From a bacterium (GTDB lineage Bacteria; Krumholzibacteriota; Krumholzibacteriia; LZORAL124-64-63), in the NCBI GenBank assembly GCA_016712675.1, contig JADJQR010000001.1, forward strand, positions 3,351,056 to 3,415,055: a DNA stretch of 64,000 nucleotides. Reading direction: 5' to 3'. The position numbers and the translations under genes are program-made. The notes below the pieces were generated by a model. The model made no database searches. It saw only the letters and a list, made by a program, of their open reading frames with translations, and was not told the origin of the DNA. Below are positions 1-64,000 of this stretch, in pieces. Numbering within the stretch: the stretch's first letter is position 1; each line of letters starts with the position of its first letter.

Positions 1-852
1 TACCAGCGTCCCCTTGCGCGCCCAGTTGTGGTCGGCCAGTTCGAAGCTGAGGCCGGACGGCAGCAGCAGCCGGTTGTGGCTGCTCCCCAGGCTGGCAACG
101 CCGCCGCCCACGTTGACGCTCAGCTTGTAGGCGTGCCCCTTCTGCGTCTCGGCCCAGAACGACATGCGACGCGTGATGGCTTCCTCGATGTTCGCCGCCT
201 CGAGCAGCGGCACGCCGTGCCGAGCCGCCGCCGCCTCGATCAGGCGCCGGCCCTCGGGGCTGAGGCCGCGGCCCATGTCGTTGCCGCCGCCGTGCGTCGC
301 CGCCACGCTACGCGTCGTGAAGATCCCCGCGCGCGCCAGGACCGCTTCCATGTCCAGCCAGGTGAACTGCGGGTCGTTGGCGCCCCACATCGAGGCACCG
401 ATGGAGGTGATCACCACCGGCCGCAGCTTCATGGTCTCCATCGCCGCGTACAGGCTCACGTTCAGGGCGGGGAACGAGCCGCTGACCGCCACCGCCACCG
501 GGTCGCCCGCCTTGAGTCCCGCCTGCCGGAAGTACTGCACCAGCAGGGCGGCGAAGTTGGGGTTCACGCTGGTGAGCTTGGAGTCGAGGTCGCCGCGCGC
601 GTTCGTGATCAGGCTGAACTCGGGCCCGATCAGGCCGGTGCCTGCCGGGTCGTTGACCATGTCGACGCGCCCCTCGTGCAGGCCGCGTTCCACGCGCAGC
701 GTGGTGAACGCGCGCGCAGCCAGGCGGGACGCCTCCAGCTTCAGGTCGTAGTCGCGCTGGCGCACCGGCACGCGCGCGTACTCCAGCAGCGCCTGCATGA
801 GCAGTGCCGCCACGGCCAACCCCAGCAGGATCAGCTGCCGCCGCCTATCCAA
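1..852 (-). CDS. Third gene of the pgsB-pgsC operon: membrane-anchored protein, not CapA/PgsA-like (possibly PgsW-type); 3' end lies beyond the window start
   Basis: Hand translation of the minus strand gives a continuous frame from about 852 down to position 1 with no stop: LDRRRQLILLGLAVAALLMQALLEYARVPVRQRDYDL... ending ...PSGLSFELADHNWARKGTLV at the edge. An N-terminal hydrophobic anchor is present. Start is ambiguous (TTG at 852 or ATG at 798). It overlaps the pgsC stop by a few nt. Confidence 0.5.
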   Translation of the reverse strand, partial: MDRRRQLILLGLAVAALLMQALLEYARVPVRQRDYDLKLEASRLAARAFTTLRVERGLHEGRVDMVNDPAGTGLIGPEFSLITNARGDLDSKLTSVNPNFAALLVQYFRQAGLKAGDPVAVAVSGSFPALNVSLYAAMETMKLRPVVITSIGASMWGANDPQFTWLDMEAVLARAGIFTTRSVAATHGGGNDMGRGLSPEGRRLIEAAAARHGVPLLEAANIEEAITRRMSFWAETQKGHAYKLSVNVGGGVASLGSSHNRLLLPSGLSFELADHNWARKGTLV

Positions 853-1318
853 CCGCCAGCTCAATGAGCCTTCCTCCGTGCGCGACGATGAGCCCCAGGC
901 GCACGATGAACGACGCGACCGTCATCGTGCAGATCGTCTCGACGATTCCCTGCCTCAGCATCCAGTAGGCGATCAGCCCGGGGATGATGTAGCCGATGGC
1001 CTGCAGGACGGCGGCGTCGACACCCAGATCCGCCGAGGCATTGAACACCTTCAGGTAGCGCGTCAGGTAGCCGAACAGGTAGCCCGCCAGGACACAGAAC
1101 ACCATCGTGCGCCGCCCGTAGAGCAGGACGAAGCGCCCGATGAGCTTCACCACGCCGTAGGTGACCAGCGCCGCCAGCAGCGTGCCGATGATGCGCAGGG
1201 GCTGGTCCAGGTACAGTGCGATGTAGCCCGGCACCACGAGCCCGCCGGCCGCCAGGCCGAGGATCTCGCTGAACACGAGGCTGACCACCAGCCCCAATCC
1301 GATGCTCTGGAAGATCAC
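845..1318 (-). CDS. pgsC: Poly-gamma-glutamate synthase membrane subunit PgsC/CapC
   Basis: 157-aa polytopic protein (MIFQSIGLGLVVSLVFSEILGLAAGGLVVPGYIALYLDQP...) collinear with Bacillus CapC/PgsC; 4-nt overlap with pgsB. Confidence 0.85.
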   Translation of the reverse strand: MIFQSIGLGLVVSLVFSEILGLAAGGLVVPGYIALYLDQPLRIIGTLLAALVTYGVVKLIGRFVLLYGRRTMVFCVLAGYLFGYLTRYLKVFNASADLGVDAAVLQAIGYIIPGLIAYWMLRQGIVETICTMTVASFIVRLGLIVAHGGRLIELAVG

Positions 1319-2481
1319 GCCGCCCCGCTCCTTGCCCGCAGGTGGTCCAGCAGCGCATGGCCGATGCCCGCGATGTTGCCCACGCCCACCACCATCCCCC
1401 CGTCAGGGACGAGTTCGACCAGCCCCTGCCAGAGCGCCGGCGCGTCGAGGCGGCTCAGGTCGCTGACCGCCTCGCGCGGCAGGCCCTGACGCAGGAGCAT
1501 GTCCACGAACACGGCCGTGTCGGTGCCGATCACGACGTAGTGCGCCGCCGGCAGTTCGCGCCCGAACAACGGCGCCAGGTCCTTGCTTCGCCGCTGCCGG
1601 TCGCCGCGGTTGTTCATCAGCAGCACCACGCGCGAACAGTCGCGCTGGAGGCCGAAGCGCTCCCAGATCCGCACGTAGCTGACCGGGTCGTTCGCGGCGA
1701 ATGCGTTGACGAACTCCACGCGCCTGCCCGACTCGAGCAGCGGCCAGCGGGTCAGGGCGCCGACGTCCGGCGTCACGCCGTACATCGCCGCCAGCGCGGC
1801 CTCGCGCGCGACGCCCGCGTCCAGGCACACGGCCAAGGCCAGGGCCACGTTGTCGGCGAACTCCTCGTAGGCGAAACCGGCCATCTCGCGCTCGGTGACG
1901 TCGCCGGGGCGACACAGCTTGAACGACGTACCCCGCCCCCGCGCCACGCCCTCGAGGTAGCCCGCGTAGGCCTCCTCGGCCGTGAACAGCTTCGTCCCGC
2001 GCGGCACGGTGCCGCCCAGGCTGGCGGCCACGTCGTCGAGCGTGGGCCCCATCACCTCGAGGTGGTCCGGCCGCACGTTCGTGATGACCCCGTGTGTGGC
2101 GTGCACGATGGAATGTTCGCAGGTCCGTTGCAAGTCCGGCCTGACGGCCATGCACTCGAGCACCAGGGCGTCGCACCGCTCGGCCGCCGCCGCCCGCATC
2201 ACCGCCAGCTGCTCCCGGATGTTGGGGCCGCCGCGCCGCCGGATCCGCGTCTCGCTGCCGTCCACGTGCACGAGCGCGGCGGCGCTGCCGGTGGTCTTGG
2301 CCACCACCCGCAGCCCCCCGCCGCGCAGGCCCGCCCCGATCAACCGGGCCACCGACGACTTCCCGCGCGTACCGTTGACGTGCACGCGCACGGGAATGCG
2401 GCGACGATGGCGGCCATGGCGCCAGGTCTCCCAGGCGCCCAGGACCGTCAGCAGGCCCAGCAGCAGGGCGATCAGTTTCAT
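1315..2481 (-). CDS. pgsB: Poly-gamma-glutamate synthase PgsB/CapB (Mur-ligase-like amide ligase)
   Basis: 388 aa with N-terminal anchor and P-loop HVNGTRGKSSV typical of CapB/Mur ligases; followed directly by pgsC. Confidence 0.85.
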   Translation of the reverse strand: MKLIALLLGLLTVLGAWETWRHGRHRRRIPVRVHVNGTRGKSSVARLIGAGLRGGGLRVVAKTTGSAAALVHVDGSETRIRRRGGPNIREQLAVMRAAAAERCDALVLECMAVRPDLQRTCEHSIVHATHGVITNVRPDHLEVMGPTLDDVAASLGGTVPRGTKLFTAEEAYAGYLEGVARGRGTSFKLCRPGDVTEREMAGFAYEEFADNVALALAVCLDAGVAREAALAAMYGVTPDVGALTRWPLLESGRRVEFVNAFAANDPVSYVRIWERFGLQRDCSRVVLLMNNRGDRQRRSKDLAPLFGRELPAAHYVVIGTDTAVFVDMLLRQGLPREAVSDLSRLDAPALWQGLVELVPDGGMVVGVGNIAGIGHALLDHLRARSGAA

Positions 2482-2497
2482 CCCGGACGGCCGCCTC

Positions 2498-5400
2498 TCA
2501 GCGCACGAGCGTCAGCTTGGCGGTGACGACACCGTCCGCCGACTCCAGCCGCCCGAAGTACACGCCGCCGCCGAGGGACCGGCCGTCATTATCGCGGCCG
2601 TCCCACTGCCGGCGGCTCTCGCCGCCCGCCAGCGGCCCATCGACCAGTGTGCGCACCAGGCGACCGGCCACGTCGTACACCCGCAGGCGGGCCTGGCCGT
2701 CCCGCGGCAGGGCGAACGCCAGCTCGATGCCCCCGCGCGCGGGGTTGGCCCCGACCGCCCGCAGCGACAACCGCGCGGCAAGGCTGCCCGACAGCGCAAC
2801 CTCGCCGGGCCGGCTCTCGGACTGCCAAGGGTGGAGCGCTTTCAGGGCATAGCGCGCCGCGGCGTCGTTCGACGGCGCGGCGTCGGTGTAGGCGCGCGCC
2901 TCGGCCGGCAACGGCTCGGCCGTCAGGCGGACAACGCCGTCGGCGTCGTGGCGTTCGACGTGCCAGCCCAGGACCGGGCGCTCGTCGGCCGGGCGCCAGG
3001 TCAGGTGCACGGAACCGCCGGCCGCCTCGGCGGTGAAGGCCGCCAGGGCGAACGGCACGCGCACCGGCGGCGCGGTCGTCACGCGCACGGCCAGCCCCGA
3101 CTGCAGCGGGGCCATGCCGGCGGCGTAGTGGTTGTCGTAGGTCAGCTGGAACCCGTCGTTGCCGTCCGGCGATTCCCAGCCGGCGGTCGCGTACATCCGC
3201 AGGTTGTCGTTGTTCGAGACGTGCCGGTAGAGGAAGAGCATCTCCCCGTTGCCGTCGGGACCCGCACGCAGCGCCGGATCGTGCAGCACCAGCTGGAACG
3301 TCTGCAGCCCGAGCACCTCCGGCTGGTAGTTGGGGAGCCGGCTCCACTCGAGGATGAAGCGGCCGCCGGCCGCGTCGTGCCAGGCGTAGATGCCGTCCGG
3401 GGCCGCGCCGTTGGGCAGTTGCGCACCGGACGTCGGCGTCTCCGGGTTCAGGTTGTCCCAGAACGGCGCCACCAGCGCGTTGTTGCCGTGCGTCGAGGGC
3501 AGCGTCCAGTTGTAGAAATCGTAGCGGGTGCCCAGGTCGAACGACGCCCAGCCGTTGTCGCAGACGCGAAGCCGCGTGTAGTCCTGGCCGTAGTAGCGGA
3601 ACGTGAACGGCAGGTCCACCAGCACCGAGGTGGCCAGGTTGTCGGGCACCGAGAAGCTCAGCTTCGTGCCCGGACCGCCCAGCAGCGTGGAGATCTCGGT
3701 CCATTCGTACTGGGGCCGCGAGGCCGGGTAATCCAGGTCGGCGCTGTCGTAGGCGTAGTAGCCGTACGCGTCCGGACCACTGGGCGCGGTGACGTCCACC
3801 CGCCCCACGACGGCGGCGCAGGTGGACTCGCGCCGCCAGCCCTCTTCGGTCACGATCGTCGCGGTGAAGTTCAGCGCCGAACCGGCGGCCATCGCCGCCG
3901 GCACGGTGACCGAAAGGCCATTGCCCGTGACCACCGTCGTGCCCGGCGCGCAGGGCCCGAATGCCGCGCTGGCGCCCGCCAGCGCCGCGCCGCCGCCCCC
4001 GGTCGCGACCAGGGTGACGGTCCCGCCGGCGGTGCCGAGCGAACCGTCGTTGCGCAGCGACAGGCTCAGGGCGGTCGTCTGTCCCGGTTCGATGTAGCCG
4101 GCTGCCGCGTCCAGCGCGAACGGCTGCAACCGCGATGCCGCCACGTTGAACGACCACGCCGACACGTCGATCGCCCCGCCACGGTCGGCGGCCAGGCGCA
4201 ACGTCACCGGCGCGCCGTCATCCGCGTCGTCGGCGATCGTGACCGTCAGCGGGGTCTGCGCCTCGCCCTCGAGCCCGGCCGCGATCGCCGCGAAGGTCGC
4301 GGTTCCGGACGCCTGCGCCGGGCCGTCGACGGCGGCCGCCGTCACCGTGAAGGCGCCGCTGCCGGCGCTGCCGCGGTTGGCCATGCGCGGTGTCACGGTC
4401 AACGTCTCGCCGGGGTTGGCCACGCCTTCGGCGCCATCGCCGATGGTCGCGGACGCCGCCGCCAGGAACACGGCCGCCGTGGACGTCGGCACGCTTGTCT
4501 CCACCGGCACCACGCCGGCGCCCGACACCGTCACCTCGACGTTCGCGCCGGCGCCCACCGGCACCAGCTCGAGTCGCGCCGTGCCGAACGCGTCGGTCAG
4601 GCCGCTGCCCAGGAGCACGCCGCCCTGCGTCACGCCCACGCGCGCGCCGGCCACCGGTTCGCCGCCGCCGGCCGCCGCGACCGTCACCTCGAGGTGGTTG
4701 CTGCCGGCCGGCAGCTGGGCGGGCATGTCCGCGGTTACCGCGCGCGGCGCGCCGCGCCAGTACTCCAGCGACGGGTCGCCCAGCAGGTTGTAGATGTGGA
4801 AGTAGAACTCGACGGATTCCTCGCCATTGGTGGCGGCGTCCAGCTCGCTCGGGAAGTAGTCCAGGAACCGCAGCTTGCCCGCGTGGAGAAGGGCGCCCAG
4901 GTCGGTCACGCCGTCCTCGACGATGCGTTCGAAGACCGCGATCGCCATGGCGTCGTTGTAGCGCGTGTGGGACCAGTGCTCGCCGTTGCCGATGAACGCC
5001 ACGGCGCCCTTGCCCGCCGCCTCGGGCGTACCCTGGCGCAGGAAGGCCTCGCCGAAGCAGGGCGGACTGGAGGTGTAGTCGCCGGTCAGGCAGACGAAGC
5101 TCATGACCACCGGCAGCTTCCAGCCGTTGTTCAGCGCGGGGATGTCGTTGACGGTATAGGACGGCGGGTCCCAGCCCCCGGTACCGTAGGCCCAGCCGCG
5201 GTAGACGACCATCGAGGCGCCCTGATCGATGTTCTGCCTGATCATCTGCGCGCCCATCAGGGGGGGCAGCGGCACCGGCGAGGTGATGGCGGTCGCGGGA
5301 TCGAAGCCGATGGCCTGCAGCTGGCGGCCACAGTAGGCCACCGTGTGCGGCGGCGTCGTCGAGCCGGTCAGGCCCGCCACCATCAGCGACCTGGTGAACC

Positions 5401-6238
5401 AGGCCGGCTCGGCCGTGTACGGCGTGCGCTCATAGGCGACCGTGCGGGCCACCATCGCCTGCGCGTCGGGCAGGCTCTCGGCCGGGAACCGGCCCAGCAT
5501 CGCGTCGGGCAGGAAGTCGTCGCCGTCCAGCAGCACGTACTCCAGGTCCGAGGGATTGCCCAGGAACGTGTAGGTCGGGATGGCGCCGATGTCGCCGAAC
5601 AGGACCACGTGCTCGGGCGGGTATTCCCAGGTGTCGTAGGCCGTCTGCAGCCAGGCCTTGATGCCGGCCGTCGAGTTGCCGGTGACGTCGGTCCCGACCG
5701 TGGCCACGCGCAGGCCCTTGCGCGTCTTCCACTGCGCCAGCGGCTCGACGGCGGCGGCCAGCGCCGCGTCGTACACGATCACGTAGCTGCCGTGGCTGAA
5801 CGACGCCGTCTTGTCGGCGGGCAGGCCGGCCAGGGCCGCCTCCAGCGCCGGCGAGGCCAGGCGATGGTCGGGCTCCTCGGCCGCCCAGTTCCCATCGTGC
5901 TCCACGCGTACCTGCGCGGGACCATCGGCAGCGCCGGGCGCCGAGGCCAACAGCACCGGGCGGCCGCGCATGATCATCACGCGGCCGGGCGCGGCGGACG
6001 CCGCGCCGACGGTGCCGGATGCCACGGCCCGCGCCGTTGACGCGTCGCGCGGCAGCGCCACGAGCGTGGCGCGCCCCGCCCCTTCGACGCCGGCGGGCAC
6101 GGCCGCCAGGGTGACCAGGTCGTCGCTGCGGGCCGGACCGGTCCCGGCCGAGGACACGGAAACGGTCCCGGTTGCCGCAAGGGCGACCAGGACCGAAGCG
6201 GAGGCAAGGCGTAGCCCTTGCGGCAGGCGAGTCATCAT
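2498..6238 (-). CDS. Secreted gingipain-like cysteine peptidase (family C25) with T9SS-type C-terminal sorting domain
   Basis: 1246 aa with signal peptide; C25-like core (VVYRGWAYGTGGW, VVMSFVCLTGDY); C-terminal tail RLRVYDVAGRLVRTLVDG...WDGRDNDGRSLGGGVYFGRL...KLTLVR. Its start codon overlaps the stop of the upstream beta-helix gene. Confidence 0.75.
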   Translation of the reverse strand: MMTRLPQGLRLASASVLVALAATGTVSVSSAGTGPARSDDLVTLAAVPAGVEGAGRATLVALPRDASTARAVASGTVGAASAAPGRVMIMRGRPVLLASAPGAADGPAQVRVEHDGNWAAEEPDHRLASPALEAALAGLPADKTASFSHGSYVIVYDAALAAAVEPLAQWKTRKGLRVATVGTDVTGNSTAGIKAWLQTAYDTWEYPPEHVVLFGDIGAIPTYTFLGNPSDLEYVLLDGDDFLPDAMLGRFPAESLPDAQAMVARTVAYERTPYTAEPAWFTRSLMVAGLTGSTTPPHTVAYCGRQLQAIGFDPATAITSPVPLPPLMGAQMIRQNIDQGASMVVYRGWAYGTGGWDPPSYTVNDIPALNNGWKLPVVMSFVCLTGDYTSSPPCFGEAFLRQGTPEAAGKGAVAFIGNGEHWSHTRYNDAMAIAVFERIVEDGVTDLGALLHAGKLRFLDYFPSELDAATNGEESVEFYFHIYNLLGDPSLEYWRGAPRAVTADMPAQLPAGSNHLEVTVAAAGGGEPVAGARVGVTQGGVLLGSGLTDAFGTARLELVPVGAGANVEVTVSGAGVVPVETSVPTSTAAVFLAAASATIGDGAEGVANPGETLTVTPRMANRGSAGSGAFTVTAAAVDGPAQASGTATFAAIAAGLEGEAQTPLTVTIADDADDGAPVTLRLAADRGGAIDVSAWSFNVAASRLQPFALDAAAGYIEPGQTTALSLSLRNDGSLGTAGGTVTLVATGGGGAALAGASAAFGPCAPGTTVVTGNGLSVTVPAAMAAGSALNFTATIVTEEGWRRESTCAAVVGRVDVTAPSGPDAYGYYAYDSADLDYPASRPQYEWTEISTLLGGPGTKLSFSVPDNLATSVLVDLPFTFRYYGQDYTRLRVCDNGWASFDLGTRYDFYNWTLPSTHGNNALVAPFWDNLNPETPTSGAQLPNGAAPDGIYAWHDAAGGRFILEWSRLPNYQPEVLGLQTFQLVLHDPALRAGPDGNGEMLFLYRHVSNNDNLRMYATAGWESPDGNDGFQLTYDNHYAAGMAPLQSGLAVRVTTAPPVRVPFALAAFTAEAAGGSVHLTWRPADERPVLGWHVERHDADGVVRLTAEPLPAEARAYTDAAPSNDAAARYALKALHPWQSESRPGEVALSGSLAARLSLRAVGANPARGGIELAFALPRDGQARLRVYDVAGRLVRTLVDGPLAGGESRRQWDGRDNDGRSLGGGVYFGRLESADGVVTAKLTLVR

Positions 6239-7977
6239 CGGATCAGGCTCATCCTTCGGCTGACGAACGTCCCGTCGGTCTCGACACGGTACAGGTAGAT
6301 GCCGCTCGGCAGGGCACGGCCCTCGTCATCGAGGCCCTGCCACACGAACTCGGTGCGACCGGCCTGCGCGCGGTCCCACGTCCGGGTCAGCACGTGCGCG
6401 CCCCGCAGGTCATGGATGCGCACCGTGACCGGGCCGGCTTCGTGCAGTTCGAACCAGATCGTGGTCAGGGGATTGAACGGATTGGGCGTGTTGCCCGCGG
6501 CCAGGGCCACGACCGCCGGCAACGGCGCCGGGCTGGCGCCGCAGCCACTGGGATTGGCCCCGATCAACTGGCCGCCGCAGGGCGCTCCCGCCTGGGCGCC
6601 CGCCGCGCACGGGCTGCCCGTCGCCAGGTTGTACTCGCGCCCCGCCGTGCCGCAGAAGAGCGGGTCGGCCGAGAAGTTGCCCCCGCCGTCCACGCCGCAC
6701 AGGGCGTTGCCGCCCGCGTTGCCCCAGATGTCGGTGCACGCGACAACGGGCGTCGCCGACAGGCAATACAGGCCCTCGCCCGCGGTGGCGAAGGCGATGA
6801 TGCTGCGCTCGATGGTCGGCGCGGCCCCCCACTGCAGCGAGATGCCGCCGCCGAAGCCGTTCGCGCTGGTCGCGTTGCCGGCGATCGTGCAGTTCTCGAT
6901 GACCGGTGACGGCGTGAACGAGACGTCGATGCCGCCGCCCTCGGCAAAGAAGCCGCTGCAGGTGTTGCCGACGATGGTCACGCGACGGATCACGGGATCG
7001 CTCTGGCTGACGGCGATGCCGCCGCCCAGGCTGTAGGTACCGGCCGCGTCGTTGCCCTCGATCAGGCAGTCCTCGATGAGCCCGCCGGCCTCCTGCACGA
7101 ACGCCACGCCGCCGCCGTAGCCCAGCGTCACGTTGTCGGTGATCACGCAGTCGGTGATGGTCGGCGTGGCGCTCTGCACCGCGATGCCGCCGCCGTTGCC
7201 GAAGCTGGCGTTGATGACGTTGGCGCTGATCGTACAGCCGTCGATCACCGGCGAACACTCGGTGCGGATGAAGATCCCGGCCCCCGACGGCGCGGTGTTC
7301 TGGAGGATGCTGCAGTCCATGACCAGGGGACTGCTGCCCTCCTCGATGGCCAGCCCCCCGCCCTGCTTGGCGAGGTTGTTGTCGATCTCCAGGCGCGTCA
7401 GCGTCGGGTTCGCGTTGTTGATGCAGACGACGCCGCCGTCCTGGCAGGCCGTCACGCGGACGTCGGTCACCGCCACGGAGGCCGGCACGTTCCGCAGCAG
7501 GATGCCCGCGCCGTAAATCTGGGCGTAGGCGCCGCGCACCTGGAGGTTCTCCAGACGGCAGTTCGCCACGCCGTCGCCGAACACGCCGCGGCCGATCCCC
7601 TGCGCGTCGATGACCGTCGCGCCCGTACCGGCGCCGCGGATGGTCACGCCGGACTTGAGGATGACGCAGGCCGGCGTGGTGCCCGCGCCCTCGGTCGGGT
7701 GCGTGCAGTCGAAATAGGTGCCGGCGGCGATGCTCACAGTGTCGCCGGCGGCGGCGGCCTGCACAGCGGCGTGGATCGTCGCGTACTGGGCGGGCACCTG
7801 GCGCGTGACGGCACCGGCCGGAACGGCGGCCAGGCACACAGCCAGGCACAGGGCCGGGACGACCAGCCGGGAGCAGGCCCCGGACAGGATGGCAGGCGCC
7901 GGCGTCTTCGGCGCCGCGCCGCTGCGGGTTGCGGTATGCATCGGTGTCTTCCTTCCTGCGAGCCCGTGGGGCGACAT
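6235..7977 (-). CDS. Secreted right-handed parallel beta-helix repeat protein with T9SS-type C-terminal domain
   Basis: 580 aa with signal peptide; repeated beta-helix turns (GGGIAV, GGGVAF, GGGIDVS, ...NCTIAGN); C-terminal NPFNPLTTIWFEL...IHDLRGAHV...GIYLYRV...RMSLIR. Confidence 0.7.
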   Translation of the reverse strand: MSPHGLAGRKTPMHTATRSGAAPKTPAPAILSGACSRLVVPALCLAVCLAAVPAGAVTRQVPAQYATIHAAVQAAAAGDTVSIAAGTYFDCTHPTEGAGTTPACVILKSGVTIRGAGTGATVIDAQGIGRGVFGDGVANCRLENLQVRGAYAQIYGAGILLRNVPASVAVTDVRVTACQDGGVVCINNANPTLTRLEIDNNLAKQGGGLAIEEGSSPLVMDCSILQNTAPSGAGIFIRTECSPVIDGCTISANVINASFGNGGGIAVQSATPTITDCVITDNVTLGYGGGVAFVQEAGGLIEDCLIEGNDAAGTYSLGGGIAVSQSDPVIRRVTIVGNTCSGFFAEGGGIDVSFTPSPVIENCTIAGNATSANGFGGGISLQWGAAPTIERSIIAFATAGEGLYCLSATPVVACTDIWGNAGGNALCGVDGGGNFSADPLFCGTAGREYNLATGSPCAAGAQAGAPCGGQLIGANPSGCGASPAPLPAVVALAAGNTPNPFNPLTTIWFELHEAGPVTVRIHDLRGAHVLTRTWDRAQAGRTEFVWQGLDDEGRALPSGIYLYRVETDGTFVSRRMSLIR

Positions 7978-8076
7978 CCACCGGGCGGTGGACAGGGGGC
8001 GAACCCCGGCTTTGGATTATAGCGCATCGGGGCGGCAAGGCCACGGAGAAATTGATCGCGTCTTGGGGATAATTGC

Positions 8077-8099
8077 TCACATGACAGCCATTTATGTGA
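8077..8099. promoter_or_regulatory. Palindromic candidate operator in a divergent intergenic region
   Basis: TCACAT-N11-ATGTGA perfect inverted repeat inside the locally AT-richer 325-bp region between the divergently transcribed beta-helix/C25 operon and the large C25 peptidase gene. Confidence 0.3.
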
Positions 8100-8302
8100 C
8101 CATTGCGCGGTATTTGCTGCGGAAATGGGATAATAAAGTGAGGCTACCGAACCTCATGATCTGGTATGATCTGCGCAGCGGAATCCGAGCCGCGCCCGAC
8201 CCTGGCGCGGCTCCAGTCTGCCGGCCCCGGGATGCCCCCTGGCGGCCGGCCAGCGAGCTTGCCGTGCGGCGGCCCACGCCGCCATCGCCCTTGGAGGCTT
8301 CC

Positions 8303-16866: not shown

Positions 16867-19401
16867 CTATTTCAGCATCACCATCTTGTGCTCGGCAACT
16901 TCGCCGTCGGCCTGCAGGCGTGCCAGGTAGACACCGCTGCCGACCCGGCGGCCGCTGCCGTCCAATCCGTCCCAGACGGCGCTATGGCCGCCGGCCTCGA
17001 GGTTGCCGGCCACCAGGCGCCGAACGAGGCGTCCCTGGGCGTCGTACACGTCCAACTGGACGGGGCCGGCCTTCGCCAGCGCGAACTCGACCTTCGTCAG
17101 CGGGTTGAACGGGTTCGGATGGTTGCCCAGCGCCAGTGCGCGTCCGGGCACGTCGCCGACGCCGGCCACGTAGGACGGCAGCGCCCACAGCTCGACGTCG
17201 TCGATGTTCCAGCCGGAGTAGGTCCAACTGCCGTCGGTGGTGCCCATGGTCCAACGGATCAGCACGTTCGGCTGGCCGTCGGCCAGCGCGCTGATGTCGT
17301 AGCTGACCTGCGTCCACGCCGCGTCCGTGATCTCGCTCGCGTTCGTCCAGATGGTGGTCCAGCTGCCGCCGCCGTTGGTGCTGATCCGCACGTAGGCGTG
17401 ATCATAGGACGGTTGCTCGACGTTGAGCCAGCGCCAGAACTTCAGCACGGTGCCCTGCATGGCCGAGCAGTCGATGGCCGTGGTGGTCAGGTGCGACTCG
17501 GCCATGTTGTTCGGGTAGTCGCCGGTCAGGTTGTAGCCCAGCACGTTGCCCCCGGTGTAGCCGCTGGTCGGATCGTTCTCGCCGTAGGAGCCGCCACCGC
17601 CGGACGGCACGCCGAACGCCCAGCCGGTGCCCAGCGTCCAGCCCGGGTTGGAATCCAGCGGGAAGCTGACCGTCGCCACCGGCACGCCCACCTTCAGGCT
17701 GAGCCCGCGGATCGTGCTGCCTTGGCCGTCGGTCGTGTTCGTGATGGTCAGTGAACCGGTGTGGATCCCGTTGCCCAGCGAATTGGCTGCCGCGTTCAGG
17801 GTCACCGTGACAGAGGTCTGGGCGCCGGCCGCAAGGGTGCCGCTGCCGTTGCCGACGGTCGCCCAGGCGACATCGGCGACGGCGGTGTAATTGATGGGAT
17901 AGGCGCTGTTGTTCGTGAGCGTGTAGGACGTCCCCGTGGGCGTGAACGGCCCGCCGGGATTGCCCTCGGACGCGAACGCGGCGCCGCCCACCGACAGGCC
18001 GCTGGCCCACGGCGCGTAGGTGTCCAGGGTCACGGTGCCGCTGGCGGTCGGGTCCAGGTAGCTGGCGATGGCCGACCACGAGGTCGACAGGCGCCCGTAC
18101 CAGTCCGACGAGTTGTTGCCGCAGGCCGCGTAGCCGCCGTGCAGCTGGCCCACGACGCGGTGGTTCAGGTCGAACAGCGGCGAGCCGGACGAGCCCGGCT
18201 CCGTGGTGCCCAGATCCCAGTCGATGACGCGGATGTGGTTGCCGCCAGCCACGACGGTGTTGCCCAGGTAGGCAGTCGTGGTGGTCGCGTCGTACTCGAA
18301 GCTGATGCTCTTCTCGTCCGTATCCGGGTGGTGGATCGCCACAACGCCCCCGAAGTCCTGCGTGGACTTGTTCCAGCCGGCGAAAGAGACCTCGTGGTCG
18401 GGGTTCACCGGGTCATCCATGCGCACCAGCGTGAAGTCCGAGGTGCTGCTGGCGGCCAGGAACACCGAGCCGGTCTGGAACTCCGCCAGGCTGCCGCCGC
18501 TCTGCTGTCCGCAGACGGGGCTCTGGAAGTTCCAGTAGACCACCAGCGAGGCAGCGTTGCTCGCGCCGATGCCGCAGTGGTTGGCCGTCAGGAAGTACGG
18601 CGTGCCGTCCTCGGCCGTGTTGTTCAGCATCGAGCCGGTGCAGAAGGTGCTGCCGCCGGTCGAGATCACGCCCACGGAGTTGATCTCCAGCCGCCAGTCG
18701 TCACCCTCGGGGCAGACGACGTCGATGTTGCAGGCGCCCGCCTTGCCGGCCGCCAGGTCCTGCTGCATACGCTCGATCTGCTCGCCGAAGAACGCGTAGC
18801 CGCGGTTGATCGAGCCGATCCGCAGCTCGTAGTCGTGGCGCGATTCCCTCGGCAGCACGAGCTCGACCATGATGTCCTCGGCGACCACGACCGGGGTCCA
18901 CAGCTCGCCGTGGTCCTCGTTGTCGGCGTCGGTGAAGACGCGGACGCCGCGGACGTCGTCGTGGGCCTTGGCATCGGTCGGGTACAGCGACAGGCGCGCG
19001 CCCTTGGGCAGGCGGTAGGCCGTGAAGCCCAGGTTCAGCGAGAGCGCCCCCGGCGAGGTGACGCGCAGGCGCCACATCGTGAACCGCTCGTCCAGGTCCT
19101 CCCAGGTACCGGCCGTCTCCGGCGACAGGTCCACCAGCTGGGGCACGGCGAAGCGCGGCGGCAGGCCCGCCTCGGCGCGGCCGCCGTCCTCGGCCAGCGC
19201 GGCGGCACGGTCGACCGGCATGGCCCCGAACGCTGCCACGGCCGTGACGGACGCGACGGGGTACTCCGCGGCGACCGGGCCCTGCACGGCCAGGGGGTTG
19301 AGGTAGGTGCGCGGGGCGTCGGCGGCGACGGCGGCCGTGGCCGCCAGCAGCAGCGCCAGCGCCACCAGGGTCAGCCGGTGGTGCGTTCGAAATGAGGTCA
19401 T
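16867..19401 (-). CDS. Secreted trypsin-like serine peptidase (lysyl-endopeptidase-like) with T9SS-type C-terminal domain
   Basis: Signal peptide; catalytic-triad-like motifs (LTANHCG ... GTTEPGSSGSPLFD); C-terminal NHPNPFNPLTKVEFAL...VYDAQGRLVRRL...GVYLARL...KMVMLK; GGAGGAA RBS upstream of the ATG at 19401. Confidence 0.75.
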   Translation of the reverse strand: MTSFRTHHRLTLVALALLLAATAAVAADAPRTYLNPLAVQGPVAAEYPVASVTAVAAFGAMPVDRAAALAEDGGRAEAGLPPRFAVPQLVDLSPETAGTWEDLDERFTMWRLRVTSPGALSLNLGFTAYRLPKGARLSLYPTDAKAHDDVRGVRVFTDADNEDHGELWTPVVVAEDIMVELVLPRESRHDYELRIGSINRGYAFFGEQIERMQQDLAAGKAGACNIDVVCPEGDDWRLEINSVGVISTGGSTFCTGSMLNNTAEDGTPYFLTANHCGIGASNAASLVVYWNFQSPVCGQQSGGSLAEFQTGSVFLAASSTSDFTLVRMDDPVNPDHEVSFAGWNKSTQDFGGVVAIHHPDTDEKSISFEYDATTTTAYLGNTVVAGGNHIRVIDWDLGTTEPGSSGSPLFDLNHRVVGQLHGGYAACGNNSSDWYGRLSTSWSAIASYLDPTASGTVTLDTYAPWASGLSVGGAAFASEGNPGGPFTPTGTSYTLTNNSAYPINYTAVADVAWATVGNGSGTLAAGAQTSVTVTLNAAANSLGNGIHTGSLTITNTTDGQGSTIRGLSLKVGVPVATVSFPLDSNPGWTLGTGWAFGVPSGGGGSYGENDPTSGYTGGNVLGYNLTGDYPNNMAESHLTTTAIDCSAMQGTVLKFWRWLNVEQPSYDHAYVRISTNGGGSWTTIWTNASEITDAAWTQVSYDISALADGQPNVLIRWTMGTTDGSWTYSGWNIDDVELWALPSYVAGVGDVPGRALALGNHPNPFNPLTKVEFALAKAGPVQLDVYDAQGRLVRRLVAGNLEAGGHSAVWDGLDGSGRRVGSGVYLARLQADGEVAEHKMVMLK

Positions 19402-19693
19402 CGGATTCCTCCGGGGCGAGTGGCAATGCGCGCGCCGGGGCCGCTCCCGGCCCGGATACGCGCGGGGGATCGCTCACACCAAGATCGCCCCAGATGATAC
19501 CATACCGACCTGCTCGCAACCAGTTCAATCGGATGCCTGCGCAAATATATCTGCTTCCTGTTATCCCATTTGCGTCCTCATGTGTTCCAGTGATGTGATA
19601 AAATGCGAGTTGATCCATGGATATTTTGAAGATAATGGGAATCAATTGCGTCGCAGCGGGCCGAGAGCTCCCGGCCGGGTTCCGGACAGACGA

Positions 19694-19721
19694 CGGCCGC
19701 GACCCAACCGGATCGCGGCCG
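19694..19721 (-). terminator. Hairpin downstream of the aconitase gene
   Basis: Perfect 9-bp inverted repeat CGGCCGCGA / TCGCGGCCG with a 10-nt loop, just past the aconitase stop; no U-tract. Confidence 0.35.
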
Positions 19722-19749
19722 TGCCGTCCCCTACAGGCCGGTCAGCGCC

Positions 19750-22020
19750 TCAACGCCCGCCTGCCTTGATCCGGTTGAGCGCCGAGCCCGCCCGGAACCA
19801 GGCGATCTGCTCCTCGGTGAAGGTGTGCTCCAGCACGACTTCCTCCCGGCTGCCGTCCTTGTGGTTCAGCACCATGGTCACCGGCTTGCCCGGGGCCAGG
19901 CCGGCCAGCCCGACCAGGTCGATGCGGTCGTCCTCGCGCACCTTGTCGTAGTCCGCCGGCCTGGCGAAGGTCAGCGGCAGCAGCCCCTGCTTCTTGAGGT
20001 TGGTCTCGTGGATCCGCGCGAAGCTGCGCACGATCACGGCCGCCCCGCCCAGGTGCCGCGGCTCCATCGCCGCGTGCTCGCGGGACGACCCCTCGCCGTA
20101 GTTCTCGTCGCCGACCACGACCCACTTCAGGCCGGCGGCCTTGTAGGCGCGCGCCACCTGCGGCACCTCACCCTTGCTGCCGTCCAGCTGGTTGGTGACC
20201 TGGTTGATCGCCTCCCCGAAGGCATTGACCGCGCCGATCAGCATGTTGTTGCTGATGTTGTCGAGGTGGCCGCGGTACTTCAGCCAGGGGCCGGCCATCG
20301 AGATGTGGTCGGTCGTGCACTTGCCCAGCGCCTTGATCAGCAGCGGCAGGCCCAGGAGGTCCTTGCCGTCCCAGGGGGCGAACGGTTCCAGCAGCGCCAG
20401 CCGGTCGCTCTTCGGGTCGACGATGACCTTCAGCGCGGCGGCGTTCGCCGGCGGCGCCTGGTAGCCCGCCTCCGAGAACACGAAGCCGTTTGGTGGCAAC
20501 TCGTCGGCCTTCGCCGGCGCATCGAGCTTCACCTGCGAGCCGTCGGCCGCCGTCAGGCTGTCGACCAGCGGGTTGAACTTCAGCGAGCCCGACAGCCCAT
20601 ACGCCATGACGATCTCGGGGCTGCCGATGAATGCGTTGGTGCCCGGGTTGCCGTCGGCGCGCTTTTTGAAGTTGCGGTTGAAGCTCGTGACGATGCTGTT
20701 GACTTCGCCGTCCTTGATGTCGTCGCGCTGCCACTGCCCGATGCAGGGGCCGCAGGCGTTGGTCAGCACCGTGGCGCCGGCCTGCTCCAGCACGGCCAGC
20801 TGGCCATCGCGCTTGATCGTCTCGTAGATCTGGTCCGAGCCCGGCGAGACCCACAGCGAGGTCTTCATCTTCAGGCCCTTGGCCACGGCCTGGCGCGCCA
20901 CGTCGGTCGCGCGGCAGATGTCCTCATAGCTGCTGTTGGTGCAGCTGCCGATCAGCGCGGCGGTGATCTTCGCGGGATAGCCCTCGCGCTCGACATCGGC
21001 GGCGATCCGGCCGACCGGCCGCGCGATGTCGGGCGAGTGCGGCCCCACCAGGTGCGGCTCCAGCGTCGAGAGGTCGATCTCGATCACCTTGTCGTAGAAC
21101 TTCTGCGGCGCCGCGGCCACCTCCGGATCGGCCGCCAGCAGGTCCGCATTGGCGGCGGCCAGGTCGGCCAGTTCGCCGCGGCGCGTGGCGCGCAGGTAGC
21201 GCGCCATGCTGTCGTCCCAGGGGAAGATCGAGGTCGTGGCCCCCAGCTCGGCGCCCATGTTCGTGATCGTCGCCTTGCCCGTACAGCTGAGCGCCGCGGT
21301 GCCCGGCCCGAAGTACTCGATGATGGCGTTGGTGCCGCCCTTGACCGTCAGGATGCCCAGCAGCTTCAGGATGACGTCCTTCGGCGCCGTCCAGCCCGAG
21401 GGCGCGCCCGTCAGCTTGACGCCGATCAGCTTCGGGTGCTTGACCTCCCAGTCCATGCCGACCATGACGTCGACGGCATCCGCGCCGCCCACGCCACAGG
21501 CCACCATGCCCAGCCCGCCGCCGTTGGGCGTGTGGCTGTCGGTGCCGATGATCAGGCCGCCGGGGAACGCGTAGTTCTCCAGCACGATCTGGTGGATGAT
21601 GCCCGATCCTGGCTTCCAGAACCCCATACCGTAGCGCGCGCCCGCCGAGCTCAGAAAATCGTACACCTCGCGGTTGGTCTCCATCGCGGTGGCCTTGTCC
21701 GCCTCGGCCCCCTTGTGCGCGATCAGCAGGTGGTCGCAATGGATGGTGGTCGGCACCGCCGTCTCGTCGCGCCCGGCCTGCATGAACTGCAGGATGGCCA
21801 TCTGGGCGGTCGCGTCCTGCATCGCCACGCGGTCGGGCCGCAGCGCCAGGGTCGCCTCGCCGCGCGCCAGTTCCTGGCCCGCCGGGTCGGACAGGTGCCC
21901 GAACAGCACCTTCTCGGCCAGGGTCAGCGGACGGCCCAGCCGCCCGCGCACGACAGCCAGGCGGCTGCGCGAGGTCGCGTAGACTTCCTTCACCATGCTC
22001 GGAGTGGTCTCGATGGCCAT
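19750..22020 (-). CDS. acn: Aconitate hydratase (mitochondrial-type aconitase)
   Basis: 756 aa with aconitase family signatures ([34 protein letters not shown]). Confidence 0.9.
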
Positions 22021-22171
22021 GTTCGGGGTCCTCCTGGACGCCGGCGGGCGTGGGGCTGGGGCAGGTTGGCGCGGCGCCGGCCGCCGGGCGGCCGCGCCCC
22101 GGGCCGGGACGGCTCACCGGGCGAATATAGGCGATCAGGCCGGCGATTTCCCGCACTTTCGCGGGCGGGGC

Positions 22172-22903
22172 TCAGCGCCCCTGCAGCAGGCGGTCGGCCA
22201 GCAGGCGGGGCAGCCCGGCGTCCAGGATGTCCCGGCGCGCGCCCTCGATGTCGTAGACGACCCGCTGGAAGGCCACCCGCGCGGCGCCGCGCTCCCAGAC
22301 CGCGAACGCGGCACGGGGGTCGCCATCGCGCGGCTGCCCCACGCTGCCCGGATTGACGAGGATGCGCCGGGTCGGGTCGGCGGCAACGACGCCCGGCTGC
22401 GGGCGCAGGAGCGTCTGGCCGTCGTAGAGCACCTGGTGGTGCGTGTGGCCGAAGAAGCAGACGCCCGGGCCGTCATCCTCCAGCAACGCGGCCGAGACCT
22501 CGTTCAGGTCGTCCAGGAACACGAGGTAGCGGTCGCGGTCGCCGGGCGCGCCGTGCACGAACTGCGCCCGGGCGTCCGGGCGCAGGCTGGTCGGCAGCGC
22601 GCGGAGCCAGGCCAGGTGCCCCGCGTCCAGCAGGCCCCGGTTGTGCGCGACGGCCGCCAGCGAGTAGACGTTGAAGTCCAGCTGCAGCGAGGCATCGGCG
22701 ATCAGCGCGTCGTGGTTGCCCTGGACCACCCCGGTGGCCCGCGCGCGCACGAGTTCCAGGCACTCCACCGGTTTCGCGCCGTAGCCGACGACGTCGCCCA
22801 GGCAATACAGTGCGTCCACCGCCAGCGTGTCGATGCGCTCGAGCACCGCCGTCAACGCCTGCAGGTTGCTGTGCACGTCGGAAATGACGGCGATGCGGTC
22901 CAT
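22172..22903 (-). CDS. Metallophosphoesterase (calcineurin-like, YfcE/MJ0936 family)
   Basis: Motifs DVHSN, GDVVGYG, GNHD, GHTH. Confidence 0.75.
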   Translation of the reverse strand: MDRIAVISDVHSNLQALTAVLERIDTLAVDALYCLGDVVGYGAKPVECLELVRARATGVVQGNHDALIADASLQLDFNVYSLAAVAHNRGLLDAGHLAWLRALPTSLRPDARAQFVHGAPGDRDRYLVFLDDLNEVSAALLEDDGPGVCFFGHTHHQVLYDGQTLLRPQPGVVAADPTRRILVNPGSVGQPRDGDPRAAFAVWERGAARVAFQRVVYDIEGARRDILDAGLPRLLADRLLQGR

Positions 22904-22971
22904 GGCACCCCGGTCTCGTGGATTGGCGGGGCAGCCCCATCCGGCGCGCCCCGAGGCGATGGAGCCGGCGG

Positions 22972-23002
22972 TTGACCGGACCCCTGCCCGGCACCATATA
23001 CT
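22972..23002 (+). promoter_or_regulatory. Sigma-70-like promoter candidate for the PLP-enzyme gene
   Basis: TTGACC (22972-22977), 19-nt spacer, TATACT (22997-23002); ATG at 23041. Spacer is longer than the 17-nt optimum. Confidence 0.35.
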
Positions 23003-23040
23003 AGCGTTTCAGCAACCGCAATCAGCAGGGAGACTTCCGC

Positions 23041-24504
23041 ATGGACCCGAAGCTCAACCAGGTGGACGAGACGGTTCTGGCGCGCGCCGCGCAGCGCTGC
23101 CGCGAACGCGGCATCGTCATCCCCACGATCGCCCAGATGAAGGACCCGGCGCTGATCCCTGCCGGCCGCCGCCGACGGTTGAAGGATGTCGGCCTGTGGG
23201 ACCTGGACCCGGCCAACCTCTTCCGCATCACCTGGAAGAACGACCCGGTCAACGGCGGCTTCAACGACGGCAACTGGGTGGAATTCCCCCGCGAACTGAC
23301 GGGCGTCGACGCCCGCATCGTCGGCCTGGTCGGCAAGTGGTTCCCGACCGGCGCCCACAAGGTGGGTGCCGCCTTCGGCTGCCTGGTGCCGCGCCTGGTC
23401 ACCGGCCAGTTCGACCCCGTGACGCAGAAGGCCGTCTGGCCGAGCACGGGCAACTACTGCCGCGGCGGCGCCTGGGACTCGAAGCTGCTGGGCTGCGAAT
23501 CGGTGGCGATCCTGCCGGAGGAGATGAGCGCCGAGCGTTTCGCCTGGCTCAAGGGCATCGCCAGCGAGGTCATCGCCACGCCGGGCTGCGAGTCGAACGT
23601 CAAGGAAATCTACGACAAGTGCTGGGAGATCCGCCGCACGCGGCCCGAATGCGTGATCTTCAACCAGTTCGAGGAATTCGGCAACCCGACCTGGCACTAC
23701 CACGTGACCGGCGGCGCGGTGCAGGAGATCTTCGAGCGCATCGGCGGGCCGGGCGCACGCCTGGCGGCCTGGGTTTCGTCGACCGGCTCGGCAGGGACGA
23801 TCGGCGCCGGCGACTTCCTCAAGACCAGGCATCCCCACGCCCTGGTCGTGGCGGTCGAGGCGCTGCAGTGCCCGACACTCTACGCCTGCGGTTTCGGCGC
23901 GCATCGCATCGAGGGCATTGGCGACAAGCACGTGCCGTGGGTGCACAACGTGCGCAACACGGACTTCGTCGCCGCGATCGACGACGAGCAGTGCCTCGGC
24001 CTGCTGCGCCTGTGCAACGAACCGGCCGGCCGGCAGGTCCTCGGTGACGCAAGCGTGCCGCAGGCGCTGGTCGACCGACTCCCCCTGCTGGGCATCTCGT
24101 CGCTGTGCAACCTGGCCGCGGCCATCAAGACCGCGCGTCACTACGACCTGGGCTCGCGCGACCTGCTGTTCATGCCGCTGACCGACTCGGCGGAGATGTA
24201 CGCTTCCCGCCTGGTCGAGATGACGGCCGCCCGCGGCGCCTATGCGCGCGAGAACGCGCTGGTGGACCATGCCCGCTGGCTGCTCGGGTGCGTTCCTGAC
24301 CATGTGCGCGAGCTGAGCTACCTGGACCGCAAGGCGCTGCACAACTTCAAGTACTTCACCTGGGTCGAGCAGCAGGGACGCACCGTCGAGGAGCTGCGGC
24401 AACTGTGGGACCAGGACTTCTGGGCCGAGACCTACGACGTGGTCGAGGCCTGGGACCGCCGGATCGACGAGTTCAACGCACGGGTCGGGCTCGGCGACAG
24501 CTGA
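23041..24504 (+). CDS. PLP-dependent fold-type II enzyme (TrpB/CysK-like) with N- and C-terminal extensions
   Basis: 487 aa; candidate PLP-lysine region PTGAHKVGAAFG resembles the TrpB TGSHK motif; glycine-rich loop SSTGSAGTIGAG. Specific function not assignable. Confidence 0.6.
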   Translation: MDPKLNQVDETVLARAAQRCRERGIVIPTIAQMKDPALIPAGRRRRLKDVGLWDLDPANLFRITWKNDPVNGGFNDGNWVEFPRELTGVDARIVGLVGKWFPTGAHKVGAAFGCLVPRLVTGQFDPVTQKAVWPSTGNYCRGGAWDSKLLGCESVAILPEEMSAERFAWLKGIASEVIATPGCESNVKEIYDKCWEIRRTRPECVIFNQFEEFGNPTWHYHVTGGAVQEIFERIGGPGARLAAWVSSTGSAGTIGAGDFLKTRHPHALVVAVEALQCPTLYACGFGAHRIEGIGDKHVPWVHNVRNTDFVAAIDDEQCLGLLRLCNEPAGRQVLGDASVPQALVDRLPLLGISSLCNLAAAIKTARHYDLGSRDLLFMPLTDSAEMYASRLVEMTAARGAYARENALVDHARWLLGCVPDHVRELSYLDRKALHNFKYFTWVEQQGRTVEELRQLWDQDFWAETYDVVEAWDRRIDEFNARVGLGDS

Positions 24505-24531
24505 CCGCCGGGCGGCCGCCGACGCCGCCCG

Positions 24532-25359
24532 TCACTGCGCATGCACGGTCAGGCCGCTGCGCCGCACCTCGCCCAGGTCGTACTCCGCCATGGGGGCGCA
24601 CCAGGTCGCCCGCAGCTCGTCGCCGCGCGCGGCGAAGGCCGCCGTGTAGTCCGGCGGCAGCCCGCCCGGCCCGAACGGCACCTCGGCGGCAGCGCCCTCC
24701 ATGCGGTCCGCCTCGTCGCGCCACAGCCCCGCCGCGGCTCCGTCGCCAACCTCCTCCAGCGCCGCGGCGTGCCGCCGCATGAGGCCCAGCACCGTCGTCC
24801 GCAGGCGCTCGACGCGCGCACCGTCGCCTTCCCCATCGTCGCCGTCGGCCCGGTCCGGGATCGGATGCCCCAGCCACGAATGGTAGGCCAGCACGTAGAT
24901 CCAGGTGTACTCGCCCAGGCCCATCTTCTGTTCGAGCAGGGCCCGGTTGCGGGCCTCGTTCAGCTTGCCGATGTCCCCGACCAGGCCCAGGATGCTGCCG
25001 GTGACACTCGTGACGGCGCGGAAGATCTCGCGGCCGGGGGGCTGGTCGCTCTGCGACCCGAGTTCATCCATGCGGCCCAGGTCACGGGTGAATTCCTCGA
25101 ACGCGGCGCAATGCGGCATCACGGCGCGGCGGACCGCCAGGAAGGCGTCCAAACGGTCGGCTGCGACGGGCCCGGCCGGCGGCACGTGGTCGTCGGGGGC
25201 GCCGAGGGCGGCCACCAGTTCCTTCTGCGCGTCGATCGCCCGGTCCAGCGGCGGCATGAGGAACAGCCCCAGCACGATGGGGCCGCCGATCGACAGGAGG
25301 ATCAGCCCGCCACAGCCGAGGCCGCAGCCCAGGAGCCACTTGCGCGGTTTGCCGGCCAT
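24532..25359 (-). CDS. Hypothetical membrane-anchored protein
   Basis: 275 aa with N-terminal TM segment (LLGCGLGCGGLILLSIGGPIVLGLFLM); no motif recognised. Confidence 0.4.
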   Translation of the reverse strand: MAGKPRKWLLGCGLGCGGLILLSIGGPIVLGLFLMPPLDRAIDAQKELVAALGAPDDHVPPAGPVAADRLDAFLAVRRAVMPHCAAFEEFTRDLGRMDELGSQSDQPPGREIFRAVTSVTGSILGLVGDIGKLNEARNRALLEQKMGLGEYTWIYVLAYHSWLGHPIPDRADGDDGEGDGARVERLRTTVLGLMRRHAAALEEVGDGAAAGLWRDEADRMEGAAAEVPFGPGGLPPDYTAAFAARGDELRATWCAPMAEYDLGEVRRSGLTVHAQ

Positions 25360-25601
25360 CGGCGCCTCCTCGCGGGTCCGGTCGGTAGGTAAGGTTCTCC
25401 ATTATCACGCCGGCACGCCCCCGGGCAAGCTCGCAGGTTCCGGCCCGTCCTGAAGGACGCACACGCCGCCCGTGCGGTTGCGCGCCGTTCATGGTATCGT
25501 GTTTCACTCCGGTTTCAGGAGCCCCGACGCCCGCTGTCCCCGACGGGCACGGCCAGGGGGTCAGCACCCATTGTCGCCCGCCAGCCACGGGAGGACCCGC
25601 A

Positions 25602-26482
25602 TGCCGCTGAAAGTTTCCGATCAGATCCGGACCCGCGTCGCCAGCGGCGAGATCACCGCTGCCGAGGCCGATCGCTTCGGGGCGTTCGTCGCCACCTGCA
25701 ATCGCGACCTGATGACCCACCCGGTCATCACGAACAACCGGTTCTGCGAATGGTTCGCGCGCGGCGAGGCCGACCGCGACATCGTGCGCCATTTCGTCGT
25801 GCAGTTCTCGGTGTTCTCGAACCTCTTCCTCATCGCGCAGCTCCAGAAGTGCATCAATGCCGGCTCGCTCGAGGGCATGCGTGCCTCGAAGGAGATCCTG
25901 GCCAACGAGATCGGCGTCATCTTCAACAAGCCGGGCGCCGCGTCGAAGGCCGTCAGCGACACCGACCGGGAAGGGGATCCGGCGATCGTCTCGACCGAAG
26001 GCACGGTCGACGGCGGCACGTTCCGCTTCGCGGCGGCGCATTTCGAGTGGTTGCTGCGCATGGGTGAGGTTCTGGATCTGGGCTTCAACGACATGGGCAA
26101 GCGGCGGCACGGGACGCCGTCGACGCTGTTCTTCTGCGACCAGCTGTCCGCGATCTACGGCAGCGACGACCCCAACACGGCCGAGGGCGCCAGCTTCGCG
26201 GTCGAGAACTGGGCAGCCGCCGGCTTCTGGAAGCAGCTCGTGGCGGGCCTGGACGCCTTCAAGAAGCGCGAGTGCCCCCAGCTGCCGCTGGCCTTCTTCA
26301 CCTGGCACGACCGCATCGAGGAGCAGCACGCCGGCCACGTCATGGATGAGCTGGAGGAATTGTACTTCACGCCCGACTTCGACGAGGCTAAGTTCCTGGA
26401 CGGCGGCCGCCGCATGCTGGACGGCGTCCAGGCGTTCTGGACCGGGTTGAACGAGCACCGGATCGCCGCCGCCTACAGCTGA
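25602..26482 (+). CDS. Heme-oxygenase-like fold enzyme (iron-containing redox enzyme family, PqqC/TenA/CADD-like)
   Basis: Start set at the ATG at 25602 preceded by GGAGGA; helical protein with E/H-rich candidate metal ligands (ILANEIG, FFTWHDRIEEQHAGHVMDELEE). Confidence 0.5.
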
Positions 26483-26507
26483 CCCCGTACCCTGGAAGGG
26501 CGGTCGC

Positions 26508-27137
26508 ATGAAGCGACGTCTGTTGGTCGCGCGAGCGCTGGCCTGCGGGCTGGCGCTCGCCGCGTCGGCGTCCGCGCAGGACCCGATGGTCGCCGCGAAA
26601 TCCGACAGTCTGGCGCCGCCCCTCCCGGGCGAGCGCGAACAGGCCCTGGCTGCCTGGGACCGCGCCGCCGTGCCCGGCCCCTGGCACGCCTTCCTGGCCG
26701 GCCGCGCCGGCCGCTGGAACGTCGCCGGCCGCATCTGGAACGAGCCGGGCGGCGAGCCCGCGCTCTCGACCGGCGAGTCCCGCCTGGAGATGCTCCTGGA
26801 TGGCCGCTTCCTGCAGGAGCGCCACCGGGGCCAGGTCGACGGCCGCGCCTACGAAGGCCTGGGCCTGCTCGGCTTCGACAACGCCGACAGCACGGTCACG
26901 GCCATCTGGCTCGACAACCTCGGCACCCGTACGGCGGTCCTGAGCGGCCGCGCCCGAGCGCCGGGCGATCCGGTTCACCTGCGCGGGACGTACACCGATC
27001 CGGCGAGCGGTCGTGTGGTCTCGCTGCGCCTGGTCATCACCTGGAACGGCGCCAACCGGCAGCGCTGGGAGTATTTCGGGGCGCCCGAGGGCTTCGACGA
27101 GGCGCGCCTGATGGAACTGGACTACACTCGGCGTTGA
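26508..27137 (+). CDS. Hypothetical secreted protein (possibly DUF1579-like)
   Basis: Signal peptide (MKRRLLVARALACGLALAASASA); no catalytic motif recognised. Confidence 0.45.
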   Translation: MKRRLLVARALACGLALAASASAQDPMVAAKSDSLAPPLPGEREQALAAWDRAAVPGPWHAFLAGRAGRWNVAGRIWNEPGGEPALSTGESRLEMLLDGRFLQERHRGQVDGRAYEGLGLLGFDNADSTVTAIWLDNLGTRTAVLSGRARAPGDPVHLRGTYTDPASGRVVSLRLVITWNGANRQRWEYFGAPEGFDEARLMELDYTRR

Positions 27138-27141
27138 AACG

Positions 27142-27173
27142 GGCGGCGGCGCTACCGATCCTGCGCCGCCGCC
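27142..27173. terminator. Bidirectional terminator hairpin between convergent genes
   Basis: Perfect 11-bp inverted repeat GGCGGCGGCGC (27142-27152) / GCGCCGCCGCC (27163-27173) with a 10-nt loop. Confidence 0.45.
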
Positions 27174-27197
27174 CGCCAAGTTCGCGACTCGTGTTTC

Positions 27198-28148
27198 CTA
27201 CCTGCCGGAATCTCCCGGCATCTTCTTGATCACGCTGGTGGCCAGCGCGATCATGCTGCCGATATCCGACAGGTTGGCCGGCAGCACCAGCGTGTTGCCC
27301 GCCTTGGCCAGCTTGCCGAACTCGGCCACGTACTGCTCGGCCACCCGCAACTGCATGGCCTCGTTGCCGCCCTGGCTGCTGATGGCAACCGCGACCTGCC
27401 GCAGGCCCTCGGCCGTCGCCGTGGCCACGGCCAGGATGGCCTCGGCCTCGCCCTGTGCCTCGTTGATCTGCCGCTGCCGCGTGGCCTCGGACTCCTTGAT
27501 CACCCGCTGCTTTTCGCCCTCGGCGCGGTTGATCTGCGCATCGCGCTCGCCCTCGCTGGCCAGGATCGTCGCGCGCTTCTCGCGCTCGGCGCGCATCTGC
27601 TTCTCCATGGCGCCGAGGATGTCGCGCGGCGGGTTGATGTTCTTGATCTCGTAGCGAAGCACCTTCACGCCCCACGGCTCGGACGCCTTGTCCAGTTCCT
27701 GCACGACCTGCTGGTTGATCGCCGCCCGCTCCTCGAACGTGCGGTCCAGGTCGATCTTGCCGATCTCGCTGCGCAGCGTGGTCTGTGCCAGCTGCGCGAT
27801 GGCGAAGTGGAAGTCCGCGATGCCGTACGAGGCCCGCTGCGGGTCCAGGACCTTCAGGTACAGCACGCCGTCCACGCCCACCTGCACGTTGTCGCGCGTG
27901 ATGCAGACCTGCTCGGCGATGTCCGTGGCGATCTCCTTCAGGCTGTGCCGATAGGCGACCTTCTCCACGAACGGCACCAGGATGTGGAACCCGGCCTGTA
28001 TGGTCTTGCGGTACTTGCCAAGGTACTCGACCACGAAGGCCGACTGCTGCGGCACGACGATCGCGGTCCGCGCGATCACGATCAGCACCAGCAGCACGAT
28101 GGCTCCCACGGCGATCATCGTCGGCATGTTCTCTCCCCCGAAGTTCAT
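27198..28148 (-). CDS. SPFH/band-7 family protein (stomatin/paraslipin-like)
   Basis: N-terminal TM plus SPFH core (VPQQSAFVVEYLGKY...TRDNVQV...EIKNINPP) and coiled-coil tail; overlaps nfeD by 4 nt. Confidence 0.8.
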   Translation of the reverse strand: MNFGGENMPTMIAVGAIVLLVLIVIARTAIVVPQQSAFVVEYLGKYRKTIQAGFHILVPFVEKVAYRHSLKEIATDIAEQVCITRDNVQVGVDGVLYLKVLDPQRASYGIADFHFAIAQLAQTTLRSEIGKIDLDRTFEERAAINQQVVQELDKASEPWGVKVLRYEIKNINPPRDILGAMEKQMRAEREKRATILASEGERDAQINRAEGEKQRVIKESEATRQRQINEAQGEAEAILAVATATAEGLRQVAVAISSQGGNEAMQLRVAEQYVAEFGKLAKAGNTLVLPANLSDIGSMIALATSVIKKMPGDSGR

Positions 28149-28576
28149 GATTCGCTCCTAACGTGAAGCGTCAGACCGTCCACCCTCGTGACGACGCAAC
28201 GGCCCCCGGCCGGCAGGTCGTCGCCCCCCCCATTGACCGCGTCCCATTCCGTCCCGCGCAGGACGACACGACCGCGGGCACCGACCGCGATCCCGTCACG
28301 CGCGAACCCCGCCTCCCCTTCCAGGTCGGGCGTCAGTTCGCGGTCGACCTGCGACAGCCGGCTCTTCCACCGCCGCCGATACACCGAAAGGCCGGCCACC
28401 GCGAGCAGCGCGAACAGGAGCCATTGCGCCCAGGCCGGCAGTGCGACGCCGACCAGGCCCATTCCACCCACCAGCAGCGCCGCCAGTCCGAAGAACACGA
28501 GATAGAAATCGGCGGCGATGATGACTTCCGCCACGAGTAGCACGGCGCCGAGCGCGATCCAGAACCACCAGGCCAT
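28145..28576 (-). CDS. NfeD-family membrane protein (stomatin operon partner)
   Basis: 143 aa, three TM helices then a short soluble C-terminal domain; classic NfeD-stomatin pairing. Confidence 0.7.
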   Translation of the reverse strand: MAWWFWIALGAVLLVAEVIIAADFYLVFFGLAALLVGGMGLVGVALPAWAQWLLFALLAVAGLSVYRRRWKSRLSQVDRELTPDLEGEAGFARDGIAVGARGRVVLRGTEWDAVNGGGDDLPAGGRCVVTRVDGLTLHVRSES

Positions 28577-28666
28577 GACTCCCCCTTCCCTTCGCAGGCA
28601 CCCAGGCGATGCTACGCGCGCACGCCGGACACGTCAACCGGAGCCACTACCCCGCAAGGTGTCGTA

Positions 28667-30211
28667 CTATTCGGGGCGGGAGGCGGTTTCGCGGAGAGCG
28701 GCCTTGAGGACCTTGCCCGCCGAATTGCGCGGCAGGGCGGCCACAAAGCGCACGCGGCGGGGCATCTTGTACGCGGCCAGCGACAAGGCGCAGTGGCGCA
28801 GCAGCAGTTTCTCGTCGGCGAAGGACCGCTCATGGGGCACGACCCACGCCTCGATCGCCTCACCCAGGAGCTCGTCGGGCACGCCGATGACACACGCTTC
28901 GGCCACGGCCGGATGTCGCAGCAGCGTCGCCTCGATCTCGAGGGAGCCGACGCGGTTGGCCCCGGCCTTGATCATGTTGCGGAGGCGATCGACGACGTAG
29001 AGAAAGCCATCCTCGTCGCGGTAGGCGACATCACCGGTGCGGAGTCCGTCCTGGCCCAGCACGGCGGCGGACTCGGCCGGGGCGTTCCAGTAGCCGCGCA
29101 TGACGTTCGGGCCGGCCGCGACGATCTCGCCCGGCTCGTGGACATCGCATTCGCTACCGTCCGGCCTTCGTACCGTCAAGGTGACGCCCGGTATGGCAAG
29201 GCCGATCGAACCGTACTTGTCGCGCAACCTGTCGGGCGGGACCGAAGCGAGCCGGGCGGACGCTTCCGTCTGGCCATACATGACGTGAACGTCGATGCGC
29301 GCGGGCAGGGCCTCGCGTATCATCCGCGCAAGCTCGGGCGACATGGCGCCACCGGCCTGCGTCAGGTAGCGAAGGTGCTCGTGGCGACGCAGCAGGAAGT
29401 CGGTCCGGGCGCAGAGAATCGCGTAGTGGCTGGGCACACCGGAGAACCCGGTGCAGCGCTCGTCCGCGAGGGTCGCCAACACCTGCTGGGGAAAGGCGAA
29501 GCGGTTGTCGACCACGACGCGCCCGCCGCAGCGAACGTGCGTCAGGAGCAGCGAGTTCCCGAAGCTGTAGTGGAAGGGCAGGATGCAGCAGACGCTGTCG
29601 TCGGACCTCAACCGCAGGTAGGCCAGGATCTGGTGCGTGTTGGCGACCAGGTTTCCGTGGCTCAACATCACGCCCCGCGGCGCACCCGTCGACCCGCTCG
29701 TGTACAGGATCAGGGCCAGATCATCCGGACCCACCGTGCCGGCGTCCGTCACCGGCGCCGCCGCCAGGGCGTTCCCCGCGCTGACGAACGTCGCGCCGGT
29801 GGCCGACGCACACACCGGAGCCGTGCCCTCCAGCACGACCAGACGCAGTGCCGGGCACGCCGCCACGTAGCACGCAGGGTCCGGCACGTGGCGATCCCGC
29901 GACCAGAGGGCAACGGCACCACTGTCTCGCAGCAGCTCGAGTTGGGTCTGGCCACCGTTGGCGTGGTTGAGCGCGACGCAGCAGGCTCCGGCACGCAGGA
30001 TGCCGAAGTAGGCCGTGACGTACTCCCGTGAATTCTCCAGGAGCAGCGCGACCCGGTCGCCGTGCCTGACGCCCGCGTCACGAAGGAACCCCGCCACTCT
30101 CGCACTGTCGTCGACCAGCGATGCGTAATCGACATGGCGCCCTTCGTGGGAGAGCGCGACCGCGCCGGGCATCCGAGCGGCGGCATCCAGCAGCATGCGG
30201 TGGACGGTCAC
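28667..30211 (-). CDS. AMP-forming acyl-CoA/acyl-ACP ligase (adenylate-forming enzyme)
   Basis: AMP-binding signature ILYTSGSTGAPRGVMLSHGNL; 514 aa; last gene of a four-gene cassette. Confidence 0.8.
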   Translation of the reverse strand: MTVHRMLLDAAARMPGAVALSHEGRHVDYASLVDDSARVAGFLRDAGVRHGDRVALLLENSREYVTAYFGILRAGACCVALNHANGGQTQLELLRDSGAVALWSRDRHVPDPACYVAACPALRLVVLEGTAPVCASATGATFVSAGNALAAAPVTDAGTVGPDDLALILYTSGSTGAPRGVMLSHGNLVANTHQILAYLRLRSDDSVCCILPFHYSFGNSLLLTHVRCGGRVVVDNRFAFPQQVLATLADERCTGFSGVPSHYAILCARTDFLLRRHEHLRYLTQAGGAMSPELARMIREALPARIDVHVMYGQTEASARLASVPPDRLRDKYGSIGLAIPGVTLTVRRPDGSECDVHEPGEIVAAGPNVMRGYWNAPAESAAVLGQDGLRTGDVAYRDEDGFLYVVDRLRNMIKAGANRVGSLEIEATLLRHPAVAEACVIGVPDELLGEAIEAWVVPHERSFADEKLLLRHCALSLAAYKMPRRVRFVAALPRNSAGKVLKAALRETASRPE

Positions 30212-30214
30212 CGG

Positions 30215-31267
30215 CTACTCCCCGACTCCCGGTGTGTCCTGCCGTTCCCACGGCGGGCCCGGATCCACCGGCTTGACCAGCACCGGCGGCAGGTGCAGGT
30301 AGGCAGCCACGGCGCGCTTGCGTTCGATGTCGCGATAGACGCGCTCGACCTGAACCGGCTGCAGGGCGAGCGCAGCCGCAGCGTCGGCCGCGGGCACGGC
30401 ATGGCTCCTGGCCCACAGGAGCAGGTCCATTTCGCGATAGGGCAGCGCGAAGTAGAATTCGGTCTGCGTCTGCGGCAGGCTGAACGTATCGGTGGTCGGC
30501 TCGGCACCGCAGATCTCCTCCGGCAGGTCCAGGTGCCGAGCCAGGGCATAGACCTGGGTCTTGTACAGGTGCGCGATGGGCTTCACGTCGGCGGACCCGT
30601 CACCGTTCTTGACGAAGAAGCCCTGGTCGTACTCCAGCCGGTTCGGCGTGCCGGCCACGGCGTAGCGGAGCCGGTCGGCATGGAAGTACTCCAGGGTCTT
30701 GCGGACGCGCTGCTTGAAATTGGTCGTTGCCACCAGTTCGAGGTACACGTCCGCGGTCAGGCGCACGGTCGATTCGGCGCCACCCGGCGCGCGCACGACC
30801 AACTGCGAGACGTTGACGCGATCGGAGTCCAGGACGTCACCGGGCAACACCAGCTTGCTGCGCCAGCCTTCACCGTAATTGGGCATGACCCGCCGAACGG
30901 CCGCGTCGTAGCGCCGATAGCAGCCCAGCGCCGCGAGCGCCGGCGCGACGTCCTCGACGACACGGGCCACTCCGAGCGCGTCGGCCAGCAGCAGGCCGCG
31001 GCGCGTGCTGTCCGGGTCGGAATGCCGCTCCGGCATCAGCAACGCGAACACGCGCCCGGGTCCGAGCGCACGCACGGCCAATGCGCAGGTGACCGAGCTG
31101 TCGATGCCGCCGCTGACGGCGACCACGACGCCGCGACAGCGCAGGCGCTTCTGGACGATGTCGCGCAGACGCACGCTGATCTCGTGCACCTCACCCGCCG
31201 GGTCGAGGTCAAGGACGCTGCGGTCGAACACGCTGATCCCCTCCGCCCGGCTGCGCCGGACCGCCAC
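30215..31267 (-). CDS. NAD+ synthetase (NadE)-like N-type ATP pyrophosphatase
   Basis: PP-loop VVAVSGGIDSSV and NadE-like C-terminal region (KPIAHLYKTQVYALARHLDLP...TDTFSLPQTQTE). Confidence 0.7.
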   Translation of the reverse strand: MAVRRSRAEGISVFDRSVLDLDPAGEVHEISVRLRDIVQKRLRCRGVVVAVSGGIDSSVTCALAVRALGPGRVFALLMPERHSDPDSTRRGLLLADALGVARVVEDVAPALAALGCYRRYDAAVRRVMPNYGEGWRSKLVLPGDVLDSDRVNVSQLVVRAPGGAESTVRLTADVYLELVATTNFKQRVRKTLEYFHADRLRYAVAGTPNRLEYDQGFFVKNGDGSADVKPIAHLYKTQVYALARHLDLPEEICGAEPTTDTFSLPQTQTEFYFALPYREMDLLLWARSHAVPAADAAAALALQPVQVERVYRDIERKRAVAAYLHLPPVLVKPVDPGPPWERQDTPGVGE

Positions 31268-31270
31268 CGC

Positions 31271-31525
31271 TCACGCCGCCGTCGCGCGCCGGCGTTCGAC
31301 GTACGCCACCAGATTGTCCACCGAGTCCAGGTTCTGCGGGACCAGATCCGAATCCGGCACCTGGAGCCCGAGCCGCGATTCGAGAAAGGCGACCAGATCC
31401 ATGACGCCGAGGGAGTCCATGATCCCGTTGTCGAGCAGCGACAGGTCGTCACTCCCCAGTCGGGTGTCGTCGCCGAACAGGAAGTTCTCGACGACGAAAT
31501 CGCGGATCATCGATCTCAGTTCCAT
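31271..31525 (-). CDS. Acyl carrier protein
   Basis: 84 aa from the internal ATG at 31525 (MELRSMIRDF...); phosphopantetheine-attachment motif LDNGIMDSLGVMDLVAFLE. Its start overlaps the AsnB-like stop by about 10 nt. Confidence 0.7.
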   Translation of the reverse strand: MELRSMIRDFVVENFLFGDDTRLGSDDLSLLDNGIMDSLGVMDLVAFLESRLGLQVPDSDLVPQNLDSVDNLVAYVERRRATAA

Positions 31526-33549
31526 CGTGTGACTCCTTGTCCCTCCATCATCCACACGACCTGCCCCGGCTGCAATCGCGTCGCCGCTGCGTGCGAGGCG
31601 AATCCGGTTCCGAACTCGCGCTGCAGCATGCGGCCGCTGAGGACCGCGATGAAAGCCGCGTCGTCGCGCTGACCGAGCCCGCGCCCGGTGCGCCATTTCC
31701 GCACGAGGGCCGTCACACGGTCCCGGTCCCACATCTCCCAGCCCGGCCCATCGGCCAGCAGGTGGTCCTCCACGATAGCCCGTCCGACATCGCCGGCGAA
31801 CGAGGCACTACCTGGGGCGCGGTACGGGTGCTTGCCGCGTCCACTGATGGCGGCGGGCACCAACCCGGCCGCCGCACTGCGCAGCATCGCCTTCTCGGCC
31901 AGGGTGGGCAACTTGGCCGAAACCGGGATGCTTGCCGCGAACTCGACCAGTTCGTGATCCAGGTACGGGAAGCGCCCCTCGACCGCGTTGGCCATCAGCA
32001 TGCGATCGCCCTGCGACGCCAACAGGTAGCCCGACATGAAGACGGCCATTTCCAGATACTGGCACCGGGCCACGGTACCCCAGCCGGCGAAGGCCTCCGG
32101 CAGCGATGCCAGCAATCGGGCCTCGGCGGCTCCCCCGGCGAACTCCCGGCGGGCCTCCTCGGCCAGGAAACCCGCGGCTCCGTTTCGCCAGCGGGGACGA
32201 TGGGAATACAGCGGATCGTCCGTCCGCGTCAGTCCGTGCCCATAGAAGGCCCGGAGCATCGCCGGCGGCGGCAGCTCCTGGAACGCGTGCAGACGGGCCA
32301 GGAGGGCCGGTCGCAGCTCCGAGTCCGGCTGTCGGCTCCAGAACGCGCGCAGCTTCGCCTCGCGGTGGATATCGTAGCCGACGAACACCTCGTCGGCGCC
32401 CTCGCCGGTCAGGACGACCCGGCGTTCGTCCGCATGCACGGCACCGCTGAGGACGAGCAGGGGCGCCGGAGCCGTACGCGGCAGCGGGGTCTCTGCGTGC
32501 CACGTCGCCTGGACCAGGCGTGCGGCAATCAGTTCCGCGTCCGCGACGACGCCGTGGTGGTCGACACCGAGGTGTTCCACCATGACCGCCTGCCACCTGC
32601 GTTCGTCGTAGCCCTCCCGCTCGAATCCGAGCCCATATGTGCGCAGGCCGTCACCGGTCTGCCGGCGCGCCATCGCGGCAATGACCGCGGAATCCAGACC
32701 GCCGGACAGGTATGACGCCACCGGCACGTCCGCGCGCAGGCGCAAGGTGACGGCACGAGCCAGGCGCTCCCGCAGTTCGGTGACCAGTGCCAGGCGTTCG
32801 CGGGCGGGGACGAAGCGTCGATCCTCAGCCGCGGGCAGGAACGAGGGGGCCCAGTACCGGTGCGCCTCGAGGCAGCCGGGCAGCGACCCCGCCGCCTGCT
32901 CACCGGCGTGACCGCGGCGCACCAGCGCCCAGTGGCCCGGCGGTAGCTGCGCGACGCCCCGGAAGCAGGTGGCGGGCGCGATGTTCGCCCAGTACGCAAG
33001 CACCTCGGCGAACCCCGCGGGGTCGGGCTGCAGGACGAAGCCCGGATAGCCCCCGAGGGCTTTCGCTTCCGAGGCGAACAGGAGACACCCGCCATGGGTC
33101 GCGACGAAGAGCGGACAGATGCCGAACCGGTCGCGGGCCAGAAACAGATCCCCGCGCGGCGCATCCCAGATCGCGATGGCGAACTGCCCATTGAAGCGTT
33201 CGACGCAACGCGGGCCCCAGGCCTGCCAGGCGTTGAGGATGACTTCGGTGTCGCTTCGGGTCCGGAAGGCGAGGCCCAGATCCTCCAGTTCGCGGCGCAG
33301 CTCGAGGTAGTTGAAGACCTCGCCATTGTAGGCGATGTGGCAGCGTCCGCTGCCCGCGGTCATCGGCTGCGCGCCGTCGGTGGGATCGATGATCGCCAGA
33401 CGCGCATGGCCCAGGAACACGCGATCGTCGCGCCAGGCGCCGAAGCCGTCGGGACCACGGTGCCGCAGCAGCCCGATCATGGCGGCAGGCACGTCTGTCG
33501 GCAATTCGAGCCGACCGTCCAGCGCCAGGACCCCGCAGACACCGCACAT
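31516..33549 (-). CDS. Asparagine synthetase family glutamine amidotransferase (AsnB-like)
   Basis: Start placed so the protein begins MCGVCGV (N-terminal nucleophile Cys2); PP-loop SYLSGGLDSAV in the synthetase domain; GGGAGGTGA RBS upstream. Confidence 0.8.
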   Translation of the reverse strand: MCGVCGVLALDGRLELPTDVPAAMIGLLRHRGPDGFGAWRDDRVFLGHARLAIIDPTDGAQPMTAGSGRCHIAYNGEVFNYLELRRELEDLGLAFRTRSDTEVILNAWQAWGPRCVERFNGQFAIAIWDAPRGDLFLARDRFGICPLFVATHGGCLLFASEAKALGGYPGFVLQPDPAGFAEVLAYWANIAPATCFRGVAQLPPGHWALVRRGHAGEQAAGSLPGCLEAHRYWAPSFLPAAEDRRFVPARERLALVTELRERLARAVTLRLRADVPVASYLSGGLDSAVIAAMARRQTGDGLRTYGLGFEREGYDERRWQAVMVEHLGVDHHGVVADAELIAARLVQATWHAETPLPRTAPAPLLVLSGAVHADERRVVLTGEGADEVFVGYDIHREAKLRAFWSRQPDSELRPALLARLHAFQELPPPAMLRAFYGHGLTRTDDPLYSHRPRWRNGAAGFLAEEARREFAGGAAEARLLASLPEAFAGWGTVARCQYLEMAVFMSGYLLASQGDRMLMANAVEGRFPYLDHELVEFAASIPVSAKLPTLAEKAMLRSAAAGLVPAAISGRGKHPYRAPGSASFAGDVGRAIVEDHLLADGPGWEMWDRDRVTALVRKWRTGRGLGQRDDAAFIAVLSGRMLQREFGTGFASHAAATRLQPGQVVWMMEGQGVTRWN

Positions 33550-33877
33550 GCCAATCACCTCCCGCCGCGATCCCGGTCTGCCGACGCGGACAACCCGGGT
33601 CCAGGCGCCGCCACCGACGGGGGCGACCCCGATACCCGGAACCCGCTACCTCTGCTGGCCTTTCATCGACCGCGGCGACCGGCGCTTGAGAACGTGCCAC
33701 CTCGGTACGGCGGGGGATCCCGGCGGCGTCTCATGGCGGTTGCCGTGACGCCCCCCGCGCTGCTACCATCGAGAGAGAGCGAACGGGGTCGCCCGCCTCC
33801 GCCGCCGACAAGCCCCGTCGCGGCGAAGGTGGTGACCGGAATGGGTCCAACCTCCAGAGCAACGGACATCGGGGACC

Positions 33878-34690
33878 ATGATCACATACCTACCCCGTCA
33901 CCTGGCTGCCGCCGGGTGCCTGGCGGCACTTCTGGCCGTTGCCTGTCGGATCGAAGCGCAGGGGGACCGCATGACCGGCATTGCCACGGTAACCGAGGCG
34001 CAGTGGCAGGCTGTTGCCGCCCGGCGCGTGATTTTCGCCCACCAATCTGTCGGGCGCAACATCCTCGAGGGGCTGCGGGCCCTGGACGGCGGCTCGCGCC
34101 TGGCGATCGCCGAGACGCGCTCGCCGACGACCGGGCCGGGCATCTTCCACTTCGCCGTCGGCCGCAACGGCGATCCCCTGGGCAAGGTGAGTGACTTCGC
34201 GAGCGCCATCGACACGGGTGCCGCTGGCGACATCGCGCTGCTCAAGCTCTGCTACGTCGATTTCTCGCACGGCGCCGACCCACTGGCGGTTGCGCAAGCC
34301 TACGGGGACACGCTCGACAATTTGGCGGCGCGGCACCCCGCGATGACGTTCGTCGCGGTCACCGTGCCACTGACCACGGTGCAGGGGGGAGCCAAGGCGT
34401 TCGTCAAGAAGCTGCTCGGTCGCGAGCCCACCGGCTTCACCGAGAACGCCCGGCGGCAGGTGTTCAACGACGCCTTGCGCAGCCGCAGCCACTCCGGCCG
34501 CCCGCTGTTCGACCTGGCCACCATCGAGGCTGGCGACTGCAGGAGCAGCTACGGCGGGCAGTCGATCCAGTATCTGGACCCGGATCTGACGAGCGACGGC
34601 GGCCATCTCAACGAACAGGGCGCGCGACGGGCTGCGGCAGCGCTCGTGGCGTTCCTGGCCGACCTGGACGCCGCGTCCGGGGCCCGTTAG
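33878..34690 (+). CDS. Secreted hydrolase-like protein, possibly SGNH-fold
   Basis: Signal peptide; C-terminal DGGHLNEQG resembles the SGNH block V D-x-x-H; the other blocks are weak. Confidence 0.4.
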   Translation: MITYLPRHLAAAGCLAALLAVACRIEAQGDRMTGIATVTEAQWQAVAARRVIFAHQSVGRNILEGLRALDGGSRLAIAETRSPTTGPGIFHFAVGRNGDPLGKVSDFASAIDTGAAGDIALLKLCYVDFSHGADPLAVAQAYGDTLDNLAARHPAMTFVAVTVPLTTVQGGAKAFVKKLLGREPTGFTENARRQVFNDALRSRSHSGRPLFDLATIEAGDCRSSYGGQSIQYLDPDLTSDGGHLNEQGARRAAAALVAFLADLDAASGAR

Positions 34691-34785
34691 GGATCGAGGC
34701 CCCCCACGGGGGCATGGCCCTCGGCGACCCGGCGTGCACCGCACGCCGCGGTCCAAGCCACCGCCGCTCCCGATTTCCGCTGCGC

Positions 34786-37632
34786 CTACCGGTACCCGAA
34801 CACCACCGCCCAGATGATCAGCACCACGAGTCCCAGGCCGATCGTCAGCGCCACGAACCCGAAGGTCTTGAGCGCCTTGACGAAGCCCTCGGGCAGCGGC
34901 TCGACCATGTGCTCCTCGAGCCGGCCTTCGCGCACCAGCTGCTCGTATTCGCGCGGCCGATCTTCCTTGAACTCCTCCAGCGTCATGCGGCCGGTGAAGA
35001 TCACGGGGTCCATCGGGAACCGGTCCGGACGGAAGTGCGTGTTGAAGAAGTGGATCGTGAAGATGAAGCCGGTGGCCAGCAGCGCCTCGTCCGAGTGGAT
35101 GATCTGCGCCACGTTGATGAACCAGCCCGGCAGCACCCGGGTGAACAGCTCCGGGAACCACAGGATCAGGCCGCTGAAGCCGATCATGGCGACGCCCCAG
35201 AACACCGCGAAGTAGTCGAACTTCTCCCAGTAGGTCCAGCGGCCGTACTCCGGGCGCGCACCGCGGCCGAGGAACCACTTCAGCGTGCCGATGAACTCCT
35301 GGCCGTCGCGCTGGTTGGGGAACATCCCGTCGGGCCCGAACACGAATTCGCGCCAGCTCTTGCCCGACTGCTTGCGTCGGCAGTACAGGTCATAGATATG
35401 ACGCGTGAAGTAGAAGAAGGTCAGGATGGCGCCCATACGATGCAGGGTGCCGGCGGACTGGAAGCCTCCCAGTGCCCTGGCCAGCGTCTGGGCCCACGGC
35501 AGATACGAGAACTTCAGGGTCATGCCGGTGACCGCGAGCGTCAGGAAGCTGACGATGACCATGATGTGCAGCGTGCGGTTGAGGCGATTGAAGCGTCGGA
35601 ACTGCTTCTGCCCTGCGGCCTGCTTCCTCAGCTGCCGGCTGTGCCGCAGCGCCTGGAAGCTGCGCGGCAGCCACAGCAGCGTGTGAAGGCCGAAGACGCT
35701 GAAGGTGCCCACCAGAAGTGCGGTCATGAACAACCACGTGTAGTGGATGACCGGGTACTTCGTCTTGTCATGGTGCGTGGCATGAGTCAGATAGCCGGCG
35801 AACTGCCGGTGCGCGCCCTCGTGGCACTTCGCGCACGTGCCCACGATGTTGTCGCGCGAAAGCGTCGAGGCCGGGTTGTCCGGCTTCTGGATGCTGTGCT
35901 GGCCGTGGCAATCCGAACAACTGGCCGTCTCCGTGTAGCCCAGCGCGAAGACCTTGCCGTGGTAGGTCTCGAAGTAGCTCTCGGTAACGTGTTCATGGCA
36001 CGTGCCGCACTGCGCCACGATCCGCAGCCGGAAGCCCTCGGCGTCCGTGCGCGCGATCTGGTGCGAGGTGTGGCAGTCGTTGCACATGGGCAACCGGTGC
36101 CCATCCTTCGCCTCGCCCGTGAAGTGGATGCTCTGCCGGAACTCGCGGTCGACGCCCTCGTGGCACTTCCCGCAGGTCACGTCGACCTTCGAGCGGTGCA
36201 CCGACGAGGCAGGGTCGGCGCTCGGCATGATCGCGTGCGTGGTGTGGCAGTCGACGCAGGTGGCGGTCACGACCAGGCCGCTCTTGTCCAGGGCCCGCCC
36301 GTGCGTGCTCTCCTTGTAGTTGGCCACCATGCTCTTCTCGGTGCCCTCGTAGCGCTTGTCGGCCACGCCGCCCTCGTCGTGGCACTTCCCGCACATGTCC
36401 GGGATGTTGCGCACGTGGGTCATCGACGCGGGATTCGTCCTCTTCAGGATGTCGTGCCGGCCGTGGCAGACCAGACAGTCCGGGACATCCTTGTCGCCCT
36501 GGGCGCCCAGCTTGCCGTGGATGCTGGCTTTGTAGGTCTCGACGACTTCGGCGTGGCAGATCGAGCAGTCGACCCTGTTGGGCACCGTGTCGCACGGGCG
36601 TGCGTGGCTGGGGGTGGCTCCCGTGTGGCACTGGATGCAGGCGGTCTTGACGTGCGCCGAGCCGGCCAGCATGGCGTGGTCGACGTGCATCGACCGGCCG
36701 GCGTTGGCCGGCGTCGCGCCGACGAGGTCCTTCTGGGCGTGGCACTTCAGGCACTCGCTGTCGGCCATCCCCTCGCCGTAGTACACGCGGCGGATCTCAT
36801 GCGGCTCGTGGCATTCAATGCAGGCCGGGACCTTGCTCGGTTCCTTCTCCCAGAGTTGGCCCTCGATGACCTTCGCGTGCACTTTCTCGATCATCCCGTG
36901 ACACGACTGGCACATGCCGGCGATGTTGTCGCGATGGATGCTGCTCTTGGGGTCCTTGTGGTTGCGCACGTTGTGCGCTGTGTGGCAGTCCGAGCACACG
37001 GCCGAGTTCGTCAGGCCCCGCTTGTAGAGGCCCTCGCCGTGAATCGAGAAGGAGTAGTGCGCCAGGATGCTATCCTGCGACACCTCGGCGTATTCGCGGA
37101 TGGCCTCGCCTTCCCGGTGGCAGCGCCCGCACATCACCGGGATGTTGAAGCGGTTGACCTTCGACGCGGGATCGTTCGGCGGCATGATGTCGTGCGCGCC
37201 GTGGCAGGTCCAGCAGCGCGGGGCGATGGGCACGCCCTGGCTGACTCCCACCCCGTGCAGGCTACCGGCATACTGCGCGGCCACACCGTCATGGCACGTG
37301 CCGCAGTCCACGTCCGGCAGTTCCTCCGCGTGCGGCCAGTCCTCCACGCCCGCCAGCGACTGGTGGCAGTCCACGCAGCCGATGCCCTCACGCCCGTGCA
37401 CCGAGCGGTTGTAGACCCCGAGGTCGAAGTAGAGCGACTTGACCTGACCGCGCTCGTTCTTGGTGAGGCTACGGTCGTCGTGGCACATCTGGCAGGTGTC
37501 CGCGTCCTGGGCCAGGGCGTCGGCTGCGGTCAGGGCCAGGCCCAACGACGCCATCGCTGTCGCCAGCCACAGCAGGCCGCCGCGCCGTCGGCGGTCCTGG
37601 TGGCGTGGTCCACGCGGGAAGCTCATCGGCAC
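34786..37632 (-). CDS. Multiheme c-type cytochrome (19 CxxCH) fused to a C-terminal membrane cytochrome-b-like domain (CbcL-like)
   Basis: 19 CxxCH motifs counted in the first ~600 aa (CQMCH, CVDCH, CGTCH, CWTCH, CGRCH, ... CAKCH), then about six TM helices bearing conserved His (LHTLLWL, LHIMVIV, LHRMGAIL, IHFFNTHF). Confidence 0.8.
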   Translation of the reverse strand: MPMSFPRGPRHQDRRRRGGLLWLATAMASLGLALTAADALAQDADTCQMCHDDRSLTKNERGQVKSLYFDLGVYNRSVHGREGIGCVDCHQSLAGVEDWPHAEELPDVDCGTCHDGVAAQYAGSLHGVGVSQGVPIAPRCWTCHGAHDIMPPNDPASKVNRFNIPVMCGRCHREGEAIREYAEVSQDSILAHYSFSIHGEGLYKRGLTNSAVCSDCHTAHNVRNHKDPKSSIHRDNIAGMCQSCHGMIEKVHAKVIEGQLWEKEPSKVPACIECHEPHEIRRVYYGEGMADSECLKCHAQKDLVGATPANAGRSMHVDHAMLAGSAHVKTACIQCHTGATPSHARPCDTVPNRVDCSICHAEVVETYKASIHGKLGAQGDKDVPDCLVCHGRHDILKRTNPASMTHVRNIPDMCGKCHDEGGVADKRYEGTEKSMVANYKESTHGRALDKSGLVVTATCVDCHTTHAIMPSADPASSVHRSKVDVTCGKCHEGVDREFRQSIHFTGEAKDGHRLPMCNDCHTSHQIARTDAEGFRLRIVAQCGTCHEHVTESYFETYHGKVFALGYTETASCSDCHGQHSIQKPDNPASTLSRDNIVGTCAKCHEGAHRQFAGYLTHATHHDKTKYPVIHYTWLFMTALLVGTFSVFGLHTLLWLPRSFQALRHSRQLRKQAAGQKQFRRFNRLNRTLHIMVIVSFLTLAVTGMTLKFSYLPWAQTLARALGGFQSAGTLHRMGAILTFFYFTRHIYDLYCRRKQSGKSWREFVFGPDGMFPNQRDGQEFIGTLKWFLGRGARPEYGRWTYWEKFDYFAVFWGVAMIGFSGLILWFPELFTRVLPGWFINVAQIIHSDEALLATGFIFTIHFFNTHFRPDRFPMDPVIFTGRMTLEEFKEDRPREYEQLVREGRLEEHMVEPLPEGFVKALKTFGFVALTIGLGLVVLIIWAVVFGYR

Positions 37633-37885
37633 ACTCTCCGTCCAAGTACGTCGGCTCGGCTCAATGGGGCCAATGATCTACAGTTACAGGTGGAGATCAA
37701 GCGCTAATCGGAAAATTGAAAACGAGTTACGTGATCGTTTGAAGCCCGCAGACCTCCATCATCAAGAGCATCTTGCTCTCGCTTTATCGTAAGCGGCCAA
37801 CGGTCAATAAGTTTCGCAATCGTATTGGGTCGCGCGCCGCCGGGGAGGGCCTCGATAGGGGCCGAAGCAGGCCGGGGCAGCCTGT

Positions 37886-38710
37886 TCAGCGCGTCCGAAC
37901 GTCCCTGCGTCGCGCCCTCGCGGCGGGGCCGCTCGCTCCCGCCTTCGGCGCAAAGGCCCCGATCTCCTGCGCGGTCAACGGGCGCAGGCCCCCGGGCGCC
38001 AGATCGCCGAGAGTCACGCCACCGAGCCGCACCCGCCTGACCATCAGCACCTTGTGGCGCAGCGTCGCCAGCATCCGCCGCATCTGGCGCGCCTGGCCGC
38101 CGCGCAGGGTCAGACTCAGCATCGTGCGGCCTCGCTCGCGCGAAAGCACCTTCACCGAAACGGGCCGGAACGTGCCCAGACCCGGCACGACGATCCCCGC
38201 ATCGATCACTGTCAACTGGACATCGCTGACCTCGCCCTCGACCTGCACGGTGAACTCGTGCTCGCAGTCGACGACACTGGTGACGCGCGTGATCCAGGCA
38301 CCGTCGTTGGCCACCAGAAGCAGGCCGGAAGTGCGCGAGTCCAGCCGACCGGCGGTGCGCAGCCCGATCACGTCATCGGGAAGGAAGTCCTCCACCAGAC
38401 GCCGGCCGGGCCCGTCCTCCTGCCGACAGACCACGCGCAGGGGCTTGTGGAACGCGTAGTACGCGGGTTCTACCTTGGCCAGCGGCTTGTTGTCGAGGAA
38501 CACGACGGTATCCGTGGCGATCATGCGCAGCGGATCGGTCACGACGTCATCGCCCACGCGCACGCGACCTGCCTTGACGGCGGCGTCCGCCCAGCGCCTG
38601 GTGCCGTAGCCCGCCTTCATCAACGCGCGCGACAGCCCCATGGGCCGACCCGGCAGCCAGGGCTGCTGGGCCTCTCCTCTCTTGAGGGCCCTGTCAGGGG
38701 ACTTGGACAT
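37886..38710 (-). CDS. Pseudouridine synthase, RsuA/RluB family
   Basis: S4-like N-terminus and catalytic GRLD motif (LRTAGRLDSRTSGLLLVANDG). Confidence 0.8.
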   Translation of the reverse strand: MSKSPDRALKRGEAQQPWLPGRPMGLSRALMKAGYGTRRWADAAVKAGRVRVGDDVVTDPLRMIATDTVVFLDNKPLAKVEPAYYAFHKPLRVVCRQEDGPGRRLVEDFLPDDVIGLRTAGRLDSRTSGLLLVANDGAWITRVTSVVDCEHEFTVQVEGEVSDVQLTVIDAGIVVPGLGTFRPVSVKVLSRERGRTMLSLTLRGGQARQMRRMLATLRHKVLMVRRVRLGGVTLGDLAPGGLRPLTAQEIGAFAPKAGASGPAARARRRDVRTR

Positions 38711-39485
38711 CGCCGCCGGCTCCGCTTCTGCCGCTCATGGGCGTGTTTCTTCGATCCAGTAGCGCCACCGCGCGCACGGGCGAGGCCTCCGCCCCGACCA
38801 GGGGCAGGGGCAGCGCCAGCACCAGGAAGCCGCCTGCGGGCAGATCCGCGAGGTTCGCCAGGTTCTCCAGGTTCACCATGCCCGCCGCCGCGAACAGGTC
38901 GTGCGCGGAGCGGCCGGACAAGTCATCGATGCTCGGGGTGTCCACCCCGACCCCCTTGAGCCCGGCGGCTGCCAGCCGCTCTGCCAGCGGTCCGGAAAGC
39001 CAGGGCCACTGCGCGTAGTACGCGGTCTGTCCCCAATGGCGCGACCAACCCGTGTCGAACAGCACGAAATCCACGTCGGCCAGGTCCACGCCGTCCAGCA
39101 ACTCTGCACCCAACGGGCCACAGTCGGCGTGGCCCGCCGGCCCGCGCGGCGGCCGGATGACCGCAGCCGACCCGCAGAATCGCTCCGGCGGCAGCTCGTC
39201 GACACCCGGGGCATCGGCCAGGAAGTGGCCCGGCGCGTCCACGTGCGTGCCGACATGGCAACCGAGTTCCAGGCGACTCGAGCGACAGGTCGCATCCCCG
39301 TGATCGGACAACCGCACCACGCGCAGCGGCTGCCGGTCGCCCGGCCACTGCGGCATGTCGGTCGCGATCGGGTGGCTCAGGTCGACCACACACAGGTCGA
39401 TCGGGCTCGGCCATTCGGCCCTGCGGGTCCCCGATGGGTTCACGATCTCCTCCGTCGCCGGGCGCCGACTGTCGCACCCCGACAT
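38694..39485 (-). CDS. Cyclase-family protein (kynurenine formamidase-like)
   Basis: Motif HVGTHVDAPGHF, characteristic of the putative cyclase/arylformamidase family. Confidence 0.7.
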   Translation of the reverse strand: MSGCDSRRPATEEIVNPSGTRRAEWPSPIDLCVVDLSHPIATDMPQWPGDRQPLRVVRLSDHGDATCRSSRLELGCHVGTHVDAPGHFLADAPGVDELPPERFCGSAAVIRPPRGPAGHADCGPLGAELLDGVDLADVDFVLFDTGWSRHWGQTAYYAQWPWLSGPLAERLAAAGLKGVGVDTPSIDDLSGRSAHDLFAAAGMVNLENLANLADLPAGGFLVLALPLPLVGAEASPVRAVALLDRRNTPMSGRSGAGGDVQVP

Positions 39486-39856
39486 CAGCCGGACGGGAAT
39501 GTCTCCACCGCCAGCGCGCGGCGCAAGTCGGCAACGTCGAACGGGGAATCGTAGACCAGCCGCTCGGCCTCGTCCAGGCGCCCCTCCGCCTGCTCGGGCT
39601 CGCCGGCCACGGCCGCGATCGCCAGGAACGCGCGCTGCAGGCGGTCGGCAGGTCCGACGCGCGCTACCGCGAAGTCGCGGTTGCGCAGGCGCTGGGTCAG
39701 CGCGCGCAACGGCGCACGCAGGTCCTTCAGTGAGCGCGAGCCCGGCAGCACCAGGTCCGCGACCAGCGTGCCGGTGTAGATGCGGACGTCATCCAACAGC
39801 GGCCTCCCGGCTGGCGCGCTACCGTACGCGATGCCGTGACCGGACACAACCGCCAT
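39485..39856 (-). CDS. DUF503-like small protein
   Basis: Resembles the DUF503/YlxP pattern (LPGSRSLKDLRAPLRALTQRLRNRDFAVARV...); true start may be internal. Confidence 0.45.
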   Translation of the reverse strand: MAVVSGHGIAYGSAPAGRPLLDDVRIYTGTLVADLVLPGSRSLKDLRAPLRALTQRLRNRDFAVARVGPADRLQRAFLAIAAVAGEPEQAEGRLDEAERLVYDSPFDVADLRRALAVETFPSG

Positions 39857-39889
39857 CCCAGGCCGCGGCCCGCAATCCCGGTGTCGGCC

Positions 39890-41611
39890 TCAGCGCACGA
39901 CCGTCAGTTTCCGGGCGTGCTCCCGGCCCGCCGAGGTCACCACGGCCAGGTACGTGCCCGCCGGGGCGGGTCGGCCGTCTTCGGCGCGTCCATCCCAATG
40001 GAAGCGGTGGCGGCCGGGTCCGAGGTGCCCCCCGAAGATCCGCCGGAAGCGGCGGCCCCGCGCATCATAGACGTCCACCTCCACGGCGGCGCCTGCCGTC
40101 ATCGCGCAATCGAACCAGGTGCCGCCGTTGCACGGATTCGGCTCGATCGAAACCAGCCTGCCACGCGGAGGCAGGGGCGGACCGGGAATCGTGTCCACAT
40201 CGATCGTCCACGCGCGGGCTTCTCCGGCGCGTGCGGGGTTGCCGACGACGATCCCGACCGAAGCCAGTCGACCGGCCGGAGTGCGCAGCACGACCTGCGC
40301 GTCGTTCTCGCGGTCCAGCCCGACCGATTCGAGCGACGCGCCACCATCCACGTCACGCACATGGAGCGCCAGCGACAGGGGCCCGTCGTCCTCGTGCCCG
40401 TCGAACGTCAGCCGCAGCAGGCACTCGCCCAGGTCCTCGAAACCACCCAGTTCCACCGGTGTCGCGGCAAGATGCGCCACGGTCCCCGTGATCCGCGCCG
40501 GGTAGCTCTCGGCCCGCGCGAAAACGTCACCCGTCGGATAGTCGGCCGCGTCGGCATAGCCCATCCCCACCACGGCGCGCTTGCCGACCACGTAGTTCCA
40601 GCCGGTGAAGCCCGCCCAGGCTGCGGCCAGCGAGGCACCGCGCGGCGCCAGCACCCCATCCCACGCGGCCAGGGGATCCTCGTCCGGCATGGTAGCGCGG
40701 CGTTCCCAGTAGTCGCGTATGACCGCATCGCCCCAGCGCGCGTTCAGCCAGATCGCGAACACGGCGTCATCGTACGAGCCCGTGCCACCCGGCCCGCTGT
40801 CCAGCGGCAACTGCGGCCGGCGGACCGGGCTGTCGCCCAGCAGGTAGTGGTGGTAGGCATTGACCAGGGGAAAGGTGCGCTCCTCGGCCCAGGTGGCGTC
40901 GAGTTCCGTCCAATTGCCCTCGCTCCAGCGGCTGCCGGCGTACTGGCTGCAGTGTCTGAACTCGTGGGCCGCCGTGACCTTCGCCGAACCGATGGCGTTG
41001 CCCTCGGGATCGTCGTTCGGCGGGAAACGACTGTAGGAGTTGTGAAGCACGATACGGGAGGTTCCGGCGCCGGGGTCGACCGGCACCGTATAGCCGTAGT
41101 AGTGCATGCGGCGGAACGAGACATCGATGGGGCCGCCCGGCGGGGCGCGGAAGCCGAACTCCCCGATCGCGAGGTCCCAGGACTCCTCGAGGTACCTGGC
41201 GATGTGGGCGACGAAGTCGGGCACGCCATCCTGCGGGTCGTCGTCGGCGCTGGGCACCGCGTTGTCGCCCGTTGCGAACCAGCCCAGGCGGAAGTGGCCG
41301 CCCGGGCTGAGCAGGGTGTTCTCATCGCTGACATACGCAAGGAAGTCGTCGATCGTGCTGACGGTCCCTGGTGAGAGACCCGGACGCTGCTCGAGATACT
41401 CGCGCACCTGAGACGTGCCGCAGCCGGCGTCGTCCATCGGCCCGCCCTCGCCGGCGCCACCGTCGAACGCGGCGCGGAAGCGGTCGAGCAGCCCCTGTCC
41501 GGCATCGAGGGGCACGGCGGCACCCGCCGCCGGCGGGGCCGCCAGGACGGACGGCAACAACGCCGCCAGCAGTGCGGCAGCCAAACTCGCCCTGACTTCG
41601 AGCGGGCACAT
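39890..41611 (-). CDS. Secreted HExxH zinc metallopeptidase-like protein with T9SS-type C-terminal domain
   Basis: Signal peptide; HExxH motif (AAHEFRHC); C-terminal IEPNPCNGG...VDVYDARGRRFRRIF...GTYLAVV...KLTVVR. Confidence 0.6.
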   Translation of the reverse strand: MCPLEVRASLAAALLAALLPSVLAAPPAAGAAVPLDAGQGLLDRFRAAFDGGAGEGGPMDDAGCGTSQVREYLEQRPGLSPGTVSTIDDFLAYVSDENTLLSPGGHFRLGWFATGDNAVPSADDDPQDGVPDFVAHIARYLEESWDLAIGEFGFRAPPGGPIDVSFRRMHYYGYTVPVDPGAGTSRIVLHNSYSRFPPNDDPEGNAIGSAKVTAAHEFRHCSQYAGSRWSEGNWTELDATWAEERTFPLVNAYHHYLLGDSPVRRPQLPLDSGPGGTGSYDDAVFAIWLNARWGDAVIRDYWERRATMPDEDPLAAWDGVLAPRGASLAAAWAGFTGWNYVVGKRAVVGMGYADAADYPTGDVFARAESYPARITGTVAHLAATPVELGGFEDLGECLLRLTFDGHEDDGPLSLALHVRDVDGGASLESVGLDRENDAQVVLRTPAGRLASVGIVVGNPARAGEARAWTIDVDTIPGPPLPPRGRLVSIEPNPCNGGTWFDCAMTAGAAVEVDVYDARGRRFRRIFGGHLGPGRHRFHWDGRAEDGRPAPAGTYLAVVTSAGREHARKLTVVR

Positions 41612-41776
41612 CGGCAGCGGATTCCCCCCGGTGTGGCGGAAGACCTGCGGGTGCGCCGCGGGATCTCCAGATCCGTTCCATTATCCGTGCGCGGGCGCCC
41701 CGCGGCCACCTAATTCGGCGCCGGACGAAGCCAGAGGCGGCGACGAAGCGACGCGAGCCCGCGCTCGGCCGTTGCC

Positions 41777-43363
41777 ATGAGCCCCGGCATGTCCTACGAT
41801 GGACGCATGTTCCCGCCAAGCTACGACTTGCCGCGCACCCAGCGCCGAACCTGTGCCGTCCTGCTGGTCTGCGGCGGATTGGTCTGCGCCGGATTGGTCG
41901 CCACAGGCTGCCGCGAACCCCTGCCCCGGCCCGATGCCGACGCCGTCCCCCCGGAGCCCGCGATCCCGCATGCTGTCGTCGAGCGCGACCTGCGAGATCT
42001 GCGGGCCAGCGGGACGCTGCGGGTCCTGTTCCGCTACGATTCAAGTAACTACTTCCTGCACAAGGGCGGCCAGGCCGGTTTCGAATTCGAGTTGATGGAG
42101 CGTTTCGCCCGCGAGCGCAGCCTGACCATCAGCGCGGTCGTCACCGAACCGGGCGCCGACATCGTCTCGCTGCTGAACGACGGCACCGGCGATGTCGCCT
42201 GCGGCAGCCTGATGGCCGATCCCGACCACGAGCAGTGGGTGGCGCTCACGCGACCGACGAACTTCGCCCGCAAGGTCCTGGTCCTGCCGGCCGACGACGA
42301 GCGCAAGGATTCCCCGGCGGCGCTGACCGGCCTGACCGTCACGCTACCGGCGCACGATCCGTTCGGGCGCGAGCTCCTGGGACTGTCGAACGCCGGCGGC
42401 TGGGGCCTGGCGCTGGGCACCACGCCGCCGGGACTCGATCCGGAGGACCTCGTGGCCGAGGTCGCGCGTGGCCGCCTGGACGCCGCCGTCGTGGACGACC
42501 TGGTGGCCCAGGCGGCGCTGACCTATCGGGACGATGTGCGCATCGGCCTGGTCCTCGGCGACCGGCGGCCCACCGTTTGGTTCGTCAGACAGAACAGCCC
42601 CGACCTGCGGGCGGCGCTCAACGCGTTCCTGCGTGGCCACCTGAGCATCGACGCCGACGGGCGCGAACGCCGCAGCCACGACTACGCGTCGCTGCACGAA
42701 CGCTATTTCGAGGATCCCCGCTCGATCCGCCAGTTCCGCGCCTCGCACCTGAGGCCGGACCTCGGCGGCGTGATCAGCGGGTACGACGACATGATCCGTG
42801 CGCGCGCGGCAGAATACGGCATCGACTGGCGCCTGGTCGCCGCCCTGATCTACCAGGAATCCAGGTTCGAGCCGGAAGCCAGGAGCATCGCCGGCGCCCA
42901 GGGCCTGATGCAGGTGCTGCCGTCGGTGGCCGGCGCGCAGGCCGACAGCCTTCTGGACCCGCGGGCAAACCTGACGGCGGGCATCCGCCTGCTGCGCACG
43001 ATCCACGATGCCTACGACTACTGCGACTCGGTGGACCGCTGGTGCTTCACGCTGGCCGAGTACCACGCCGGCCCGAGCCGGATCGCCGACGCCCGGCGCC
43101 TCGCCATCGAGCAGCGGCGGGACCCGAACCGCTGGGAGGGCTCGGTGGCGGTCACGCTGCCGAGGCTGGCCGATTCGACCTGGGCGGGCAGGATCGCCTC
43201 CAGGCCGTTTCCGGGCGGGCGCACCGTGCGCTACGTGAACCAGATCCTCAATCGAGCCCGGCTCTACATGCAGGTGGTGCCGCTGGAGGCCGCGGCCGCC
43301 GATACGGCCGACGCCTCCGGCCAAGGTGCCGATGATCCCGCGACATCGCTCGCGTACCCGTAG
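41777..43363 (+). CDS. Membrane-bound lytic murein transglycosylase F-like lipoprotein (solute-binding domain plus SLT domain)
   Basis: Lipobox (LVATGC); periplasmic-binding-like N-domain; SLT motif (YQESRFEPEARSIAGAQGLMQVLPS). Confidence 0.7.
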   Translation: MSPGMSYDGRMFPPSYDLPRTQRRTCAVLLVCGGLVCAGLVATGCREPLPRPDADAVPPEPAIPHAVVERDLRDLRASGTLRVLFRYDSSNYFLHKGGQAGFEFELMERFARERSLTISAVVTEPGADIVSLLNDGTGDVACGSLMADPDHEQWVALTRPTNFARKVLVLPADDERKDSPAALTGLTVTLPAHDPFGRELLGLSNAGGWGLALGTTPPGLDPEDLVAEVARGRLDAAVVDDLVAQAALTYRDDVRIGLVLGDRRPTVWFVRQNSPDLRAALNAFLRGHLSIDADGRERRSHDYASLHERYFEDPRSIRQFRASHLRPDLGGVISGYDDMIRARAAEYGIDWRLVAALIYQESRFEPEARSIAGAQGLMQVLPSVAGAQADSLLDPRANLTAGIRLLRTIHDAYDYCDSVDRWCFTLAEYHAGPSRIADARRLAIEQRRDPNRWEGSVAVTLPRLADSTWAGRIASRPFPGGRTVRYVNQILNRARLYMQVVPLEAAAADTADASGQGADDPATSLAYP

Positions 43364-43372
43364 GAGATCCGC

Positions 43373-44602
43373 TTGCATCCCTACCCCTCCGCGGCAAACC
43401 GGCCGGCGGCCCCTCGGTCGCCGTCCGGGGCGGTCGCGCTCGCCCTGGCCGCCATGCTGTTGGCCGTGCCCGCGTCGGCAACGCCAACGCGGCACGCGGC
43501 GCTGGGGGCCGTCGACGGGCTCGAGGACGATGCGTCGTTTTTCCGCTGGCCGGGTGCCGCTCGGGACCACGCCGGCCGCGTGTGGGTCGACAGCGGGATC
43601 GTGGAACCGGGTGAGGGCTGGACCGCCAACGGCGCGCTGCCGCGCACGGGACCGGCGTTGGCCCTGGCCTGGGACGGCGGCCGCGGCTGGACGGCAGGCT
43701 TCGCCGCCCATGTGCGCGCCGCGGACGCCGACCACGTCGGGCTGCATCGGGACGGTCCCGGCGCCTCGTTCACCTGGCTTCTGGCGCGCACGATCGGCGA
43801 CGTCGATGTCGGCGCGACCTGGCGCAGTGCTAGCGGCGGGTGGACCTCCGACGTCGATGCCCGCGACGAGTTCGAGCACCGTCGCGATGACATCGGACTG
43901 GGCGCACGGCTGGACCTTTCCGGGCGTGCGTTCCTGGATCTGGCCGGTGATGTCCGCCGCCAGGTCAACCGGATGCAAGGGCCGGGCGATCCGCCGGCCT
44001 GGGACGCGGGCGAATCGGTGTCGGCGCGCTCCTGGAGCGCGCGGGCCCGCCTGTTCGTCGAACTGCGGCCCTCGGCGGTTCTGTCGCTCGTCGCCGAGCG
44101 CCTGCGCGAGGACTTCACGGGCCCGATCGCGGGCGAAGCCTGGGAACGCGACGCCGCCCTGGCGCATGACAACCGCCTGACGCGCCTGGAAGCCACGCTG
44201 TGCCACCTGCCGGATCCCGACCGCTTGCTGGCCGCGACGTTGTCGTGGGCGCGCGCGGCCACCGCGCACGACGCGGTGGCCGGCGCGGCGGCCGCGACCG
44301 GCGACGAAGACGTGCGCGCGCTGGGGCTGGGGTTGTCGGCCGAACAGCGCCTGAACTGGTGGCTGAGCCTGCGCGCCTCGATCAGTATGACCGACCTGAC
44401 ACGCCGACGCACATCCGGCGACGGTCTGGGCGGGCTGCCGGAGCGACCGGTGACGGCGGCCGCCGGGCTGGGCCTTCATCTGGGCGCCTGGGGCGCGGAC
44501 CTGGCCGTGGGCAACACCGGACTGCCGGCGCCCTGGCGCTGGCTTGCCGGAGCACCGGACCGCACGCCGTGGCTGCGGGCCACGTTCCACCACGATTTCT
44601 GA
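43373..44602 (+). CDS. Hypothetical secreted protein, possibly an outer-membrane beta-barrel
   Basis: Signal peptide (AVALALAAMLLAVPASA); alternating amphipathic segments; C-terminal aromatic residue (...HHDF). Confidence 0.4.
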   Translation: MHPYPSAANRPAAPRSPSGAVALALAAMLLAVPASATPTRHAALGAVDGLEDDASFFRWPGAARDHAGRVWVDSGIVEPGEGWTANGALPRTGPALALAWDGGRGWTAGFAAHVRAADADHVGLHRDGPGASFTWLLARTIGDVDVGATWRSASGGWTSDVDARDEFEHRRDDIGLGARLDLSGRAFLDLAGDVRRQVNRMQGPGDPPAWDAGESVSARSWSARARLFVELRPSAVLSLVAERLREDFTGPIAGEAWERDAALAHDNRLTRLEATLCHLPDPDRLLAATLSWARAATAHDAVAGAAAATGDEDVRALGLGLSAEQRLNWWLSLRASISMTDLTRRRTSGDGLGGLPERPVTAAAGLGLHLGAWGADLAVGNTGLPAPWRWLAGAPDRTPWLRATFHHDF

Positions 44603-44632
44603 GCCGCCGCCGGCCCGCCCGGGAGTGCGCCG

Positions 44633-45391
44633 TTGCCCGAGACGATCTTCACCAGCCTCCCGCAGTACCTGCTGACCTCGTTGGTGCTGGTCGTGGCGCA
44701 GGTCATCTACGTGCTGTTCGGGTTCGGGTCGGGGCTGACGGCGGTCGGCTCGCTGGCCCTGCTCTTTCCCGAGATCAAGGACGTGGTCGTCCTGCTGCTG
44801 CTGGTCAACCTGCCGGCCGAGGTGCTGGTGGCGTGGGGCACGCGTCATGCGCTGCGCTGGCGATCGCTGCTGGGGCTCGGCGCGGGCGTCGTGGTCGGCA
44901 TCCCGATCGGCGCGCGCCTGCTCAGCCGCGGCGACCCGGCCATCGTGCTGACGGCACTGGGGTGGTTCCTGGTCGGCGTCGGCCTGATCTTCCTGCGCCT
45001 GCCGCGCGGCGGTCGCGTGCAGCCGCCGGCTTGGGCTGCGCCGCCGACTGGTCTTGCCTCCGGCCTGTTGACCGGCCTGTTCGGCACCGGCGGCCCGCCG
45101 GTCATCATCTGGTATCACCTGAGCGCGGCCGACAAGACGGCGTTCCGCGGCCACCTCATGACGATCTTCCTGCTGATGACCGTGGTCCGTGTGCCCAGCT
45201 ACGTGGCGACCGGCCTGGTGACGGCGCCGCGCCTGTGGTCGGGCCTGGCCGTGCTGCCGGCCACGCTGCTGGGCGCCTGGCTGGGTCACCGCCTGCACGT
45301 CCGTATCGGCGAGCGGCTCTTCCAGGTGCTGGTCTGCGTGCTGCTGGTGCTACTGGGCGCGATGCTGCTGCTGAAGCCGCACCCGCACTAG
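44633..45391 (+). CDS. TSUP-family (TauE/SafE) membrane transporter
   Basis: Polytopic membrane protein with duplicated GxGGG-type motifs (GFGSGL..., LFGTGGPPVI). Confidence 0.65.
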   Translation: MPETIFTSLPQYLLTSLVLVVAQVIYVLFGFGSGLTAVGSLALLFPEIKDVVVLLLLVNLPAEVLVAWGTRHALRWRSLLGLGAGVVVGIPIGARLLSRGDPAIVLTALGWFLVGVGLIFLRLPRGGRVQPPAWAAPPTGLASGLLTGLFGTGGPPVIIWYHLSAADKTAFRGHLMTIFLLMTVVRVPSYVATGLVTAPRLWSGLAVLPATLLGAWLGHRLHVRIGERLFQVLVCVLLVLLGAMLLLKPHPH

Positions 45392-45396
45392 CGTTC

Positions 45397-47532
45397 TCAG
45401 GGCCGGATGCGGCTCTCGTCGAGAAGTCGGCAGCCTTCCATGAGGATCGATTCCAGCGGCAGCCCGATGTTGGGCGCGGGGAACTCCGACTCCGGCTGCA
45501 CGGCGAACGCCCCGTCATCCTCCCAGGCGATGACACTGTAGACGGCGTCGGCGCCGCGCAGCGTGCCGCTGGCCGCATGCACCAGCTGGCCGCGGTCCAG
45601 GAACATCACCGCGCGCTCGCCGCCGGGACGCTGCAGGTCGATGCGCACGGACTTGAGGCTCTGGCTCAGCGTCTGCATGAGGTCGGTGAAGGCGAACGCG
45701 GTGAAGGCGGCCTGGAAGCTGCCCGGACGCGACGGAGACGAAGGGACTCCGCCGGGAGCACCGGACGCCGACGCACGCAGCGCCTTGCGCAGGCGTGCGG
45801 CCACCAGTTCCAGGTCGCGCGGCAACGCGAAGACGTCGTCGAAGCCGGCATCGAACAGCGTCAACAGCCGCGCCGGGTCGGCCTCGCCGGTCAGGGCGAA
45901 CACCGGCAGGCGCGTGCCCGCGGCCAGGCGTTCGCGCGCCCGCAGGATCTCGTGCGGGAAGCTCCCCTCGTGCACGAGCACGGCCGCCGGCGCCTGCCGG
46001 GCGCACAACTCCGCCGCCTCATCGAGCGTCCGCAGCACCAGGGTGCGGTACCCGAGATGCCCCAGGCGAGCCCCGAGCTGCCGCAGGGTCCGGTCATCGC
46101 CACCCACCACGAGCAGTTGCTGTCCGGCGCCCGCGACGAGTTCGTCCTCGGTGCGCGCGAGTACCTGGAGGTAGCGTTCGACGATCTCCGGACGCGCCAG
46201 TTGGCCGCCGCGGGCGCGCAGCGAGGCGTTGCGGTTGGCGGTGTGCGCCTCGCCCACGCCGGCCACAGCCGCGGAGCGCTGGTGATGGTGCCAGACCAGG
46301 GCCAGCACCTGGGCCGCCTGCGCCGTCTCGGGGTCGTTACGGCCGAATTCATCCAGGTTCACGCGCCCGCCCAGCAGCTGGCGCATTGCCGCCAACGCCG
46401 CGTCGACGCGCCAGGGGAAGGCGACGGCCGTTGCGGTGCCCAGCGTGCGGGACCAGTCGATGCCGGTGCCGTCGTCGGCCAGGAGCGCCTCGACGTTCGC
46501 GGCAGGGGGCGCCGCCGGGGCCAGCAGGAGCGCGGCCACTTCCAGCCCGTCGATCGCCAGGAGTTCGAACCCGAGCGACTCGCCGAGCGCGCGCGCGTCA
46601 CGCCGCAAGAGATCATAGGCCGGCGGCTGCGGCTGGCCTTCGCCAGCCTGCTCCGCAATCAGCTGAAGGGCGCCCAACAGGCTCCTGCGCAGCGCCGGGT
46701 ACGGCGCGACCGTGTCCAGCAGGGTCTCGCCGATCTGCCCCAGCCGCGTGACCGGCGGCTGTGACACACCGGTCGCGACGGCGGGCACCCGGTCGCGCCA
46801 GGCCGTCGCCATGTCCTCGGCCAGGAGCACGTGCCCAACGTCGCCGCGCGCCAGCAGCGCGCCGGCCTGGACCGGATCCGCGGCGACGACGAGCGTGCGG
46901 CCCTCGCGCTCGAACAGCGGGGCCAGGAAGCTGGCCAGGAAGGAGCGCCCGGTGACCAGCAGCACCGAGCGATCGGCAGGTGCGGCGGTCTCCGCGGAAT
47001 CGCCTGCCGTGGCCGCCTCCGTCTCTTCCGCGCCGGCGAACAGCTCCGGCAACTCGATCAGGCGACGGGGGCCATGCAGCGCGTCGCCATCGAGCCCCGC
47101 ACCGACCAACAGCTTCTCGAGCGTCACCTCGGGGATGACGCACACCTCGAGTTGGCGACAACGCAGCAGCGCGCGCACCTGGCCGATGGCCGTCGAGTCG
47201 CGCGGGTCCACGGCGGCCAGGGACAGCGTCCCCGATTCCTCGTCGAGCGACAACGGCAGCACCAGGTGCTGGCGCGTGAAGCCCTCGGGCAATCGGCCCA
47301 CCAGATCCGGTGATGGCCGATGTCGCGCCAGGTCGAACGCGGGCACGCCGAACTGCACGGACAGCGCCCGGCCGAGCTGCTCCTCCGTGACGTGTCCATC
47401 GTAGACCAGGTGCGTGCCTAGCCGCCCGCCCAGGCCCTGCTGCTTGCGCAGGGCCTGCGCCACCTGTTCCGCCGTGGCGAAGCCCAGGCGGATCAGGATC
47501 TGGTCGAGGCGTTCCGTGCGTGCGTTCGTCAT
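45397..47532 (-). CDS. Multidomain regulator: N-terminal T2SS-E N-terminal (MshEN-like) domain, receiver-like domains, C-terminal DUF4388-like domain
   Basis: N-terminus (LGFATAEQVAQALRKQQ...GHVTEEQLGRALSVQFGVPAFDL) resembles GSPII_E_N/MshEN; C-terminus (FTDLMQTLSQSLKSVRIDL...) resembles DUF4388; lies directly downstream of pilT. Confidence 0.55.
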   Translation of the reverse strand: MTNARTERLDQILIRLGFATAEQVAQALRKQQGLGGRLGTHLVYDGHVTEEQLGRALSVQFGVPAFDLARHRPSPDLVGRLPEGFTRQHLVLPLSLDEESGTLSLAAVDPRDSTAIGQVRALLRCRQLEVCVIPEVTLEKLLVGAGLDGDALHGPRRLIELPELFAGAEETEAATAGDSAETAAPADRSVLLVTGRSFLASFLAPLFEREGRTLVVAADPVQAGALLARGDVGHVLLAEDMATAWRDRVPAVATGVSQPPVTRLGQIGETLLDTVAPYPALRRSLLGALQLIAEQAGEGQPQPPAYDLLRRDARALGESLGFELLAIDGLEVAALLLAPAAPPAANVEALLADDGTGIDWSRTLGTATAVAFPWRVDAALAAMRQLLGGRVNLDEFGRNDPETAQAAQVLALVWHHHQRSAAVAGVGEAHTANRNASLRARGGQLARPEIVERYLQVLARTEDELVAGAGQQLLVVGGDDRTLRQLGARLGHLGYRTLVLRTLDEAAELCARQAPAAVLVHEGSFPHEILRARERLAAGTRLPVFALTGEADPARLLTLFDAGFDDVFALPRDLELVAARLRKALRASASGAPGGVPSSPSRPGSFQAAFTAFAFTDLMQTLSQSLKSVRIDLQRPGGERAVMFLDRGQLVHAASGTLRGADAVYSVIAWEDDGAFAVQPESEFPAPNIGLPLESILMEGCRLLDESRIRP

Positions 47533-47533
47533 C

Positions 47534-48619
47534 TCACGTATGCACCGGCGTCGGCCGCGTTTCGCTGCGCGCGCGCTGGGCCAGGCTGGCCGGCTCGGCC
47601 GCGTAGCGGACGGCCTCGTCGGTGGTGATCACGCCCTCGGCGATCATCTGCCCGAGGTGCTGGTCCAGCAGCTGCATCCCTTCCTTGCGCGCGGTGGTCA
47701 TCGCGTTGTTGATCAGGTGGCTCTTCTGCTCGCGGATCAGGTTGCGGATCGCCGGATTGCCGACCAGGATCTCCAGCGCGGCCACGCGACCCTTCTTGTC
47801 GGCACGTCGCACCAGCTGCTGCGAGCAGACACCCACCAGCACCTCGGAGAGCATGTGCCGGATCTGCGTCTGCTGGTTGCCCGGGAACGGATCCACGATG
47901 CGGCTGATGGTCTGCGCGGCCGAGCGCGTGTGCAGCGTGCCGAGCACGAGCTGACCCACCTCGCTTGCCGTCAGCGCCAGCGAGATCGTCTCCAGGTCGC
48001 GCATCTCGCCGACCAGGATGACGTTCGGGTCCTCGCGCAGCGAGGCACGCAGGGCCGACGCGAAGGTCGCACAGTGCTCGCCCACCTGGCGCTGGTTGAT
48101 CAGGCAGTTCTTGTTCGGGTGGATGAATTCCAACGGGTCTTCCAGCGTGATGATGTGGCCGTGCAGCGTCTCGTTCAGGTGGTTGACCATCGCCGCCAGC
48201 GTGGTCGACTTGCCCGAGTTCGTGGGCCCGGTCACCAGGATGAGCCCCGAGCGCGCGGTCAGCATGTTCTTCAGGACCGCCGGCATGCCCAACTGCTCGA
48301 GCGTGGGCACCTCGTTGGGAATGATACGGAAGGCGGCCGCCAGCCCCGGGTATTTCTTGTAGACGTTGATGCGGAAGCGGGCCACGCCCGGCAGCGTGTA
48401 CGCCAGGTCCAGGTCGCCATGGGACTCGAGCACCTCGATCTGCGCCTCGCTCAGGAGCTCGTAGATCGTGATCCGCAGTTCCTCCTCGGACAGCGGGCGA
48501 TGCTCCCCACGCTGCAGCACCCCGTTGATGCGCAGCATCGGCTCGCAATTCGCGCTCAGGTGCAGGTCCGAGACGCTGTACTCCTGCATGATCCTCAGGA
48601 AGGCGTCGATACGGGGCAT
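47534..48619 (-). CDS. pilT: Type IV pilus retraction ATPase PilT
   Basis: Walker A (VTGPTNSGKSTT) and PilT-specific blocks (GEMRDLETISLALTASEVGQLVLGTLHT). Confidence 0.9.
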   Translation of the reverse strand: MPRIDAFLRIMQEYSVSDLHLSANCEPMLRINGVLQRGEHRPLSEEELRITIYELLSEAQIEVLESHGDLDLAYTLPGVARFRINVYKKYPGLAAAFRIIPNEVPTLEQLGMPAVLKNMLTARSGLILVTGPTNSGKSTTLAAMVNHLNETLHGHIITLEDPLEFIHPNKNCLINQRQVGEHCATFASALRASLREDPNVILVGEMRDLETISLALTASEVGQLVLGTLHTRSAAQTISRIVDPFPGNQQTQIRHMLSEVLVGVCSQQLVRRADKKGRVAALEILVGNPAIRNLIREQKSHLINNAMTTARKEGMQLLDQHLGQMIAEGVITTDEAVRYAAEPASLAQRARSETRPTPVHT

Positions 48620-48674
48620 GGCCGTCCCTGTCGTCGGGTCCGTCGAGCGTCGGCGCAGACTCTCGGGGCCAACG

Positions 48675-48691
48675 TTGCAAATTCCGTGCCC
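48675..48691 (-). promoter_or_regulatory. Sigma-54 (RpoN)-type -24/-12 promoter candidate upstream of pilT
   Basis: Minus-strand sequence GGGCACGGAATTTGCAA fits the GG-N10-GC core with GCACG and TTGCA flanks; about 55 nt upstream of the pilT start codon. Confidence 0.45.
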
Positions 48692-48804
48692 TCCGGTCGC
48701 TTTAGGAACCTGTTGTCAGGAAACAGGATGGAATCGTAGAGGGCGCACCGGCAGCGGCGCCGGGAACGCTCACTGACCACCGGGAGATCAGAGGGGACCG
48801 AAGG

Positions 48805-49449
48805 TCAGAAGGCGATGGCGGCCGTGAATTGCCAGTGTGTCAGGCGGGTGCCGTCGCGCGGCTCGTCCACGCCGGGCAGCGGATCCTCGTATTTCGCAGC
48901 CGCCGGGCGGGTACCGGTCGGATCCGGCACAAGTTGGCCGCTCAAGCCCCGGCAGTAGCGAGCCTCCAGACCGAACGGACCCGACCGCCACGATAGACCC
49001 AGATGGAGAGCGAAATCCAGGTCCCTGTAGCCCCACGCCTCCGAGGGTACGCCGGGGAACGACGACCATTCCTCGGACAGTTTGAGCCCCGCCGAGAGCC
49101 CGGCCCGTGGGCGCGGCAAGAACCAGGGCATGGCAGCCAGTTCGAGCATGACGACGGGCTGGGCGACATGCAATGTCACCTCCGCGTCGGTCAGCCGGAA
49201 GCCGGTCACCGGGTCGGAGAACCAGGTCGGCTGGGCGCCGCGCTTCTGCACGTACTCGAGGGCGTACACCAGATCGACCCCGACCGGAGCCAGCGACGTC
49301 CGCGCGCCGACTCCCAGCACCAGCCCGCCGCGGTCCTCGTGCAGGCCCACGTCGGTCAGGGCCCAGCCGGCGGAAGCCTCCCAAACGGCCGCCTGCGCGG
49401 TACCGGCCGCCAGCGCCACGAGGATCACGACCGTCGCGGCGGCTGCCAT
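48805..49449 (-). CDS. Small outer-membrane beta-barrel-like protein
   Basis: Start moved to the internal ATG at 49449 (signal peptide MAAAATVVILVALAAGTAQA); ends ...QFTAAIAF with C-terminal Phe. Confidence 0.45.
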   Translation of the reverse strand: MAAAATVVILVALAAGTAQAAVWEASAGWALTDVGLHEDRGGLVLGVGARTSLAPVGVDLVYALEYVQKRGAQPTWFSDPVTGFRLTDAEVTLHVAQPVVMLELAAMPWFLPRPRAGLSAGLKLSEEWSSFPGVPSEAWGYRDLDFALHLGLSWRSGPFGLEARYCRGLSGQLVPDPTGTRPAAAKYEDPLPGVDEPRDGTRLTHWQFTAAIAF

Positions 49450-49475
49450 CCCTCCGTACCCGCGGCGCACGCGCA

Positions 49476-50144
49476 CTAGTGGTCTCCCGCGAACAGCTTC
49501 TCGCCGGCTTCGACGGCGAATTCCAGCGTGTTCTCGCGCGGCGGCAGCGTGCAGTTGAAAGCGTCCGGATTGTAGTCGCACAGCGGGTTGTACGCGTAGT
49601 TGAAGTCAAGGTCGATGAGCCCGTCGGCATCCCTGCGCAGGTCCAGGTAGCGCCCGCCGCCGTACGTCTCCTTGCCAGAGGTCGCGTCGTAGAAGGGCAG
49701 CCACAGATGGCCGTCCGCGCCAGGATCGACCGGCGCGAACACGCCGAGCCGATGCACTTTGCCGGCGTGCGAGAAGGCCACCGTGCCGCGGCGCACGTAG
49801 CGCACGTCGTTGCCCTTGCGCTTGGCCAGCCTGACGGTGTCTGGCTTCGCCTCGGCCAGCAACTGCGTCCGGAAGCGGAGTTCCGGCTTCGGGAAATAGT
49901 AGTTGAGGCCCTCGAACCCGGGGAGCTTCTCCGCCGGCAGGGGTGTCCGCTCCGGGTCGGAGAACTCCTCGTTCTTGTCGATCCGCATCTCCACCAGCGC
50001 GATCTCCCAGGCTTCGTGCTGTGCGGCGTCCATCGCGACGGCGCCCGGCGCTGGCGGCTCGGAACCGCAGCCAGCCAGGGGGAACAGCGTGGCGGCCGCC
50101 AGGACCGCGAGGAAGACGAAGGGCAGGGTTCGCGCAGCGGACAT
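49476..50144 (-). CDS. DUF1684-like lipoprotein
   Basis: Lipobox (LFPLAGC); conserved YNPLCDYNPDAFNCTLPPREN block as I recall for DUF1684. Confidence 0.5.
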   Translation of the reverse strand: MSAARTLPFVFLAVLAAATLFPLAGCGSEPPAPGAVAMDAAQHEAWEIALVEMRIDKNEEFSDPERTPLPAEKLPGFEGLNYYFPKPELRFRTQLLAEAKPDTVRLAKRKGNDVRYVRRGTVAFSHAGKVHRLGVFAPVDPGADGHLWLPFYDATSGKETYGGGRYLDLRRDADGLIDLDFNYAYNPLCDYNPDAFNCTLPPRENTLEFAVEAGEKLFAGDH

Positions 50145-50248
50145 CGTCGGCCATCCTTGGTAGGCGGTGGTTGCGGCGGTTGCGGGAACGGTCCGGCCAT
50201 GATAGCAGCAACGGGTTCGGGTTTCAAAACCCCGCGCAATTGGTTACC

Positions 50249-52168
50249 ATGCCCGGTCGAAACGCCCCGACCGGAGCCGCCGTGATCGACGAACCTGCCC
50301 GGACACCCCCAGTTCCCGCCGGCGACGTTCCAGACGACGCCGCAACGCCCCGGGCCGCCACGGTCCGCCGCTTCGGCCTGCCGACCGCGGCGCCGGCGGC
50401 GGCCTTCCTGGCTGCCATCCTGGGCCACCTGCCCGTGCTGGGCGCCTGGTGGTGCCGCGACGACTGGGGCCTGCTGGCGCGCGCCGCCGGCCTTAGCGAA
50501 GGGCCGACCGGCGTGCCGGCGCGCTGGCTCAGCCAACACCTCTACTGGCAGGCGACCTGGCCGCTGTTCGGGCTGGACCCCCTGCCCCACGCCTGGATCC
50601 GCCTGCTGCTGCATGGTGCGTCGGCCGCGCTGGTGGCGCGCCTGGCCCGCCGAGGCGGCCTGGGCGAACCGGCGGCCGCGGTGGCCGGCTGTGTCTTCGC
50701 CGCCTCGCCCCTGGCGTTCACGCCGTTGTACTGGGCAGCGGGAATCCAGGAGCTGCTGGCTGCCGCCCTGGCGCTGCTGGCCGTCGACAGGTGGCTCCGC
50801 GCCGGCCGGCAGAGCGCCGGCGGGCCAGGCCGGAGGGAACTCGCGGGCGCCGTGCTGGCGGCCGTCGGCTCGTTGGCGGCGAAGGAGCCGGGGCTCGGAC
50901 TGGCCCTTCTGTTCGGCGCCCTGACCCTGACGCCGGCCGCGGGCAGACCCGCCGGTCGGCGGACAGTCGGCGTCGTCGTGGCGATCGCCGCCACGGCGGC
51001 GGCAGGTCTGGGCGCCGCTGTGCTGGCCACCCGCCACTTCGACCACGGGCCCGGCGCACCCTACGCGCTGGGCAATGCGGCGACGGCTGCGGCCAACCTC
51101 TCGTTCGCCCTGCGCTGGCTGGCGCTGCCCGGCCCCGTGGTGGATGCGCGCGCCAACACGACGGCGCTGGCGAGCGGCGCCCTGCTGCTGGCGGCCTGGC
51201 TCGCGTGGGGCGTGGTCGCCTGGCGCCGCGGGCGTCGGCTGGCGCTGACGGCTCTGGCCGCCTCGCTGCTGGCGCTGGCGCCGTTGCTCCCGCTTCGCCA
51301 CCATCTGGCGCCGTACATGGCATACCTCGCGGTCGCCGGCTGGGCGCTGACATTGGCGTCGCTCGTGCCGGGACGCCTGCCCCGGCCGCGGGCCGCGATC
51401 GCCGCGGTGCTGGTCGCGTCAACCGCCTGGGGCCTGTTCGCGACGAACACGGTGATCAAGCGCCGCAACGAACTGGGGCTGCCGGCCGACGATCTCGTGC
51501 GCGCCACGAGTCTGTCATGGGAGGCCAGGGAAGTGCTGGGCACCGTCGCGGGCCTGGCCGACGGGCCGCCCGTCCGGCAGGTGGTGCTGCTGCAGGTGCC
51601 GGCCGGACCGGGAGCGCTGGAGCGCGCGCGGCAATTCGGAGAGCGTTGGGCCGGGCGCTCGGACCTGCACGAGGCGCTTGGCGGAGACTTCGGGCTGGCG
51701 CTGATGCTGCCGGCTGGCGTGCACGGCCGTTGGGCGAACGGACTGGTCACGGCGCCGGACAGCGCGGTCGTACTGGTCGAGACGGGCACCGGATTGCTGC
51801 CGTGGGGCCGCACCGGACAGGCGGCGATGTACGCCGCGCTGACGGACATCGGCCTCGGCCATTTCGAGCGCGGCCGGGATCACCTGGTGCGCGCCGCCCA
51901 GTTGGGCGGTCCGTCGCTCGCCTTCGCCTGCGACGCAGGCCTGATGCCGATCCCCCTGGAACTGGCGCTGCAACAGCGCGAAGCGTTCACCGACTGGACG
52001 GTGGGACTGCTGGCCGAAGGCGCCTCGCGGCACGAGGTGGGTGGCCTGCAGGACCTCTACTTCAACCTGCTGTGCGCCTGCACGGGCCGCAGCCTGGACG
52101 AACTGACCCGGGGCAGCCATCTGCTGCTGAGGGGCGATCCGCCCGCGGCACCGGCGCCGCGGCCGTAA
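50249..52168 (+). CDS. Polytopic membrane protein, GT-C-like glycosyltransferase candidate
   Basis: Start set at the ATG at 50249 (ORF-track start at 49943 gives an Arg-rich unlikely N-terminus); many TM helices and an early acidic DD motif (WWCRDDWGLL) reminiscent of GT-C fold transferases. Confidence 0.45.
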   Translation: MPGRNAPTGAAVIDEPARTPPVPAGDVPDDAATPRAATVRRFGLPTAAPAAAFLAAILGHLPVLGAWWCRDDWGLLARAAGLSEGPTGVPARWLSQHLYWQATWPLFGLDPLPHAWIRLLLHGASAALVARLARRGGLGEPAAAVAGCVFAASPLAFTPLYWAAGIQELLAAALALLAVDRWLRAGRQSAGGPGRRELAGAVLAAVGSLAAKEPGLGLALLFGALTLTPAAGRPAGRRTVGVVVAIAATAAAGLGAAVLATRHFDHGPGAPYALGNAATAAANLSFALRWLALPGPVVDARANTTALASGALLLAAWLAWGVVAWRRGRRLALTALAASLLALAPLLPLRHHLAPYMAYLAVAGWALTLASLVPGRLPRPRAAIAAVLVASTAWGLFATNTVIKRRNELGLPADDLVRATSLSWEAREVLGTVAGLADGPPVRQVVLLQVPAGPGALERARQFGERWAGRSDLHEALGGDFGLALMLPAGVHGRWANGLVTAPDSAVVLVETGTGLLPWGRTGQAAMYAALTDIGLGHFERGRDHLVRAAQLGGPSLAFACDAGLMPIPLELALQQREAFTDWTVGLLAEGASRHEVGGLQDLYFNLLCACTGRSLDELTRGSHLLLRGDPPAAPAPRP

Positions 52169-52177
52169 GGAGCGACG

Positions 52178-53278
52178 ATGGGCGACTTCCTGCAGCAGAC
52201 AGCCGGCCCGTGGACCATGTACCAGGTTTGCATCGGGCTGGCGCTGGTGCTCCTGGGCTTCGTGGCGAAGCTCGTGGTCGGCTTCGTGATCACGCACCAG
52301 CTGGCACGGCTGACCGCGCGCACCGAATCGCACGCCGACGACCTGGCGGTCGTCGCGATCACCAGGCCGCTGGGCGTGATCCTGCCGCTGGTCGGCGTCT
52401 TCCTGGGCCTCCGCTACCTCGTCTCCCTGCAGCCGGAATGGACATGGCTGCCGCAGGTGGACCGCGCGTTCCGCCTGGTCAGCATCCTGCTCGTGGCCTG
52501 GACGGCGTTCCGGCTGGTCAACGCCGGCGCCACGCTCCTGGGCGAGATGACGGCGAAGACCGAGTCGAAGCTCGACGATCAACTGGTCCCGCTGGCCAGC
52601 AAGGGCGCCAAGGTCTTCATCGCCACGCTCGGGTTCGTGTTGGTGGCGCAGAACCTGGGCTACTCGGTCTCGGGGCTGCTGGCCGGCCTGGGCATCGGCG
52701 GCCTGGCGCTGGCGATGGCCGCCAAGGACGCGCTGGCCAACCTCTTCGGCTCGCTGATGATCATGCTCGACCGCCCGTTCCGTGTCGGCGACTTCGTCAC
52801 CTTCGACGGTGGCGAGGGCACGGTCGAGGAGATCGGCATGCGCTCGACGCGCGTGCGCACGATCGCCAAGACCGTGGTCTCGATCCCGAACCAGAACCTG
52901 GCCAACGCCACGGTGGAGAACCAGAGCTTGATGCCGCAGCGCCGCGTCCGCTTCACGCTGGGCGTGACCTACGACACGTCAGCGGCGCAGATGGAGGAAC
53001 TGGTCGCGCGCATCACGGAGCTCCTGCGCGCGCGCGAGGATGTCGATTCCGAGCAGATCCTGGTGCGCTTCACGGAGTTCGGCGCCTCCAGCCTGGACAT
53101 CCTGGTGCAGTACTTCACGGTGCCGGTCGAGTTCACGCGCGCGCTGGAGATCCGCGAGCAGGTGAACCTGCAGCTGATGCGGCTGGTCGAGGGGATGGGG
53201 CTGTCCATCGCCTTCCCGACGCGGACGGTGCACCTGGCGGGCGGGCGGGGCGACGCCGTGGTGCCGGCGGGCCACTGA
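52178..53278 (+). CDS. Mechanosensitive ion channel, MscS family
   Basis: TM helices followed by the MscS beta-domain (FRVGDFVTFDGGEGTVEEIGMRSTRVRT). Confidence 0.8.
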   Translation: MGDFLQQTAGPWTMYQVCIGLALVLLGFVAKLVVGFVITHQLARLTARTESHADDLAVVAITRPLGVILPLVGVFLGLRYLVSLQPEWTWLPQVDRAFRLVSILLVAWTAFRLVNAGATLLGEMTAKTESKLDDQLVPLASKGAKVFIATLGFVLVAQNLGYSVSGLLAGLGIGGLALAMAAKDALANLFGSLMIMLDRPFRVGDFVTFDGGEGTVEEIGMRSTRVRTIAKTVVSIPNQNLANATVENQSLMPQRRVRFTLGVTYDTSAAQMEELVARITELLRAREDVDSEQILVRFTEFGASSLDILVQYFTVPVEFTRALEIREQVNLQLMRLVEGMGLSIAFPTRTVHLAGGRGDAVVPAGH

Positions 53279-53865
53279 CGGGCACAGATCCGCTTCCGGG
53301 ACGTGGCGCCCATCATCCGGCATGGGACATGCACATGGATTGACCTTGGTCGTGGATCGAGGCCGGGTTTCGGAGGCCCTTGCTCATCCAGGGTGCGCGC
53401 CAAGTGGCCAAGTCCACGCTCGTCCGCCTCTTTGCCCGGCGTTCGGGCGGAAGCGGTCCTAGGTCGATCGCGAACGGCTCCCGGAATCGGATGCGATCTT
53501 CGTCTCACGGGATACCGTGCGGACCCTGTCGGTGTCGGAACACCTGATCGGCAGCGGCCCCATGGACGACCAGGCGTCACTTCTCTTCCTGGACGTCGGT
53601 CTCATGAACTCGACCTGCGGCATCGATCGCTTGACGACGAAGCAGGTGACTGACGCACGCTTCGTCAGCGATGGCGCCATGGCCGAGCAGTTCATCGCCC
53701 AGCACGTGCCCCTGCTCGCGCCCGACGACCGCGCCTTCGCGCCCACTTACCGCAGCCAGCAGGTCTGCGGCCGAACGGGCGATCGACGCACCGTTGCGAG
53801 CGCCACGGGGCAGCATCCGCAGGGTAGCGGGGTTGATCTTGTCCTGGCCCTCGCGTGTCGGGCCG

Positions 53866-54735
53866 TCACCGCAGCATCGACATCTTCCTCGTCTCCACGC
53901 CCCACGGCGTCGTCAGCCGGCAGAAGTAGGTGCCCGACGGCATCGGCACGCCGAAGGCGTCCTGACCGTCCCAGTCGGCGGTGTGCGCACCCGCAGGCAG
54001 CGGCTGGTCGACCAGGCGGGCCACGAGCCGGCCCTTGGCATCGTGGATGGTCACCAAGGCATGGCCGGCGGCCGGCAGCGTGAAGCTCACTGTCGTCCGC
54101 GGGTTGAAGGGGTTTGGGTAGTTCTGGCGCAGCGCGGCGCCGCCCGCGACGGGGACGCCGGGCGCATCCACCGTCCCCGCCGGGACCGGGATGTTGAACG
54201 TGAAGTTGTCGATGCCCTGCAGGACCTCCCTCATTCGGATCATCGCCACGACAGGTTCCGGGAAGCTGAAGGTCACCAGATTTCCGGAGCCTTCGTTCCA
54301 CGCCTCAGCCAGGAGTTCGCCGTGGATGTCGAACGCCTGCATCAGTATTCCCTCTCCCGGTCCCCAACAGTTGTCCTGGGCGGTTCCCACGAAGTCGGTC
54401 ACCGCCGGAGCCCCCGTGAGCGGATCCACGAACCAGGCGAGGACGGCGGGATCTCCGCCGACGTGGTTCGGAGAAGACAGGGAACACATGTGCGGGACGG
54501 CGTACACGGCCCGCGACGAGTCCCCCATGGTGAACACCACGCCGAGGCTGCTCCACTGATCGTGCACGGTGTAACCCTCCGGGACGGGTGAGCCGTCCGG
54601 ATAGGTGTCGAAGTCGACAATCTCCCGTGTCGCCACCTCGCCGAAACCGGACACCGGTGCCTCATCCCGAGCGACGACCTGCACCGCCACACCCGTGCTC
54701 GCCAACGTCACCGTCGCGAAGACCAACCACCACAT
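53866..54735 (-). CDS. Secreted protein of unknown function with T9SS-type C-terminal domain
   Basis: Start set at the ATG at 54735 (GAAGGAGG RBS just upstream; signal peptide MWWLVFATVTLAS); C-terminal NYPNPFNPRTTVSFTLP...IHDAKGRLVARL...GTYFCRL...KMSMLR. Confidence 0.6.
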   Translation of the reverse strand: MWWLVFATVTLASTGVAVQVVARDEAPVSGFGEVATREIVDFDTYPDGSPVPEGYTVHDQWSSLGVVFTMGDSSRAVYAVPHMCSLSSPNHVGGDPAVLAWFVDPLTGAPAVTDFVGTAQDNCWGPGEGILMQAFDIHGELLAEAWNEGSGNLVTFSFPEPVVAMIRMREVLQGIDNFTFNIPVPAGTVDAPGVPVAGGAALRQNYPNPFNPRTTVSFTLPAAGHALVTIHDAKGRLVARLVDQPLPAGAHTADWDGQDAFGVPMPSGTYFCRLTTPWGVETRKMSMLR

Positions 54736-54949
54736 GACGGCCTCCTTCGTACCAGTAGCGCCCATGCGCGCTTCATCGAGCGCACTCCCGATTCGATGAT
54801 ACCATGTCGAATGGTGGTTTTCCGGACGATCCACGATTCGTCTGCTTCAGGTTCCTGCGCGACGGATCTCTGGGGTTGTGCCGTCGAGATCGTGCCCGGC
54901 CCGGGGACGGGTCGTTGAGCCTACAGTCCTGTTCTCCCTGATTCCCGCG

Positions 54950-54979
54950 TTGAACCCGGCCCCCTGCCCATGATAGAAT
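54950..54979 (+). promoter_or_regulatory. Sigma-70-like promoter candidate for the 793-aa CTD protein gene
   Basis: TTGAAC (54950-54955), 18-nt spacer, TAGAAT (54974-54979), in a locally AT-richer segment about 85 nt upstream of the ATG at 55066. Confidence 0.45.
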
Positions 54980-55065
54980 CGACGTTACCAGATAGTTCCT
55001 ACCGGGGACCTATGATTCCCGGTGGCAGGTAGCGACTCGCCCGGCCTTCGAAGGGGGATTCGCAC

Positions 55066-57447
55066 ATGAAGCGCGCCGCCCGCCTACTCCTGCCCTGCTT
55101 CCTCGTCACCTGCTGGGCGACCAATGCCGCTGGTGCCACGATCCACGTGATGGAGTTCCGCCAGCTCGTCTACCAGGTCGAAGAAGGAACCGGTCCGGGT
55201 GAACCCGATGATGTCGGGTCGCTGCTCGTGGCCTACGGCAAGGACCTTGACGTGGGGTACCTGAATCTCGCCGCGGTCATTCCCGGCCTGACCCCCGACC
55301 CGGTCTGGCTCGTGGCCAACATGCCGCTGTACTCACAGCAGATGGGTCCGCCGCTGGCCGAGACCGCCGTGCGGCTGCCGTTGTCATGGCTTGGCATCGA
55401 GTATGGCATGACGGCCATGAACATCCAGTTCGGCTGGGAGGTCCTGGCTTCGCCGCTAACCGAGACCGCTGGCGAACTGTGGGCGCAGACCGTGCCCCTG
55501 CTCTACGACCAGCCCGTCTTGCGGCAGGTTGTCGACGCCAAGGGATCGAAGCCCGACCTGTCCGAACGTGAGTACATCTGGCCCGATCCCTCCGGCCTCT
55601 GGCGTGAACCCTTTTCGCCTGCCGAGCCGTTCCTCGTGACCTACAGCACCATCGGCTGCAATATGCCCAACATCCCGCTCAACGAGGCCACCAATCCCAT
55701 GGACGGCGCCGGCTGCGTCGCCGCCTCGACCACCAACAGCATGATGTGGCTGGACGGAAAGCACGACGAAATCACGTTCCCCGGCGACCAGCGCCAGATC
55801 TTCGCGCAGTTCAGCCACCTGATGAACCGCAAGCCCGGGGATGGCGTAACGACCGAGGAGCAGGCCCGAGCCAAGCTCGACTTCATTGAAGCCCACGGCC
55901 TGCCCATCAAGGTGAAAATCCAGAACAAGTTCTCCAACGGGAATGTCAAGAGCAGCAGCGGCCGCTCCAGCGCCGAGGACACCGACGGCGGACCCGAGGG
56001 CACCTGGCCCGGCCTCGCCTGGATCCAGAGCGAGACGCAGGACGAGGAAGACGTCGAGATCAACTACGGCTACTGGTACAAGGACGCCTCCGGCAAGTGG
56101 CGACGCAACGGAGGCCATTCGGTGGTGCTGACCGGGGCGGGCACGGTGCTCGGCGCTCCCTACATCGACATCAAGCACGATGCCAAACAAGGCGACGACA
56201 GCGGCGTCGTGGAGGAGCGTTACTGGCTGACCAGCGCCCCGAACGGTGCCGTCGAGATCTCCGGCGAAGGCGGCCGGTGGAAGCACGCCGACGGCGTCAC
56301 GTACGAACACCACGCGTTCATTGACGGCGTGGTCAGCGAAAGTCTGGACACGGGCGCGACGCCGCCACCATCCAGCGAGACCTTCGGCGGCTACTGCCAG
56401 GAATTCGTACGGGTGATCCCGCCCGGCAAGACCCTGGAGATCGATTTCCCCTCGTCGACGTGGTGGTGCCGCAACGTCACGGTCTACACGCGCGACCGCT
56501 CCGATGATCCGGCCAAGGACGTCAAGTTCACCGAATGGAACGACAACGGAGGCAAGACCCGCAAGATAGCCAACGCCGACACCATCAGGACCCTGACCGT
56601 TGTCGTCCACTGCGACGACCGCCAGCCCTATCGGCTCGGCTACTCGCCGTGGAGCGTGGGTCTAAGGATGGTCGCCAACTCCGGCAAGGAGACCACGCCC
56701 GGCAATCCGGAGGACTATGGCGGCTTCTCGATGGGCTGGTCAGACAGCTCGAGCGCCGAGTTCCGATTCATCACGGCGCCCAGCGTGATGGTCGCCGCCG
56801 ACATCGGCGCCGACCTGAGCCAGATGCCGGGCTGGCTGGGCATGACGACCGGCTGCCAGGAGCTGTGGCTTACCCGCCAGATCCCGGTCTGGAACCACCA
56901 CTGGCAGGAACTCGGCTTCATCGTGGACGTGGTCGAGGTCGCCCAACCCGGCGATCTCTTCGTTGATTGCCCACAGACCGCGACGGCCGTGATGATCCCC
57001 ATCGCCGCTCCCGGTCGCTACGAGATCCACCTGGGCCTGATGGCGCCGGCGCCGGACTTCCAGATCCGCCTGGCGCCGAGCCACGGACTGGAGATGGCTC
57101 TGGACTGCGTGGGCGTGCCGAGCATGGTCGACGACGCTGCCGGCGTGGACGAGAACTCCGACCTGCCCGAGCGCCCGGTGATCCGCGCCGTCTATCCCAA
57201 TCCGTTCAACCCGGCGGTGACGATCCGCTTCGCCCTGCCGCGACCGCTCGACGTCGAACTGCTCGTCTACGATCTGCAGGGTCGCCGTGTGGCGACGGTC
57301 TTCAAGGGCCGCCTGGCCGAAGGCAGCCAGACACTGGACTGGCGCGGCCGCACGGACGACGGGCAGGACGTCGCCGCGGGCACCTACCTGGTGCGTCTGC
57401 GGGCTGGAGGTGAGACGGTCACGTCCAAGGCCACTCTGGTCAAGTGA
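55066..57447 (+). CDS. Secreted protein of unknown function (793 aa) with T9SS-type C-terminal domain
   Basis: Signal peptide (MKRAARLLLPCFLVTCWATNAAGA); C-terminal VYPNPFNPAVTIRFALP...VYDLQGRRVATV...GTYLVRL...KATLVK; sigma-70-like promoter upstream. Confidence 0.65.
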   Translation: MKRAARLLLPCFLVTCWATNAAGATIHVMEFRQLVYQVEEGTGPGEPDDVGSLLVAYGKDLDVGYLNLAAVIPGLTPDPVWLVANMPLYSQQMGPPLAETAVRLPLSWLGIEYGMTAMNIQFGWEVLASPLTETAGELWAQTVPLLYDQPVLRQVVDAKGSKPDLSEREYIWPDPSGLWREPFSPAEPFLVTYSTIGCNMPNIPLNEATNPMDGAGCVAASTTNSMMWLDGKHDEITFPGDQRQIFAQFSHLMNRKPGDGVTTEEQARAKLDFIEAHGLPIKVKIQNKFSNGNVKSSSGRSSAEDTDGGPEGTWPGLAWIQSETQDEEDVEINYGYWYKDASGKWRRNGGHSVVLTGAGTVLGAPYIDIKHDAKQGDDSGVVEERYWLTSAPNGAVEISGEGGRWKHADGVTYEHHAFIDGVVSESLDTGATPPPSSETFGGYCQEFVRVIPPGKTLEIDFPSSTWWCRNVTVYTRDRSDDPAKDVKFTEWNDNGGKTRKIANADTIRTLTVVVHCDDRQPYRLGYSPWSVGLRMVANSGKETTPGNPEDYGGFSMGWSDSSSAEFRFITAPSVMVAADIGADLSQMPGWLGMTTGCQELWLTRQIPVWNHHWQELGFIVDVVEVAQPGDLFVDCPQTATAVMIPIAAPGRYEIHLGLMAPAPDFQIRLAPSHGLEMALDCVGVPSMVDDAAGVDENSDLPERPVIRAVYPNPFNPAVTIRFALPRPLDVELLVYDLQGRRVATVFKGRLAEGSQTLDWRGRTDDGQDVAAGTYLVRLRAGGETVTSKATLVK

Positions 57448-57721
57448 TCGCAGAGCCGACCGATCGGCCGTTGCCGAGGAAGGCGCGCCTGCCTCGGGCG
57501 CGCGAAGTCGGGCATGGCGCGGCGGGACAGTGGCGCCGCTGCTTCCGACCGCGCCGCCACGCGATCTCCGTCTCAACCGCCGCGCCGCGGCGCCAAGAAG
57601 TCGATCCACGGAGCGGCCGATCTCCGGTGGCGACGCGCGCGACAAGACCGCGGAGGGTGCAAGCCGCATCGACGTGACGACTATGCACCCTCCGTGGACG
57701 AATGTGACCGGTCACGTCGCC

Positions 57722-60700
57722 CTATCTCAGCAAGCTCAGCTTCCTGGTGAAATCGGTCCCGCCAATGTTCACGCGTACAATGTACACGCCGCTGGCTGCC
57801 ACATCACCGTTCCGACCCAAGCCATCCCATACCTCACGGTAGTGTCCCGCCACGCGCTGGCCCGACCACAGTTCCCGCACAAGACGGCCCCGAACGTCGT
57901 AGAGCCTGACCGAAACGCGTGCCGTCGCCGGCACCCGGTATTCCACACCGATGCGCGGGTTCGCGGGATTGGGAACAACGACGACGGATTGCCCGAGCGT
58001 TTGCACGTCGATCGCGCGGCCGTCGTTGTCCGGGTCATCACCTTCACCCAGTGGCACTCCGGACACCTCCAAGATCTCCAGCTGTACCGACGCCTCGTTG
58101 TTTTCCCAACTCAGCTCCGATGCGCCATCGTCCGGAATGACCATCAAGCGATAGGACCGTGGGCCAGGATGCAACGGCAGGTCCTCACAGGTGACGTCGC
58201 AGGTCGAATTGGCGGCGATGGAGACGCTCCGGCGCAGCAACTCCGACCCGGACCCTTCGGCGACAATCAGGATCTCGGCCAGGCGAGCCGAAGTTCCGGC
58301 GTTGCGGACCGTTGCCTCGACACGCACCGGAGATCCGATGCGATTTCCCTCCGAGGTCGCCACCAGGGATCCCGCATCGATCAGCAAGTCGGTTGCGACC
58401 GCTTGGATCAACCCCAAGGTCGCGCGTCGTTCAAAGGGCGTCGGTGCATCGCCGCGACCGACGACGGAAAGCTCATAGTTGCCCGGTTCCGAGAGGGGCA
58501 CGAAGGCCGCGCTGTAGACGCCGTCGCCGGCCGTATCGCCTTCGGTCAACCCATCATCCAGGAGGGGAAACGAAGCGATGGAAACGCCGTCGAGCGTCAG
58601 CTCGGCGGCCACTGTCGCACCGAGTACCGCCGAGTGCGCGCCGTGTTCGATCGCAGCGCGGACGACGCGCTCATTCCCCGTGCCATCGACATCGGGCTCG
58701 AGCATGGCGTTCATCGCGACGGCATTGACGCCGTCGACAAGGTAGACGATGCCGTAGTCGACAGTCGCGTGATCGTCACGGGCGCACACCTGCCATGCTC
58801 CCGCTTCGGGAGCGGCGACCAGATAGGACATGAGACCGGATTCGGGGTCCGTTTCGCAGGTGATCAGCGGGTCGACATCAGCGACAGCCTCGTCGACAAC
58901 CTGACCAGTGGGCGTCCTCAGAAAGGCCGACGTCGATCCCGATCTGAAGAGATAGGAGAATCGCAACGTGTCGGCTGCTGCACTGGAAATCGTGGCCACG
59001 GCTTCCACGCCTGGCGTCAGTGAAAGCACGCCTGCGTCCAGAGAGCGCCATGAAGCCACGTCGACGCTCGCGGCCGGATCGATGGCCGCCGTCGCCATCG
59101 CACGATCGTCGTCCGTCAGAAGCGCCTTGACGACATCCCACACGTTCGGGTCTTCGACAACACCGAGACTGGCGCTTCGCTTGTGATGGACGTTCGGGAT
59201 GATGAGGTTCTCCACATTGGGCGCCGTGCTCGACAACTGGGCCGAGACGAGAGGAACTGCTCCGTCGTTCTCGAGGCAGTTCCACGGCGGTGCCGCAAGA
59301 AGAGTCGCCGTCAACAGGTACGGCCCAAGCCATGATTGACCAGGATCACCGGCAATCGCGAAATACCGCGTGCTTCCGTTGAGTCTGACTTCTGGTGGCG
59401 GTGCGGGCCAACCGCATAGGCCGCTCCAGTCAGGCGCCCAGGGCGATGCAGTTCCTCGATTGAGTTCGCGCATGAACGGACTGCTCGGCATCAGGTCGAT
59501 CAGCGCCGGATGCGACGTCAACAATTCCACCAGGTCGCGACCAATCGCGATTGGCGCTCCCGGTTGCGGATTCAGTGCCGCCTGCAGGAGCGCATAGACG
59601 CCGGCCAGTGAAAGGACGAGAGGGCTGCCATGGTGCGGCGTCGCCAACGTGACGAGCTTCCGCACGGAAACCGGCGCGATGGCGAACATCTCATTGTAGT
59701 AGCGACTCGTCAGGCCCCCTTGGCTGTGGGCGACGATATCCACTGTCCTGACGTCGAGATGCTCCAGGTAGGTACGAAGCTGCCGCGCTTGCTGTCGGAT
59801 GCCGTCCAACCCGCACAGATCGTCGAGGCAATGGCCCAGTTGCAGATCGTGTGCTACGGCGAAGCCGTTCGCCGACAGGTAGCCCGCCAGTCCGGGGTCG
59901 CCGCAATCCCAGATCGACGGCCCGCTGGCAATGCCGTGGACCAGAACGACGACGCACGAATCCAGGGACAGAGTCGGTGCCTCGATCGAGACGTCGTCAG
60001 CCAAGACGGTGAAAGATGTCGTGCTGCCCGGCCGGTAGATGGCCTCACCGGTCAAGGGGCCCGTGAGCGCGAACTTGGTGGCCGAGACGTAGTAGTCTCC
60101 CGGTTCAACGACCGATAGCTGGACGAGGCCATCGTCGTTGGTGACGTCGGAGGTGACCTGTTCGCCGGTGGCGGCCCTGATGAGCGATACATCGGCGCCG
60201 GCAATCGGCAGACCGGCATAGGCATCGTCGATCCGGACAGTCACCACCCTTGTTGCAGCGACCTCGATCGACACTTCCTGCGAAGCGGATCCGTCCACGA
60301 AGACGGCCTCGCGCGTCGATTCATGCCCGTTGTGGCTGGCCCATACCGTGTACCAACCGGTAGCCCACGGATGGAACCCCGGCCCACCTCTCTCATTCGT
60401 CGCGAAGGTGCGCTGTGTGCCGTCCTGGCTCATGACGTGGACCGTCGCGCCTTGGAGCGCCTGGCCGGTTTCCATGGCGCTCACGGTTACCTTCACATAG
60501 GGTGCGAGCAATTGCCGTATTTCCGCAGCGGTCAGCGCGCGGTCATAGATGCGCACGTCATCGATCGTGGCGCGAACGTGTTCGTTGAGGGCAGGCGTGA
60601 CCGAGTCGTTCTCGCGACAGCCGACGCGGAAGTTGTAGGTGGGTTCCACGATGCCGGTCACGGCGACGGAATTGAGCAAGTCACCATCGATGTAGATGTG

Positions 60701-61270
60701 GGCGACGGCACCGTCGTACGTCAGGCTGAGCATGTGCCAGGCGCCGTCATCGCTCCGCAGGTTGACTACCATGTCGCGGGCCATGACCTGTATGCTCAAT
60801 CGCGCCGGGGCACTGACGCCGGAATCACTGCCGAAGATCCTGAAAAGGCCGGCGGTGGCCGGTTGGTAGACCGCGATGAAATTGCCCCCTCGCCATTGCG
60901 ATGTCGCTCCCCACCCGGATCCAGGCGCGTCGCTCTTGACCCAGAGGTTGTAGGATAGGTTTGGATAGCTTCGGGCGGAACCGAAATTGAGATTGATATT
61001 GTCATTGATCCCATCGAAGTAGTAGGCATGGCCCACGATTCCGTCGCGTCCGGTGGCAGGTGTGGCTCCCGTCACGGTGCCACTTGGCTGCTGGCCGCTG
61101 GCGTCGGCCGCGGATCCATCAAACGGGTAATACCCCAGGAGGCCGTCGGTCAGACCCGCACGGGCCATGGGGACCGACCATGCGCATGCAAGTACTACAA
61201 ATGCGACGAAGGATAAAATTGTGAACGGAATCGGGAACGCAAGAACGCGCGACTTGGGTTGCGTGTGCAT
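57722..61270 (-). CDS. Secreted multidomain protein: LamG/concanavalin-like domain, alpha/beta-hydrolase (lipase/esterase-like) domain, T9SS-type C-terminal domain
   Basis: Start set at the ATG at 61270 (AGGAGG upstream); LamG-like N-region (LLGYYPFDGSA...LTYDGAVAHIYIDGDL); nucleophile elbow (DIVAHSQGG); C-terminal VPNPANPRIGVEYRVP...LYDVRGRLVREL...GVYIVRV...KLSLLR. Confidence 0.6.
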   Translation of the reverse strand: MHTQPKSRVLAFPIPFTILSFVAFVVLACAWSVPMARAGLTDGLLGYYPFDGSAADASGQQPSGTVTGATPATGRDGIVGHAYYFDGINDNINLNFGSARSYPNLSYNLWVKSDAPGSGWGATSQWRGGNFIAVYQPATAGLFRIFGSDSGVSAPARLSIQVMARDMVVNLRSDDGAWHMLSLTYDGAVAHIYIDGDLLNSVAVTGIVEPTYNFRVGCRENDSVTPALNEHVRATIDDVRIYDRALTAAEIRQLLAPYVKVTVSAMETGQALQGATVHVMSQDGTQRTFATNERGGPGFHPWATGWYTVWASHNGHESTREAVFVDGSASQEVSIEVAATRVVTVRIDDAYAGLPIAGADVSLIRAATGEQVTSDVTNDDGLVQLSVVEPGDYYVSATKFALTGPLTGEAIYRPGSTTSFTVLADDVSIEAPTLSLDSCVVVLVHGIASGPSIWDCGDPGLAGYLSANGFAVAHDLQLGHCLDDLCGLDGIRQQARQLRTYLEHLDVRTVDIVAHSQGGLTSRYYNEMFAIAPVSVRKLVTLATPHHGSPLVLSLAGVYALLQAALNPQPGAPIAIGRDLVELLTSHPALIDLMPSSPFMRELNRGTASPWAPDWSGLCGWPAPPPEVRLNGSTRYFAIAGDPGQSWLGPYLLTATLLAAPPWNCLENDGAVPLVSAQLSSTAPNVENLIIPNVHHKRSASLGVVEDPNVWDVVKALLTDDDRAMATAAIDPAASVDVASWRSLDAGVLSLTPGVEAVATISSAAADTLRFSYLFRSGSTSAFLRTPTGQVVDEAVADVDPLITCETDPESGLMSYLVAAPEAGAWQVCARDDHATVDYGIVYLVDGVNAVAMNAMLEPDVDGTGNERVVRAAIEHGAHSAVLGATVAAELTLDGVSIASFPLLDDGLTEGDTAGDGVYSAAFVPLSEPGNYELSVVGRGDAPTPFERRATLGLIQAVATDLLIDAGSLVATSEGNRIGSPVRVEATVRNAGTSARLAEILIVAEGSGSELLRRSVSIAANSTCDVTCEDLPLHPGPRSYRLMVIPDDGASELSWENNEASVQLEILEVSGVPLGEGDDPDNDGRAIDVQTLGQSVVVVPNPANPRIGVEYRVPATARVSVRLYDVRGRLVRELWSGQRVAGHYREVWDGLGRNGDVAASGVYIVRVNIGGTDFTRKLSLLR

Positions 61271-61569
61271 GATGCCTCCTGGGAAGTCACGGTGCATTCG
61301 AGATCCGGAGGCAAGGGAATATGAGCACGTTCTCCGCCAGCGGACCGCCGTGGTGCGTTCCCACTATGGTGAGCGATGAAGGTTAGACCAATGGAATGGA
61401 ACGGAATTCACCGGAATGCGGAGATTCGAACCCCCGCGATGCGCTCGTCTTCCGCCAGCGTGTATCCCGAAGCCGCCCCCGCCGTATATACTCCTTTCCA
61501 CCGTCCCGCCGGGCGGGGCCCCACGGCCATCGTCCCGACGCGTGCCACCCCGAGCCCGGAGCGTCAGCC

Positions 61570-62718
61570 ATGACCCTGTCGCGTCGCGACTTCCTCAAGA
61601 CCACCGCCATCGTCGGGGCCACGGCCGCCGCCGGCAGCCTGGCCGCCACCAACGCCCGCGCCGACTTCACGGCCCTGCGCAGCAAGCGCCGCCTGAAGAT
61701 CCTCATCCTGGGCGGCACCGCGTTCCTGGGCCCCTCGGTGATCCACGAGGCGCGCGCCCGCGGCCACGAGATCACGCTGTTCAACCGGGGCCGCACCAAC
61801 GCGGACATGTTCCCGGACCTGGAGCGCCTGGTGGGCGACCGCGACGGCCAGCTGGACGCCCTGCGCGGCCGCCAGTGGGACGTCTGCCTGGACAACAGCG
61901 GTTACATCCCGCGGATGGTGAAGGACTCGGCCGAGCTGCTGGCGCCGAACATCGGGCAGTACATCTTCATCTCGTCGATCTCGGTCTTCGCGGACTTCTC
62001 GCAGCGCGGGTTGAGCGAGTCCTCGCCGGTGGCCGTGATCACCGACGAGCAGATCGCTGCCGCGAAGACGCAGAAGGACGTCACGGGCGAGAACTACGGC
62101 GCCCTGAAGGCGCTGTGCGAACAGGCGGCCGAGAAGGCCTGCCCCGGCCGCGCCTGCGTCATCCGCCCGGGGCTGATCGTCGGCCCGATGGACCGTACCG
62201 ACCGCTTCACCTACTGGCCGGTGCGCGTCGCGCGCGGCGGCGAGGTCCTGGCGCCCGGGACGCCCGGCGACATGACGCAGGTGATCGACGTGCGCGACCT
62301 GGCCGAGTTCGTCGTGCGCTGCTGCGAGGAGCGGACGATGGGCGTGTTCAACGCGACGAGCACCGCCGGCGAGCTGACCATGGGTGAGCTGCTGGACAGC
62401 TGCCAGCGGGTCTCCGGCTCGGACGCCACCTTCACCTGGGCCGACGCGGCCTGGCTCGAGAAGAAGGAAGTCGCCGCCTGGTCGGACATGCCGGTGTGGG
62501 TGCCGCTGACGGGCGCCGAGGCCGGGCACCCCTTCATCGACGTCAGCCGGGCCGTGAAGGCCGGCCTGCGCTTTCGGCCGATCAGCGAGACGGTGCGCGG
62601 CACGCTGGACTGGTGGGCCTCCGTCCCGCAGGAACGCCGGGACGCGCCGATGAAGGCGGGCATCACGGCCGAGCGCGAGAAGGAGCTGCTGGCGGCGTGG
62701 CACGCCGAGCACCCCTGA
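61570..62718 (+). CDS. Tat-exported NAD(P)-dependent epimerase/dehydratase-family (SDR-like) protein
   Basis: Twin-arginine signal (SRRDFLKTTAIVGATAAAG) and Rossmann motif (ILILGGTAFLG). Confidence 0.7.
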   Translation: MTLSRRDFLKTTAIVGATAAAGSLAATNARADFTALRSKRRLKILILGGTAFLGPSVIHEARARGHEITLFNRGRTNADMFPDLERLVGDRDGQLDALRGRQWDVCLDNSGYIPRMVKDSAELLAPNIGQYIFISSISVFADFSQRGLSESSPVAVITDEQIAAAKTQKDVTGENYGALKALCEQAAEKACPGRACVIRPGLIVGPMDRTDRFTYWPVRVARGGEVLAPGTPGDMTQVIDVRDLAEFVVRCCEERTMGVFNATSTAGELTMGELLDSCQRVSGSDATFTWADAAWLEKKEVAAWSDMPVWVPLTGAEAGHPFIDVSRAVKAGLRFRPISETVRGTLDWWASVPQERRDAPMKAGITAEREKELLAAWHAEHP

Positions 62719-62846
62719 GCCCGGCAGCGGATTGACGCGGCCCGCCCTCCGTGTGTTACGATGACTCGACCGCCGCCCCTGTGCAGCGGTCGAGTCGTTA
62801 TGGACGGCGATCGGGAGCGGACGGTGTCACAGGAACGCGTGGTTCG

Positions 62847-64000: not shown

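Follow-up and report, generated by a model that had tools for sequence, protein, structure and literature searches.

The closest described relatives of the locus reported here are pgsBCA(E) of B. subtilis and capBCADE of B. anthracis. As in these systems, pgsB and pgsC are adjacent, translationally coupled and in the same order, and accessory envelope genes apparently share the transcription unit. In contrast, PgsA/CapA, PgsE, CapD/GGT and PgdS are missing from this locus, and its third gene encodes a TIGR04332 protein with an additional domain, here called X. The organism, a Krumholzibacteria-type MAG, is diderm. Its locus also encodes an outer-membrane barrel, a lipoprotein (LVIVD/FGE) and an acyltransferase (HGSNAT-like), together with a beta-helix protein and C25-like proteins, making two to three surface proteins of the T9SS type. 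The claim of the sequence-only reading that this layout is neither pgsBCA(E) nor capBCAD was thus borne out, the third gene being of the TIGR04332 type and not CapA/PgsA.

The core of pgsB, pgsC and TIGR04332 is an already catalogued variant, named by NCBI and JGI. It is common to the window (the whole 64,000-nucleotide stretch of DNA that was analysed), Zixibacteria, Planctomycetota, Spirochaetes/Leptospirales, Bacteroidota and others. The locus described here differs from these entries in that the core lies within a larger conserved cassette and PgsW is fused to X. Literature on a characterisation of TIGR04332, on the extended cassette or on experiments with any such locus was not found.

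Synthase core and extent of the block

Five genes run in one direction on the minus strand of positions 1-7977, in the order beta-helix protein, C25-like protein, pgsB, pgsC and third gene. Direct reading of the sequence showed an ATGA overlap (6238-6235) joining the genes of the beta-helix and the C25-like protein. The C25-like stop codon TGA lies at 2500-2498 and the pgsB ATG begins at 2481. The 16-nt spacer between them, GAGGCGGCCGTCCGGG (2482..2497, minus strand), contains GAGG. The GTG start of pgsC lies over the pgsB stop (GTGA, 1318-1315), and the third gene, starting with TTG at 864 or possibly at 852, overlaps the pgsC stop at 847-845. Coding is supported by a GC3 of 0.87-0.94 in these frames versus about 0.70 overall. 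Order, overlaps and gaps were all found where the sequence-only reading had placed them. The 16-nt spacer leaves no room for a transcript boundary that would separate the C25-like gene from pgsB and leave a peptidase operon merely neighbouring the synthase genes. No terminator-like site was found there or at any other junction of the block in a scan of 1-8400. The two weak matches within this range equal the chance expectation of 2.0.

PgsB (388 aa, 1315..2481, minus strand) is a Mur-ligase-type amide ligase of the poly-gamma-glutamate (PGA) synthase. It matched the equivalog model TIGR04012 with 394.3 bits (cutoff 222.7) over model positions 2-380 of 380 and contains the Mur-ligase P-loop NGTRGKSS. 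Nearly invariant PgsB residues are kept across the clade, and the identical NCBI record (MBK8167007.1) is already named PgsB. For the membrane subunit PgsC (157 aa, 845..1318, minus strand) a full-length match to TIGR04011 with 125.8 bits (cutoff 96.45) and a match to PF14102 (Caps_synth_CapC, E 6e-33) were obtained. By these model matches, both subunits of the PGA synthase are present as full-length equivalogs.

The window holds the 5' part of the third gene (1..864, minus strand), 288 codons for the N-terminus of a 'poly-gamma-glutamate system protein' of the PgsW type. Completion of this gene and comparison with CapA/PgsA and PgsW-type models had been proposed together with the sequence-only reading. 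The gene was completed with contig L168, which is 100% identical to window positions 1-1873, and the resulting protein of 669 aa proved to be of the PgsW type. TIGR04332 matched it with 311.4 bits (cutoff 100; model positions 3-306 of 307), after 278.9 bits for the window fragment. No Pfam match to PGA_cap (PF09587) was found in the completed protein even at E <= 1. Due to the whole-model TIGR04332 match and the missing PGA_cap match, an assignment as CapA/PgsA was rejected, as already suspected from the fragment. The protein consists of an N-terminal TM helix, the TIGR04332 alpha/beta domain, further TM helices and the beta-rich X domain of ~270 aa, which Bacteroidales encode as an ORF of its own (27% identity, E 9e-28). 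No informative structural relative of PgsW was found; hence its role is a guess.

The sequence-only reading had described positions 1-7977 as one block. The five genes were confirmed, but the limits of the system were not, as it continues both leftward and rightward. On the right it takes in a divergent second C25-like paralogue (8303-13423) and a conserved lipoprotein (13442-14212). The whole block comprises nine genes in roughly 14 kb, of which 1-7977 is the front, promoter-proximal half. It extends ~6 kb further left, through the X domain, an outer-membrane barrel, an LVIVD/FGE-like lipoprotein and an HGSNAT-like membrane acyltransferase. This continuation is carried by L168 with tight junctions (overlaps of 20 nt and 4 nt, followed by gaps of 28 nt and 23 nt). 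The fourth gene encodes a protein that is an outer-membrane beta-barrel by its predicted fold. The AF2 model was made from the homologue P0241 of locus L006, the window organism's own copy being P0337 in L168. It reached a pLDDT of 90.1 and showed a 14-stranded barrel with long antiparallel strands over residues 178-504 and an N-terminal beta-sandwich; the C-terminus is YRF, with an aromatic end residue. The lipoprotein carries the lipobox LLAAC|G and an FGE domain similar to GldK/PorK (E 1.6e-17). For the HGSNAT-like acyltransferase there is no obvious substrate on plain PGA.

A dedicated beta-barrel and a lipoprotein beside an inner-membrane synthase are also found with the exporters PgaA, AlgE/AlgK, BcsC and PelB/PelC. 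In contrast to the Pga, Bcs and Pel systems, TPR or periplasmic scaffold domains are missing here and the barrel has its N-terminal beta-sandwich. Furthermore, an anionic polyamide would be transported here instead of a polysaccharide. CymA and OmpG, which are 14-stranded monomeric porins, were compared as well. No sequence similarity of the barrel to PgaA, AlgE/AlgK, BcsC, PelB/PelC, CymA or OmpG was detected.

C25-like and beta-helix proteins, putatively of the cell surface

The gene upstream of pgsB encodes a predicted C25-like (gingipain-fold) surface protein of 1246 aa (2498..6238, minus strand), whose identical NCBI entry (MBK8167008.1) is labelled hypothetical protein. A signal peptide is followed by the C25-like domain (~150-500), a C25 C-terminal Ig domain, a middle region with Ig/CARDB-like and NIDO-like domains and a FlgD_ig-type C-terminal sorting domain. 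Peptidase_C25 (PF01364, E 6.5e-55) matched residues 152-492 over model positions 1-373 of 374, and residues 150-521 aligned with RgpB (1cvr, E 3.4e-22). The sorting domain reached 32.6 bits for FlgD_ig (cutoff 27); for TIGR04183 it remained under the cutoff of 23 with 17.9 bits. By fold and sequence family the protein thus belongs to C25. It shares the catalytic-domain fold, the nucleophilic Cys and the C25 C-terminal Ig domain with the gingipains RgpB and Kgp and with PorU (C25, clan CD). Its C-terminal sorting domain is putatively of the T9SS type, and the propeptide occurs in paralogues and Bacteroidales homologues. The long middle region with CARDB-like and NIDO-like domains sets it apart from gingipains and PorU. 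A report of pgs linkage for any C25 protein was not found in the searchable literature.

The catalytic residues differ from those of the gingipains. The catalytic C244 of RgpB corresponds to C383 (MSFVCLTGD), and this Cys was invariant in all ~150 homologues examined. The catalytic H211 is replaced by W349. His was found at this position in none of the ~150 homologues; W, Y, E, Q, G, F or L occur instead, Glu/Gln in homologues from other phyla. Thr stands in the place of RgpB E152, and D163 has not been conserved either. Where gingipain has Y-T-G-H, all ~150 homologues show Y-R-G-[W/Y/E/Q...] with an invariant Arg. This Arg aligns with RgpB Thr209, which lines the S1 pocket. Asp163, the residue that binds the Arg of the substrate, is lost. 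A near-invariant His in a W-S-H-T-R-Y-N motif aligns with the pocket lid of RgpB (284-288), and in many pgs-linked homologues this alternative His is Ser (T-S-T-K-Y-N).

The C25 fold and Cys383 of the 'surface cysteine peptidase' described before were thus found, but its canonical peptidase activity is doubtful from the aligned residues. As the equivalents of the canonical His, Glu152 and Asp163 are absent, processing by an ordinary cysteine peptidase is not supported, and a function as ordinary endopeptidase is disfavoured. Since the nucleophilic Cys is kept and the canonical His is lost, the domain is more likely a polymer-binding or anchoring module or a non-canonical enzyme.

The first gene of the block encodes a right-handed parallel beta-helix protein of 580 aa (6235..7977, minus strand) with a signal peptide and a T9SS type A/FlgD_ig C-terminal domain. 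It matched Beta_helix (PF13229) with E 4e-27 and 95.2 bits (cutoff 25.9), NosD (PF05048) with E 3.6e-8 and 33.5 bits (cutoff 23.6) and TIGR04183 with 26.8 bits (cutoff 23). The only solved structure matched by sequence, weakly, was the AlgE4 mannuronan C5-epimerase (E 8e-4). Signal-peptide-like N-termini are visible in the T9SS-cargo-type sequences. For the T9SS machinery (PorK/L/M/N, SprA, PorV, PorU) no gene was found within the 64-kb window.

A visibly AT-richer intergenic region of 325 bp (7978..8302, direct sequence reading) separates these genes from a divergent arm and is presumed to be the promoter region for both arms. It contains no match to the sigma-70-type consensus, which is uninformative for this lineage, and no match to Rfam families. 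The divergent arm begins with a second C25-like paralogue of 1706 aa (8303..13423, plus strand) with a signal peptide and Propeptide_C25, C25-like, CarboxypepD_reg, Big_7 and T9SS C-terminal domains (TIGR04183, 26.6 bits, cutoff 23). With the C25-like protein of the operon it shares 32% identity over 974 aa; Tyr439 occupies the position of the catalytic His, and Cys467 is kept. Its divergent placement is retained in Krumholzibacteria-type loci (41-54% identity, ~1500-1735 aa). The gene of a small lipoprotein of 256 aa (13442..14212, plus strand; lipobox LLLGGC) follows after 18 nt. No Pfam match was obtained for this lipoprotein; homologues with 31-48% identity are present at the equivalent position in 14 Krumholzibacteria-type loci.

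Conservation of the linkage

The FlgD_ig-type C-terminal-domain proteins are dense in this genome, with eight in 64 kb, so adjacency in a single genome alone means little. The block is conserved in several uncultured bacterial phyla, and the same gene order and spacing were seen in dozens of other, independent contigs, which is more than chance. The Krumholzibacteria-type order is beta-helix, C25-like, pgsB, pgsC, W(+X), barrel, LVIVD/FGE and HGSNAT. Among loci of this type with enough flank (PgsB identity 54-92%), it was kept for the C25-like gene in 14 of 14 and for the beta-helix gene in 10 of 10, the beta-helix homologues upstream of the C25-like gene sharing 48-91% identity.

The Bacteroidales locus L077 shows the order C25-like, a 15-nt gap, pgsB, pgsC, pgsW, X, barrel, LVIVD and HGSNAT, and its cassette ends with a weak homologue of the small lipoprotein (E 4.6e-6). 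C25-like genes were found less than 10 kb from pgsB, sometimes downstream, in six Bacteroidales/Bacteroidetes and three Ignavibacteria loci, in the Eisenbacteria locus L035 and in L066. In Eisenbacteria L035 and L073, the gene directly upstream of pgsB encodes a beta-helix homologue (27-28% identity over 458-504 aa). In the reverse search, pgs genes were directly downstream of close C25-like homologues in 22 of 24 informative cases. For distant homologues (28-35% identity), they were present within 10 kb in 16/25 informative loci, defined by at least 6.2 kb of upstream flank. Our estimate of chance linkage is roughly 0.5%, for a single-copy locus in a ~4-Mb genome. The pgs linkage is thus not exclusive in the C25-like family: 9/25 of these distant loci were negative, and L139 and L161, with full flanks, have no pgs genes.

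The pgsBC-W genes without C25-like or beta-helix neighbour occur in Zixibacteria, Planctomycetota, Spirochaetes, Flavobacteriia and most Eisenbacteria, so both proteins are accessory, not essential. Of the loci, only those of Ignavibacteria were seen to encode a PGA_cap (CapA-like) protein; it is T9SS cargo, has a T9SS C-terminal domain and is encoded directly upstream of pgsB.

Because the coupling is conserved and is met again in other phyla with the genes in shuffled order, the gene neighbourhoods argue for one functional system of C25-like protein, beta-helix protein and pgsBC, not for chance neighbours. The proposal of a variant system for a poly-glutamate-type surface polymer therefore stands with regard to the coupling. 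Its core is already catalogued, however, and ordinary peptidase processing is not part of what could be supported.

Possible function of the block

From homology and gene neighbourhood, on which the functional statements rest, the block probably encodes a diderm PGA system of the FCB superphylum, in a Krumholzibacteria-type host, with dedicated export and surface partners (probability about 0.6). PgsB and PgsC would polymerise glutamate at the inner membrane, and PgsW with X would serve in place of PgsA at the periplasmic face. Passage of the polymer across the outer membrane would be provided by the barrel, probably together with the lipoprotein. The beta-helix and C25-like proteins, presumably co-expressed, would be exported to the cell surface and there bind, retain or trim the polymer.

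The C25-like protein could instead be an active polymer-processing enzyme, either a depolymerase or a transpeptidase like CapD or PorU that cuts PGA and joins it covalently to an acceptor on the outer surface. Cys383 would then work with a non-canonical general base, and the S1 pocket would be remodelled to take a carboxylate. The invariance of both the Cys and the Y-R-G Arg fits this chemistry, as do the position of this Arg at Thr209 together with the loss of Asp163, and the His at the pocket lid. The gingipain-type propeptide kept in Bacteroidales homologues and in the large paralogue is zymogen-like, and the related C25 protein PorU is a transpeptidase. In contrast, no consistent substitute takes the place of His211 (Trp, Tyr, Glu, Gln, Gly, Phe or Leu), the alternative His is often Ser and Glu152 is not conserved. 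We regard an active enzyme as rather unlikely. It is still less probable that the beta-helix and C25-like proteins are ordinary T9SS cargo, i.e. nutritional proteases or adhesins, sharing only promoter or neighbourhood with pgsBC-W. The density of such cargo genes, the absence of both proteins from most pgsBC-W loci outside three or four lineages and the C25-like homologues without pgs neighbour agree with this explanation. However, the linkage holds down to 54% PgsB identity and recurs in Bacteroidales, Ignavibacteria and Eisenbacteria, upstream or downstream and in differing gene orders; such rearranged yet retained linkage is a signature of selection for it. The reverse search among distant homologues was far above the chance estimate, and the spacer to pgsB is kept at 15-16 nt in two phyla.

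A different or modified product appears very improbable. It would be a short gamma-glutamyl chain on a glycan, lipid or protein, then N-acetylated, with the surface proteins as carriers or targets. The conserved HGSNAT-like TM acyltransferase, for which plain PGA offers only the N-terminal amine as substrate, points in this direction. No characterisation of PgsW, X, the barrel or the LVIVD/FGE lipoprotein and no experimental study of this locus type were found in the literature. Full-length PgsB and PgsC matches well above cutoff and the retained PgsB residues speak against it, and the known reaction is the simplest reading.

A more specific arrangement is possible, although less likely than not. 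PgsBC, PgsW-X, the 14-stranded barrel and the LVIVD/FGE lipoprotein would form a trans-envelope PGA machine of the FCB group, with a T9SS-delivered, His-less C25-like protein at the surface and the beta-helix protein as depolymerase or length regulator. If so, the His-less C25-like protein would represent a new type within clan CD that is adapted to an acidic polyamide. Candidate roles are that of a CapD analogue anchoring PGA covalently to the outer surface via Cys383 or that of a glutamyl-specific lectin derived from a dead protease. In general, the block appears to represent a route, not described before, by which bacteria with two membranes produce poly-gamma-glutamate and display it.

The gene block, its flanks and its surroundings

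Since the window has a G+C content of about 70%, reading frames were selected by third-position GC (GC3), which was 0.87-0.94 in the frames used. Frame reading and domain searches bore out the five co-directional minus-strand genes which the sequence-only reading had placed in positions 1-7977. The beta-helix protein (6235-7977, 580 aa) carries a signal peptide, Beta_helix (PF13229, E 4e-27) and NosD matches and a FlgD_ig / T9SS type A C-terminal sorting domain (CTD). For its beta-helix domain the sole match by sequence to a solved structure was AlgE4, which is marginal (E 8e-4). Next comes the C25-like protein (2498-6238, 1246 aa) with Peptidase_C25 (PF01364, E 6.5e-55), a C25 C-terminal Ig domain and a FlgD_ig CTD. 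PgsB (1315-2481, 388 aa; TIGR04012, 394 bits, cutoff 222.7), PgsC (845-1318, 157 aa; TIGR04011, 126 bits) and a third gene (1-864), truncated by the window edge to 288 aa, complete the series. The junctions were found exactly as described before, with an ATGA overlap at 6238-6235, a 16-nt spacer at 2482-2497 and a GTGA overlap at 1318-1315; furthermore, the TTG of the third gene at 864 overlaps the end of pgsC. At NCBI, PgsB is recorded as MBK8167007.1 and the C25-like protein as MBK8167008.1, labelled just "hypothetical protein IPK64_13795"; both are from the 4.72-Mb MAG contig, which also bears the locus tags IPK64_13775 to IPK64_13800.

A transcript boundary inside the block was considered and rejected, as scans of 1-8400 for terminators and promoters showed none at the junctions. 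The two terminator-like matches in this region equal the chance expectation and neither lies at a junction. The sigma-70 scan, which is uninformative for this lineage, gave zero matches. Rfam and tRNA scans across the window detected no RNA features.

The window fragment of the third gene matched TIGR04332, "poly-gamma-glutamate system protein", with 279 bits (cutoff 100) and no Pfam family. Its left flank was obtained from the Logan contig L168, reached through the outer-membrane barrel protein P0337 of the same organism. L168 is 100% identical to window positions 1-1873 and adds 10.5 kb leftward. The completed protein of 669 aa covers positions 3-306 of the 307 of TIGR04332 (311 bits), and a PGA_cap/CapA domain is absent even at E <= 1. 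Hence, an identity as CapA/PgsA is ruled out, and the earlier view of this gene held for the complete protein. It is referred to as PgsW, with a beta-rich C-terminal domain of about 270 aa, X, following further TM helices.

In Bacteroidales, X is encoded by an ORF of its own (27% identity, E 9e-28), as in L077, where PgsW and X lie within 11231-13427, and in many Krumholzibacteria PgsW is just about 375 aa long. The fused form of about 670 aa was observed in the window organism and in loci L001, L003, L006 (11612-13633), L009, L010, L012 and L013; elsewhere in Krumholzibacteria the match is confined to the PgsW part (e.g. L011, about 10635-11740). This pattern of fusion and separation supports a putative physical interaction of PgsW and X.

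Beyond PgsW, L168 encodes on the same strand a 401-aa protein without assigned family (4-nt overlap), an 811-aa protein with LVIVD and FGE-sulfatase domains (28-nt gap) and a 364-aa HGSNAT_cat membrane acyltransferase (23-nt gap). A lipobox is present in the LVIVD/FGE protein, whose FGE domain is nearest to GldK/PorK. A Peptidase_S9 / Dpp5-like serine peptidase of 651 aa (L168 7887-9842, 83-nt gap) and an NAD-binding dehydrogenase (9874-10752) follow on the same strand. Both genes are probably outside the cassette, because they are not kept there in L003 or L006.

To the right of the block, a divergently transcribed gene (8303-13423) encodes a C25-like paralogue of 1706 aa, which shares 32% identity with the C25-like protein of the block over 974 aa; Krumholzibacteria keep this divergent arrangement. 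Starting 18 nt past it, a 256-aa lipoprotein (13442-14212, plus strand) with the lipobox LLLGGC matched no Pfam family. In 14 Krumholzibacteria-type loci a homologue is encoded at the equivalent place, and the pgs cassette of the Bacteroidales locus L077 ends with a weak homologue (E 4.6e-6; 17021-17914).

Further features of the window were observed. The 948-aa ORF at 34786-37632 (minus strand) combines multihaem cytochrome c7/c3, paired CXXCH motifs and a cytochrome b561-like membrane domain, and its product could be a fusion protein for electron transfer in the periplasm or outside the cell. A 711-aa MshEN and DUF4388 protein (45397-47532, minus strand) adjoins a T2SSE/PilT-like ATPase of 361 aa (47534-48619, minus strand); this pair may regulate a type IV pilus-like ATPase in response to c-di-GMP. 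For the 838-aa ORF at 48788-51304 (minus strand) no Pfam match was found; it lies where G+C reaches its maximum for the window (0.749 at 50001-52000), and the GC3-based gene call is ambiguous there. From 54001 to 62000, where three CTD cargo genes lie, G+C falls to 0.635-0.67, compared with about 0.70 elsewhere.

Linkage of C25-like and beta-helix genes to pgs genes

The nearest PgsB homologues belong to Candidatus Krumholzibacteria MAGs. Among 80 PgsB loci from GTDB genomes, searched with the window proteins, the C25-like gene was located directly upstream of pgsB in 14/14 Krumholzibacteria-type loci with enough flank, and the beta-helix gene upstream of the C25-like gene in 10/10. This linkage holds at PgsB identities as low as 54%, and such loci likewise keep the downstream genes for PgsW(+X), barrel, LVIVD/FGE and HGSNAT. 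Seven GTDB records (L008, L012, L015, L017-L019, L023) are titled 'uncultured Fibrobacteraceae bacterium' and have clearly Krumholzibacteria-type loci, an apparent taxonomic mislabel; the loci of L025 ('Dormiibacterota') and L034 ('Acidobacteriota') are Eisenbacteria-like.

Outside this clade, C25-like genes with 25-30% identity over 800-1150 aa were detected within 10 kb of pgsB in Bacteroidales/Bacteroidetes (L058, L072, L076, L077, L084, L085), Ignavibacteria/Melioribacter (L055, L081, L087), Eisenbacteria (L035) and one unclassified locus (L066). In L035 the C25-like gene lies downstream and a beta-helix gene directly upstream of pgsB. Melioribacter roseus carries C25-like, PGA_cap-CTD, pgsB, pgsC and pgsW genes. 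The order in L077 is C25-like gene, a 15-nt spacer, pgsB, pgsC, pgsW, X, barrel, LVIVD and HGSNAT. No C25-like gene was found in the Zixibacteria, Planctomycetota, Spirochaetes, Flavobacteriia and Chlorobi loci among the 80.

The reverse search of metagenome contigs with the C25-like domain alignment yielded 80 loci. Here, pgs genes adjoin the C25-like gene in 22/24 informative close homologues and lie within 10 kb in 16/25 distant homologues whose upstream flank reached 6.2 kb or more; the usual arrangement is pgsB, pgsC, pgsW, (barrel), LVIVD, C25-like gene. The association is not obligatory in either direction.

A FlgD_ig / Por_Secre_tail-type CTD ends eight ORFs within the 64-kb window (2498-6238, 6235-7977, 8303-13423, 16867-19401, 39890-41611, 53866-54834, 55066-57447 and 57722-61297); the genome invests heavily in exported proteins of this CTD class, so that within any single genome such genes are more likely to be neighbours by chance. 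Among these ORFs, 16867-19401 encodes a trypsin-like protein that carries BACON and MAM domains, and 57722-61297 a Laminin_G / alpha-beta-hydrolase protein. For a single-copy locus the chance expectation is about 0.5% by our own estimate. The proposed coupling to pgsBC recurs in all Krumholzibacteria-type PgsB loci with enough flank and in other phyla, and its persistence despite rearrangement indicates, on genomic grounds, a functional association of the C25-like and beta-helix genes with the pgs genes.

Active-site residues of the C25-like proteins

When the C25-like domain is aligned to gingipain R (1cvr, E 3e-22), Cys244 of RgpB corresponds to Cys383, and the catalytic His211 (Y-T-G-H) to Trp349 (Y-R-G-W), with Arg347 as the Arg of this motif; neither Glu152 nor Asp163 is conserved. 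Among the roughly 150 C25-like ORFs in the full set of retrieved loci, the Cys and the Arg of Y-R-G are invariant, and the His position is occupied by W, Y, E, Q, G, F or L, in none by His. The large paralogue (8303-13423) has Tyr there. The proteins are therefore members of the C25 fold family in which the catalytic Cys-His dyad is incomplete. The label of a cysteine peptidase, given in the sequence-only reading, is not justified. In the RgpB structure, Thr209 lines the S1 pocket and Asp163 binds the substrate arginine. An invariant Arg at position 209 together with the lost Asp163 would suit a carboxylate ligand, e.g. glutamyl units.

A large gingipain-fold subfamily is defined by the Y-R-G motif with Cys retained and His gone, and its genomic association with pgs genes points to a non-proteolytic or non-canonical role. 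This is relevant wherever "C25 peptidases" of environmental genomes are annotated as proteases.

Putative route for export and display of poly-gamma-glutamate

With pgsBCA(E) and capBCADE of Bacillus the locus shares pgsB and pgsC, whereas PgsA, PgsE, CapD and PgdS are missing. The layout is not that of Bacillus, as proposed; its pgsBC-TIGR04332 core is already in annotation resources. In the literature nothing was found on TIGR04332, on an outer-membrane component for poly-gamma-glutamate (PGA) or on PGA genes linked to C25/T9SS cargo; in one paper on Cloacimonadota, CapBC and a C25 peptidase are each named, with no link drawn between them.

Family memberships, barrel fold, lipobox, tight gene packing and cross-phylum synteny are established and the sorting domains are predicted; from these the following route is the most likely one. 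PgsB and PgsC would polymerise glutamate at the inner membrane, with PgsW and X standing in for PgsA. The barrel and the lipoprotein would pass the polymer across the outer membrane. At the surface it would be bound, retained or trimmed by the beta-helix and C25-like proteins, which are predicted to leave by a T9SS-type route. Surface-acting partners are supported by Ignavibacteria, where a PGA_cap (CapA-like) protein with PKD and T9SS CTD is encoded directly upstream of pgsB. This protein of about 1000 aa (PGA_cap E 5e-58; L087 6953-9958) occurs alongside PgsW, and was also observed in L081 (about 7867-8835), L055 (about 4877-5863) and L086 (1-231). A CapA-like domain with predicted cell-surface export is unexpected. 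A polyamide is not an obvious substrate for the HGSNAT-like enzyme.

PGA is a capsule, virulence factor, biofilm polymer and industrial product. How it is made, exported and anchored has been learned almost wholly from Gram-positive Bacillus; we know of essentially no work on the transit of this polyanion over periplasm and outer membrane in double-membrane bacteria, or on its surface retention without CapA or CapD. The cassette provides a conserved parts list, comprising PgsW with the X domain, a CymA/OmpG-like barrel, the LVIVD/FGE lipoprotein, an HGSNAT-like acyltransferase and, as T9SS-type proteins, the beta-helix and C25-like ones. Because the cassette is also present in Bacteroidales and Ignavibacteria, heterologous tests or tests in culturable relatives are possible, and the locus provides a concrete model, open to testing, of how diderm bacteria export and display PGA.

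Follow-up and report, generated by a model that had tools for sequence, protein, structure and literature searches.

The window (the entire 64,000-nt stretch of bacterial DNA that was analysed) carries four closely packed genes on its minus strand, between positions 28667 and 33549, and a lipoprotein gene transcribed divergently from them. The features are as follows.

31516..33549, minus strand: AsnB-like glutamine-hydrolysing amidotransferase, 677 aa, with GATase_7 and Asn_synthase domains
31271..31525, minus strand: dedicated acyl carrier protein (ACP), 84 aa, PP-binding domain, phosphopantetheine site DSL
30215..31228, minus strand: NadE-type PP-loop enzyme, 337 aa counted from a GTG preceded by a Shine-Dalgarno sequence, NAD_synthase domain
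28667..30211, minus strand: AMP-forming (ANL) ligase, probable acyl-ACP synthetase, 514 aa, with AMP-binding and AMP-binding_C domains
33550..33877, no strand: intergenic region of 328 nt that separates the divergent AsnB-like and SGNH lipoprotein genes
33878..34690, plus strand: accessory gene, loosely associated with the cassette, for an SGNH-fold lipoprotein of 270 aa

In all four minus-strand ORFs GC varies over the codon positions as in real genes (GC3 0.84-0.88), and their domain matches agree with the identities proposed in the first-pass annotation. Two of the tight junctions it described can be read directly from the sequence: the TGA of the AsnB-like gene (31516-31518) is overlapped over 10 nt by the ACP gene, which starts with an ATG at 31525 preceded by the Shine-Dalgarno sequence AAGGAG, and the GTG of the ligase gene (30211) lies 3 nt past the TAG of the NadE gene (30215-30217). 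The latter start agrees with that of the deposited protein P0121 (514 aa, 100% identity). Upstream of the AsnB-like ATG the sequence is GGAGGTGA. A NadE start 3 nt past the ACP stop had also been claimed; this describes the GTG at 31267, which merely opens the longest ORF. The start is most likely the GTG at 31228, approximately 42 nt past the ACP stop, because NadE homologues are 327-339 aa long with an N-terminus MFDR and because GGAGGGG precedes this codon. The gap was called as 38-40 nt in two relatives (L001 and L169), which fits 42 nt in the window. The whole cassette is syntenic in three related metagenomic contigs (L001, L002 and L169) and about 90 other loci link the same four families; the arrangement is therefore far beyond chance.

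The neighbourhood was largely as first described. An NfeD/SPFH pair, annotated earlier as stomatin/NfeD, lies 90 nt downstream of the cassette, and the divergent hydrolase-like gene upstream encodes the SGNH-fold lipoprotein. The intergenic region 33550..33877, which presumably contains the promoters of both divergent genes, gave no Rfam match and no sigma-70-like consensus site. Ser57, Asn97, Asp240 and His243 of the lipoprotein are invariant in 52 homologues, and the nearest folds to its AlphaFold model (pLDDT 93) are sialate, carbohydrate and peptidoglycan O-acetylesterases. At least 14 loci, spread over several phyla, have such a homologue next to the cassette; unlinked copies also occur. 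A scan of the 22-44 kb interval and of the window's largest ORFs showed peptidases, aconitase, a cytochrome, SPFH/NfeD and similar genes, and no exosortase, polysaccharide or glycosyltransferase genes were seen among them. The C25 peptidases of this neighbourhood bear FlgD_ig tails, which makes its earlier description as T9SS-type cargo plausible.

Analysis of the AsnB-like protein identified GATase_7/GATase_6 and Asn_synthase domains, an N-terminal Met-Cys (MCG...) and an SGGLDS loop. The class II glutaminase domain that the first-pass annotation wished to see checked is thus present together with its N-terminal Cys. All three marks of asparagine synthase B (HMM, N-terminal nucleophile Cys and PP-loop) were found; the score against the equivalog model TIGR01536 is 450 bits (cut-off 267), a match that implies no substrate, since this model also catches paralogues that do not form asparagine. 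The protein stays below the cut-offs of the AsnB-specific model NF006949 (265 bits, cut-off 499) and of the XrtA amidotransferase model TIGR03108 (334 bits, cut-off 817), and its closest solved structure is the hydroxyamidotransferase 7YLZ. The ACP matches PF00550, with the phosphopantetheine serine in DSL, and exceeds the cut-off of none of the specific ACP models, the best being ACP_for_OlsHI (46.5 bits, cut-off 130). The ligase has intact adenylation motifs and is a probable acyl-ACP synthetase; it scores 361 bits against the exosortase ligase model TIGR03098 (cut-off 592). By these scores the AsnB-like protein and the ligase of the window fall outside the XrtA families.

The NadE-type protein scores as an NAD(+) synthase by HMM, fold and binding residues; the family reaction would be NaAD + ATP + NH3 -> NAD+. 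It gives 484 bits against the NF002048 "NAD(+) synthase" subfamily (cut-off 313) and 133 bits against TIGR00552 (cut-off 64), and is below the cut-offs of the equivalog models NF010587 and NF001979. All top Foldseek PDB neighbours of its AlphaFold model (pLDDT 88) are NAD or NMN synthetases, with TM-scores to target of 0.80-0.84 at 18-24% identity; in the same model a family-specific insertion of about 60 aa folds as three beta-strands. The PP-loop SGGIDS is present and the NaAD/ATP-binding residues N133, R137, R139, T157, E162, K170, D173, D177 and K186 are kept, while H257-K258 is replaced by R-K. These assignments use the B. subtilis NadE sequence and the roles of its ATP-, Mg2+- and deamido-NAD-binding residues, whose numbering agrees with the analysis. 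Across phyla the family is 55-62% identical, with 115 positions conserved at 90% or more. In a sister clade of 16 sequences from the same phylum the paralogue stands alone in a housekeeping context, beside adenosine deaminase, Rrf2 and pta-ackA genes, with AsnB-ACP-ligase still present elsewhere; 107 of the 115 conserved sites are identical in this clade, and no divergence is seen there. We found no assay of any NF002048 member.

Outside the standalone clade, 65 of the 66 NadE loci in GTDB species representatives have at least one partner within 6 kb; the ligase is within this distance in 61, and AsnB, ACP and ligase are all so placed in 41. The gene order within the cassette is evidently shuffled, because the NadE gene directly adjoins the ligase in 36 of these loci, AsnB in 16 and ACP in 10, and start/stop overlaps with each partner are frequent. 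The hosts span many phyla. When an independent metagenome collection was searched reciprocally with the ligase, its best relatives were again accompanied by NadE, AsnB and ACP, and generic ligases at 33-37% identity had none of these neighbours. Two relatives (L167 and L170) have AsnB-ACP-ligase with no NadE gene between ACP and ligase, so the trio can occur with no NadE linked to it. The paralogue was also found on 116 plasmid or chromid records, and the four genes were together in all six that were inspected. In A. brasilense the cassette is on a plasmid; this bacterium has two characterised NAD synthetases, NadE1Gln and NadE2Gln (PMC7196632). A housekeeping enzyme would be expected as a single copy in unrelated context; what was found is linkage in 65 of 66 loci, carriage on plasmids and a supernumerary copy in A. 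brasilense.

Most loci outside Krumholzibacteria are of the polysaccharide type and hold glycosyltransferases, a deacetylase-like gene and CysE-like O-acetyltransferases. The NadE-linked sets of Proteobacteria lie within exopolysaccharide loci that contain an XrtA-type priming glycosyltransferase (TIGR03013, 539 bits, cut-off 393), GT4 enzymes, a Wzx-like flippase and a sigma-54 response regulator. The statement in the first-pass annotation that ligase/ACP/AsnB sets accompany exosortase-type polysaccharide loci thus holds for these relatives. In one such locus, from Rhodocyclaceae, the scores are again below cut-off (TIGR03108, 406 against 817; TIGR03098, 485 against 592). In two loci (L037 and L045) the NadE-linked set is joined by another ligase, which lies next to a PLP decarboxylase; the two sets therefore look like paralogous systems. 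A HemK/PrmC-family methyltransferase next to the set recurs in 14 loci; this family methylates carboxamide nitrogen. In Alpha- and Gammaproteobacteria the set is flanked by GNAT-like proteins, each about 360 aa long. In the phylum of the window the cassette sits among core genes and is not part of a polysaccharide locus.

Gene content and identity make the cassette a homologue of the S. meliloti pSymB operon that contains the ACP SMb20651 and the ligase SMb20650. Because that operon holds the same four genes, the NadE gene is not peculiar to the window, as had been thought when it was described as an addition, and the set is not new: NadE is a standard member across many phyla, and on this sequence evidence the cassette is a distant copy of an operon that is widespread in bacterial phyla and horizontally mobile. 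The first-pass annotation would have denied it novelty if NadE were a housekeeping NAD synthetase that merely happened to be adjacent and if the other three genes matched a family with known product. By its scores NadE is indeed an NAD(+) synthase, yet its place beside the other genes is more than mere adjacency (65 of 66 loci), and the AsnB/ACP/ligase set is without a known product.

Taken as a whole, the locus is best read as a mobile AsnB-ACP-ligase-NadE operon that would encode an acyl-ACP module with two amidating enzymes and would decorate an envelope glycan or lipid (probability about 0.55). The ligase would act as an acyl-ACP synthetase and load a carboxylic acid onto holo-ACP, as demonstrated for the S. 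meliloti homologues. Each of the two ATP-dependent PP-loop enzymes would then adenylate a carboxyl group and exchange it for an amide, the AsnB-like protein taking nitrogen from glutamine and the NadE-like protein from ammonia, as the chemistry of their families suggests. Finally, lineage-specific partners, to judge from the variable neighbours, could transfer the product to a glycan or lipid of the envelope, or could trim it; candidates are the GNAT-like or hexapeptide acyltransferases, the HemK/PrmC-type amide N-methyltransferase and the SGNH esterase. The NadE paralogue would be a pathway member and no passenger, with NaAD, a nucleotide-like carboxylate or an ACP-borne acid as candidate substrates. 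As a working hypothesis, an ACP-tethered carboxylate that is amidated, possibly twice, fits both the chemistry of the families and the N-methyltransferase that recurs beside the set.

Several observations point the other way. The NadE paralogue retains the NaAD/ATP-binding residues and fold of genuine NAD synthetases, the 16 standalone sequences do not diverge from it at conserved sites, the trio occurs without linked NadE (L167 and L170), and no acyltransferase gene lies next to the cassette in the window. The C12:0 or C18:0 acyl groups reported for SMb20651 offer no spare carboxylate to amidate. A more specific proposal is tentative, and we consider it rather doubtful: the "NAD(+) synthases" of NF002048 could be a distinct NadE branch that does not act as NAD synthetase in vivo, amidates an ACP-presented carboxylate or a nucleotide-like intermediate of the module, and works with the AsnB-like enzyme towards an acyl group, a diamide or an N-methyl-amide, on envelope glycans or lipids in many phyla. 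If so, this would be a previously unrecognised carrier-protein-dependent amidation pathway.

The alternative that survives best, unlikely as we consider it, is that NadE is a genuine ammonia-dependent NAD+ synthetase, possibly a housekeeping copy, which is co-transcribed with an unrelated AsnB-ACP-ligase trio and serves NAD supply. The NF002048 score above cut-off, the fold matches to NAD synthetases only and the conserved binding residues all fit this explanation; so do the strong conservation across phyla (55-62%, 115 positions), as expected for a universal substrate, the standalone orthologues and the trios that have no NadE. It accounts poorly for the fact that 65 of 66 loci keep NadE linked to these three families despite shuffled order and with frequent start/stop overlaps, for the recovery of NadE by the reciprocal ligase search, for a set that travels on plasmids, and for a cassette copy in A. 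brasilense on top of its two NAD synthetases (PMC7196632); nor is there a known reason linking NAD synthesis to an ACP/ligase module.

Alternatively, the module could make an amide-containing lipid in place of a glycan substituent: a fatty acid, loaded on the ACP by the ligase, would be coupled to an acidic amino acid through an N-acyltransferase, and the carboxylates left free would be amidated by the AsnB-like and NadE-like enzymes. The C12:0 or C18:0 groups, which a 2009 study of S. meliloti reportedly found, would suit such a product, as would the flanking GNAT-like proteins, the position of the cassette outside polysaccharide loci in the window's phylum, the transfer of acyl groups to its ACP by the ligase homologue in E. 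coli (PMC7232532) and the fact that the ornithine-lipid ACP family provides the best ACP model. That match is far under cut-off, however (46-56 bits against 130), most loci outside Krumholzibacteria are polysaccharide loci, and the window has no acyltransferase beside the cassette. SMb20650 is also unable to activate long-chain fatty acids to CoA (PMC7232532), and altogether we regard this explanation as distinctly unlikely.

It is quite improbable that the cassette represents the accessory set of the XrtA/PEP-CTERM (exosortase A) system of Haft and colleagues (TIGR03098 ligase, ACP and TIGR03108), serving exosortase-linked exopolysaccharide. The XrtA-associated models do rank second-best among specific NCBIfam matches for both ligase and AsnB, and the proteobacterial sets lie in exopolysaccharide loci. 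On the other side, the scores in the window are far under the curated cut-offs and those of the Rhodocyclaceae locus are also below them, the two sets of L037 and L045 look paralogous, no exosortase or glycosyltransferase was seen near the cassette in its core-gene setting in the window's phylum, and NAD synthetase, ACP and ligase all go unmentioned in the 2006 PEP-CTERM paper.

The S. meliloti operon is among the known systems that come closest to the cassette. The operon, asnB - smb20651 (ACP) - smb20650 (ligase) - nadE1, was first noted by Ramos-Vega et al. in 2009 in Microbiology 155:257, who reportedly saw SMb20651 carry plain fatty acyl groups, C12:0 or C18:0, when it was in E. coli. It unites the same four families in one co-directional unit, with near full-length identities to the window of 43% (AsnB), 48% (ACP), 36% (ligase, which indicates homology and does not imply strict orthology) and 56% (NadE); the nadE1 product belongs to NF002048, as does the window enzyme. 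The order differs (AsnB-ACP-ligase-NadE, against AsnB-ACP-NadE-ligase in the window), as do the hosts: an alphaproteobacterial chromid and the chromosome of an uncultured FCB-group (Krumholzibacteria-like) bacterium. About 10 kb from the S. meliloti operon there are genes for a GNAT-like protein and a HemK-like methyltransferase; the window instead has the SGNH lipoprotein. The biochemistry on record concerns the ACP and ligase of S. meliloti: smb20650 is cotranscribed with smb20651, and SMb20650 acylates holo-SMb20651 in E. coli and is no substitute for FadD (PMC7232532). As late as 2017 no function had been settled for SMb20651 (PMC5686131).

A Dlt-type system (DltA/DltC/DltB/DltD) does not fit: the window ACP scores 33 bits against the DltC model (cut-off 68), no MBOAT protein (DltB) was seen in the window or related loci, and only the SGNH lipoprotein resembles a Dlt part, the SGNH-like DltD. 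Natural-product pathways offer a precedent for AsnB homologues that amidate thioester-linked substrates: OxyD makes the malonamyl starter unit of oxytetracycline. In this enzyme and in the hydroxyamidotransferase TsnB9 (PDB 7YLZ) an AsnB-type protein acts on a specialised-pathway carboxylate and not on aspartate, as proposed here; their pathways lack a NadE partner, and the window has no counterpart of the polyketide synthase. The XrtA/PEP-CTERM ligase, ACP and amidotransferase belong to the same superfamilies as the cassette proteins and share the exopolysaccharide setting in Proteobacteria, where both kinds of set can occupy one locus; the XrtA ligase is paired with a PLP decarboxylase and has no NadE, whereas the window set has NadE and scores below the XrtA cut-offs. 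With NH3-dependent NadE (EC 6.3.1.5; B. subtilis 1NSY/1KQP, P. horikoshii 2E18, H. pylori 1XNG) the window enzyme shares the PP-loop SGGxDS, the fold (TM-score to target 0.8) and the ATP/NaAD-binding residues. It differs from these solved enzymes in its low identity (18-24%) and its three-strand insertion of about 60 aa, and its family is set apart by persistent linkage to ACP, ligase and AsnB and by extra copies on plasmids.

Four minus-strand genes are tightly packed between positions 28667 and 33549 of the window. Their families were assigned from Pfam and NCBIfam profiles as follows.

31516-33549, minus strand: AsnB-like amidotransferase, 677 aa; GATase_7 and Asn_synthase domains, N-terminus MCG, SGGLDS loop
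31271-31525, minus strand: acyl carrier protein (ACP), 84 aa; Pfam PP-binding domain with a DSL serine
30215-31267 (longest ORF), minus strand: NadE-type enzyme, 350 aa; 484 bits against the 'NAD(+) synthase' subfamily model NF002048 (cut-off 313)
28667-30211, minus strand: ANL ligase, 514 aa; AMP-binding and AMP-binding_C domains

The four-gene cassette had been reported in the first-pass annotation. It is real and its gene calls are right; the four identities are confirmed by the domains and by third-position GC, which is 0.84-0.88 in all four ORFs (about 70% GC in the window) and thus indicates real genes. The AsnB-like protein scored 450 bits against TIGR01536 (cut-off 267), and the class II amidotransferase domain, for which a check had been suggested, is present as GATase_7 behind the MCG terminus. 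All scores of the ACP against the specific ACP models of NCBIfam were below cut-off.

The ATG of the AsnB-like gene at 33549 is preceded by GGAGGTGA. Two of the junctions described earlier could be read directly from the sequence: the ACP ATG, preceded by AAGGAG, lies within a 10-nt overlap with the AsnB TGA, and 3 nt separate the NadE TAG from the ligase GTG, a start that agrees with the deposited 514-aa protein P0121, to which the ligase is identical. The third junction needed correction. NadE had been placed 3 nt past the ACP stop, but the GTG at that point is only the start of the longest ORF and is probably wrong. Because NadE homologues are 327-339 aa long with the N-terminus MFDR, and because a GGAGGGG Shine-Dalgarno sequence stands in front of a GTG at 31228, the start most likely lies 42 nt past the ACP stop; the spacing in relatives is similar. 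An exact-sequence database look-up with the 350-aa ORF gave no match.

An Rfam search of 27000-35500 matched no family, and in a consensus scan neither a promoter in front of the AsnB-like gene nor a terminator behind the ligase was detected. Within 27-35 kb the scan gave a single sigma-70-like site, a consensus match at 28609-28637 (minus strand), which falls in the 90-nt gap that, as noted before, separates the ligase from the NfeD/SPFH pair. This site hints that NfeD/SPFH may have their own promoter and lie outside the cassette transcript.

The association of NadE with the other three genes was analyzed in one genome per GTDB species: the best 80 loci found with a NadE query were kept and the four window proteins were placed in them by tblastn. 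Among these best 80, at least one partner was found within 6 kb of NadE in 65 of the 66 loci outside one clade. The ligase was near NadE in 61 of the 66, the ACP in 55, the AsnB-like gene in 47 and all three in 41; these counts are lower bounds, since many contigs are broken off. The same-strand neighbour of NadE (within 150 nt; best 80 loci) was the ligase in 36 cases, AsnB in 16 and ACP in 10, and in several loci the coordinates of NadE and its direct neighbour overlap or nearly do so. Gene orders included ACP-ligase-NadE, AsnB-ligase-ACP-NadE, NadE-AsnB-ligase-x-ACP and a ligase divided from NadE-AsnB-ACP. According to the record titles, hosts include Xanthomonadales, Burkholderiales, Nitrosomonadales, Rhodocyclaceae, Myxococcota (two complete Sorangium genomes among them), Acidobacteriota, Planctomycetota, Chloroflexia, Ignavibacteria, Gemmatimonadota and Desulfobacterales. 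When the ligase was used as a query in an independent metagenome collection, its best relatives adjoined NadE, AsnB and ACP; generic ligases with 33-37% identity, found in the same search, stand alone. Among the loci fetched, 90 contain NadE with at least one partner. The frequency of partners and the recovery of NadE from the ligase side answer the earlier question of whether NadE is a mere neighbour of AsnB-ACP-ligase: it is not. An apparently conserved 84-aa family, f6_84, was rejected as an antisense ORF within NadE.

In PLSDB, a protein search found 116 plasmids or chromids that carry the NadE paralogue (Sinorhizobium 76 records, Azospirillum 12, Ensifer 9, Shinella 8, Mesorhizobium 7, plus others). 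Six plasmid or chromid regions were inspected, from S. meliloti, M. ciceri, A. thermophilum, Roseateles, Nitratireductor and A. brasilense, and the four genes were together in all of them. The survey shows the set to be a mobile unit that holds together across many phyla. Its setting changes with the lineage: exopolysaccharide loci, rhizobial and Azospirillum chromids, or a neighbourhood of core genes.

Gene content, intact catalytic motifs and conserved linkage were all observed for the cassette, and we give a probability of roughly 0.55, a little above even, to an integrated pathway in which NadE works within the ACP/AsnB/ligase module. In such a pathway the ligase would load the ACP, as seen with the S. 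meliloti homologues. The AsnB-like enzyme, with glutamine, and the NadE-like enzyme, with ammonia, would each adenylate and amidate a carboxylate, and lineage-specific transferases would hand the product to an envelope glycan or lipid. The nearest PDB structures of the ligase (feruloyl-, fatty-acyl-, oxalate- and malonyl-CoA ligases) did not discriminate between substrates.

The main rival explanation, that NadE simply makes NAD, is judged less likely; it draws on the properties of the enzyme itself. A PDB sequence search with NadE returned NAD synthetases only, the alignment being split in two around an insertion of about 60 aa that forms three beta-strands in the AlphaFold model (pLDDT 88). 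Foldseek with this model returned only NAD/NMN synthetases (TM-score to target 0.80-0.84, identity 18-24%). Relative to B. subtilis NadE, in a numbering that agrees with the PDB search alignment, the PP-loop is kept, as are the equivalents of N133, R137, R139, T157, E162, K170, D173, D177 and K186; H257-K258 is changed to R-K. Conservation in the family is unusually high, with 115 positions at least 90% conserved across phyla. By every criterion of sequence and predicted fold, the enzyme could bind NaAD.

In the neighbour-joining tree the NadE proteins of the window and of two related loci (L001 and L002) have as their sister group a clade whose 16 members come from the same phylum; there NadE is a solitary gene, flanked by adenosine deaminase on one side and Rrf2-pta-ackA on the other. 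At 107 of the 115 conserved positions these standalone proteins agree with the family, so that no functional shift is indicated. Two other loci (L167 and L170; ligase 59-60% identical) have AsnB-ACP-ligase in the same order and no NadE. The most economical history starts from an ancestral AsnB-ACP-NadE-ligase operon and has NadE move elsewhere in one lineage, where it may still serve the trio in trans or may simply be that lineage's NAD synthetase. Outside that lineage an accessory role is supported by plasmid carriage and by A. brasilense, where the homologue in the cassette is the third, after two characterised NAD synthetases that depend on glutamine (PMC7196632). A standalone NadE locus (L016) and a cassette locus (L166, NadE 48% identical), both from Krumholzibacteria, are each on an 86,009-bp contig under different record names. 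The fetched stretches do not overlap; if the two are a single contig, one genome holds both paralogues. In L167 (4457-4954) and L170 (5235-5729) a gene for an LDcluster4 protein (SLOG/LOG-like, nucleotide-binding) lies just 5′ of the AsnB-like gene, which may be coincidental synteny.

Should NaAD not be what the NadE paralogue acts on, thousands of genes are misannotated as 'nadE', with consequences for the NAD-pathway reconstructions based on them. Should it be a genuine NAD synthetase, it has to be explained why it is obligately tied to an ACP system.

Those relatives of the cassette proteins that bear a taxon name belong to the Krumholzibacteria. The order SGNH gene / AsnB-ACP-NadE-ligase-NfeD-SPFH is intact in L001, L002 and a further related locus, L169, with protein identities of 69-83%. 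In Krumholzibacteria-like genomes the cassette is located among core genes, except in L166, where it is within a polysaccharide locus. The divergent secreted hydrolase-like gene noted upstream is indeed present:

33878-34690, plus strand: SGNH-fold lipoprotein; invariant Ser57, Asn97, Asp240 and His243

In fold it comes nearest to O-acetylesterases that act on carbohydrate, sialate and peptidoglycan. The deposited protein P0241 (IPK64_13895, 239 aa) is identical in sequence, but its annotated start lies 31 codons into the ORF, so that it lacks the lipoprotein-type signal peptide (…LLAVAC) kept in homologues. The SGNH gene was rejected as a strict partner, since a homologue is unlinked in a genome with standalone NadE; its link to the cassette is a loose one.

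Genes accompanying the cassette differ by lineage. Homologues of the SGNH gene occur paired with CysE-like hexapeptide acyltransferases; two such genes lie between the SGNH and cytochrome genes in L001 (5381-6582) and L169 (2261-3459). No homologue was found in the 64-kb window, where only 95 nt (34690-34786) remain at this place, and the two genes are lost from it. Other neighbours of the cassette are two protein families of about 360 aa, GNAT-like or hypothetical and unrelated to each other. Members of the HemK/PrmC family methylate the carboxamide nitrogen of glutamine; a methyltransferase of this family adjoins the set in 14 loci, which is compatible with an amide product.

Constraint differs strikingly between neighbouring genes. 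The product of 34786-37632 (minus strand), a multihaem cytochrome c of 948 aa with a fused b-type membrane domain, is 92-94% identical in L001 and L169, and the SPFH protein (27198-28148) is 94-97% identical in relatives, whereas the adjoining cassette proteins reach only 69-83%. Synteny with L001 and L169 extends over 23041-24504 (plus), 24532-25359 (minus), 25472-26482 (plus) and 26508-27137 (plus), a block encoding a PLP-dependent (PALP) enzyme, two proteins without a Pfam match and a DUF1579 protein. FlgD_ig-type C-terminal domains end four window proteins:

2498-6238, minus strand: FlgD_ig-type domain at the protein end
7718-13423, plus strand: FlgD_ig-type domain at the protein end
16867-19401, minus strand: FlgD_ig-type domain at the protein end
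39890-41611, minus strand: FlgD_ig-type domain at the protein end

This set comprises two very large C25 (gingipain-like) peptidases, a trypsin-like BACON and MAM protein and a 573-aa protein. The domains would fit T9SS-style secreted cargo, as the neighbourhood had been described.

Ligase/ACP/AsnB sets had also been linked to exosortase loci. This holds for Proteobacteria, where the NadE-linked set lies inside exopolysaccharide loci with an XrtA-type priming glycosyltransferase (TIGR03013, 539 bits; cut-off 393), GT4 and GT2 enzymes, a deacetylase-like protein, a Wzx-like flippase and a sigma-54 response regulator. It does not extend to the window, whose AsnB-like protein and ligase score well under the XrtA-specific cut-offs (ligase 361 bits against TIGR03098; cut-off 592). 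In a Rhodocyclaceae locus, too, the AsnB-like protein only reached 406 (cut-off 817) and the ligase 485 (cut-off 592). In some loci a second ligase, paired with a PLP decarboxylase, accompanies the NadE-linked set; this pair fits the classical exosortase-A pairing of ligase and decarboxylase in the TIGRFAM set. The sub-cut-off scores and this separate pair speak against the XrtA accessory set as the identity of the cassette and point to a paralogous system. The 2006 PEP-CTERM paper does not mention NAD synthetase, ACP or ligase. An analogy with Dlt was rejected because neither the window nor the related loci showed an MBOAT.

The closest known system is an S. meliloti operon, to which the plasmid search alone led. 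On a 1.64-Mb replicon, adjoining minCDE, the order is asnB - ACP - acyl-CoA ligase - nadE, and the region matches the operon that holds ACP SMb20651 and ligase SMb20650. Ramos-Vega et al. reportedly named its members AsnB, SMb20651, SMb20650 and NadE1 in 2009, and are said to have seen C12:0 or C18:0 acylation in E. coli. Passages of PMC7232532 state that smb20650 is cotranscribed with smb20651, that acylated SMb20651 was obtained when SMb20650 was expressed in E. coli making holo-SMb20651, and that SMb20650 could not replace FadD. As of 2017 the function of SMb20651 'needs further investigation' (PMC5686131). Public annotation calls the members 'asparagine synthase', 'acyl carrier protein', 'acyl-CoA ligase' and 'NAD(+) synthase', and our literature search found no account joining NAD synthetase to asparagine synthase, ACP, exosortase or polysaccharide. 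The survey adds how broad and robust the four-gene linkage is and that the module relates to the XrtA set as a paralogue; it also raises the puzzle of why a NadE that seems fully NaAD-competent should accompany an ACP. The cassette is a new, distant example of an operon already described in 2009, with identities to the S. meliloti proteins of 43% for AsnB, 48% for ACP, 36% for the ligase and 56% for NadE.

Follow-up and report, generated by a model that had tools for sequence, protein, structure and literature searches.

The open reading frame at positions 34786 to 37632 of the window (the whole 64-kb stretch of DNA that was analysed) encodes what is, by its sequence, a member of the published CbcL/MtrH/MtoC family, in which an inner-membrane multiheme cytochrome c is fused to a diheme cytochrome b. 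The heme array is organised as 1+8+8+2 and contains an internal octaheme duplication. The protein is probably a single-polypeptide inner-membrane cytochrome of this family in which menaquinol oxidation is the favoured reaction, and its role, by analogy, is most likely to feed electrons from menaquinol to periplasmic or extracellular acceptors. The gene, its parts and its surroundings are as follows.

34786..37632, minus: complete open reading frame, 948 residues from GTG, with a TAG stop at 34786-34788
37510..37632, minus: predicted Sec-type signal peptide, residues 1-41 (hydropathy, AF2 helix 18-38, alignment)
35752..37509, minus: periplasmic multiheme c domain, residues 42-627, 19 CxxCH, ~31 residues per heme
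36784..37440, minus: octaheme repeat copy 1, residues 65-283, heme spacings 24,30,28,45,28,30,23
36046..36696, minus: octaheme repeat copy 2, residues 313-529, heme spacings 24,30,28,45,28,30,25
35677..35751, minus: TM0, residues 628-652, an extra helix running from periplasm to cytoplasm, with the invariant H650 at its cytoplasmic end
34927..35610, minus: FdnI/HydC-like four-helix diheme cytochrome b core, residues 675-902 (fold and sequence comparison)
34798..34863, minus: TM5, residues 924-945, an extra C-terminal helix also found in CbcL
37633..37885, minus: upstream intergenic region, 253 bp, 55.7% GC against 69.7% for the window (base composition)
37886-38710, minus: upstream neighbour, pseudouridine synthase, co-directional with the cytochrome gene
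33878-34690, plus: downstream neighbour, convergent with the cytochrome gene

The coordinates and the single 948-residue polypeptide that a sequence-only reading of this DNA had proposed were both recovered, on the minus strand and with a GTG start. An ATG at 37626, two codons 3' of the GTG, lies 9 nt downstream of GGAG, and the best genome match, a close Krumholzibacteriia relative (L004, 91% identity), conserves it. The true start is likely this ATG, which would give a protein of 946 residues. The GC3 of the frame is 0.92, a value typical of real genes in a 70% GC window. Many spurious long frames are expected at such a GC content, but nothing else speaks for a chance frame, a pseudogene or an assembly artefact, and this explanation, to which we attach a negligible probability, is refuted by the GC3 value, by thousands of homologs and by an invariant heme count with full-length conservation at 47-91% identity across phyla.

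The AT-richer region of 253 bp upstream of the gene, already remarked on from the letters alone, is probably a promoter or regulatory region. It contains a conserved block, ACGTAACTCGTTTTCA, at 37717-37732 and an inverted repeat, TGATCT-N14-AGATCA, at 37674-37699, both of which are common to L004. No sigma-70 consensus was found in the upstream region, a promoter and terminator scan gave nothing meaningful, and the host lineage probably uses promoter motifs other than this consensus. Rfam and tRNA scans of the 64-kb window were empty. The gene had been described as standing between convergent and divergent neighbours; the downstream gene is indeed convergent, but the upstream gene lies on the same minus strand and is therefore co-directional, not divergent. 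The other ~61 kb of the window contain only three CxxCH motifs, counted in all six frames. Within the 64-kb window there is no other multiheme gene, porin-cytochrome conduit, ImcH or respiratory enzyme, nor is there a PpcA-like gene or a 9-15-heme paralog. The earlier suggestion of a CbcL-like electron-transfer capacity that the rest of the window does not explain is supported, and no partner gene was found in the window.

The signal peptide combines an Arg-rich n-region, a hydrophobic core (residues 19-38) and an ALA/QD cleavage motif, in which A41 and Q42 are nearly invariant in the homolog alignment; the cleavage site is predicted by the AxA rule. Exactly 19 CxxCH motifs, as the sequence-only reading had counted, span residues 47-600. 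In an alignment of 62 homologs all 19 show little or no variation, and exactly 19 are present in 70 of ~83 orthologs from many phyla. Residues 42-627 also contain at least 18 invariant non-motif histidines and zero invariant methionines, a pattern consistent with bis-His ligation of every c-heme. Such ligation throughout would make the hemes low-potential, as in CbcL. The AF2 model is heme-free and only moderate for the c domain, with a pLDDT of 76 overall. The two octaheme copies share 35% identity over 220 residues (E 2e-45). The 11-heme paralogs are alignable only from approximately residue 290 onward, and the 9-15-heme paralogs have one octaheme copy where the 19-heme protein has two.

The C-terminal part contains six hydrophobic helices (residues 628-652, 684-706, 728-750, 804-826, 841-866 and 924-945), identified by hydropathy and the AF2 model. 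Their loops follow the positive-inside pattern, with 9, 10 and 10 Lys and Arg residues on the cytoplasmic side versus 2 and 1 on the periplasmic side, and seven histidines of the membrane domain are invariant in the 62 aligned homologs. The topology analysis that the sequence-only reading had recommended yields a signal peptide and six helices, the latter with conserved histidines as anticipated. The core is a bundle of four helices, of which helices 1 and 2 each supply one His ligand and helix 4 supplies two. The heme-ligand histidines are H689, H731, H846 and H861, and H745 and H866 are also located in the core. The motif RWTYWEKFDYFAVFWG at residues 798-813 within the core recurs as a signature in the noisy text of machine-read CbcL fragments.

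The closest structural comparison is with FdnI, the gamma subunit of E. coli formate dehydrogenase-N (1KQF/1KQG chain C). The b domain adopts the same four-helix fold with all four heme-ligand histidines conserved, at ~17-19% identity in structural alignments, and has polar residues where FdnI has its cytoplasmic quinone site. The two proteins differ in the spacing of the helix-4 histidines (15 residues in the window protein, 14 in FdnI), in the extra helices TM0 and TM5 and in two extra conserved cytoplasmic-side histidines, H650 (TM0) and H745 (TM2), which are absent from FdnI. The partner of FdnI is an Fe-S subunit, whereas that of the b domain is the fused cytochrome c. A relationship of the C-terminal domain to known cytochrome b families is upheld by the FdnI-like fold and the four ligands but not by profile scores, which stay below the curated cut-offs for PF01292 (Ni_hydr_CYTB; 20.5 vs 30.1 bits) and TIGR01583 (40.3 vs 115.85 bits). 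Neither a lower number of heme sites nor a loss of b-type ligands was found; the 19 motifs and four ligand histidines stand.

The family hallmarks present in the protein are an export signal, multiple CxxCH motifs, six C-terminal transmembrane helices, a diheme b core, homology to accepted members and, at the sequence level, bis-His ligation. The 2018 survey by Zhong & Shi reports 3-23 CxxCH motifs for the family and already catalogues a 19-heme, 6-TM subfamily (PMC6295460). OGU58019.1 from Ignavibacteria (the ORF of locus L069), listed in Table S2 of that survey with 19 hemes and 6 TMs (PMC6295460), is 49.6% identical to the window protein over residues 40-944. OGU58019.1, MAF27600.1 (Gemmatimonadetes) and BAX79136.1 (Marinifilaceae SPP2) are alike in length class (907-952 aa), 19 motifs, near-identical spacing and 6 TMs, and the window protein differs from these tabulated homologs in lineage alone; its sequence places it in their subfamily. 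Literature searches for 19-heme proteins by that description gave nothing relevant, and publications on Krumholzibacteriota multiheme cytochromes, including a paper on an iron-fed bioreactor, do not describe the protein. For the window alone, the result is an improved annotation rather than a discovery, as the family is already catalogued. New here are the 1+8+8+2 duplication, the spread over at least 592 genomes, the ImcH adjacency, the natural splits and the two extra conserved histidines.

CbcL of Geobacter sulfurreducens (GSU0274) has in common with the window protein a signal peptide, an all-bis-His multiheme c domain and a HydC/FdnI-type diheme b core. The transmembrane layout is equivalent, since the GSU0274 helices in the published table (285-307 through 589-611) superpose after an offset of ~343 residues. 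Three machine-read GSU0274 fragments (supplement of PMC9129911), noisy text covering ~130 residues, align well and specifically, and RRF.R...H, PN.RD...WFL.RG..P...RW.YWEKFD.FAVFWG and FGPD are found in both proteins in these noisy fragments. The proposed CbcL-like architecture with roughly twice the hemes is borne out (19 versus 9). CbcL carries its 9 hemes in 619 aa, and the 948-aa window protein gains the extra hemes from an added leading part and the duplicated octaheme module. The hosts also differ: CbcL belongs to Desulfuromonadia, whereas the window protein comes from a Krumholzibacteriia-like host and has no cytochrome partners nearby. CbcL proteins of the Geobacter clade contain 9 hemes in 609-625 aa, and the 19-heme, 948-aa protein falls outside CbcL in the strict sense (nine hemes, ~615 aa). 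The c-hemes of CbcL are all bis-His; the protein is needed to reduce acceptors with potentials of about -0.1 V or lower and donates electrons to periplasmic triheme cytochromes.

At least 592 species genomes from many phyla contain relatives with the membrane motif, and among the hosts are many soil and sediment lineages with an aerobic or facultative lifestyle (Bryobacterales, Gemmatimonadota, Woeseiaceae). Of 83 related loci, 40 have 9-15-heme fusions, which are paralogs, beside the 19-heme gene, 12 have an ImcH homolog immediately next to it, and 33 are without any nearby cytochrome. No neighbour is universally conserved in the 83 loci; beyond the paralog, the commonest is ImcH-like (14 of 83). 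The 9-15-heme paralogs and MtoC/MtrH resemble the window protein in overall architecture at ~30% identity and conserve H650, H689, H731, H745, H846, H861, R732, Y801, E803, K804 and E849, but lack the clade-specific W802, N864-T865-H866, R868 and HATHH motif. In four loci (L039, L041, L050 and L061), the gene is naturally split into a c-subunit that ends in TM0, which serves as its C-terminal anchor, and a separate cytochrome b of ~290 aa. Recoding of the intervening stops, for example as selenocysteine, was rejected because the codons are TAA or TAG, fall within an expanded linker of low complexity and have a Met start immediately after them. The split variants are organised like Geobacter CbcBA, in which heptaheme CbcA has a C-terminal TM anchor (PMC13591261) and CbcB is the partner cytochrome b; the window protein differs from CbcBA in its fused parts and its heme number.

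In the proposed mechanism, Sec export and heme attachment would place 19 bis-His c-hemes in the periplasm, in the order of one leading heme, two octaheme modules and two trailing hemes. TM0 would return the chain across the membrane and be followed by the four-helix FdnI/HydC-type cytochrome b and finally the sixth helix. The b domain would hold two stacked hemes, the periplasmic one ligated by H731/H846 and the cytoplasmic one by H689/H861. As in FdnI, the quinone site most likely lies on the cytoplasmic side beside the inner b heme, and it may be built by the invariant RWTYWEKFDY and HFFNTHFRPD segments. Electrons would then pass from menaquinol through the two b hemes and the 19-heme chain to periplasmic or outer-membrane acceptors. 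For Geobacter CbcL, both genetic and biochemical work has demonstrated this direction. If the quinol site faces the cytoplasm, the membrane potential would help electrons to move outward and no energy would be conserved, which fits low-potential acceptors. The architecture, fold, ligand conservation, family membership and internal duplication are direct observations, from which we infer the quinone-site position, the direction of flow, the partners and the final acceptor. Counting against this reading are the lack of partner genes in the window and of any nearby cytochrome in 33 of the 83 loci, the occurrence of family members in Fe(III) reducers as well as Fe(II) oxidisers, profile scores below the curated cut-offs, a comparison with CbcL built on noisy fragments and a published table, and the moderate model of the c domain.

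The flow might instead run the other way, with the protein acting as a quinone reductase. Donors in the periplasm or outside the cell would then supply the electrons, which the b hemes would carry to quinone at the cytoplasmic face. Candidate donors are Fe(II), reduced humic substances, a partner cell, or a periplasmic hydrogenase or formate dehydrogenase acting via small cytochromes. Electrons pass inward in FdnI and HyaC, the closest solved relatives of the membrane domain, and this direction, native to FdnI/HydC, generates proton-motive force. It is also the role proposed for MtoC, and MtoC-type homologs are found in the mtoAB clusters of Fe(II) oxidisers. Many hosts of the 19-heme relatives are, moreover, aerobic or facultative. 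Family members occur in Fe(III) reducers and Fe(II) oxidisers alike, no sequence feature separates the directions, and the 2018 survey credits the family with both reactions (PMC6295460). Set against inward flow are the sequence, which is specifically closer to CbcL (noisy fragments) than to the 10-13-heme paralogs that neighbour it in other genomes, the recurrent operon-like adjacency to homologs of ImcH, known only from Fe(III) reducers, and the all-bis-His ligation, which implies CbcL-like low-potential hemes. We regard inward flow as unlikely, at about the odds of a minority view.

Automated homolog names such as 'cytochrome b subunit of formate dehydrogenase' and 'thiosulfate reductase cytochrome b subunit', together with the FdnI-like fold and the weak TIGR01583 and PF01292 matches, would point to a subunit that anchors a periplasmic enzyme (formate dehydrogenase, hydrogenase or thiosulfate reductase) in the membrane. 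Those matches score far under their cut-offs, however. No molybdopterin, Fe-S or hydrogenase subunit gene is present in the 64-kb window and none recurs in the 83 loci, and the fused 19-heme domain takes the periplasmic face where FdnH would dock. An anchor function is thus largely refuted by scores and gene context, and we consider it very improbable. A quinol dehydrogenase of the ImcH/NapC-NirT type was likewise rejected, with transmembrane helices that are C-terminal rather than N-terminal and an NrfH model score of 24 vs 134 bits.

Sulfate reducers also have complexes in which a large periplasmic multiheme cytochrome is joined to a cytochrome b or quinone module in the membrane (16-heme HmcA with HmcBCDEF; Tmc, Nhc and Qrc). 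These complexes are multi-subunit with a NarI/NrfD-type membrane part, unlike the single-chain window protein, and sequence and fold searches gave no match between them and it. A bolder and rather doubtful extension of menaquinol oxidation by the 19-heme protein is that the duplicated octaheme wire on the inner membrane spans much of the periplasm and passes electrons straight to partners in the outer membrane or outside the cell, with no soluble carrier in between. Separately, the universally conserved H650 and H745 might ligate a third cofactor or constitute a specialised quinone/proton gate, so that outward transfer is driven by the membrane potential and reversible. If true, this very widespread and highly conserved protein would represent a self-contained path for extracellular or periplasmic respiration that has so far gone unrecognised. 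The protein occurs in Acidobacteriota, Gemmatimonadota, Zixibacteria, Krumholzibacteriota, Eisenbacteria and Ignavibacteria, major uncultured phyla of soils and sediments which are not regarded as electroactive.

CbcL-type proteins are the electron entry point from the quinone pool to the periplasm in the best-studied metal reducers. Nothing near the gene in the window reveals the acceptor. Heme number and ligands are strictly conserved in the 19-heme version, which has relatives in at least hundreds of species from poorly known phyla. Given this wide occurrence, many sediment and soil heterotrophs, to which current marker-gene surveys give no credit for periplasmic or external electron exchange, may exchange electrons with iron minerals, humic substances or partner cells.

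The cytochrome gene occupies positions 34786–37632 on the minus strand, exactly where the sequence-only reading had placed it, and its GC3 of 0.92 in DNA of 70% GC marks it as a genuine gene. The encoded polypeptide contains 948 residues counted from the GTG codon at 37632. The ATG codon at 37626 is the probable true start, as it is preceded by GGAG 9 nt upstream and conserved in L004, a Krumholzibacteriia match with 91% identity. The N-terminus forms a Sec-type signal consisting of an Arg-rich n-region, a hydrophobic core (residues 19–38) and an ALA/QD cleavage motif. The mature region contains exactly 19 CxxCH motifs, all within residues 47–600, and six hydrophobic helices C-terminal to them (TM0–TM5), so that the proposed 19 heme motifs and about six transmembrane (TM) helices are both borne out. 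The loop charges conform to the positive-inside rule and thereby place the heme domain in the periplasm. In all six frames of the remaining ∼61 kb of the window, only three isolated CxxCH motifs occur, and multiheme character was not found in any other gene of the window.

The heme spacings (39, 24, 30, 28, 45, 28, 30, 23, 38, 24, 30, 28, 45, 28, 30, 25, 30 and 28) raised the suspicion of an internal repeat. In a self-alignment of the query, residues 65–283 match residues 313–529 with 35% identity (E 2e-45), which assigns the predicted array a 1+8+8+2 layout with a duplicated octaheme. The 11-heme relatives are arranged as 1+8+2, and their alignment to the query begins only at about residue 290. 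The periplasmic domain contains at least 18 invariant non-motif His residues and no invariant Met, a pattern consistent with all-bis-His ligation of the c hemes, as measured for CbcL (GSU0274) of Geobacter sulfurreducens. Among ∼83 orthologs, 70 contain exactly 19 motifs, seven contain 21 (L013, L019, L026, L054, L062, L066 and L079) and one contains 23 (L082). The higher counts suggest that some Zixibacteria and Acidobacteriota lineages have added further modules to the heme chain.

In Pfam and NCBIfam, the membrane domain matched Ni_hydr_CYTB and the formate dehydrogenase gamma subunit, but only below threshold. When a profile was built from the last 344 residues, the only PDB sequence it matched was that of Escherichia coli FdnI (1KQF_C, E 1.7e-4). 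The alignment covers the whole of FdnI and superimposes its heme-ligand His residues 18, 57, 155 and 169 on the invariant H689, H731, H846 and H861 residues of the query, which substantiates the proposed b-type ligands and identifies the predicted membrane core as a diheme cytochrome b of the FdnI/HydC type. Unlike FdnI, the query flanks this core with additional helices, TM0 before and TM5 after. Six membrane His residues are conserved in 70 of 70 members of the 19-heme clade and in 14–16 of 16 shorter paralogs. Four of them are the FdnI-equivalent ligands, whereas the remaining two, conserved in the 9–15-heme paralogs as in the 19-heme clade, lack a counterpart in FdnI:

35683–35685, minus strand, H650, where TM0 ends on the cytoplasmic side
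35398–35400, minus strand, H745, in TM2, fourteen residues below H731

Together with the two inner b-heme ligands, H650 and H745 make up four conserved His residues at one membrane depth on the cytoplasmic side. H650 and H745 may serve a third heme, or else a site for quinone or protons. Two invariant segments, RWTYWEKFDY and HFFNTHFRPD, are located where TM3 and TM4 end on the cytoplasmic side, beside the inner heme ligands, and align with the region of FdnI in which its cytoplasmic-side quinone site lies; the E803/K804 residues are aligned with FdnI Q113/K114. Features specific to the 19-heme clade relative to the paralogs are H866, N864-T865, R868, W802 and a HATHH motif preceding TM0.

Homologs of CbcL, MtrH and MtoC, a family of inner-membrane multiheme c and diheme b fusions, were found in 15 phyla in the survey of Zhong & Shi 2018 and contain 3–23 heme motifs in 416–1034 aa, mostly with six TMs (PMC6295460). 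Table S2 of the survey lists many proteins of 907–952 aa with 19 hemes and six TMs, whose heme spacing essentially equals that of the window protein (PMC6295460). One of the entries, OGU58019.1 from Ignavibacteria bacterium GWF2_33_9, is the ORF of locus L069, as shown by equal length and by heme positions that coincide after an indexing offset of one, and it exhibits 49.6% identity to the query over residues 40–944. CbcL consists of 619 aa with 9 hemes, and its tabulated TMs match those of the query once a constant offset is applied. Three machine-read CbcL fragments (Antunes et al. 2022 supplement) scored 64, 139 and 42 against the query and 28–46 against the 10–13-heme paralogs, and the motif RW.YWEKFD.FAVFWG is common to these fragments and the query. 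The identity to OGU58019.1, the TM match, the fragment scores and the common motif together assign the window protein to the 19-heme subclass of the CbcL/MtrH/MtoC family, with a predicted membrane domain of the CbcL type and not that of the neighbouring paralogs. The CbcL-like architecture of the sequence-only reading is that of a published family; the architecture, the family and the 19-heme form itself had been published before, though as table entries only.

Relatives of the query number in the thousands; the best 120 all match over the full length (55–89% identity) and belong to Krumholzibacteriia, Zixibacteria or unclassified MAGs. When one genome was scanned per species with the motif WTYWEKF, a relative was identified in at least 592 genomes; these count as CbcL-type membrane domains because the motif seems to be present in true CbcL as well, and the 18–23-heme form was confirmed for the best 80 only. 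The best 80 are 47–91% identical across the whole length and include Krumholzibacteriia, Zixibacteria, Ignavibacteria, many Acidobacteriota, Eisenbacteria, Gemmatimonadota, Planctomycetota, Woeseiaceae, Myxococcota, KSB1 and others. Four relatives (L039:9974-12901, L041:9851-12844, L050:225-2891 and L061:9764-12796) carry a naturally split gene: the cytoplasmic linker between TM0 and TM1 is expanded and contains a TAA or TAG stop, and a Met start follows at once. Two proteins result, one with the 19 hemes and an anchor helix at its C-terminus, the other a free-standing cytochrome b of ∼290 aa, matching the organisation described for Geobacter CbcBA. The downstream part remains in the same frame, consistent with fission by nonsense mutation.

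No respiratory or cytochrome partner was found within the 64-kb window, in agreement with the earlier claim that the rest of the window does not explain this electron-transfer capacity. Housekeeping genes surround the cytochrome gene (asparagine synthase, NAD synthase, AMP-binding enzyme, cyclase, DUF503 and pseudouridine synthase), and distant relatives retain partial synteny with them. Elsewhere, the window contains genes for aconitase, capsule synthesis and secreted peptidases whose C-terminal domains are of the T9SS type, among others. At least seven large window proteins carry a terminal FlgD_ig or Por_Secre_tail domain, which is a C-terminal sorting signal of the T9SS type:

2498–6238, minus strand
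7718–13423, plus strand
16867–19401, minus strand
39890–41611, minus strand
53866–54834, minus strand
55066–57447, plus strand
57722–61297, minus strand

Two of these are gingipain-like C25 peptidases (1246 and 1901 aa) and another is a trypsin-like protease; the set points to a putative strongly proteolytic, secretion-rich FCB-type organism. A gene pair of CapC and a Mur-ligase-like (CapB-type) protein (845–2481, minus strand) suggests poly-gamma-glutamate capsule synthesis.

The cytochrome gene is preceded by a 253-bp gap with a GC content of 55.7%, compared with ∼70% for the window, as expected from the AT-richer upstream region reported earlier. Of the neighbours described as convergent and divergent, the downstream GDSL-like gene is indeed convergent, but the upstream pseudouridine synthase gene (37886–38710) shares the minus strand and is co-directional. 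The gap contains two elements:

37674–37699, minus strand, inverted repeat TGATCT-N14-AGATCA
37717–37732, minus strand, 16-nt block ACGTAACTCGTTTTCA, which occurs once in the window

Both are conserved in L004, where flanking bases and spacer differ, and in part in the relative L005. They may be bound by a regulator or form a structure in the 5'-UTR.

Among 83 related loci, a paralog with 9–15 hemes and a cytochrome b lies within 10 kb in 40, some other multiheme cytochrome in 37, and neither in 33. The most frequent other neighbour (14 loci) displays the heme spacing of ImcH and is directly adjacent and co-directional in 12 of the 14. In L014, L015, L020, L025, L027, L033, L052, L079, L081 and others, this ImcH homolog of ∼500 aa and the 19-heme gene share a strand and are 19–160 nt apart; the Zixibacteria RBG-1 copy, located 22 nt upstream, is EQB63199.1, an already published ImcH homolog. 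The ImcH-type and 19-heme quinol dehydrogenases may be co-transcribed in those lineages. The divergent neighbour in one Zixibacteria MAG (L003:7212-9749, minus strand) is an 845-aa multiheme protein whose b domain exceeds the curated FdnI-gamma cut-off (136 versus 115.85 bits) and whose heme part bears a weak resemblance to the 'methanogenesis multiheme cytochrome' model; it is predicted to be another kind of c/b fusion than the 19-heme protein.

By homology with CbcL, menaquinol electrons would enter at the b-heme domain, traverse the membrane via the two b hemes, spread along the 19-heme chain and reduce periplasmic or outer-membrane acceptors. Genetic and biochemical evidence is available for CbcL, which is needed for acceptors of about −0.10 to −0.21 V and whose c domain (Eapp −194 mV) reduces PpcA. 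The opposite direction, in which quinone is reduced by periplasmic electrons, is possible: inward flow has been proposed for MtoC and is FdnI's own direction, and no sequence feature separating the two directions was found in the published family survey (PMC6295460). The specific resemblance to CbcL, together with the ImcH homologs adjoining the gene in related loci, favours quinol oxidation, in support of the quinol-oxidising reading, and menaquinol oxidation with outward flow is most likely.

If the quinone site of this putative menaquinol oxidiser is cytoplasmic, outward electron flow would be aided by the membrane potential and protons would be released inside, which would fit a low-potential outlet of poor energy yield. 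Speculatively, the protein could span the periplasm and act on its own as an electron outlet, with an unusual cofactor site in the membrane. Some interest attaches to how widely the family is distributed and how strictly the 19 hemes are conserved, as well as to the duplicated octaheme and the two extra conserved His residues.

Follow-up and report, generated by a model that had tools for sequence, protein, structure and literature searches.

The locus analyzed here raises the question of why a gene for the type IV pilus retraction ATPase, PilT, should be followed so closely by a gene for a large protein known in public records only as 'DUF4388 domain-containing protein', 'CheY-like' or 'OmpR family', and what controls the pair. 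In the first-pass annotation of the window (the whole 64-kb stretch of DNA that was analyzed), the two genes had been suggested to form a circuit for pilus retraction, dependent both on a second messenger and on an enhancer. According to our analyses, the promoter part of this proposal is supported by phylogenetic footprinting, whereas the c-di-GMP part stands only halfway: the fold of the N-terminal domain and the NF053729 profile agree with it, but a Gly residue in the first nucleotide-binding motif is replaced. We estimate at roughly 55% the probability of the explanation we prefer, namely that pilT and its partner gene form an operon read by RpoN, and that the partner is a degenerate adaptor through which a nucleotide signal reaches the type IV pilus motor.

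Table 1. Positions of the features of the pilT locus in the window (residue numbers refer to the partner protein).
Feature	Position	Strand	Basis or content
Sigma-54 type -24/-12 element, GGGCACGGAATTTGCAA	48675..48691	minus	direct reading and conservation ahead of pilT
Predicted pilT 5' leader	48620..48665	minus	AGGGA Shine-Dalgarno-like element inside
pilT, type IVa pilus retraction ATPase, 361 aa	47534..48619	minus	Pfam T2SSE, TIGR01420
Partner gene, 711 aa	45397..47532	minus	MshEN / receiver-like / HD-GYP-like / pseudo-receiver / PATAN
MshEN (GspE/PilB N-terminal) domain, residues 1-145	47098..47532	minus	Foldseek, profiles, Pfam
53-residue MshE-type nucleotide-binding motif, residues 8-60	47353..47511	minus	NF053729
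Truncated receiver-like alpha/beta domain, residues 186-272	46717..46977	minus	AF2 secondary structure
Degenerate HD-GYP-fold helical domain, residues 274-466	46135..46713	minus	
Pseudo-receiver (REC fold), residues 468-590	45763..46131	minus	profiles, Foldseek
PATAN (PatA N-terminal, DUF4388) domain, residues 605-708	45409..45720	minus	Pfam PF14332

The pilT product is, to judge from its sequence, a canonical PilT. T2SSE is the sole Pfam domain detected (7e-45), with no MshEN-type extension at the N-terminus; the NCBIfam model for the PilT/PilU type IVa family (TIGR01420, pilT_fam) matches residues 4-343 with 452.3 bits against a cut-off of 319.1; and the closest solved structure is that of P. 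aeruginosa PilT (3JVU, 5e-101), to which both the Walker A sequence GPTNSGKST and the (P)AIRNLIRE motif could be aligned. The protein is 72-95% identical across 12 related loci. As had been noted before, the partner gene begins within 2 nt of the pilT stop codon; the gap is in fact a single nucleotide (TGA-g-ATG). The same order, with pilT directly 5' of the partner, recurs in each of the 12 genome loci as well as in locus L019, with gaps between -4 and about 40 nt; throughout this clade the partner gene always follows immediately. In the distant loci (L007-L012) synteny is limited to this pair, and the gene downstream of the partner is convergent. The best reading of this arrangement is a co-transcribed two-gene operon, presumably placed behind a sigma-54-type promoter. 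There is, on the other hand, a second clade of homologues of the same degenerate type, which stand alone, with neither pilT nor the -24/-12 box, so the partner may function without a strict need for linkage to pilT.

The window itself is dominated by T9SS-type cargo. No match to pilB, pilC, a pilin or pilM-Q was found among its scanned, GC3-selected ORFs, which were called from 80 aa up and could therefore omit a short pilin; within these bounds the earlier remark that pilB, pilC and pilin genes are missing holds, and the fact that pilT is the only pilus gene found speaks against our preferred explanation, in which the organism is presumed to make type IV pili. It could be argued that the operon serves some other process that needs PilT, such as the uptake of DNA or a type II secretion-like system, or that it encodes a regulatory PilT paralogue, considering the lack of other pilus genes in 64 kb, the prevalence of T9SS-type cargo, and the general observation that many bacteria possess several paralogues of PilT. 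We find this improbable: the score on the type IVa model is high (452 bits), true retraction ATPases are its nearest relatives of solved structure, a pilT gene commonly stands apart from other pil genes, and both the PATAN and the MshEN modules of the partner point to type IV pilus motors.

The evidence for the promoter comes from the DNA directly ahead of pilT, where the minus strand from 48691 to 48675 reads G-GGCAC-GGAAT-TTGCA-A, with the GG at 48690-48689 and the GC at 48678-48677. The distance from the -12 GC to the pilT start codon (48619) is 57 nt, close to the 55 nt given in the first description of this box. In the window it is the sole exact match to GGCAC-N5-TTGCW, against 0.31 expected in 64 kb on both strands, a result that is only suggestive when judged by the window alone. 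It is also the only match to TGGCAC-N5-TTGCW when one mismatch is permitted (1.6 expected); GGGCAC-GGAAT-TTGCA agrees with this pattern at 15 of 16 positions and at 10 of the 11 specified bases. It is because of its conservation across related loci that the box exceeds chance expectation. GGCAY-N5-TTGCW is found ahead of pilT in every one of the 12 related loci that extend upstream of the gene, with its GC 57-62 nt from the start codon except in L012 (118 nt), and the spacing between GG and GC is invariant in all 13 sequences, the window included; the chance of such a site in the background is about 0.01 per 180-nt stretch. In 10 of the 13 the box is the best-scoring site of the entire locus on either strand. 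The loci that carry it range from 48 to 70% GC, and the DNA upstream and on the flanks of the box cannot be aligned among them. No sigma-70-like promoter was found between positions 45200 and 49000. By the criterion of phylogenetic footprinting, the assignment of a sigma-54 promoter appears strongly supported. The possibility that the GG-N10-GC box is a chance match, or the binding site of some other factor, might draw on the insignificance of the single match within the window and on the lack of an activator or rpoN gene in the window and related loci, but we consider it hardly credible in view of 13 out of 13 sequences in which the spacing is fixed and the distance to the ATG hardly varies, over a wide range of base composition and in otherwise unalignable DNA.

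From the usual geometry of sigma-54 promoters, transcription would start at about 48665 +/- 2, some 12 nt past the -12 GC. The leader predicted in this way varies hardly at all between the window and loci L001-L006; its RNA fold is not significant (z -0.47) and it has no match in Rfam. An rpoN gene was found neither in the 64-kb window nor in 19 of the related loci, and the window and about 200 kb of related loci likewise yielded no enhancer-binding protein (GAFTGA and the Walker A peptides of such proteins are absent) and no conserved upstream activator site; a 6-nt dyad at 48709-48727, upstream of the box, is not conserved. These negative results weigh against our preferred explanation. The genes for activators of sigma-54 promoters, however, often lie at other places in the genome. 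The term "enhancer-dependent" is therefore taken from the known biology of sigma-54, and the operon would be expected to depend on RpoN and an activator. In this respect it would resemble the pilin genes under RpoN/PilR-type control (pilA in Pseudomonas, Myxococcus and Geobacter, pilE in commensal Neisseria), in which a -24/-12 promoter ahead of a pilus gene likewise brings enhancer-dependent, all-or-none logic. There, however, the target is the pilin, whereas here it is the operon of the retraction ATPase, and no PilR-like activator is encoded near pilT in the window or in related loci. A literature search retrieved no paper on a sigma-54 promoter for pilT.

The partner has 35 full-length homologues with 35-92% identity, and was modeled with AF2 at a mean pLDDT of 78. 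It appears to be an uncharacterized protein in which three inactivated signaling domains lie between MshEN and PATAN. The previously proposed makeup is confirmed for the MshEN and DUF4388 termini and, by structure and profiles, for receiver-like domains in the middle; it fails in so far as the central region was taken to be receiver-like throughout, as residues 274-466 have the HD-GYP fold, which had been overlooked.

At the N-terminus, Pfam recognizes MshEN in residues 61-142 (3.8e-15), profiles match PilF, PilB and MshE with E-values from 1e-44 to 3e-18 (5htl_A, 2.9e-18 in hmmsearch), and the best Foldseek match is MshE with c-di-GMP (5HTL, TM 0.71, E 7e-7, 32% identity); 7LKO is also among the fold matches of the partner. 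The nucleotide-binding motif, as defined for MshE (PMC5013675), matches NF053729 over model positions 1-53 with 45.5 bits (cut-off 38). As in MshE, two 24-residue motifs (residues 8-31, RLDQILIRLGFATAEQVAQALRKQ, and residues 37-60, RLGTHLVYDGHVTEEQLGRALSVQ) are joined by a 5-residue spacer (residues 32-36, QGLGG). The motif positions R, L, G10, L17, L21 and Q24 are retained in both, either invariantly or conservatively, in homologues down to 35% identity. The exception is the third position of motif I, where Asp10 replaces the canonical Gly in 30 of 30 aligned sequences, while the equivalent of motif II is Gly39 in 31 of 31; taken together, RLD in motif I and (R/K)(L/I/F)G in motif II occur in all 37 family sequences that could be parsed. 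Hence the check for the c-di-GMP signature that had been called for gives a divided answer, positive for the fold and the profile and negative for the motif I Gly. In V. cholerae MshE the substitutions G11I and G11L abolish binding of c-di-GMP (PMC5013675), and in PilF the change of Gly to Ala at the equivalent position of motif II causes a 10-30-fold loss (PMC12002112). Since Asp10 takes the place of a residue essential for binding in MshE, the pocket may bind c-di-GMP poorly, bind no ligand at all, or accept a different one, which counts against our preferred explanation. Compared with the ATPases of the MshE/PilB2/PilF type (V. cholerae MshE, T. thermophilus PilF), the partner shares the N-terminal fold, the 24 + 5 + 24 motif and the context of a type IV pilus motor; it differs from them in having Asp for the essential Gly of motif I, and in that MshEN is not fused to the ATPase but resides on a separate protein encoded 3' of the retraction ATPase.

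The invariance of Asp10 suggests selection rather than decay, and we infer that the N-domain of the partner may still bind a ligand. It is tempting to consider that the ligand has changed, i.e. that the RLD/RLG site accommodates an asymmetric or otherwise different dinucleotide such as 3'3'-cGAMP, whose adenine N6 amino group would be accepted by the carboxylate of Asp10; the signal that the operon links to pilus retraction would then not be c-di-GMP. The strict asymmetry of the two half-sites (37 of 37 sequences) agrees with this idea. Moreover, MshE rejects adenine because its N6 collides with backbone amides where the Gly-Asp pair lies (PMC5013675), and in our own reading a side chain at this very place could therefore change the base preference. 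Nonetheless, the argument is built on a pattern of sequence, an Asp at the N-terminus of a helix could merely cap that helix, and the window showed neither a cGAMP synthase nor any element specific for cGAMP; such retargeting seems improbable to us. In the broader formulation, in which the RLD/RLG pocket would represent a new specificity class of MshEN, either for an asymmetric or non-c-di-GMP dinucleotide (e.g. 3'3'-cGAMP) or for a new mode of binding c-di-GMP, the proposal is still quite doubtful.

The domains between the two termini are degenerate. In the truncated receiver-like domain, alignment with CheY and PhoB reveals no equivalents of DD, D57, T87 and K109. The HD-GYP-like domain contains no invariant His, lacks the His/Asp metal ligands (H, HD, H, H, D) as well as the GYP motif, and gives no match to Pfam HD or HD_5 even at an E-value of 10. 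The pseudo-receiver is easily recognized by profiles (PhoP, KdpE and YycF receivers, about 1e-9) and by Foldseek (TM 0.82-0.87 to the KdpE, BfmR and VicR receivers). However, the equivalent of CheY D12 is Gly in 30 of 31 sequences and D13 is variable; the D57 position is occupied by H (16 sequences, including the window protein), D (10), L (4) or Y (1); K109 is replaced by L or P in all 31; and T/S87 alone is retained of the pocket. With the acidic pair and the Lys gone, this domain cannot, as far as its residues allow prediction, be phosphorylated in the canonical manner. Both receiver-like domains and the HD-GYP-like domain are thus devoid of catalytic or phospho-acceptor residues.

The origin of this protein is suggested by six distant relatives (P0113, P0122, P0123, P0133, P0145 and P0170), which have the same order of domains and are homologous over the whole length. 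They score above the Pfam cut-offs for HD_5 and Response_reg, motif I reads RLG or RIG in three of them, and some have HDxGK and GYP/GFP motifs (HDIGK or HDLGK in two), at a position that, judged by eye, seems Leu-rich in the partner family. In P0123 and P0133, the two that were looked up, pilT is not adjacent. Fusions of MshEN to HD-GYP and to REC have been listed previously (PMC5013675), and MXAN_2807 of M. xanthus combines HD-GYP with MshEN (PMC8844925). As part of our preferred explanation, we propose that the adaptor descends from a signaling protein of the MshEN / HD-GYP / REC / PATAN type. Relative to such proteins, the order of domains would have been kept and the window protein is without the HD_5 and Response_reg matches, the RLG/RIG motif and the HDxGK-GYP motifs; its place in an operon with pilT and the sigma-54 box would be later acquisitions.

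The same comparison can be read differently, with the partner as a ligand-blind scaffold, i.e. a structural or localization adaptor for PilT or the pilus base, whose four signaling domains are all fossils, and with regulation exerted solely by sigma-54-dependent transcription. An invariant Asp stands where the Gly is essential in MshE, the metal ligands and the phospho-acceptor pocket have both been lost, and RLD is found together with the decay of the other domains, whereas the relatives above the HD_5 and Response_reg cut-offs keep RLG or RIG. Yet a dead pocket would hardly explain why all the ligand-contacting positions except Asp10 are preserved down to 35% identity, and the invariance of the Asp itself suggests selection over decay. 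We therefore regard this alternative as rather unlikely.

PATAN is the most conserved region of the partner; PF14332 matches with 55.2 bits (cut-off 25) over profile positions 4-121 of 122, and the DUF4388 match spans residues 610-707 (9.4e-15). [quoted passage not shown] As in the cyanobacterial PatA-type regulators (PixG, PixE, LsiR and PilG of Synechocystis), PATAN is joined here to a receiver fold. However, in those proteins an N-terminal PATAN precedes a phosphorylatable receiver, whereas in the partner the receiver comes first and is non-canonical; the partner has additional MshEN and HD-GYP-like domains; and its gene is linked to pilT rather than placed in a chemosensory operon. That the known targets of PATAN regulators are PilB (PilB1) and PilC, and not PilT, counts against our preferred explanation, and a contact between the adaptor and PilT would be conjectural.

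Based on these considerations, the adaptor operon may be envisaged to work as follows. Transcribed from an RpoN (sigma-54) promoter, its two genes would stay silent until that promoter is opened by an ATP-dependent enhancer-binding protein, whose gene would lie elsewhere in the genome. The adaptor would then be produced together with PilT by way of the TGAgATG junction, as a protein in which phosphodiesterase and phospho-acceptor chemistry is presumably gone and two interaction modules are kept: an N-terminal, asymmetric MshE-type nucleotide pocket composed of an RLD and an RLG half-site, and a C-terminal PATAN, which could dock on the pilus motor as in the PatA-type regulators. It would most likely reside at the pilus base, where, depending on the level of a cyclic dinucleotide, it could tip the balance between the ATPase for extension and its competitor for retraction, giving PilT in trans the regulatory N-domain that PilB has in cis. 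Its binding partner in the motor and the direction of its effect are conjectural, and it is the structure of the operon that would link it to retraction. Adaptors made of degenerate signaling domains that relay c-di-GMP to pilus ATPases occur in Xanthomonas, in the FimX-PilZ-PilB and RpfG(HD-GYP)-GGDEF-PilZ-PilT/PilU complexes, where the docking surface is the N-domain of PilB (compare 7LKO among the fold matches). The adaptor proposed here would act on pilus ATPases in a similar way, but it is composed of MshEN, HD-GYP-like and PATAN domains on a single polypeptide instead of EAL, GGDEF and PilZ domains, and, as far as visible, involves no PilZ protein. We consider the pilT operon with its adaptor as a variant built from known parts, which may provide a plausible route to the second-messenger control of pilus retraction.

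The upstream gene of the pair, pilT, encodes a member of the PilT/PilU family of type 4a pilus ATPases (NCBIfam TIGR01420, 452 bits, cut-off 319). Its best solved relative is PilT of P. aeruginosa (3JVU, 5e-101), and the alignment of the two includes the Walker A and AIRNLIRE motifs. Its stop codon and the start codon of the partner gene form a TGA-g-ATG junction, and the transcription unit comprises these two genes, because the next gene (TauE family) is convergent. A scan of species-representative genomes returned 13 loci with relatives of the 711-aa partner protein, mostly from metagenome-assembled genomes labelled Krumholzibacteriota or unclassified, with GC contents from 48% to 70%. In all 12 loci that reach far enough upstream, pilT (72-95% identical) directly precedes the partner gene, and the distant loci (L007-L012) have no further neighbour in common. 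The box, pilT and the adjoining protein had been described in the first-pass annotation, and the sequence reading and the Pfam and NCBIfam matches bear out that description. Its statement that pilB, pilC and pilin genes are missing from the window agrees with our finding no match to them among the GC3-selected ORFs that were scanned; with a length floor of 80 aa, and with a few short calls lying inside longer ORFs, a short pilin could have escaped. An alternative view is that the PilT-family ATPase serves here something other than retraction; the lack of other pilus genes among these ORFs would fit it, the family-level match to PilT/PilU would not, and we hold it to be rather improbable.

The window is unusually dense in large secreted proteins that end in FlgD_ig or Por_Secre_tail domains, marks of T9SS-type cargo, among them two C25 peptidases (1246 and 1901 aa) that resemble gingipains. 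It also encodes a multihaem cytochrome and a likely pair of genes for poly-gamma-glutamate capsule synthesis. Upstream of pilT, a putative outer-membrane beta-barrel ORF shares about 100 nt with a DUF1684 gene. Relatives match only the final ~190 residues of the barrel ORF, and it therefore probably starts downstream of 49581.

Features of the pilT operon, the domains of the partner protein and other genes of the window
Feature	Position	Strand	Remarks
Sigma-54 type -24/-12 box	48691..48675	minus	reads GGGCACGGAATTTGCAA; GG 48690-48689, GC 48678-48677
pilT leader	48620-48665	minus	CGAC repeats; two GGA motifs, one within the Shine-Dalgarno region
pilT	47534..48619	minus	361 aa; Pfam T2SSE 7e-45
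Partner gene	45397..47532	minus	711 aa; Pfam MshEN residues 61-142, DUF4388/PATAN residues 610-707
Unit i	residues 1-145		MshE/PilB N-domain fold; best Foldseek match 5HTL, MshE with c-di-GMP (TM 0.71)
Unit ii	residues 186-272		truncated receiver-like alpha/beta domain; no functional receiver residue
Unit iii	residues 274-466		HD-GYP-like, all-helical
Unit iv	residues 468-590		receiver fold; TM 0.82-0.87, E ~1e-9
Unit v	residues 605-708		PATAN domain; most conserved part of the protein
FlgD_ig / Por_Secre_tail proteins	2498-6238, 6235-7977, 16867-19401, 39890-41611, 53866-54834, 57722-61297	minus	
FlgD_ig / Por_Secre_tail proteins	7718-13423, 55066-57447	plus	
Multihaem cytochrome	34786-37632	minus	948 aa; c7/c3 domains with paired CXXCH; weak cytochrome b561-like membrane part
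CapC and Mur-ligase-like genes	845-2481	minus	
Beta-barrel ORF (putative)	48805-49581	minus	
DUF1684 gene	49476-50144	minus	

The box, GGCAC-N5-TTGCA, matches the sigma-54 consensus TGGCAC-N5-TTGCW in its core, and 57 nt separate its GC from the ATG of pilT (48619). Judged from counts in the window alone, it is merely suggestive (one exact occurrence against 0.31 expected, and one match against 1.6 expected if one mismatch is permitted), and it is the comparative data that are decisive. GGCAY-N5-TTGCW is found upstream of pilT in 12 of the 12 loci that extend there; its GC stands 57-62 nt before the ATG, except in L012 (118 nt). The chance of such a box per 180 nt of background is about 0.01. 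Under a simple weighted consensus score the box is the top site on both strands of the entire locus in 10 of 13 sequences. Among the seven closest sequences, conservation covers the box and the leader but stops upstream of the box, where no alignment can be made, and no activator or IHF site is conserved there; the sole upstream dyad, the 6-nt CCTGTT-N7-AACAGG, is not conserved. Neither a sigma-70-like promoter nor an intrinsic terminator was found in 45200-49000. These alignments show the classical phylogenetic footprint left by a -24/-12 promoter, and the alternative that it is no promoter at all, which the window counts by themselves would tolerate, appears exceedingly improbable.

The conservation of the box argues for the presence of rpoN and of an activator in the genome. 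Among the window's GC3-selected ORFs (80 aa or longer), Pfam matched neither; rpoN, enhancer-binding proteins and other pil genes are likewise absent from 10 ORFs around the operon in L008, L009, L010 and L012, and a six-frame search of the window and of 19 related loci gave no peptide signature of them. The sigma-54 holoenzyme forms closed complexes whose opening needs an ATP-hydrolysing activator, and the operon is therefore expected to be off by default and turned on by a specific signal. Sigma-54 control of pilin genes is familiar; we found in the literature no description of such control of pilT, and no paper on pili or sigma-54 in Krumholzibacteriota. The leader itself is almost invariant in the window and the equivalent regions of L001-L006, against the unalignable DNA upstream of -24. 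It has no Rfam match at E <=1 that would indicate a riboswitch, save a chance sRNA match within the coding region, and its fold z-score (-0.47) is not significant; it could possibly be a protein-binding site, e.g. of the CsrA type.

The AlphaFold2 model of the partner protein, built from 31 family sequences (mean pLDDT 78), comprises five folded units joined by disordered linkers. The first is related to the N-domains of PilF, PilB and MshE also at the level of profiles (E-values from 1e-44 to 3e-18). The third has no sequence match in Pfam or PDB, and across the family it retains zero invariant histidines and one invariant aspartate, so the His/Asp metal site of HD-GYP enzymes cannot form. 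In the fourth, the equivalents of the CheY residues D12, D57 and K109 are Gly, His (H, D, L or Y within the family) and Leu or Pro, respectively, and by these residues the domain is a pseudo-receiver. Some sources annotate the partner as a phosphorylatable response regulator, an assignment that we reject in view of the receiver residues.

The first-pass annotation had proposed to check the N-domain for the motifs of c-di-GMP binding, and the outcome is divided. Residues 8-60 (RLDQILIRLGFATAEQVAQALRKQ, QGLGG, RLGTHLVYDGHVTEEQLGRALSVQ) match the 53-residue motif model NF053729 end to end, with 45.5 bits against a cut-off of 38, and across 31 sequences, with identities down to 35%, each ligand contact is either unchanged or conservatively substituted, except at position 3 of motif I, which is Asp10 in every sequence. 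In MshE the equivalent residue is Gly11, whose backbone amide hydrogen-bonds the guanine, and the substitutions G11I and G11L abolish binding and function (Wang et al., PMC5013675); in PilF, Ala at the equivalent position of motif II costs 10-30-fold in affinity (PMC12002112). The asymmetric pocket, with RLD in motif I and (R/K)(L/I/F)G in motif II, is conserved in all 37 parsable sequences, drawn from two clades. The RLD change is a hallmark of the family, and we found no paper on an RLD variant of MshEN. The c-di-GMP signature is present, yet it departs from the canonical form at its single most sensitive residue, and c-di-GMP binding by the partner is plausible, not assured. The protein could be a ligand-blind scaffold, as the effects of replacing Gly11 in MshE might suggest, but an invariant Asp10 looks selected rather than decayed, and we regard this explanation as unlikely, if worth keeping in mind. 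That the pocket has been retargeted, e.g. to cGAMP, would agree with the strict conservation of the asymmetry; we consider it quite improbable.

When the family profile was run with HMMER against 1.84 billion representatives, 443 proteins scored at E <=1e-30, among which three layers can be told apart. The first is the pilT-linked clade (above about 520 bits, 680-735 aa), with a further example, also with pilT upstream, in the 80%-GC DNA of L019. Members of the second (about 220-300 bits, 700-716 aa) share its degenerate architecture and the RLD motif, and their genes stand alone, with no pilT and no -24/-12 box. Several lie near divergent genes for an ECF sigma factor and a zf-HC2 anti-sigma factor (L014, 8158-10702; L015; L018, 2804-4182); in L017 (4123-6004) only the anti-sigma gene is identifiable, and at some loci a TPR or unannotated gene intervenes. 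The third layer (which includes P0113, P0122, P0123, P0133, P0145 and P0170; loci L020-L023) consists of proteins of 750-840 aa with the same domain order, in which MshEN, HD_5 (PF13487), Response_reg (55-95 bits) and DUF4388 all score above the Pfam cut-offs. HDIGK or HDLGK occurs in two members, GYP or GFP in four, and RLG or RIG within motif I in three; two of the proteins have HDxGK followed by GYP or GFP. These relatives confirm the predicted HD-GYP character of the third unit independently of the structure model. Neither of the two members looked up adjoins pilT. The architecture is apparently uncharacterised, and such a protein would unite c-di-GMP sensing, c-di-GMP hydrolysis, phospho-input and pilus-motor output. 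The distribution of motifs suggests that an ancestral MshEN / HD-GYP / REC / PATAN enzyme lost catalysis and phospho-acceptance while its pocket changed to RLD, and that later, in one lineage, the RLD protein came to lie behind pilT, under the control of a sigma-54 promoter. Public names of family members range from "DUF4388 domain-containing" to "CheY-like", "OmpR family" and "PleD family", and we found no experimental study of them.

[quoted passage not shown] PATAN proteins have also been recovered near the Myxococcus pilus regulator SgmX. We propose that the partner is an adaptor made together with PilT by way of the coupled junction, which would dock on the pilus platform by its PATAN domain and perhaps also by its PilB-like N-domain, and that nucleotide occupancy of its pocket would tip the PilB-PilT balance at the pilus base. 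PilT is without the regulatory N-domain of PilB, and the operon may provide one in trans. To this proposal as a whole we assign a probability of roughly 55%. The second-messenger- and enhancer-dependent control of retraction suggested in the first-pass annotation is partly supported: strongly in its promoter part, from the footprint, and with a substantive caveat, Asp10, in its second-messenger part; the circuit itself we infer. The putative adaptor resembles known cases of adaptor-mediated c-di-GMP control of pilus ATPases, namely the N-domains of MshE and PilF, the FimX-PilZ-PilB system of Xanthomonas and the cyanobacterial PATAN regulators. However, it differs from canonical MshEN receptors in the critical Gly, from PatA-type regulators in domain order and phospho-acceptor, and from HD-GYP enzymes in the metal ligands, and it belongs to no characterised family.

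It is well established that c-di-GMP governs pilus extension by way of the N-domains of PilB/MshE-type ATPases; the route by which second messengers act on the retraction ATPase PilT is far less clear. Since the parts are all known and the biochemistry is predicted, the value of our results lies in a well-founded hypothesis and not in a new principle; it is a well-supported one, and the invariant RLD pocket stands out as its one genuine curiosity. The analysis defines an uncharacterised MshEN / HD-GYP / REC / PATAN superfamily and its degenerate branch, in which the strict replacement of Gly by Asp at the position on which c-di-GMP binding depends most amounts to a natural experiment on pocket specificity. 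By pairing PilT with a protein that bears an MshE-type nucleotide pocket and a PATAN motor-docking domain, the conserved operon offers a concrete and testable candidate link from a second messenger to PilT in a poorly known, uncultured lineage, the Krumholzibacteriota and their relatives.
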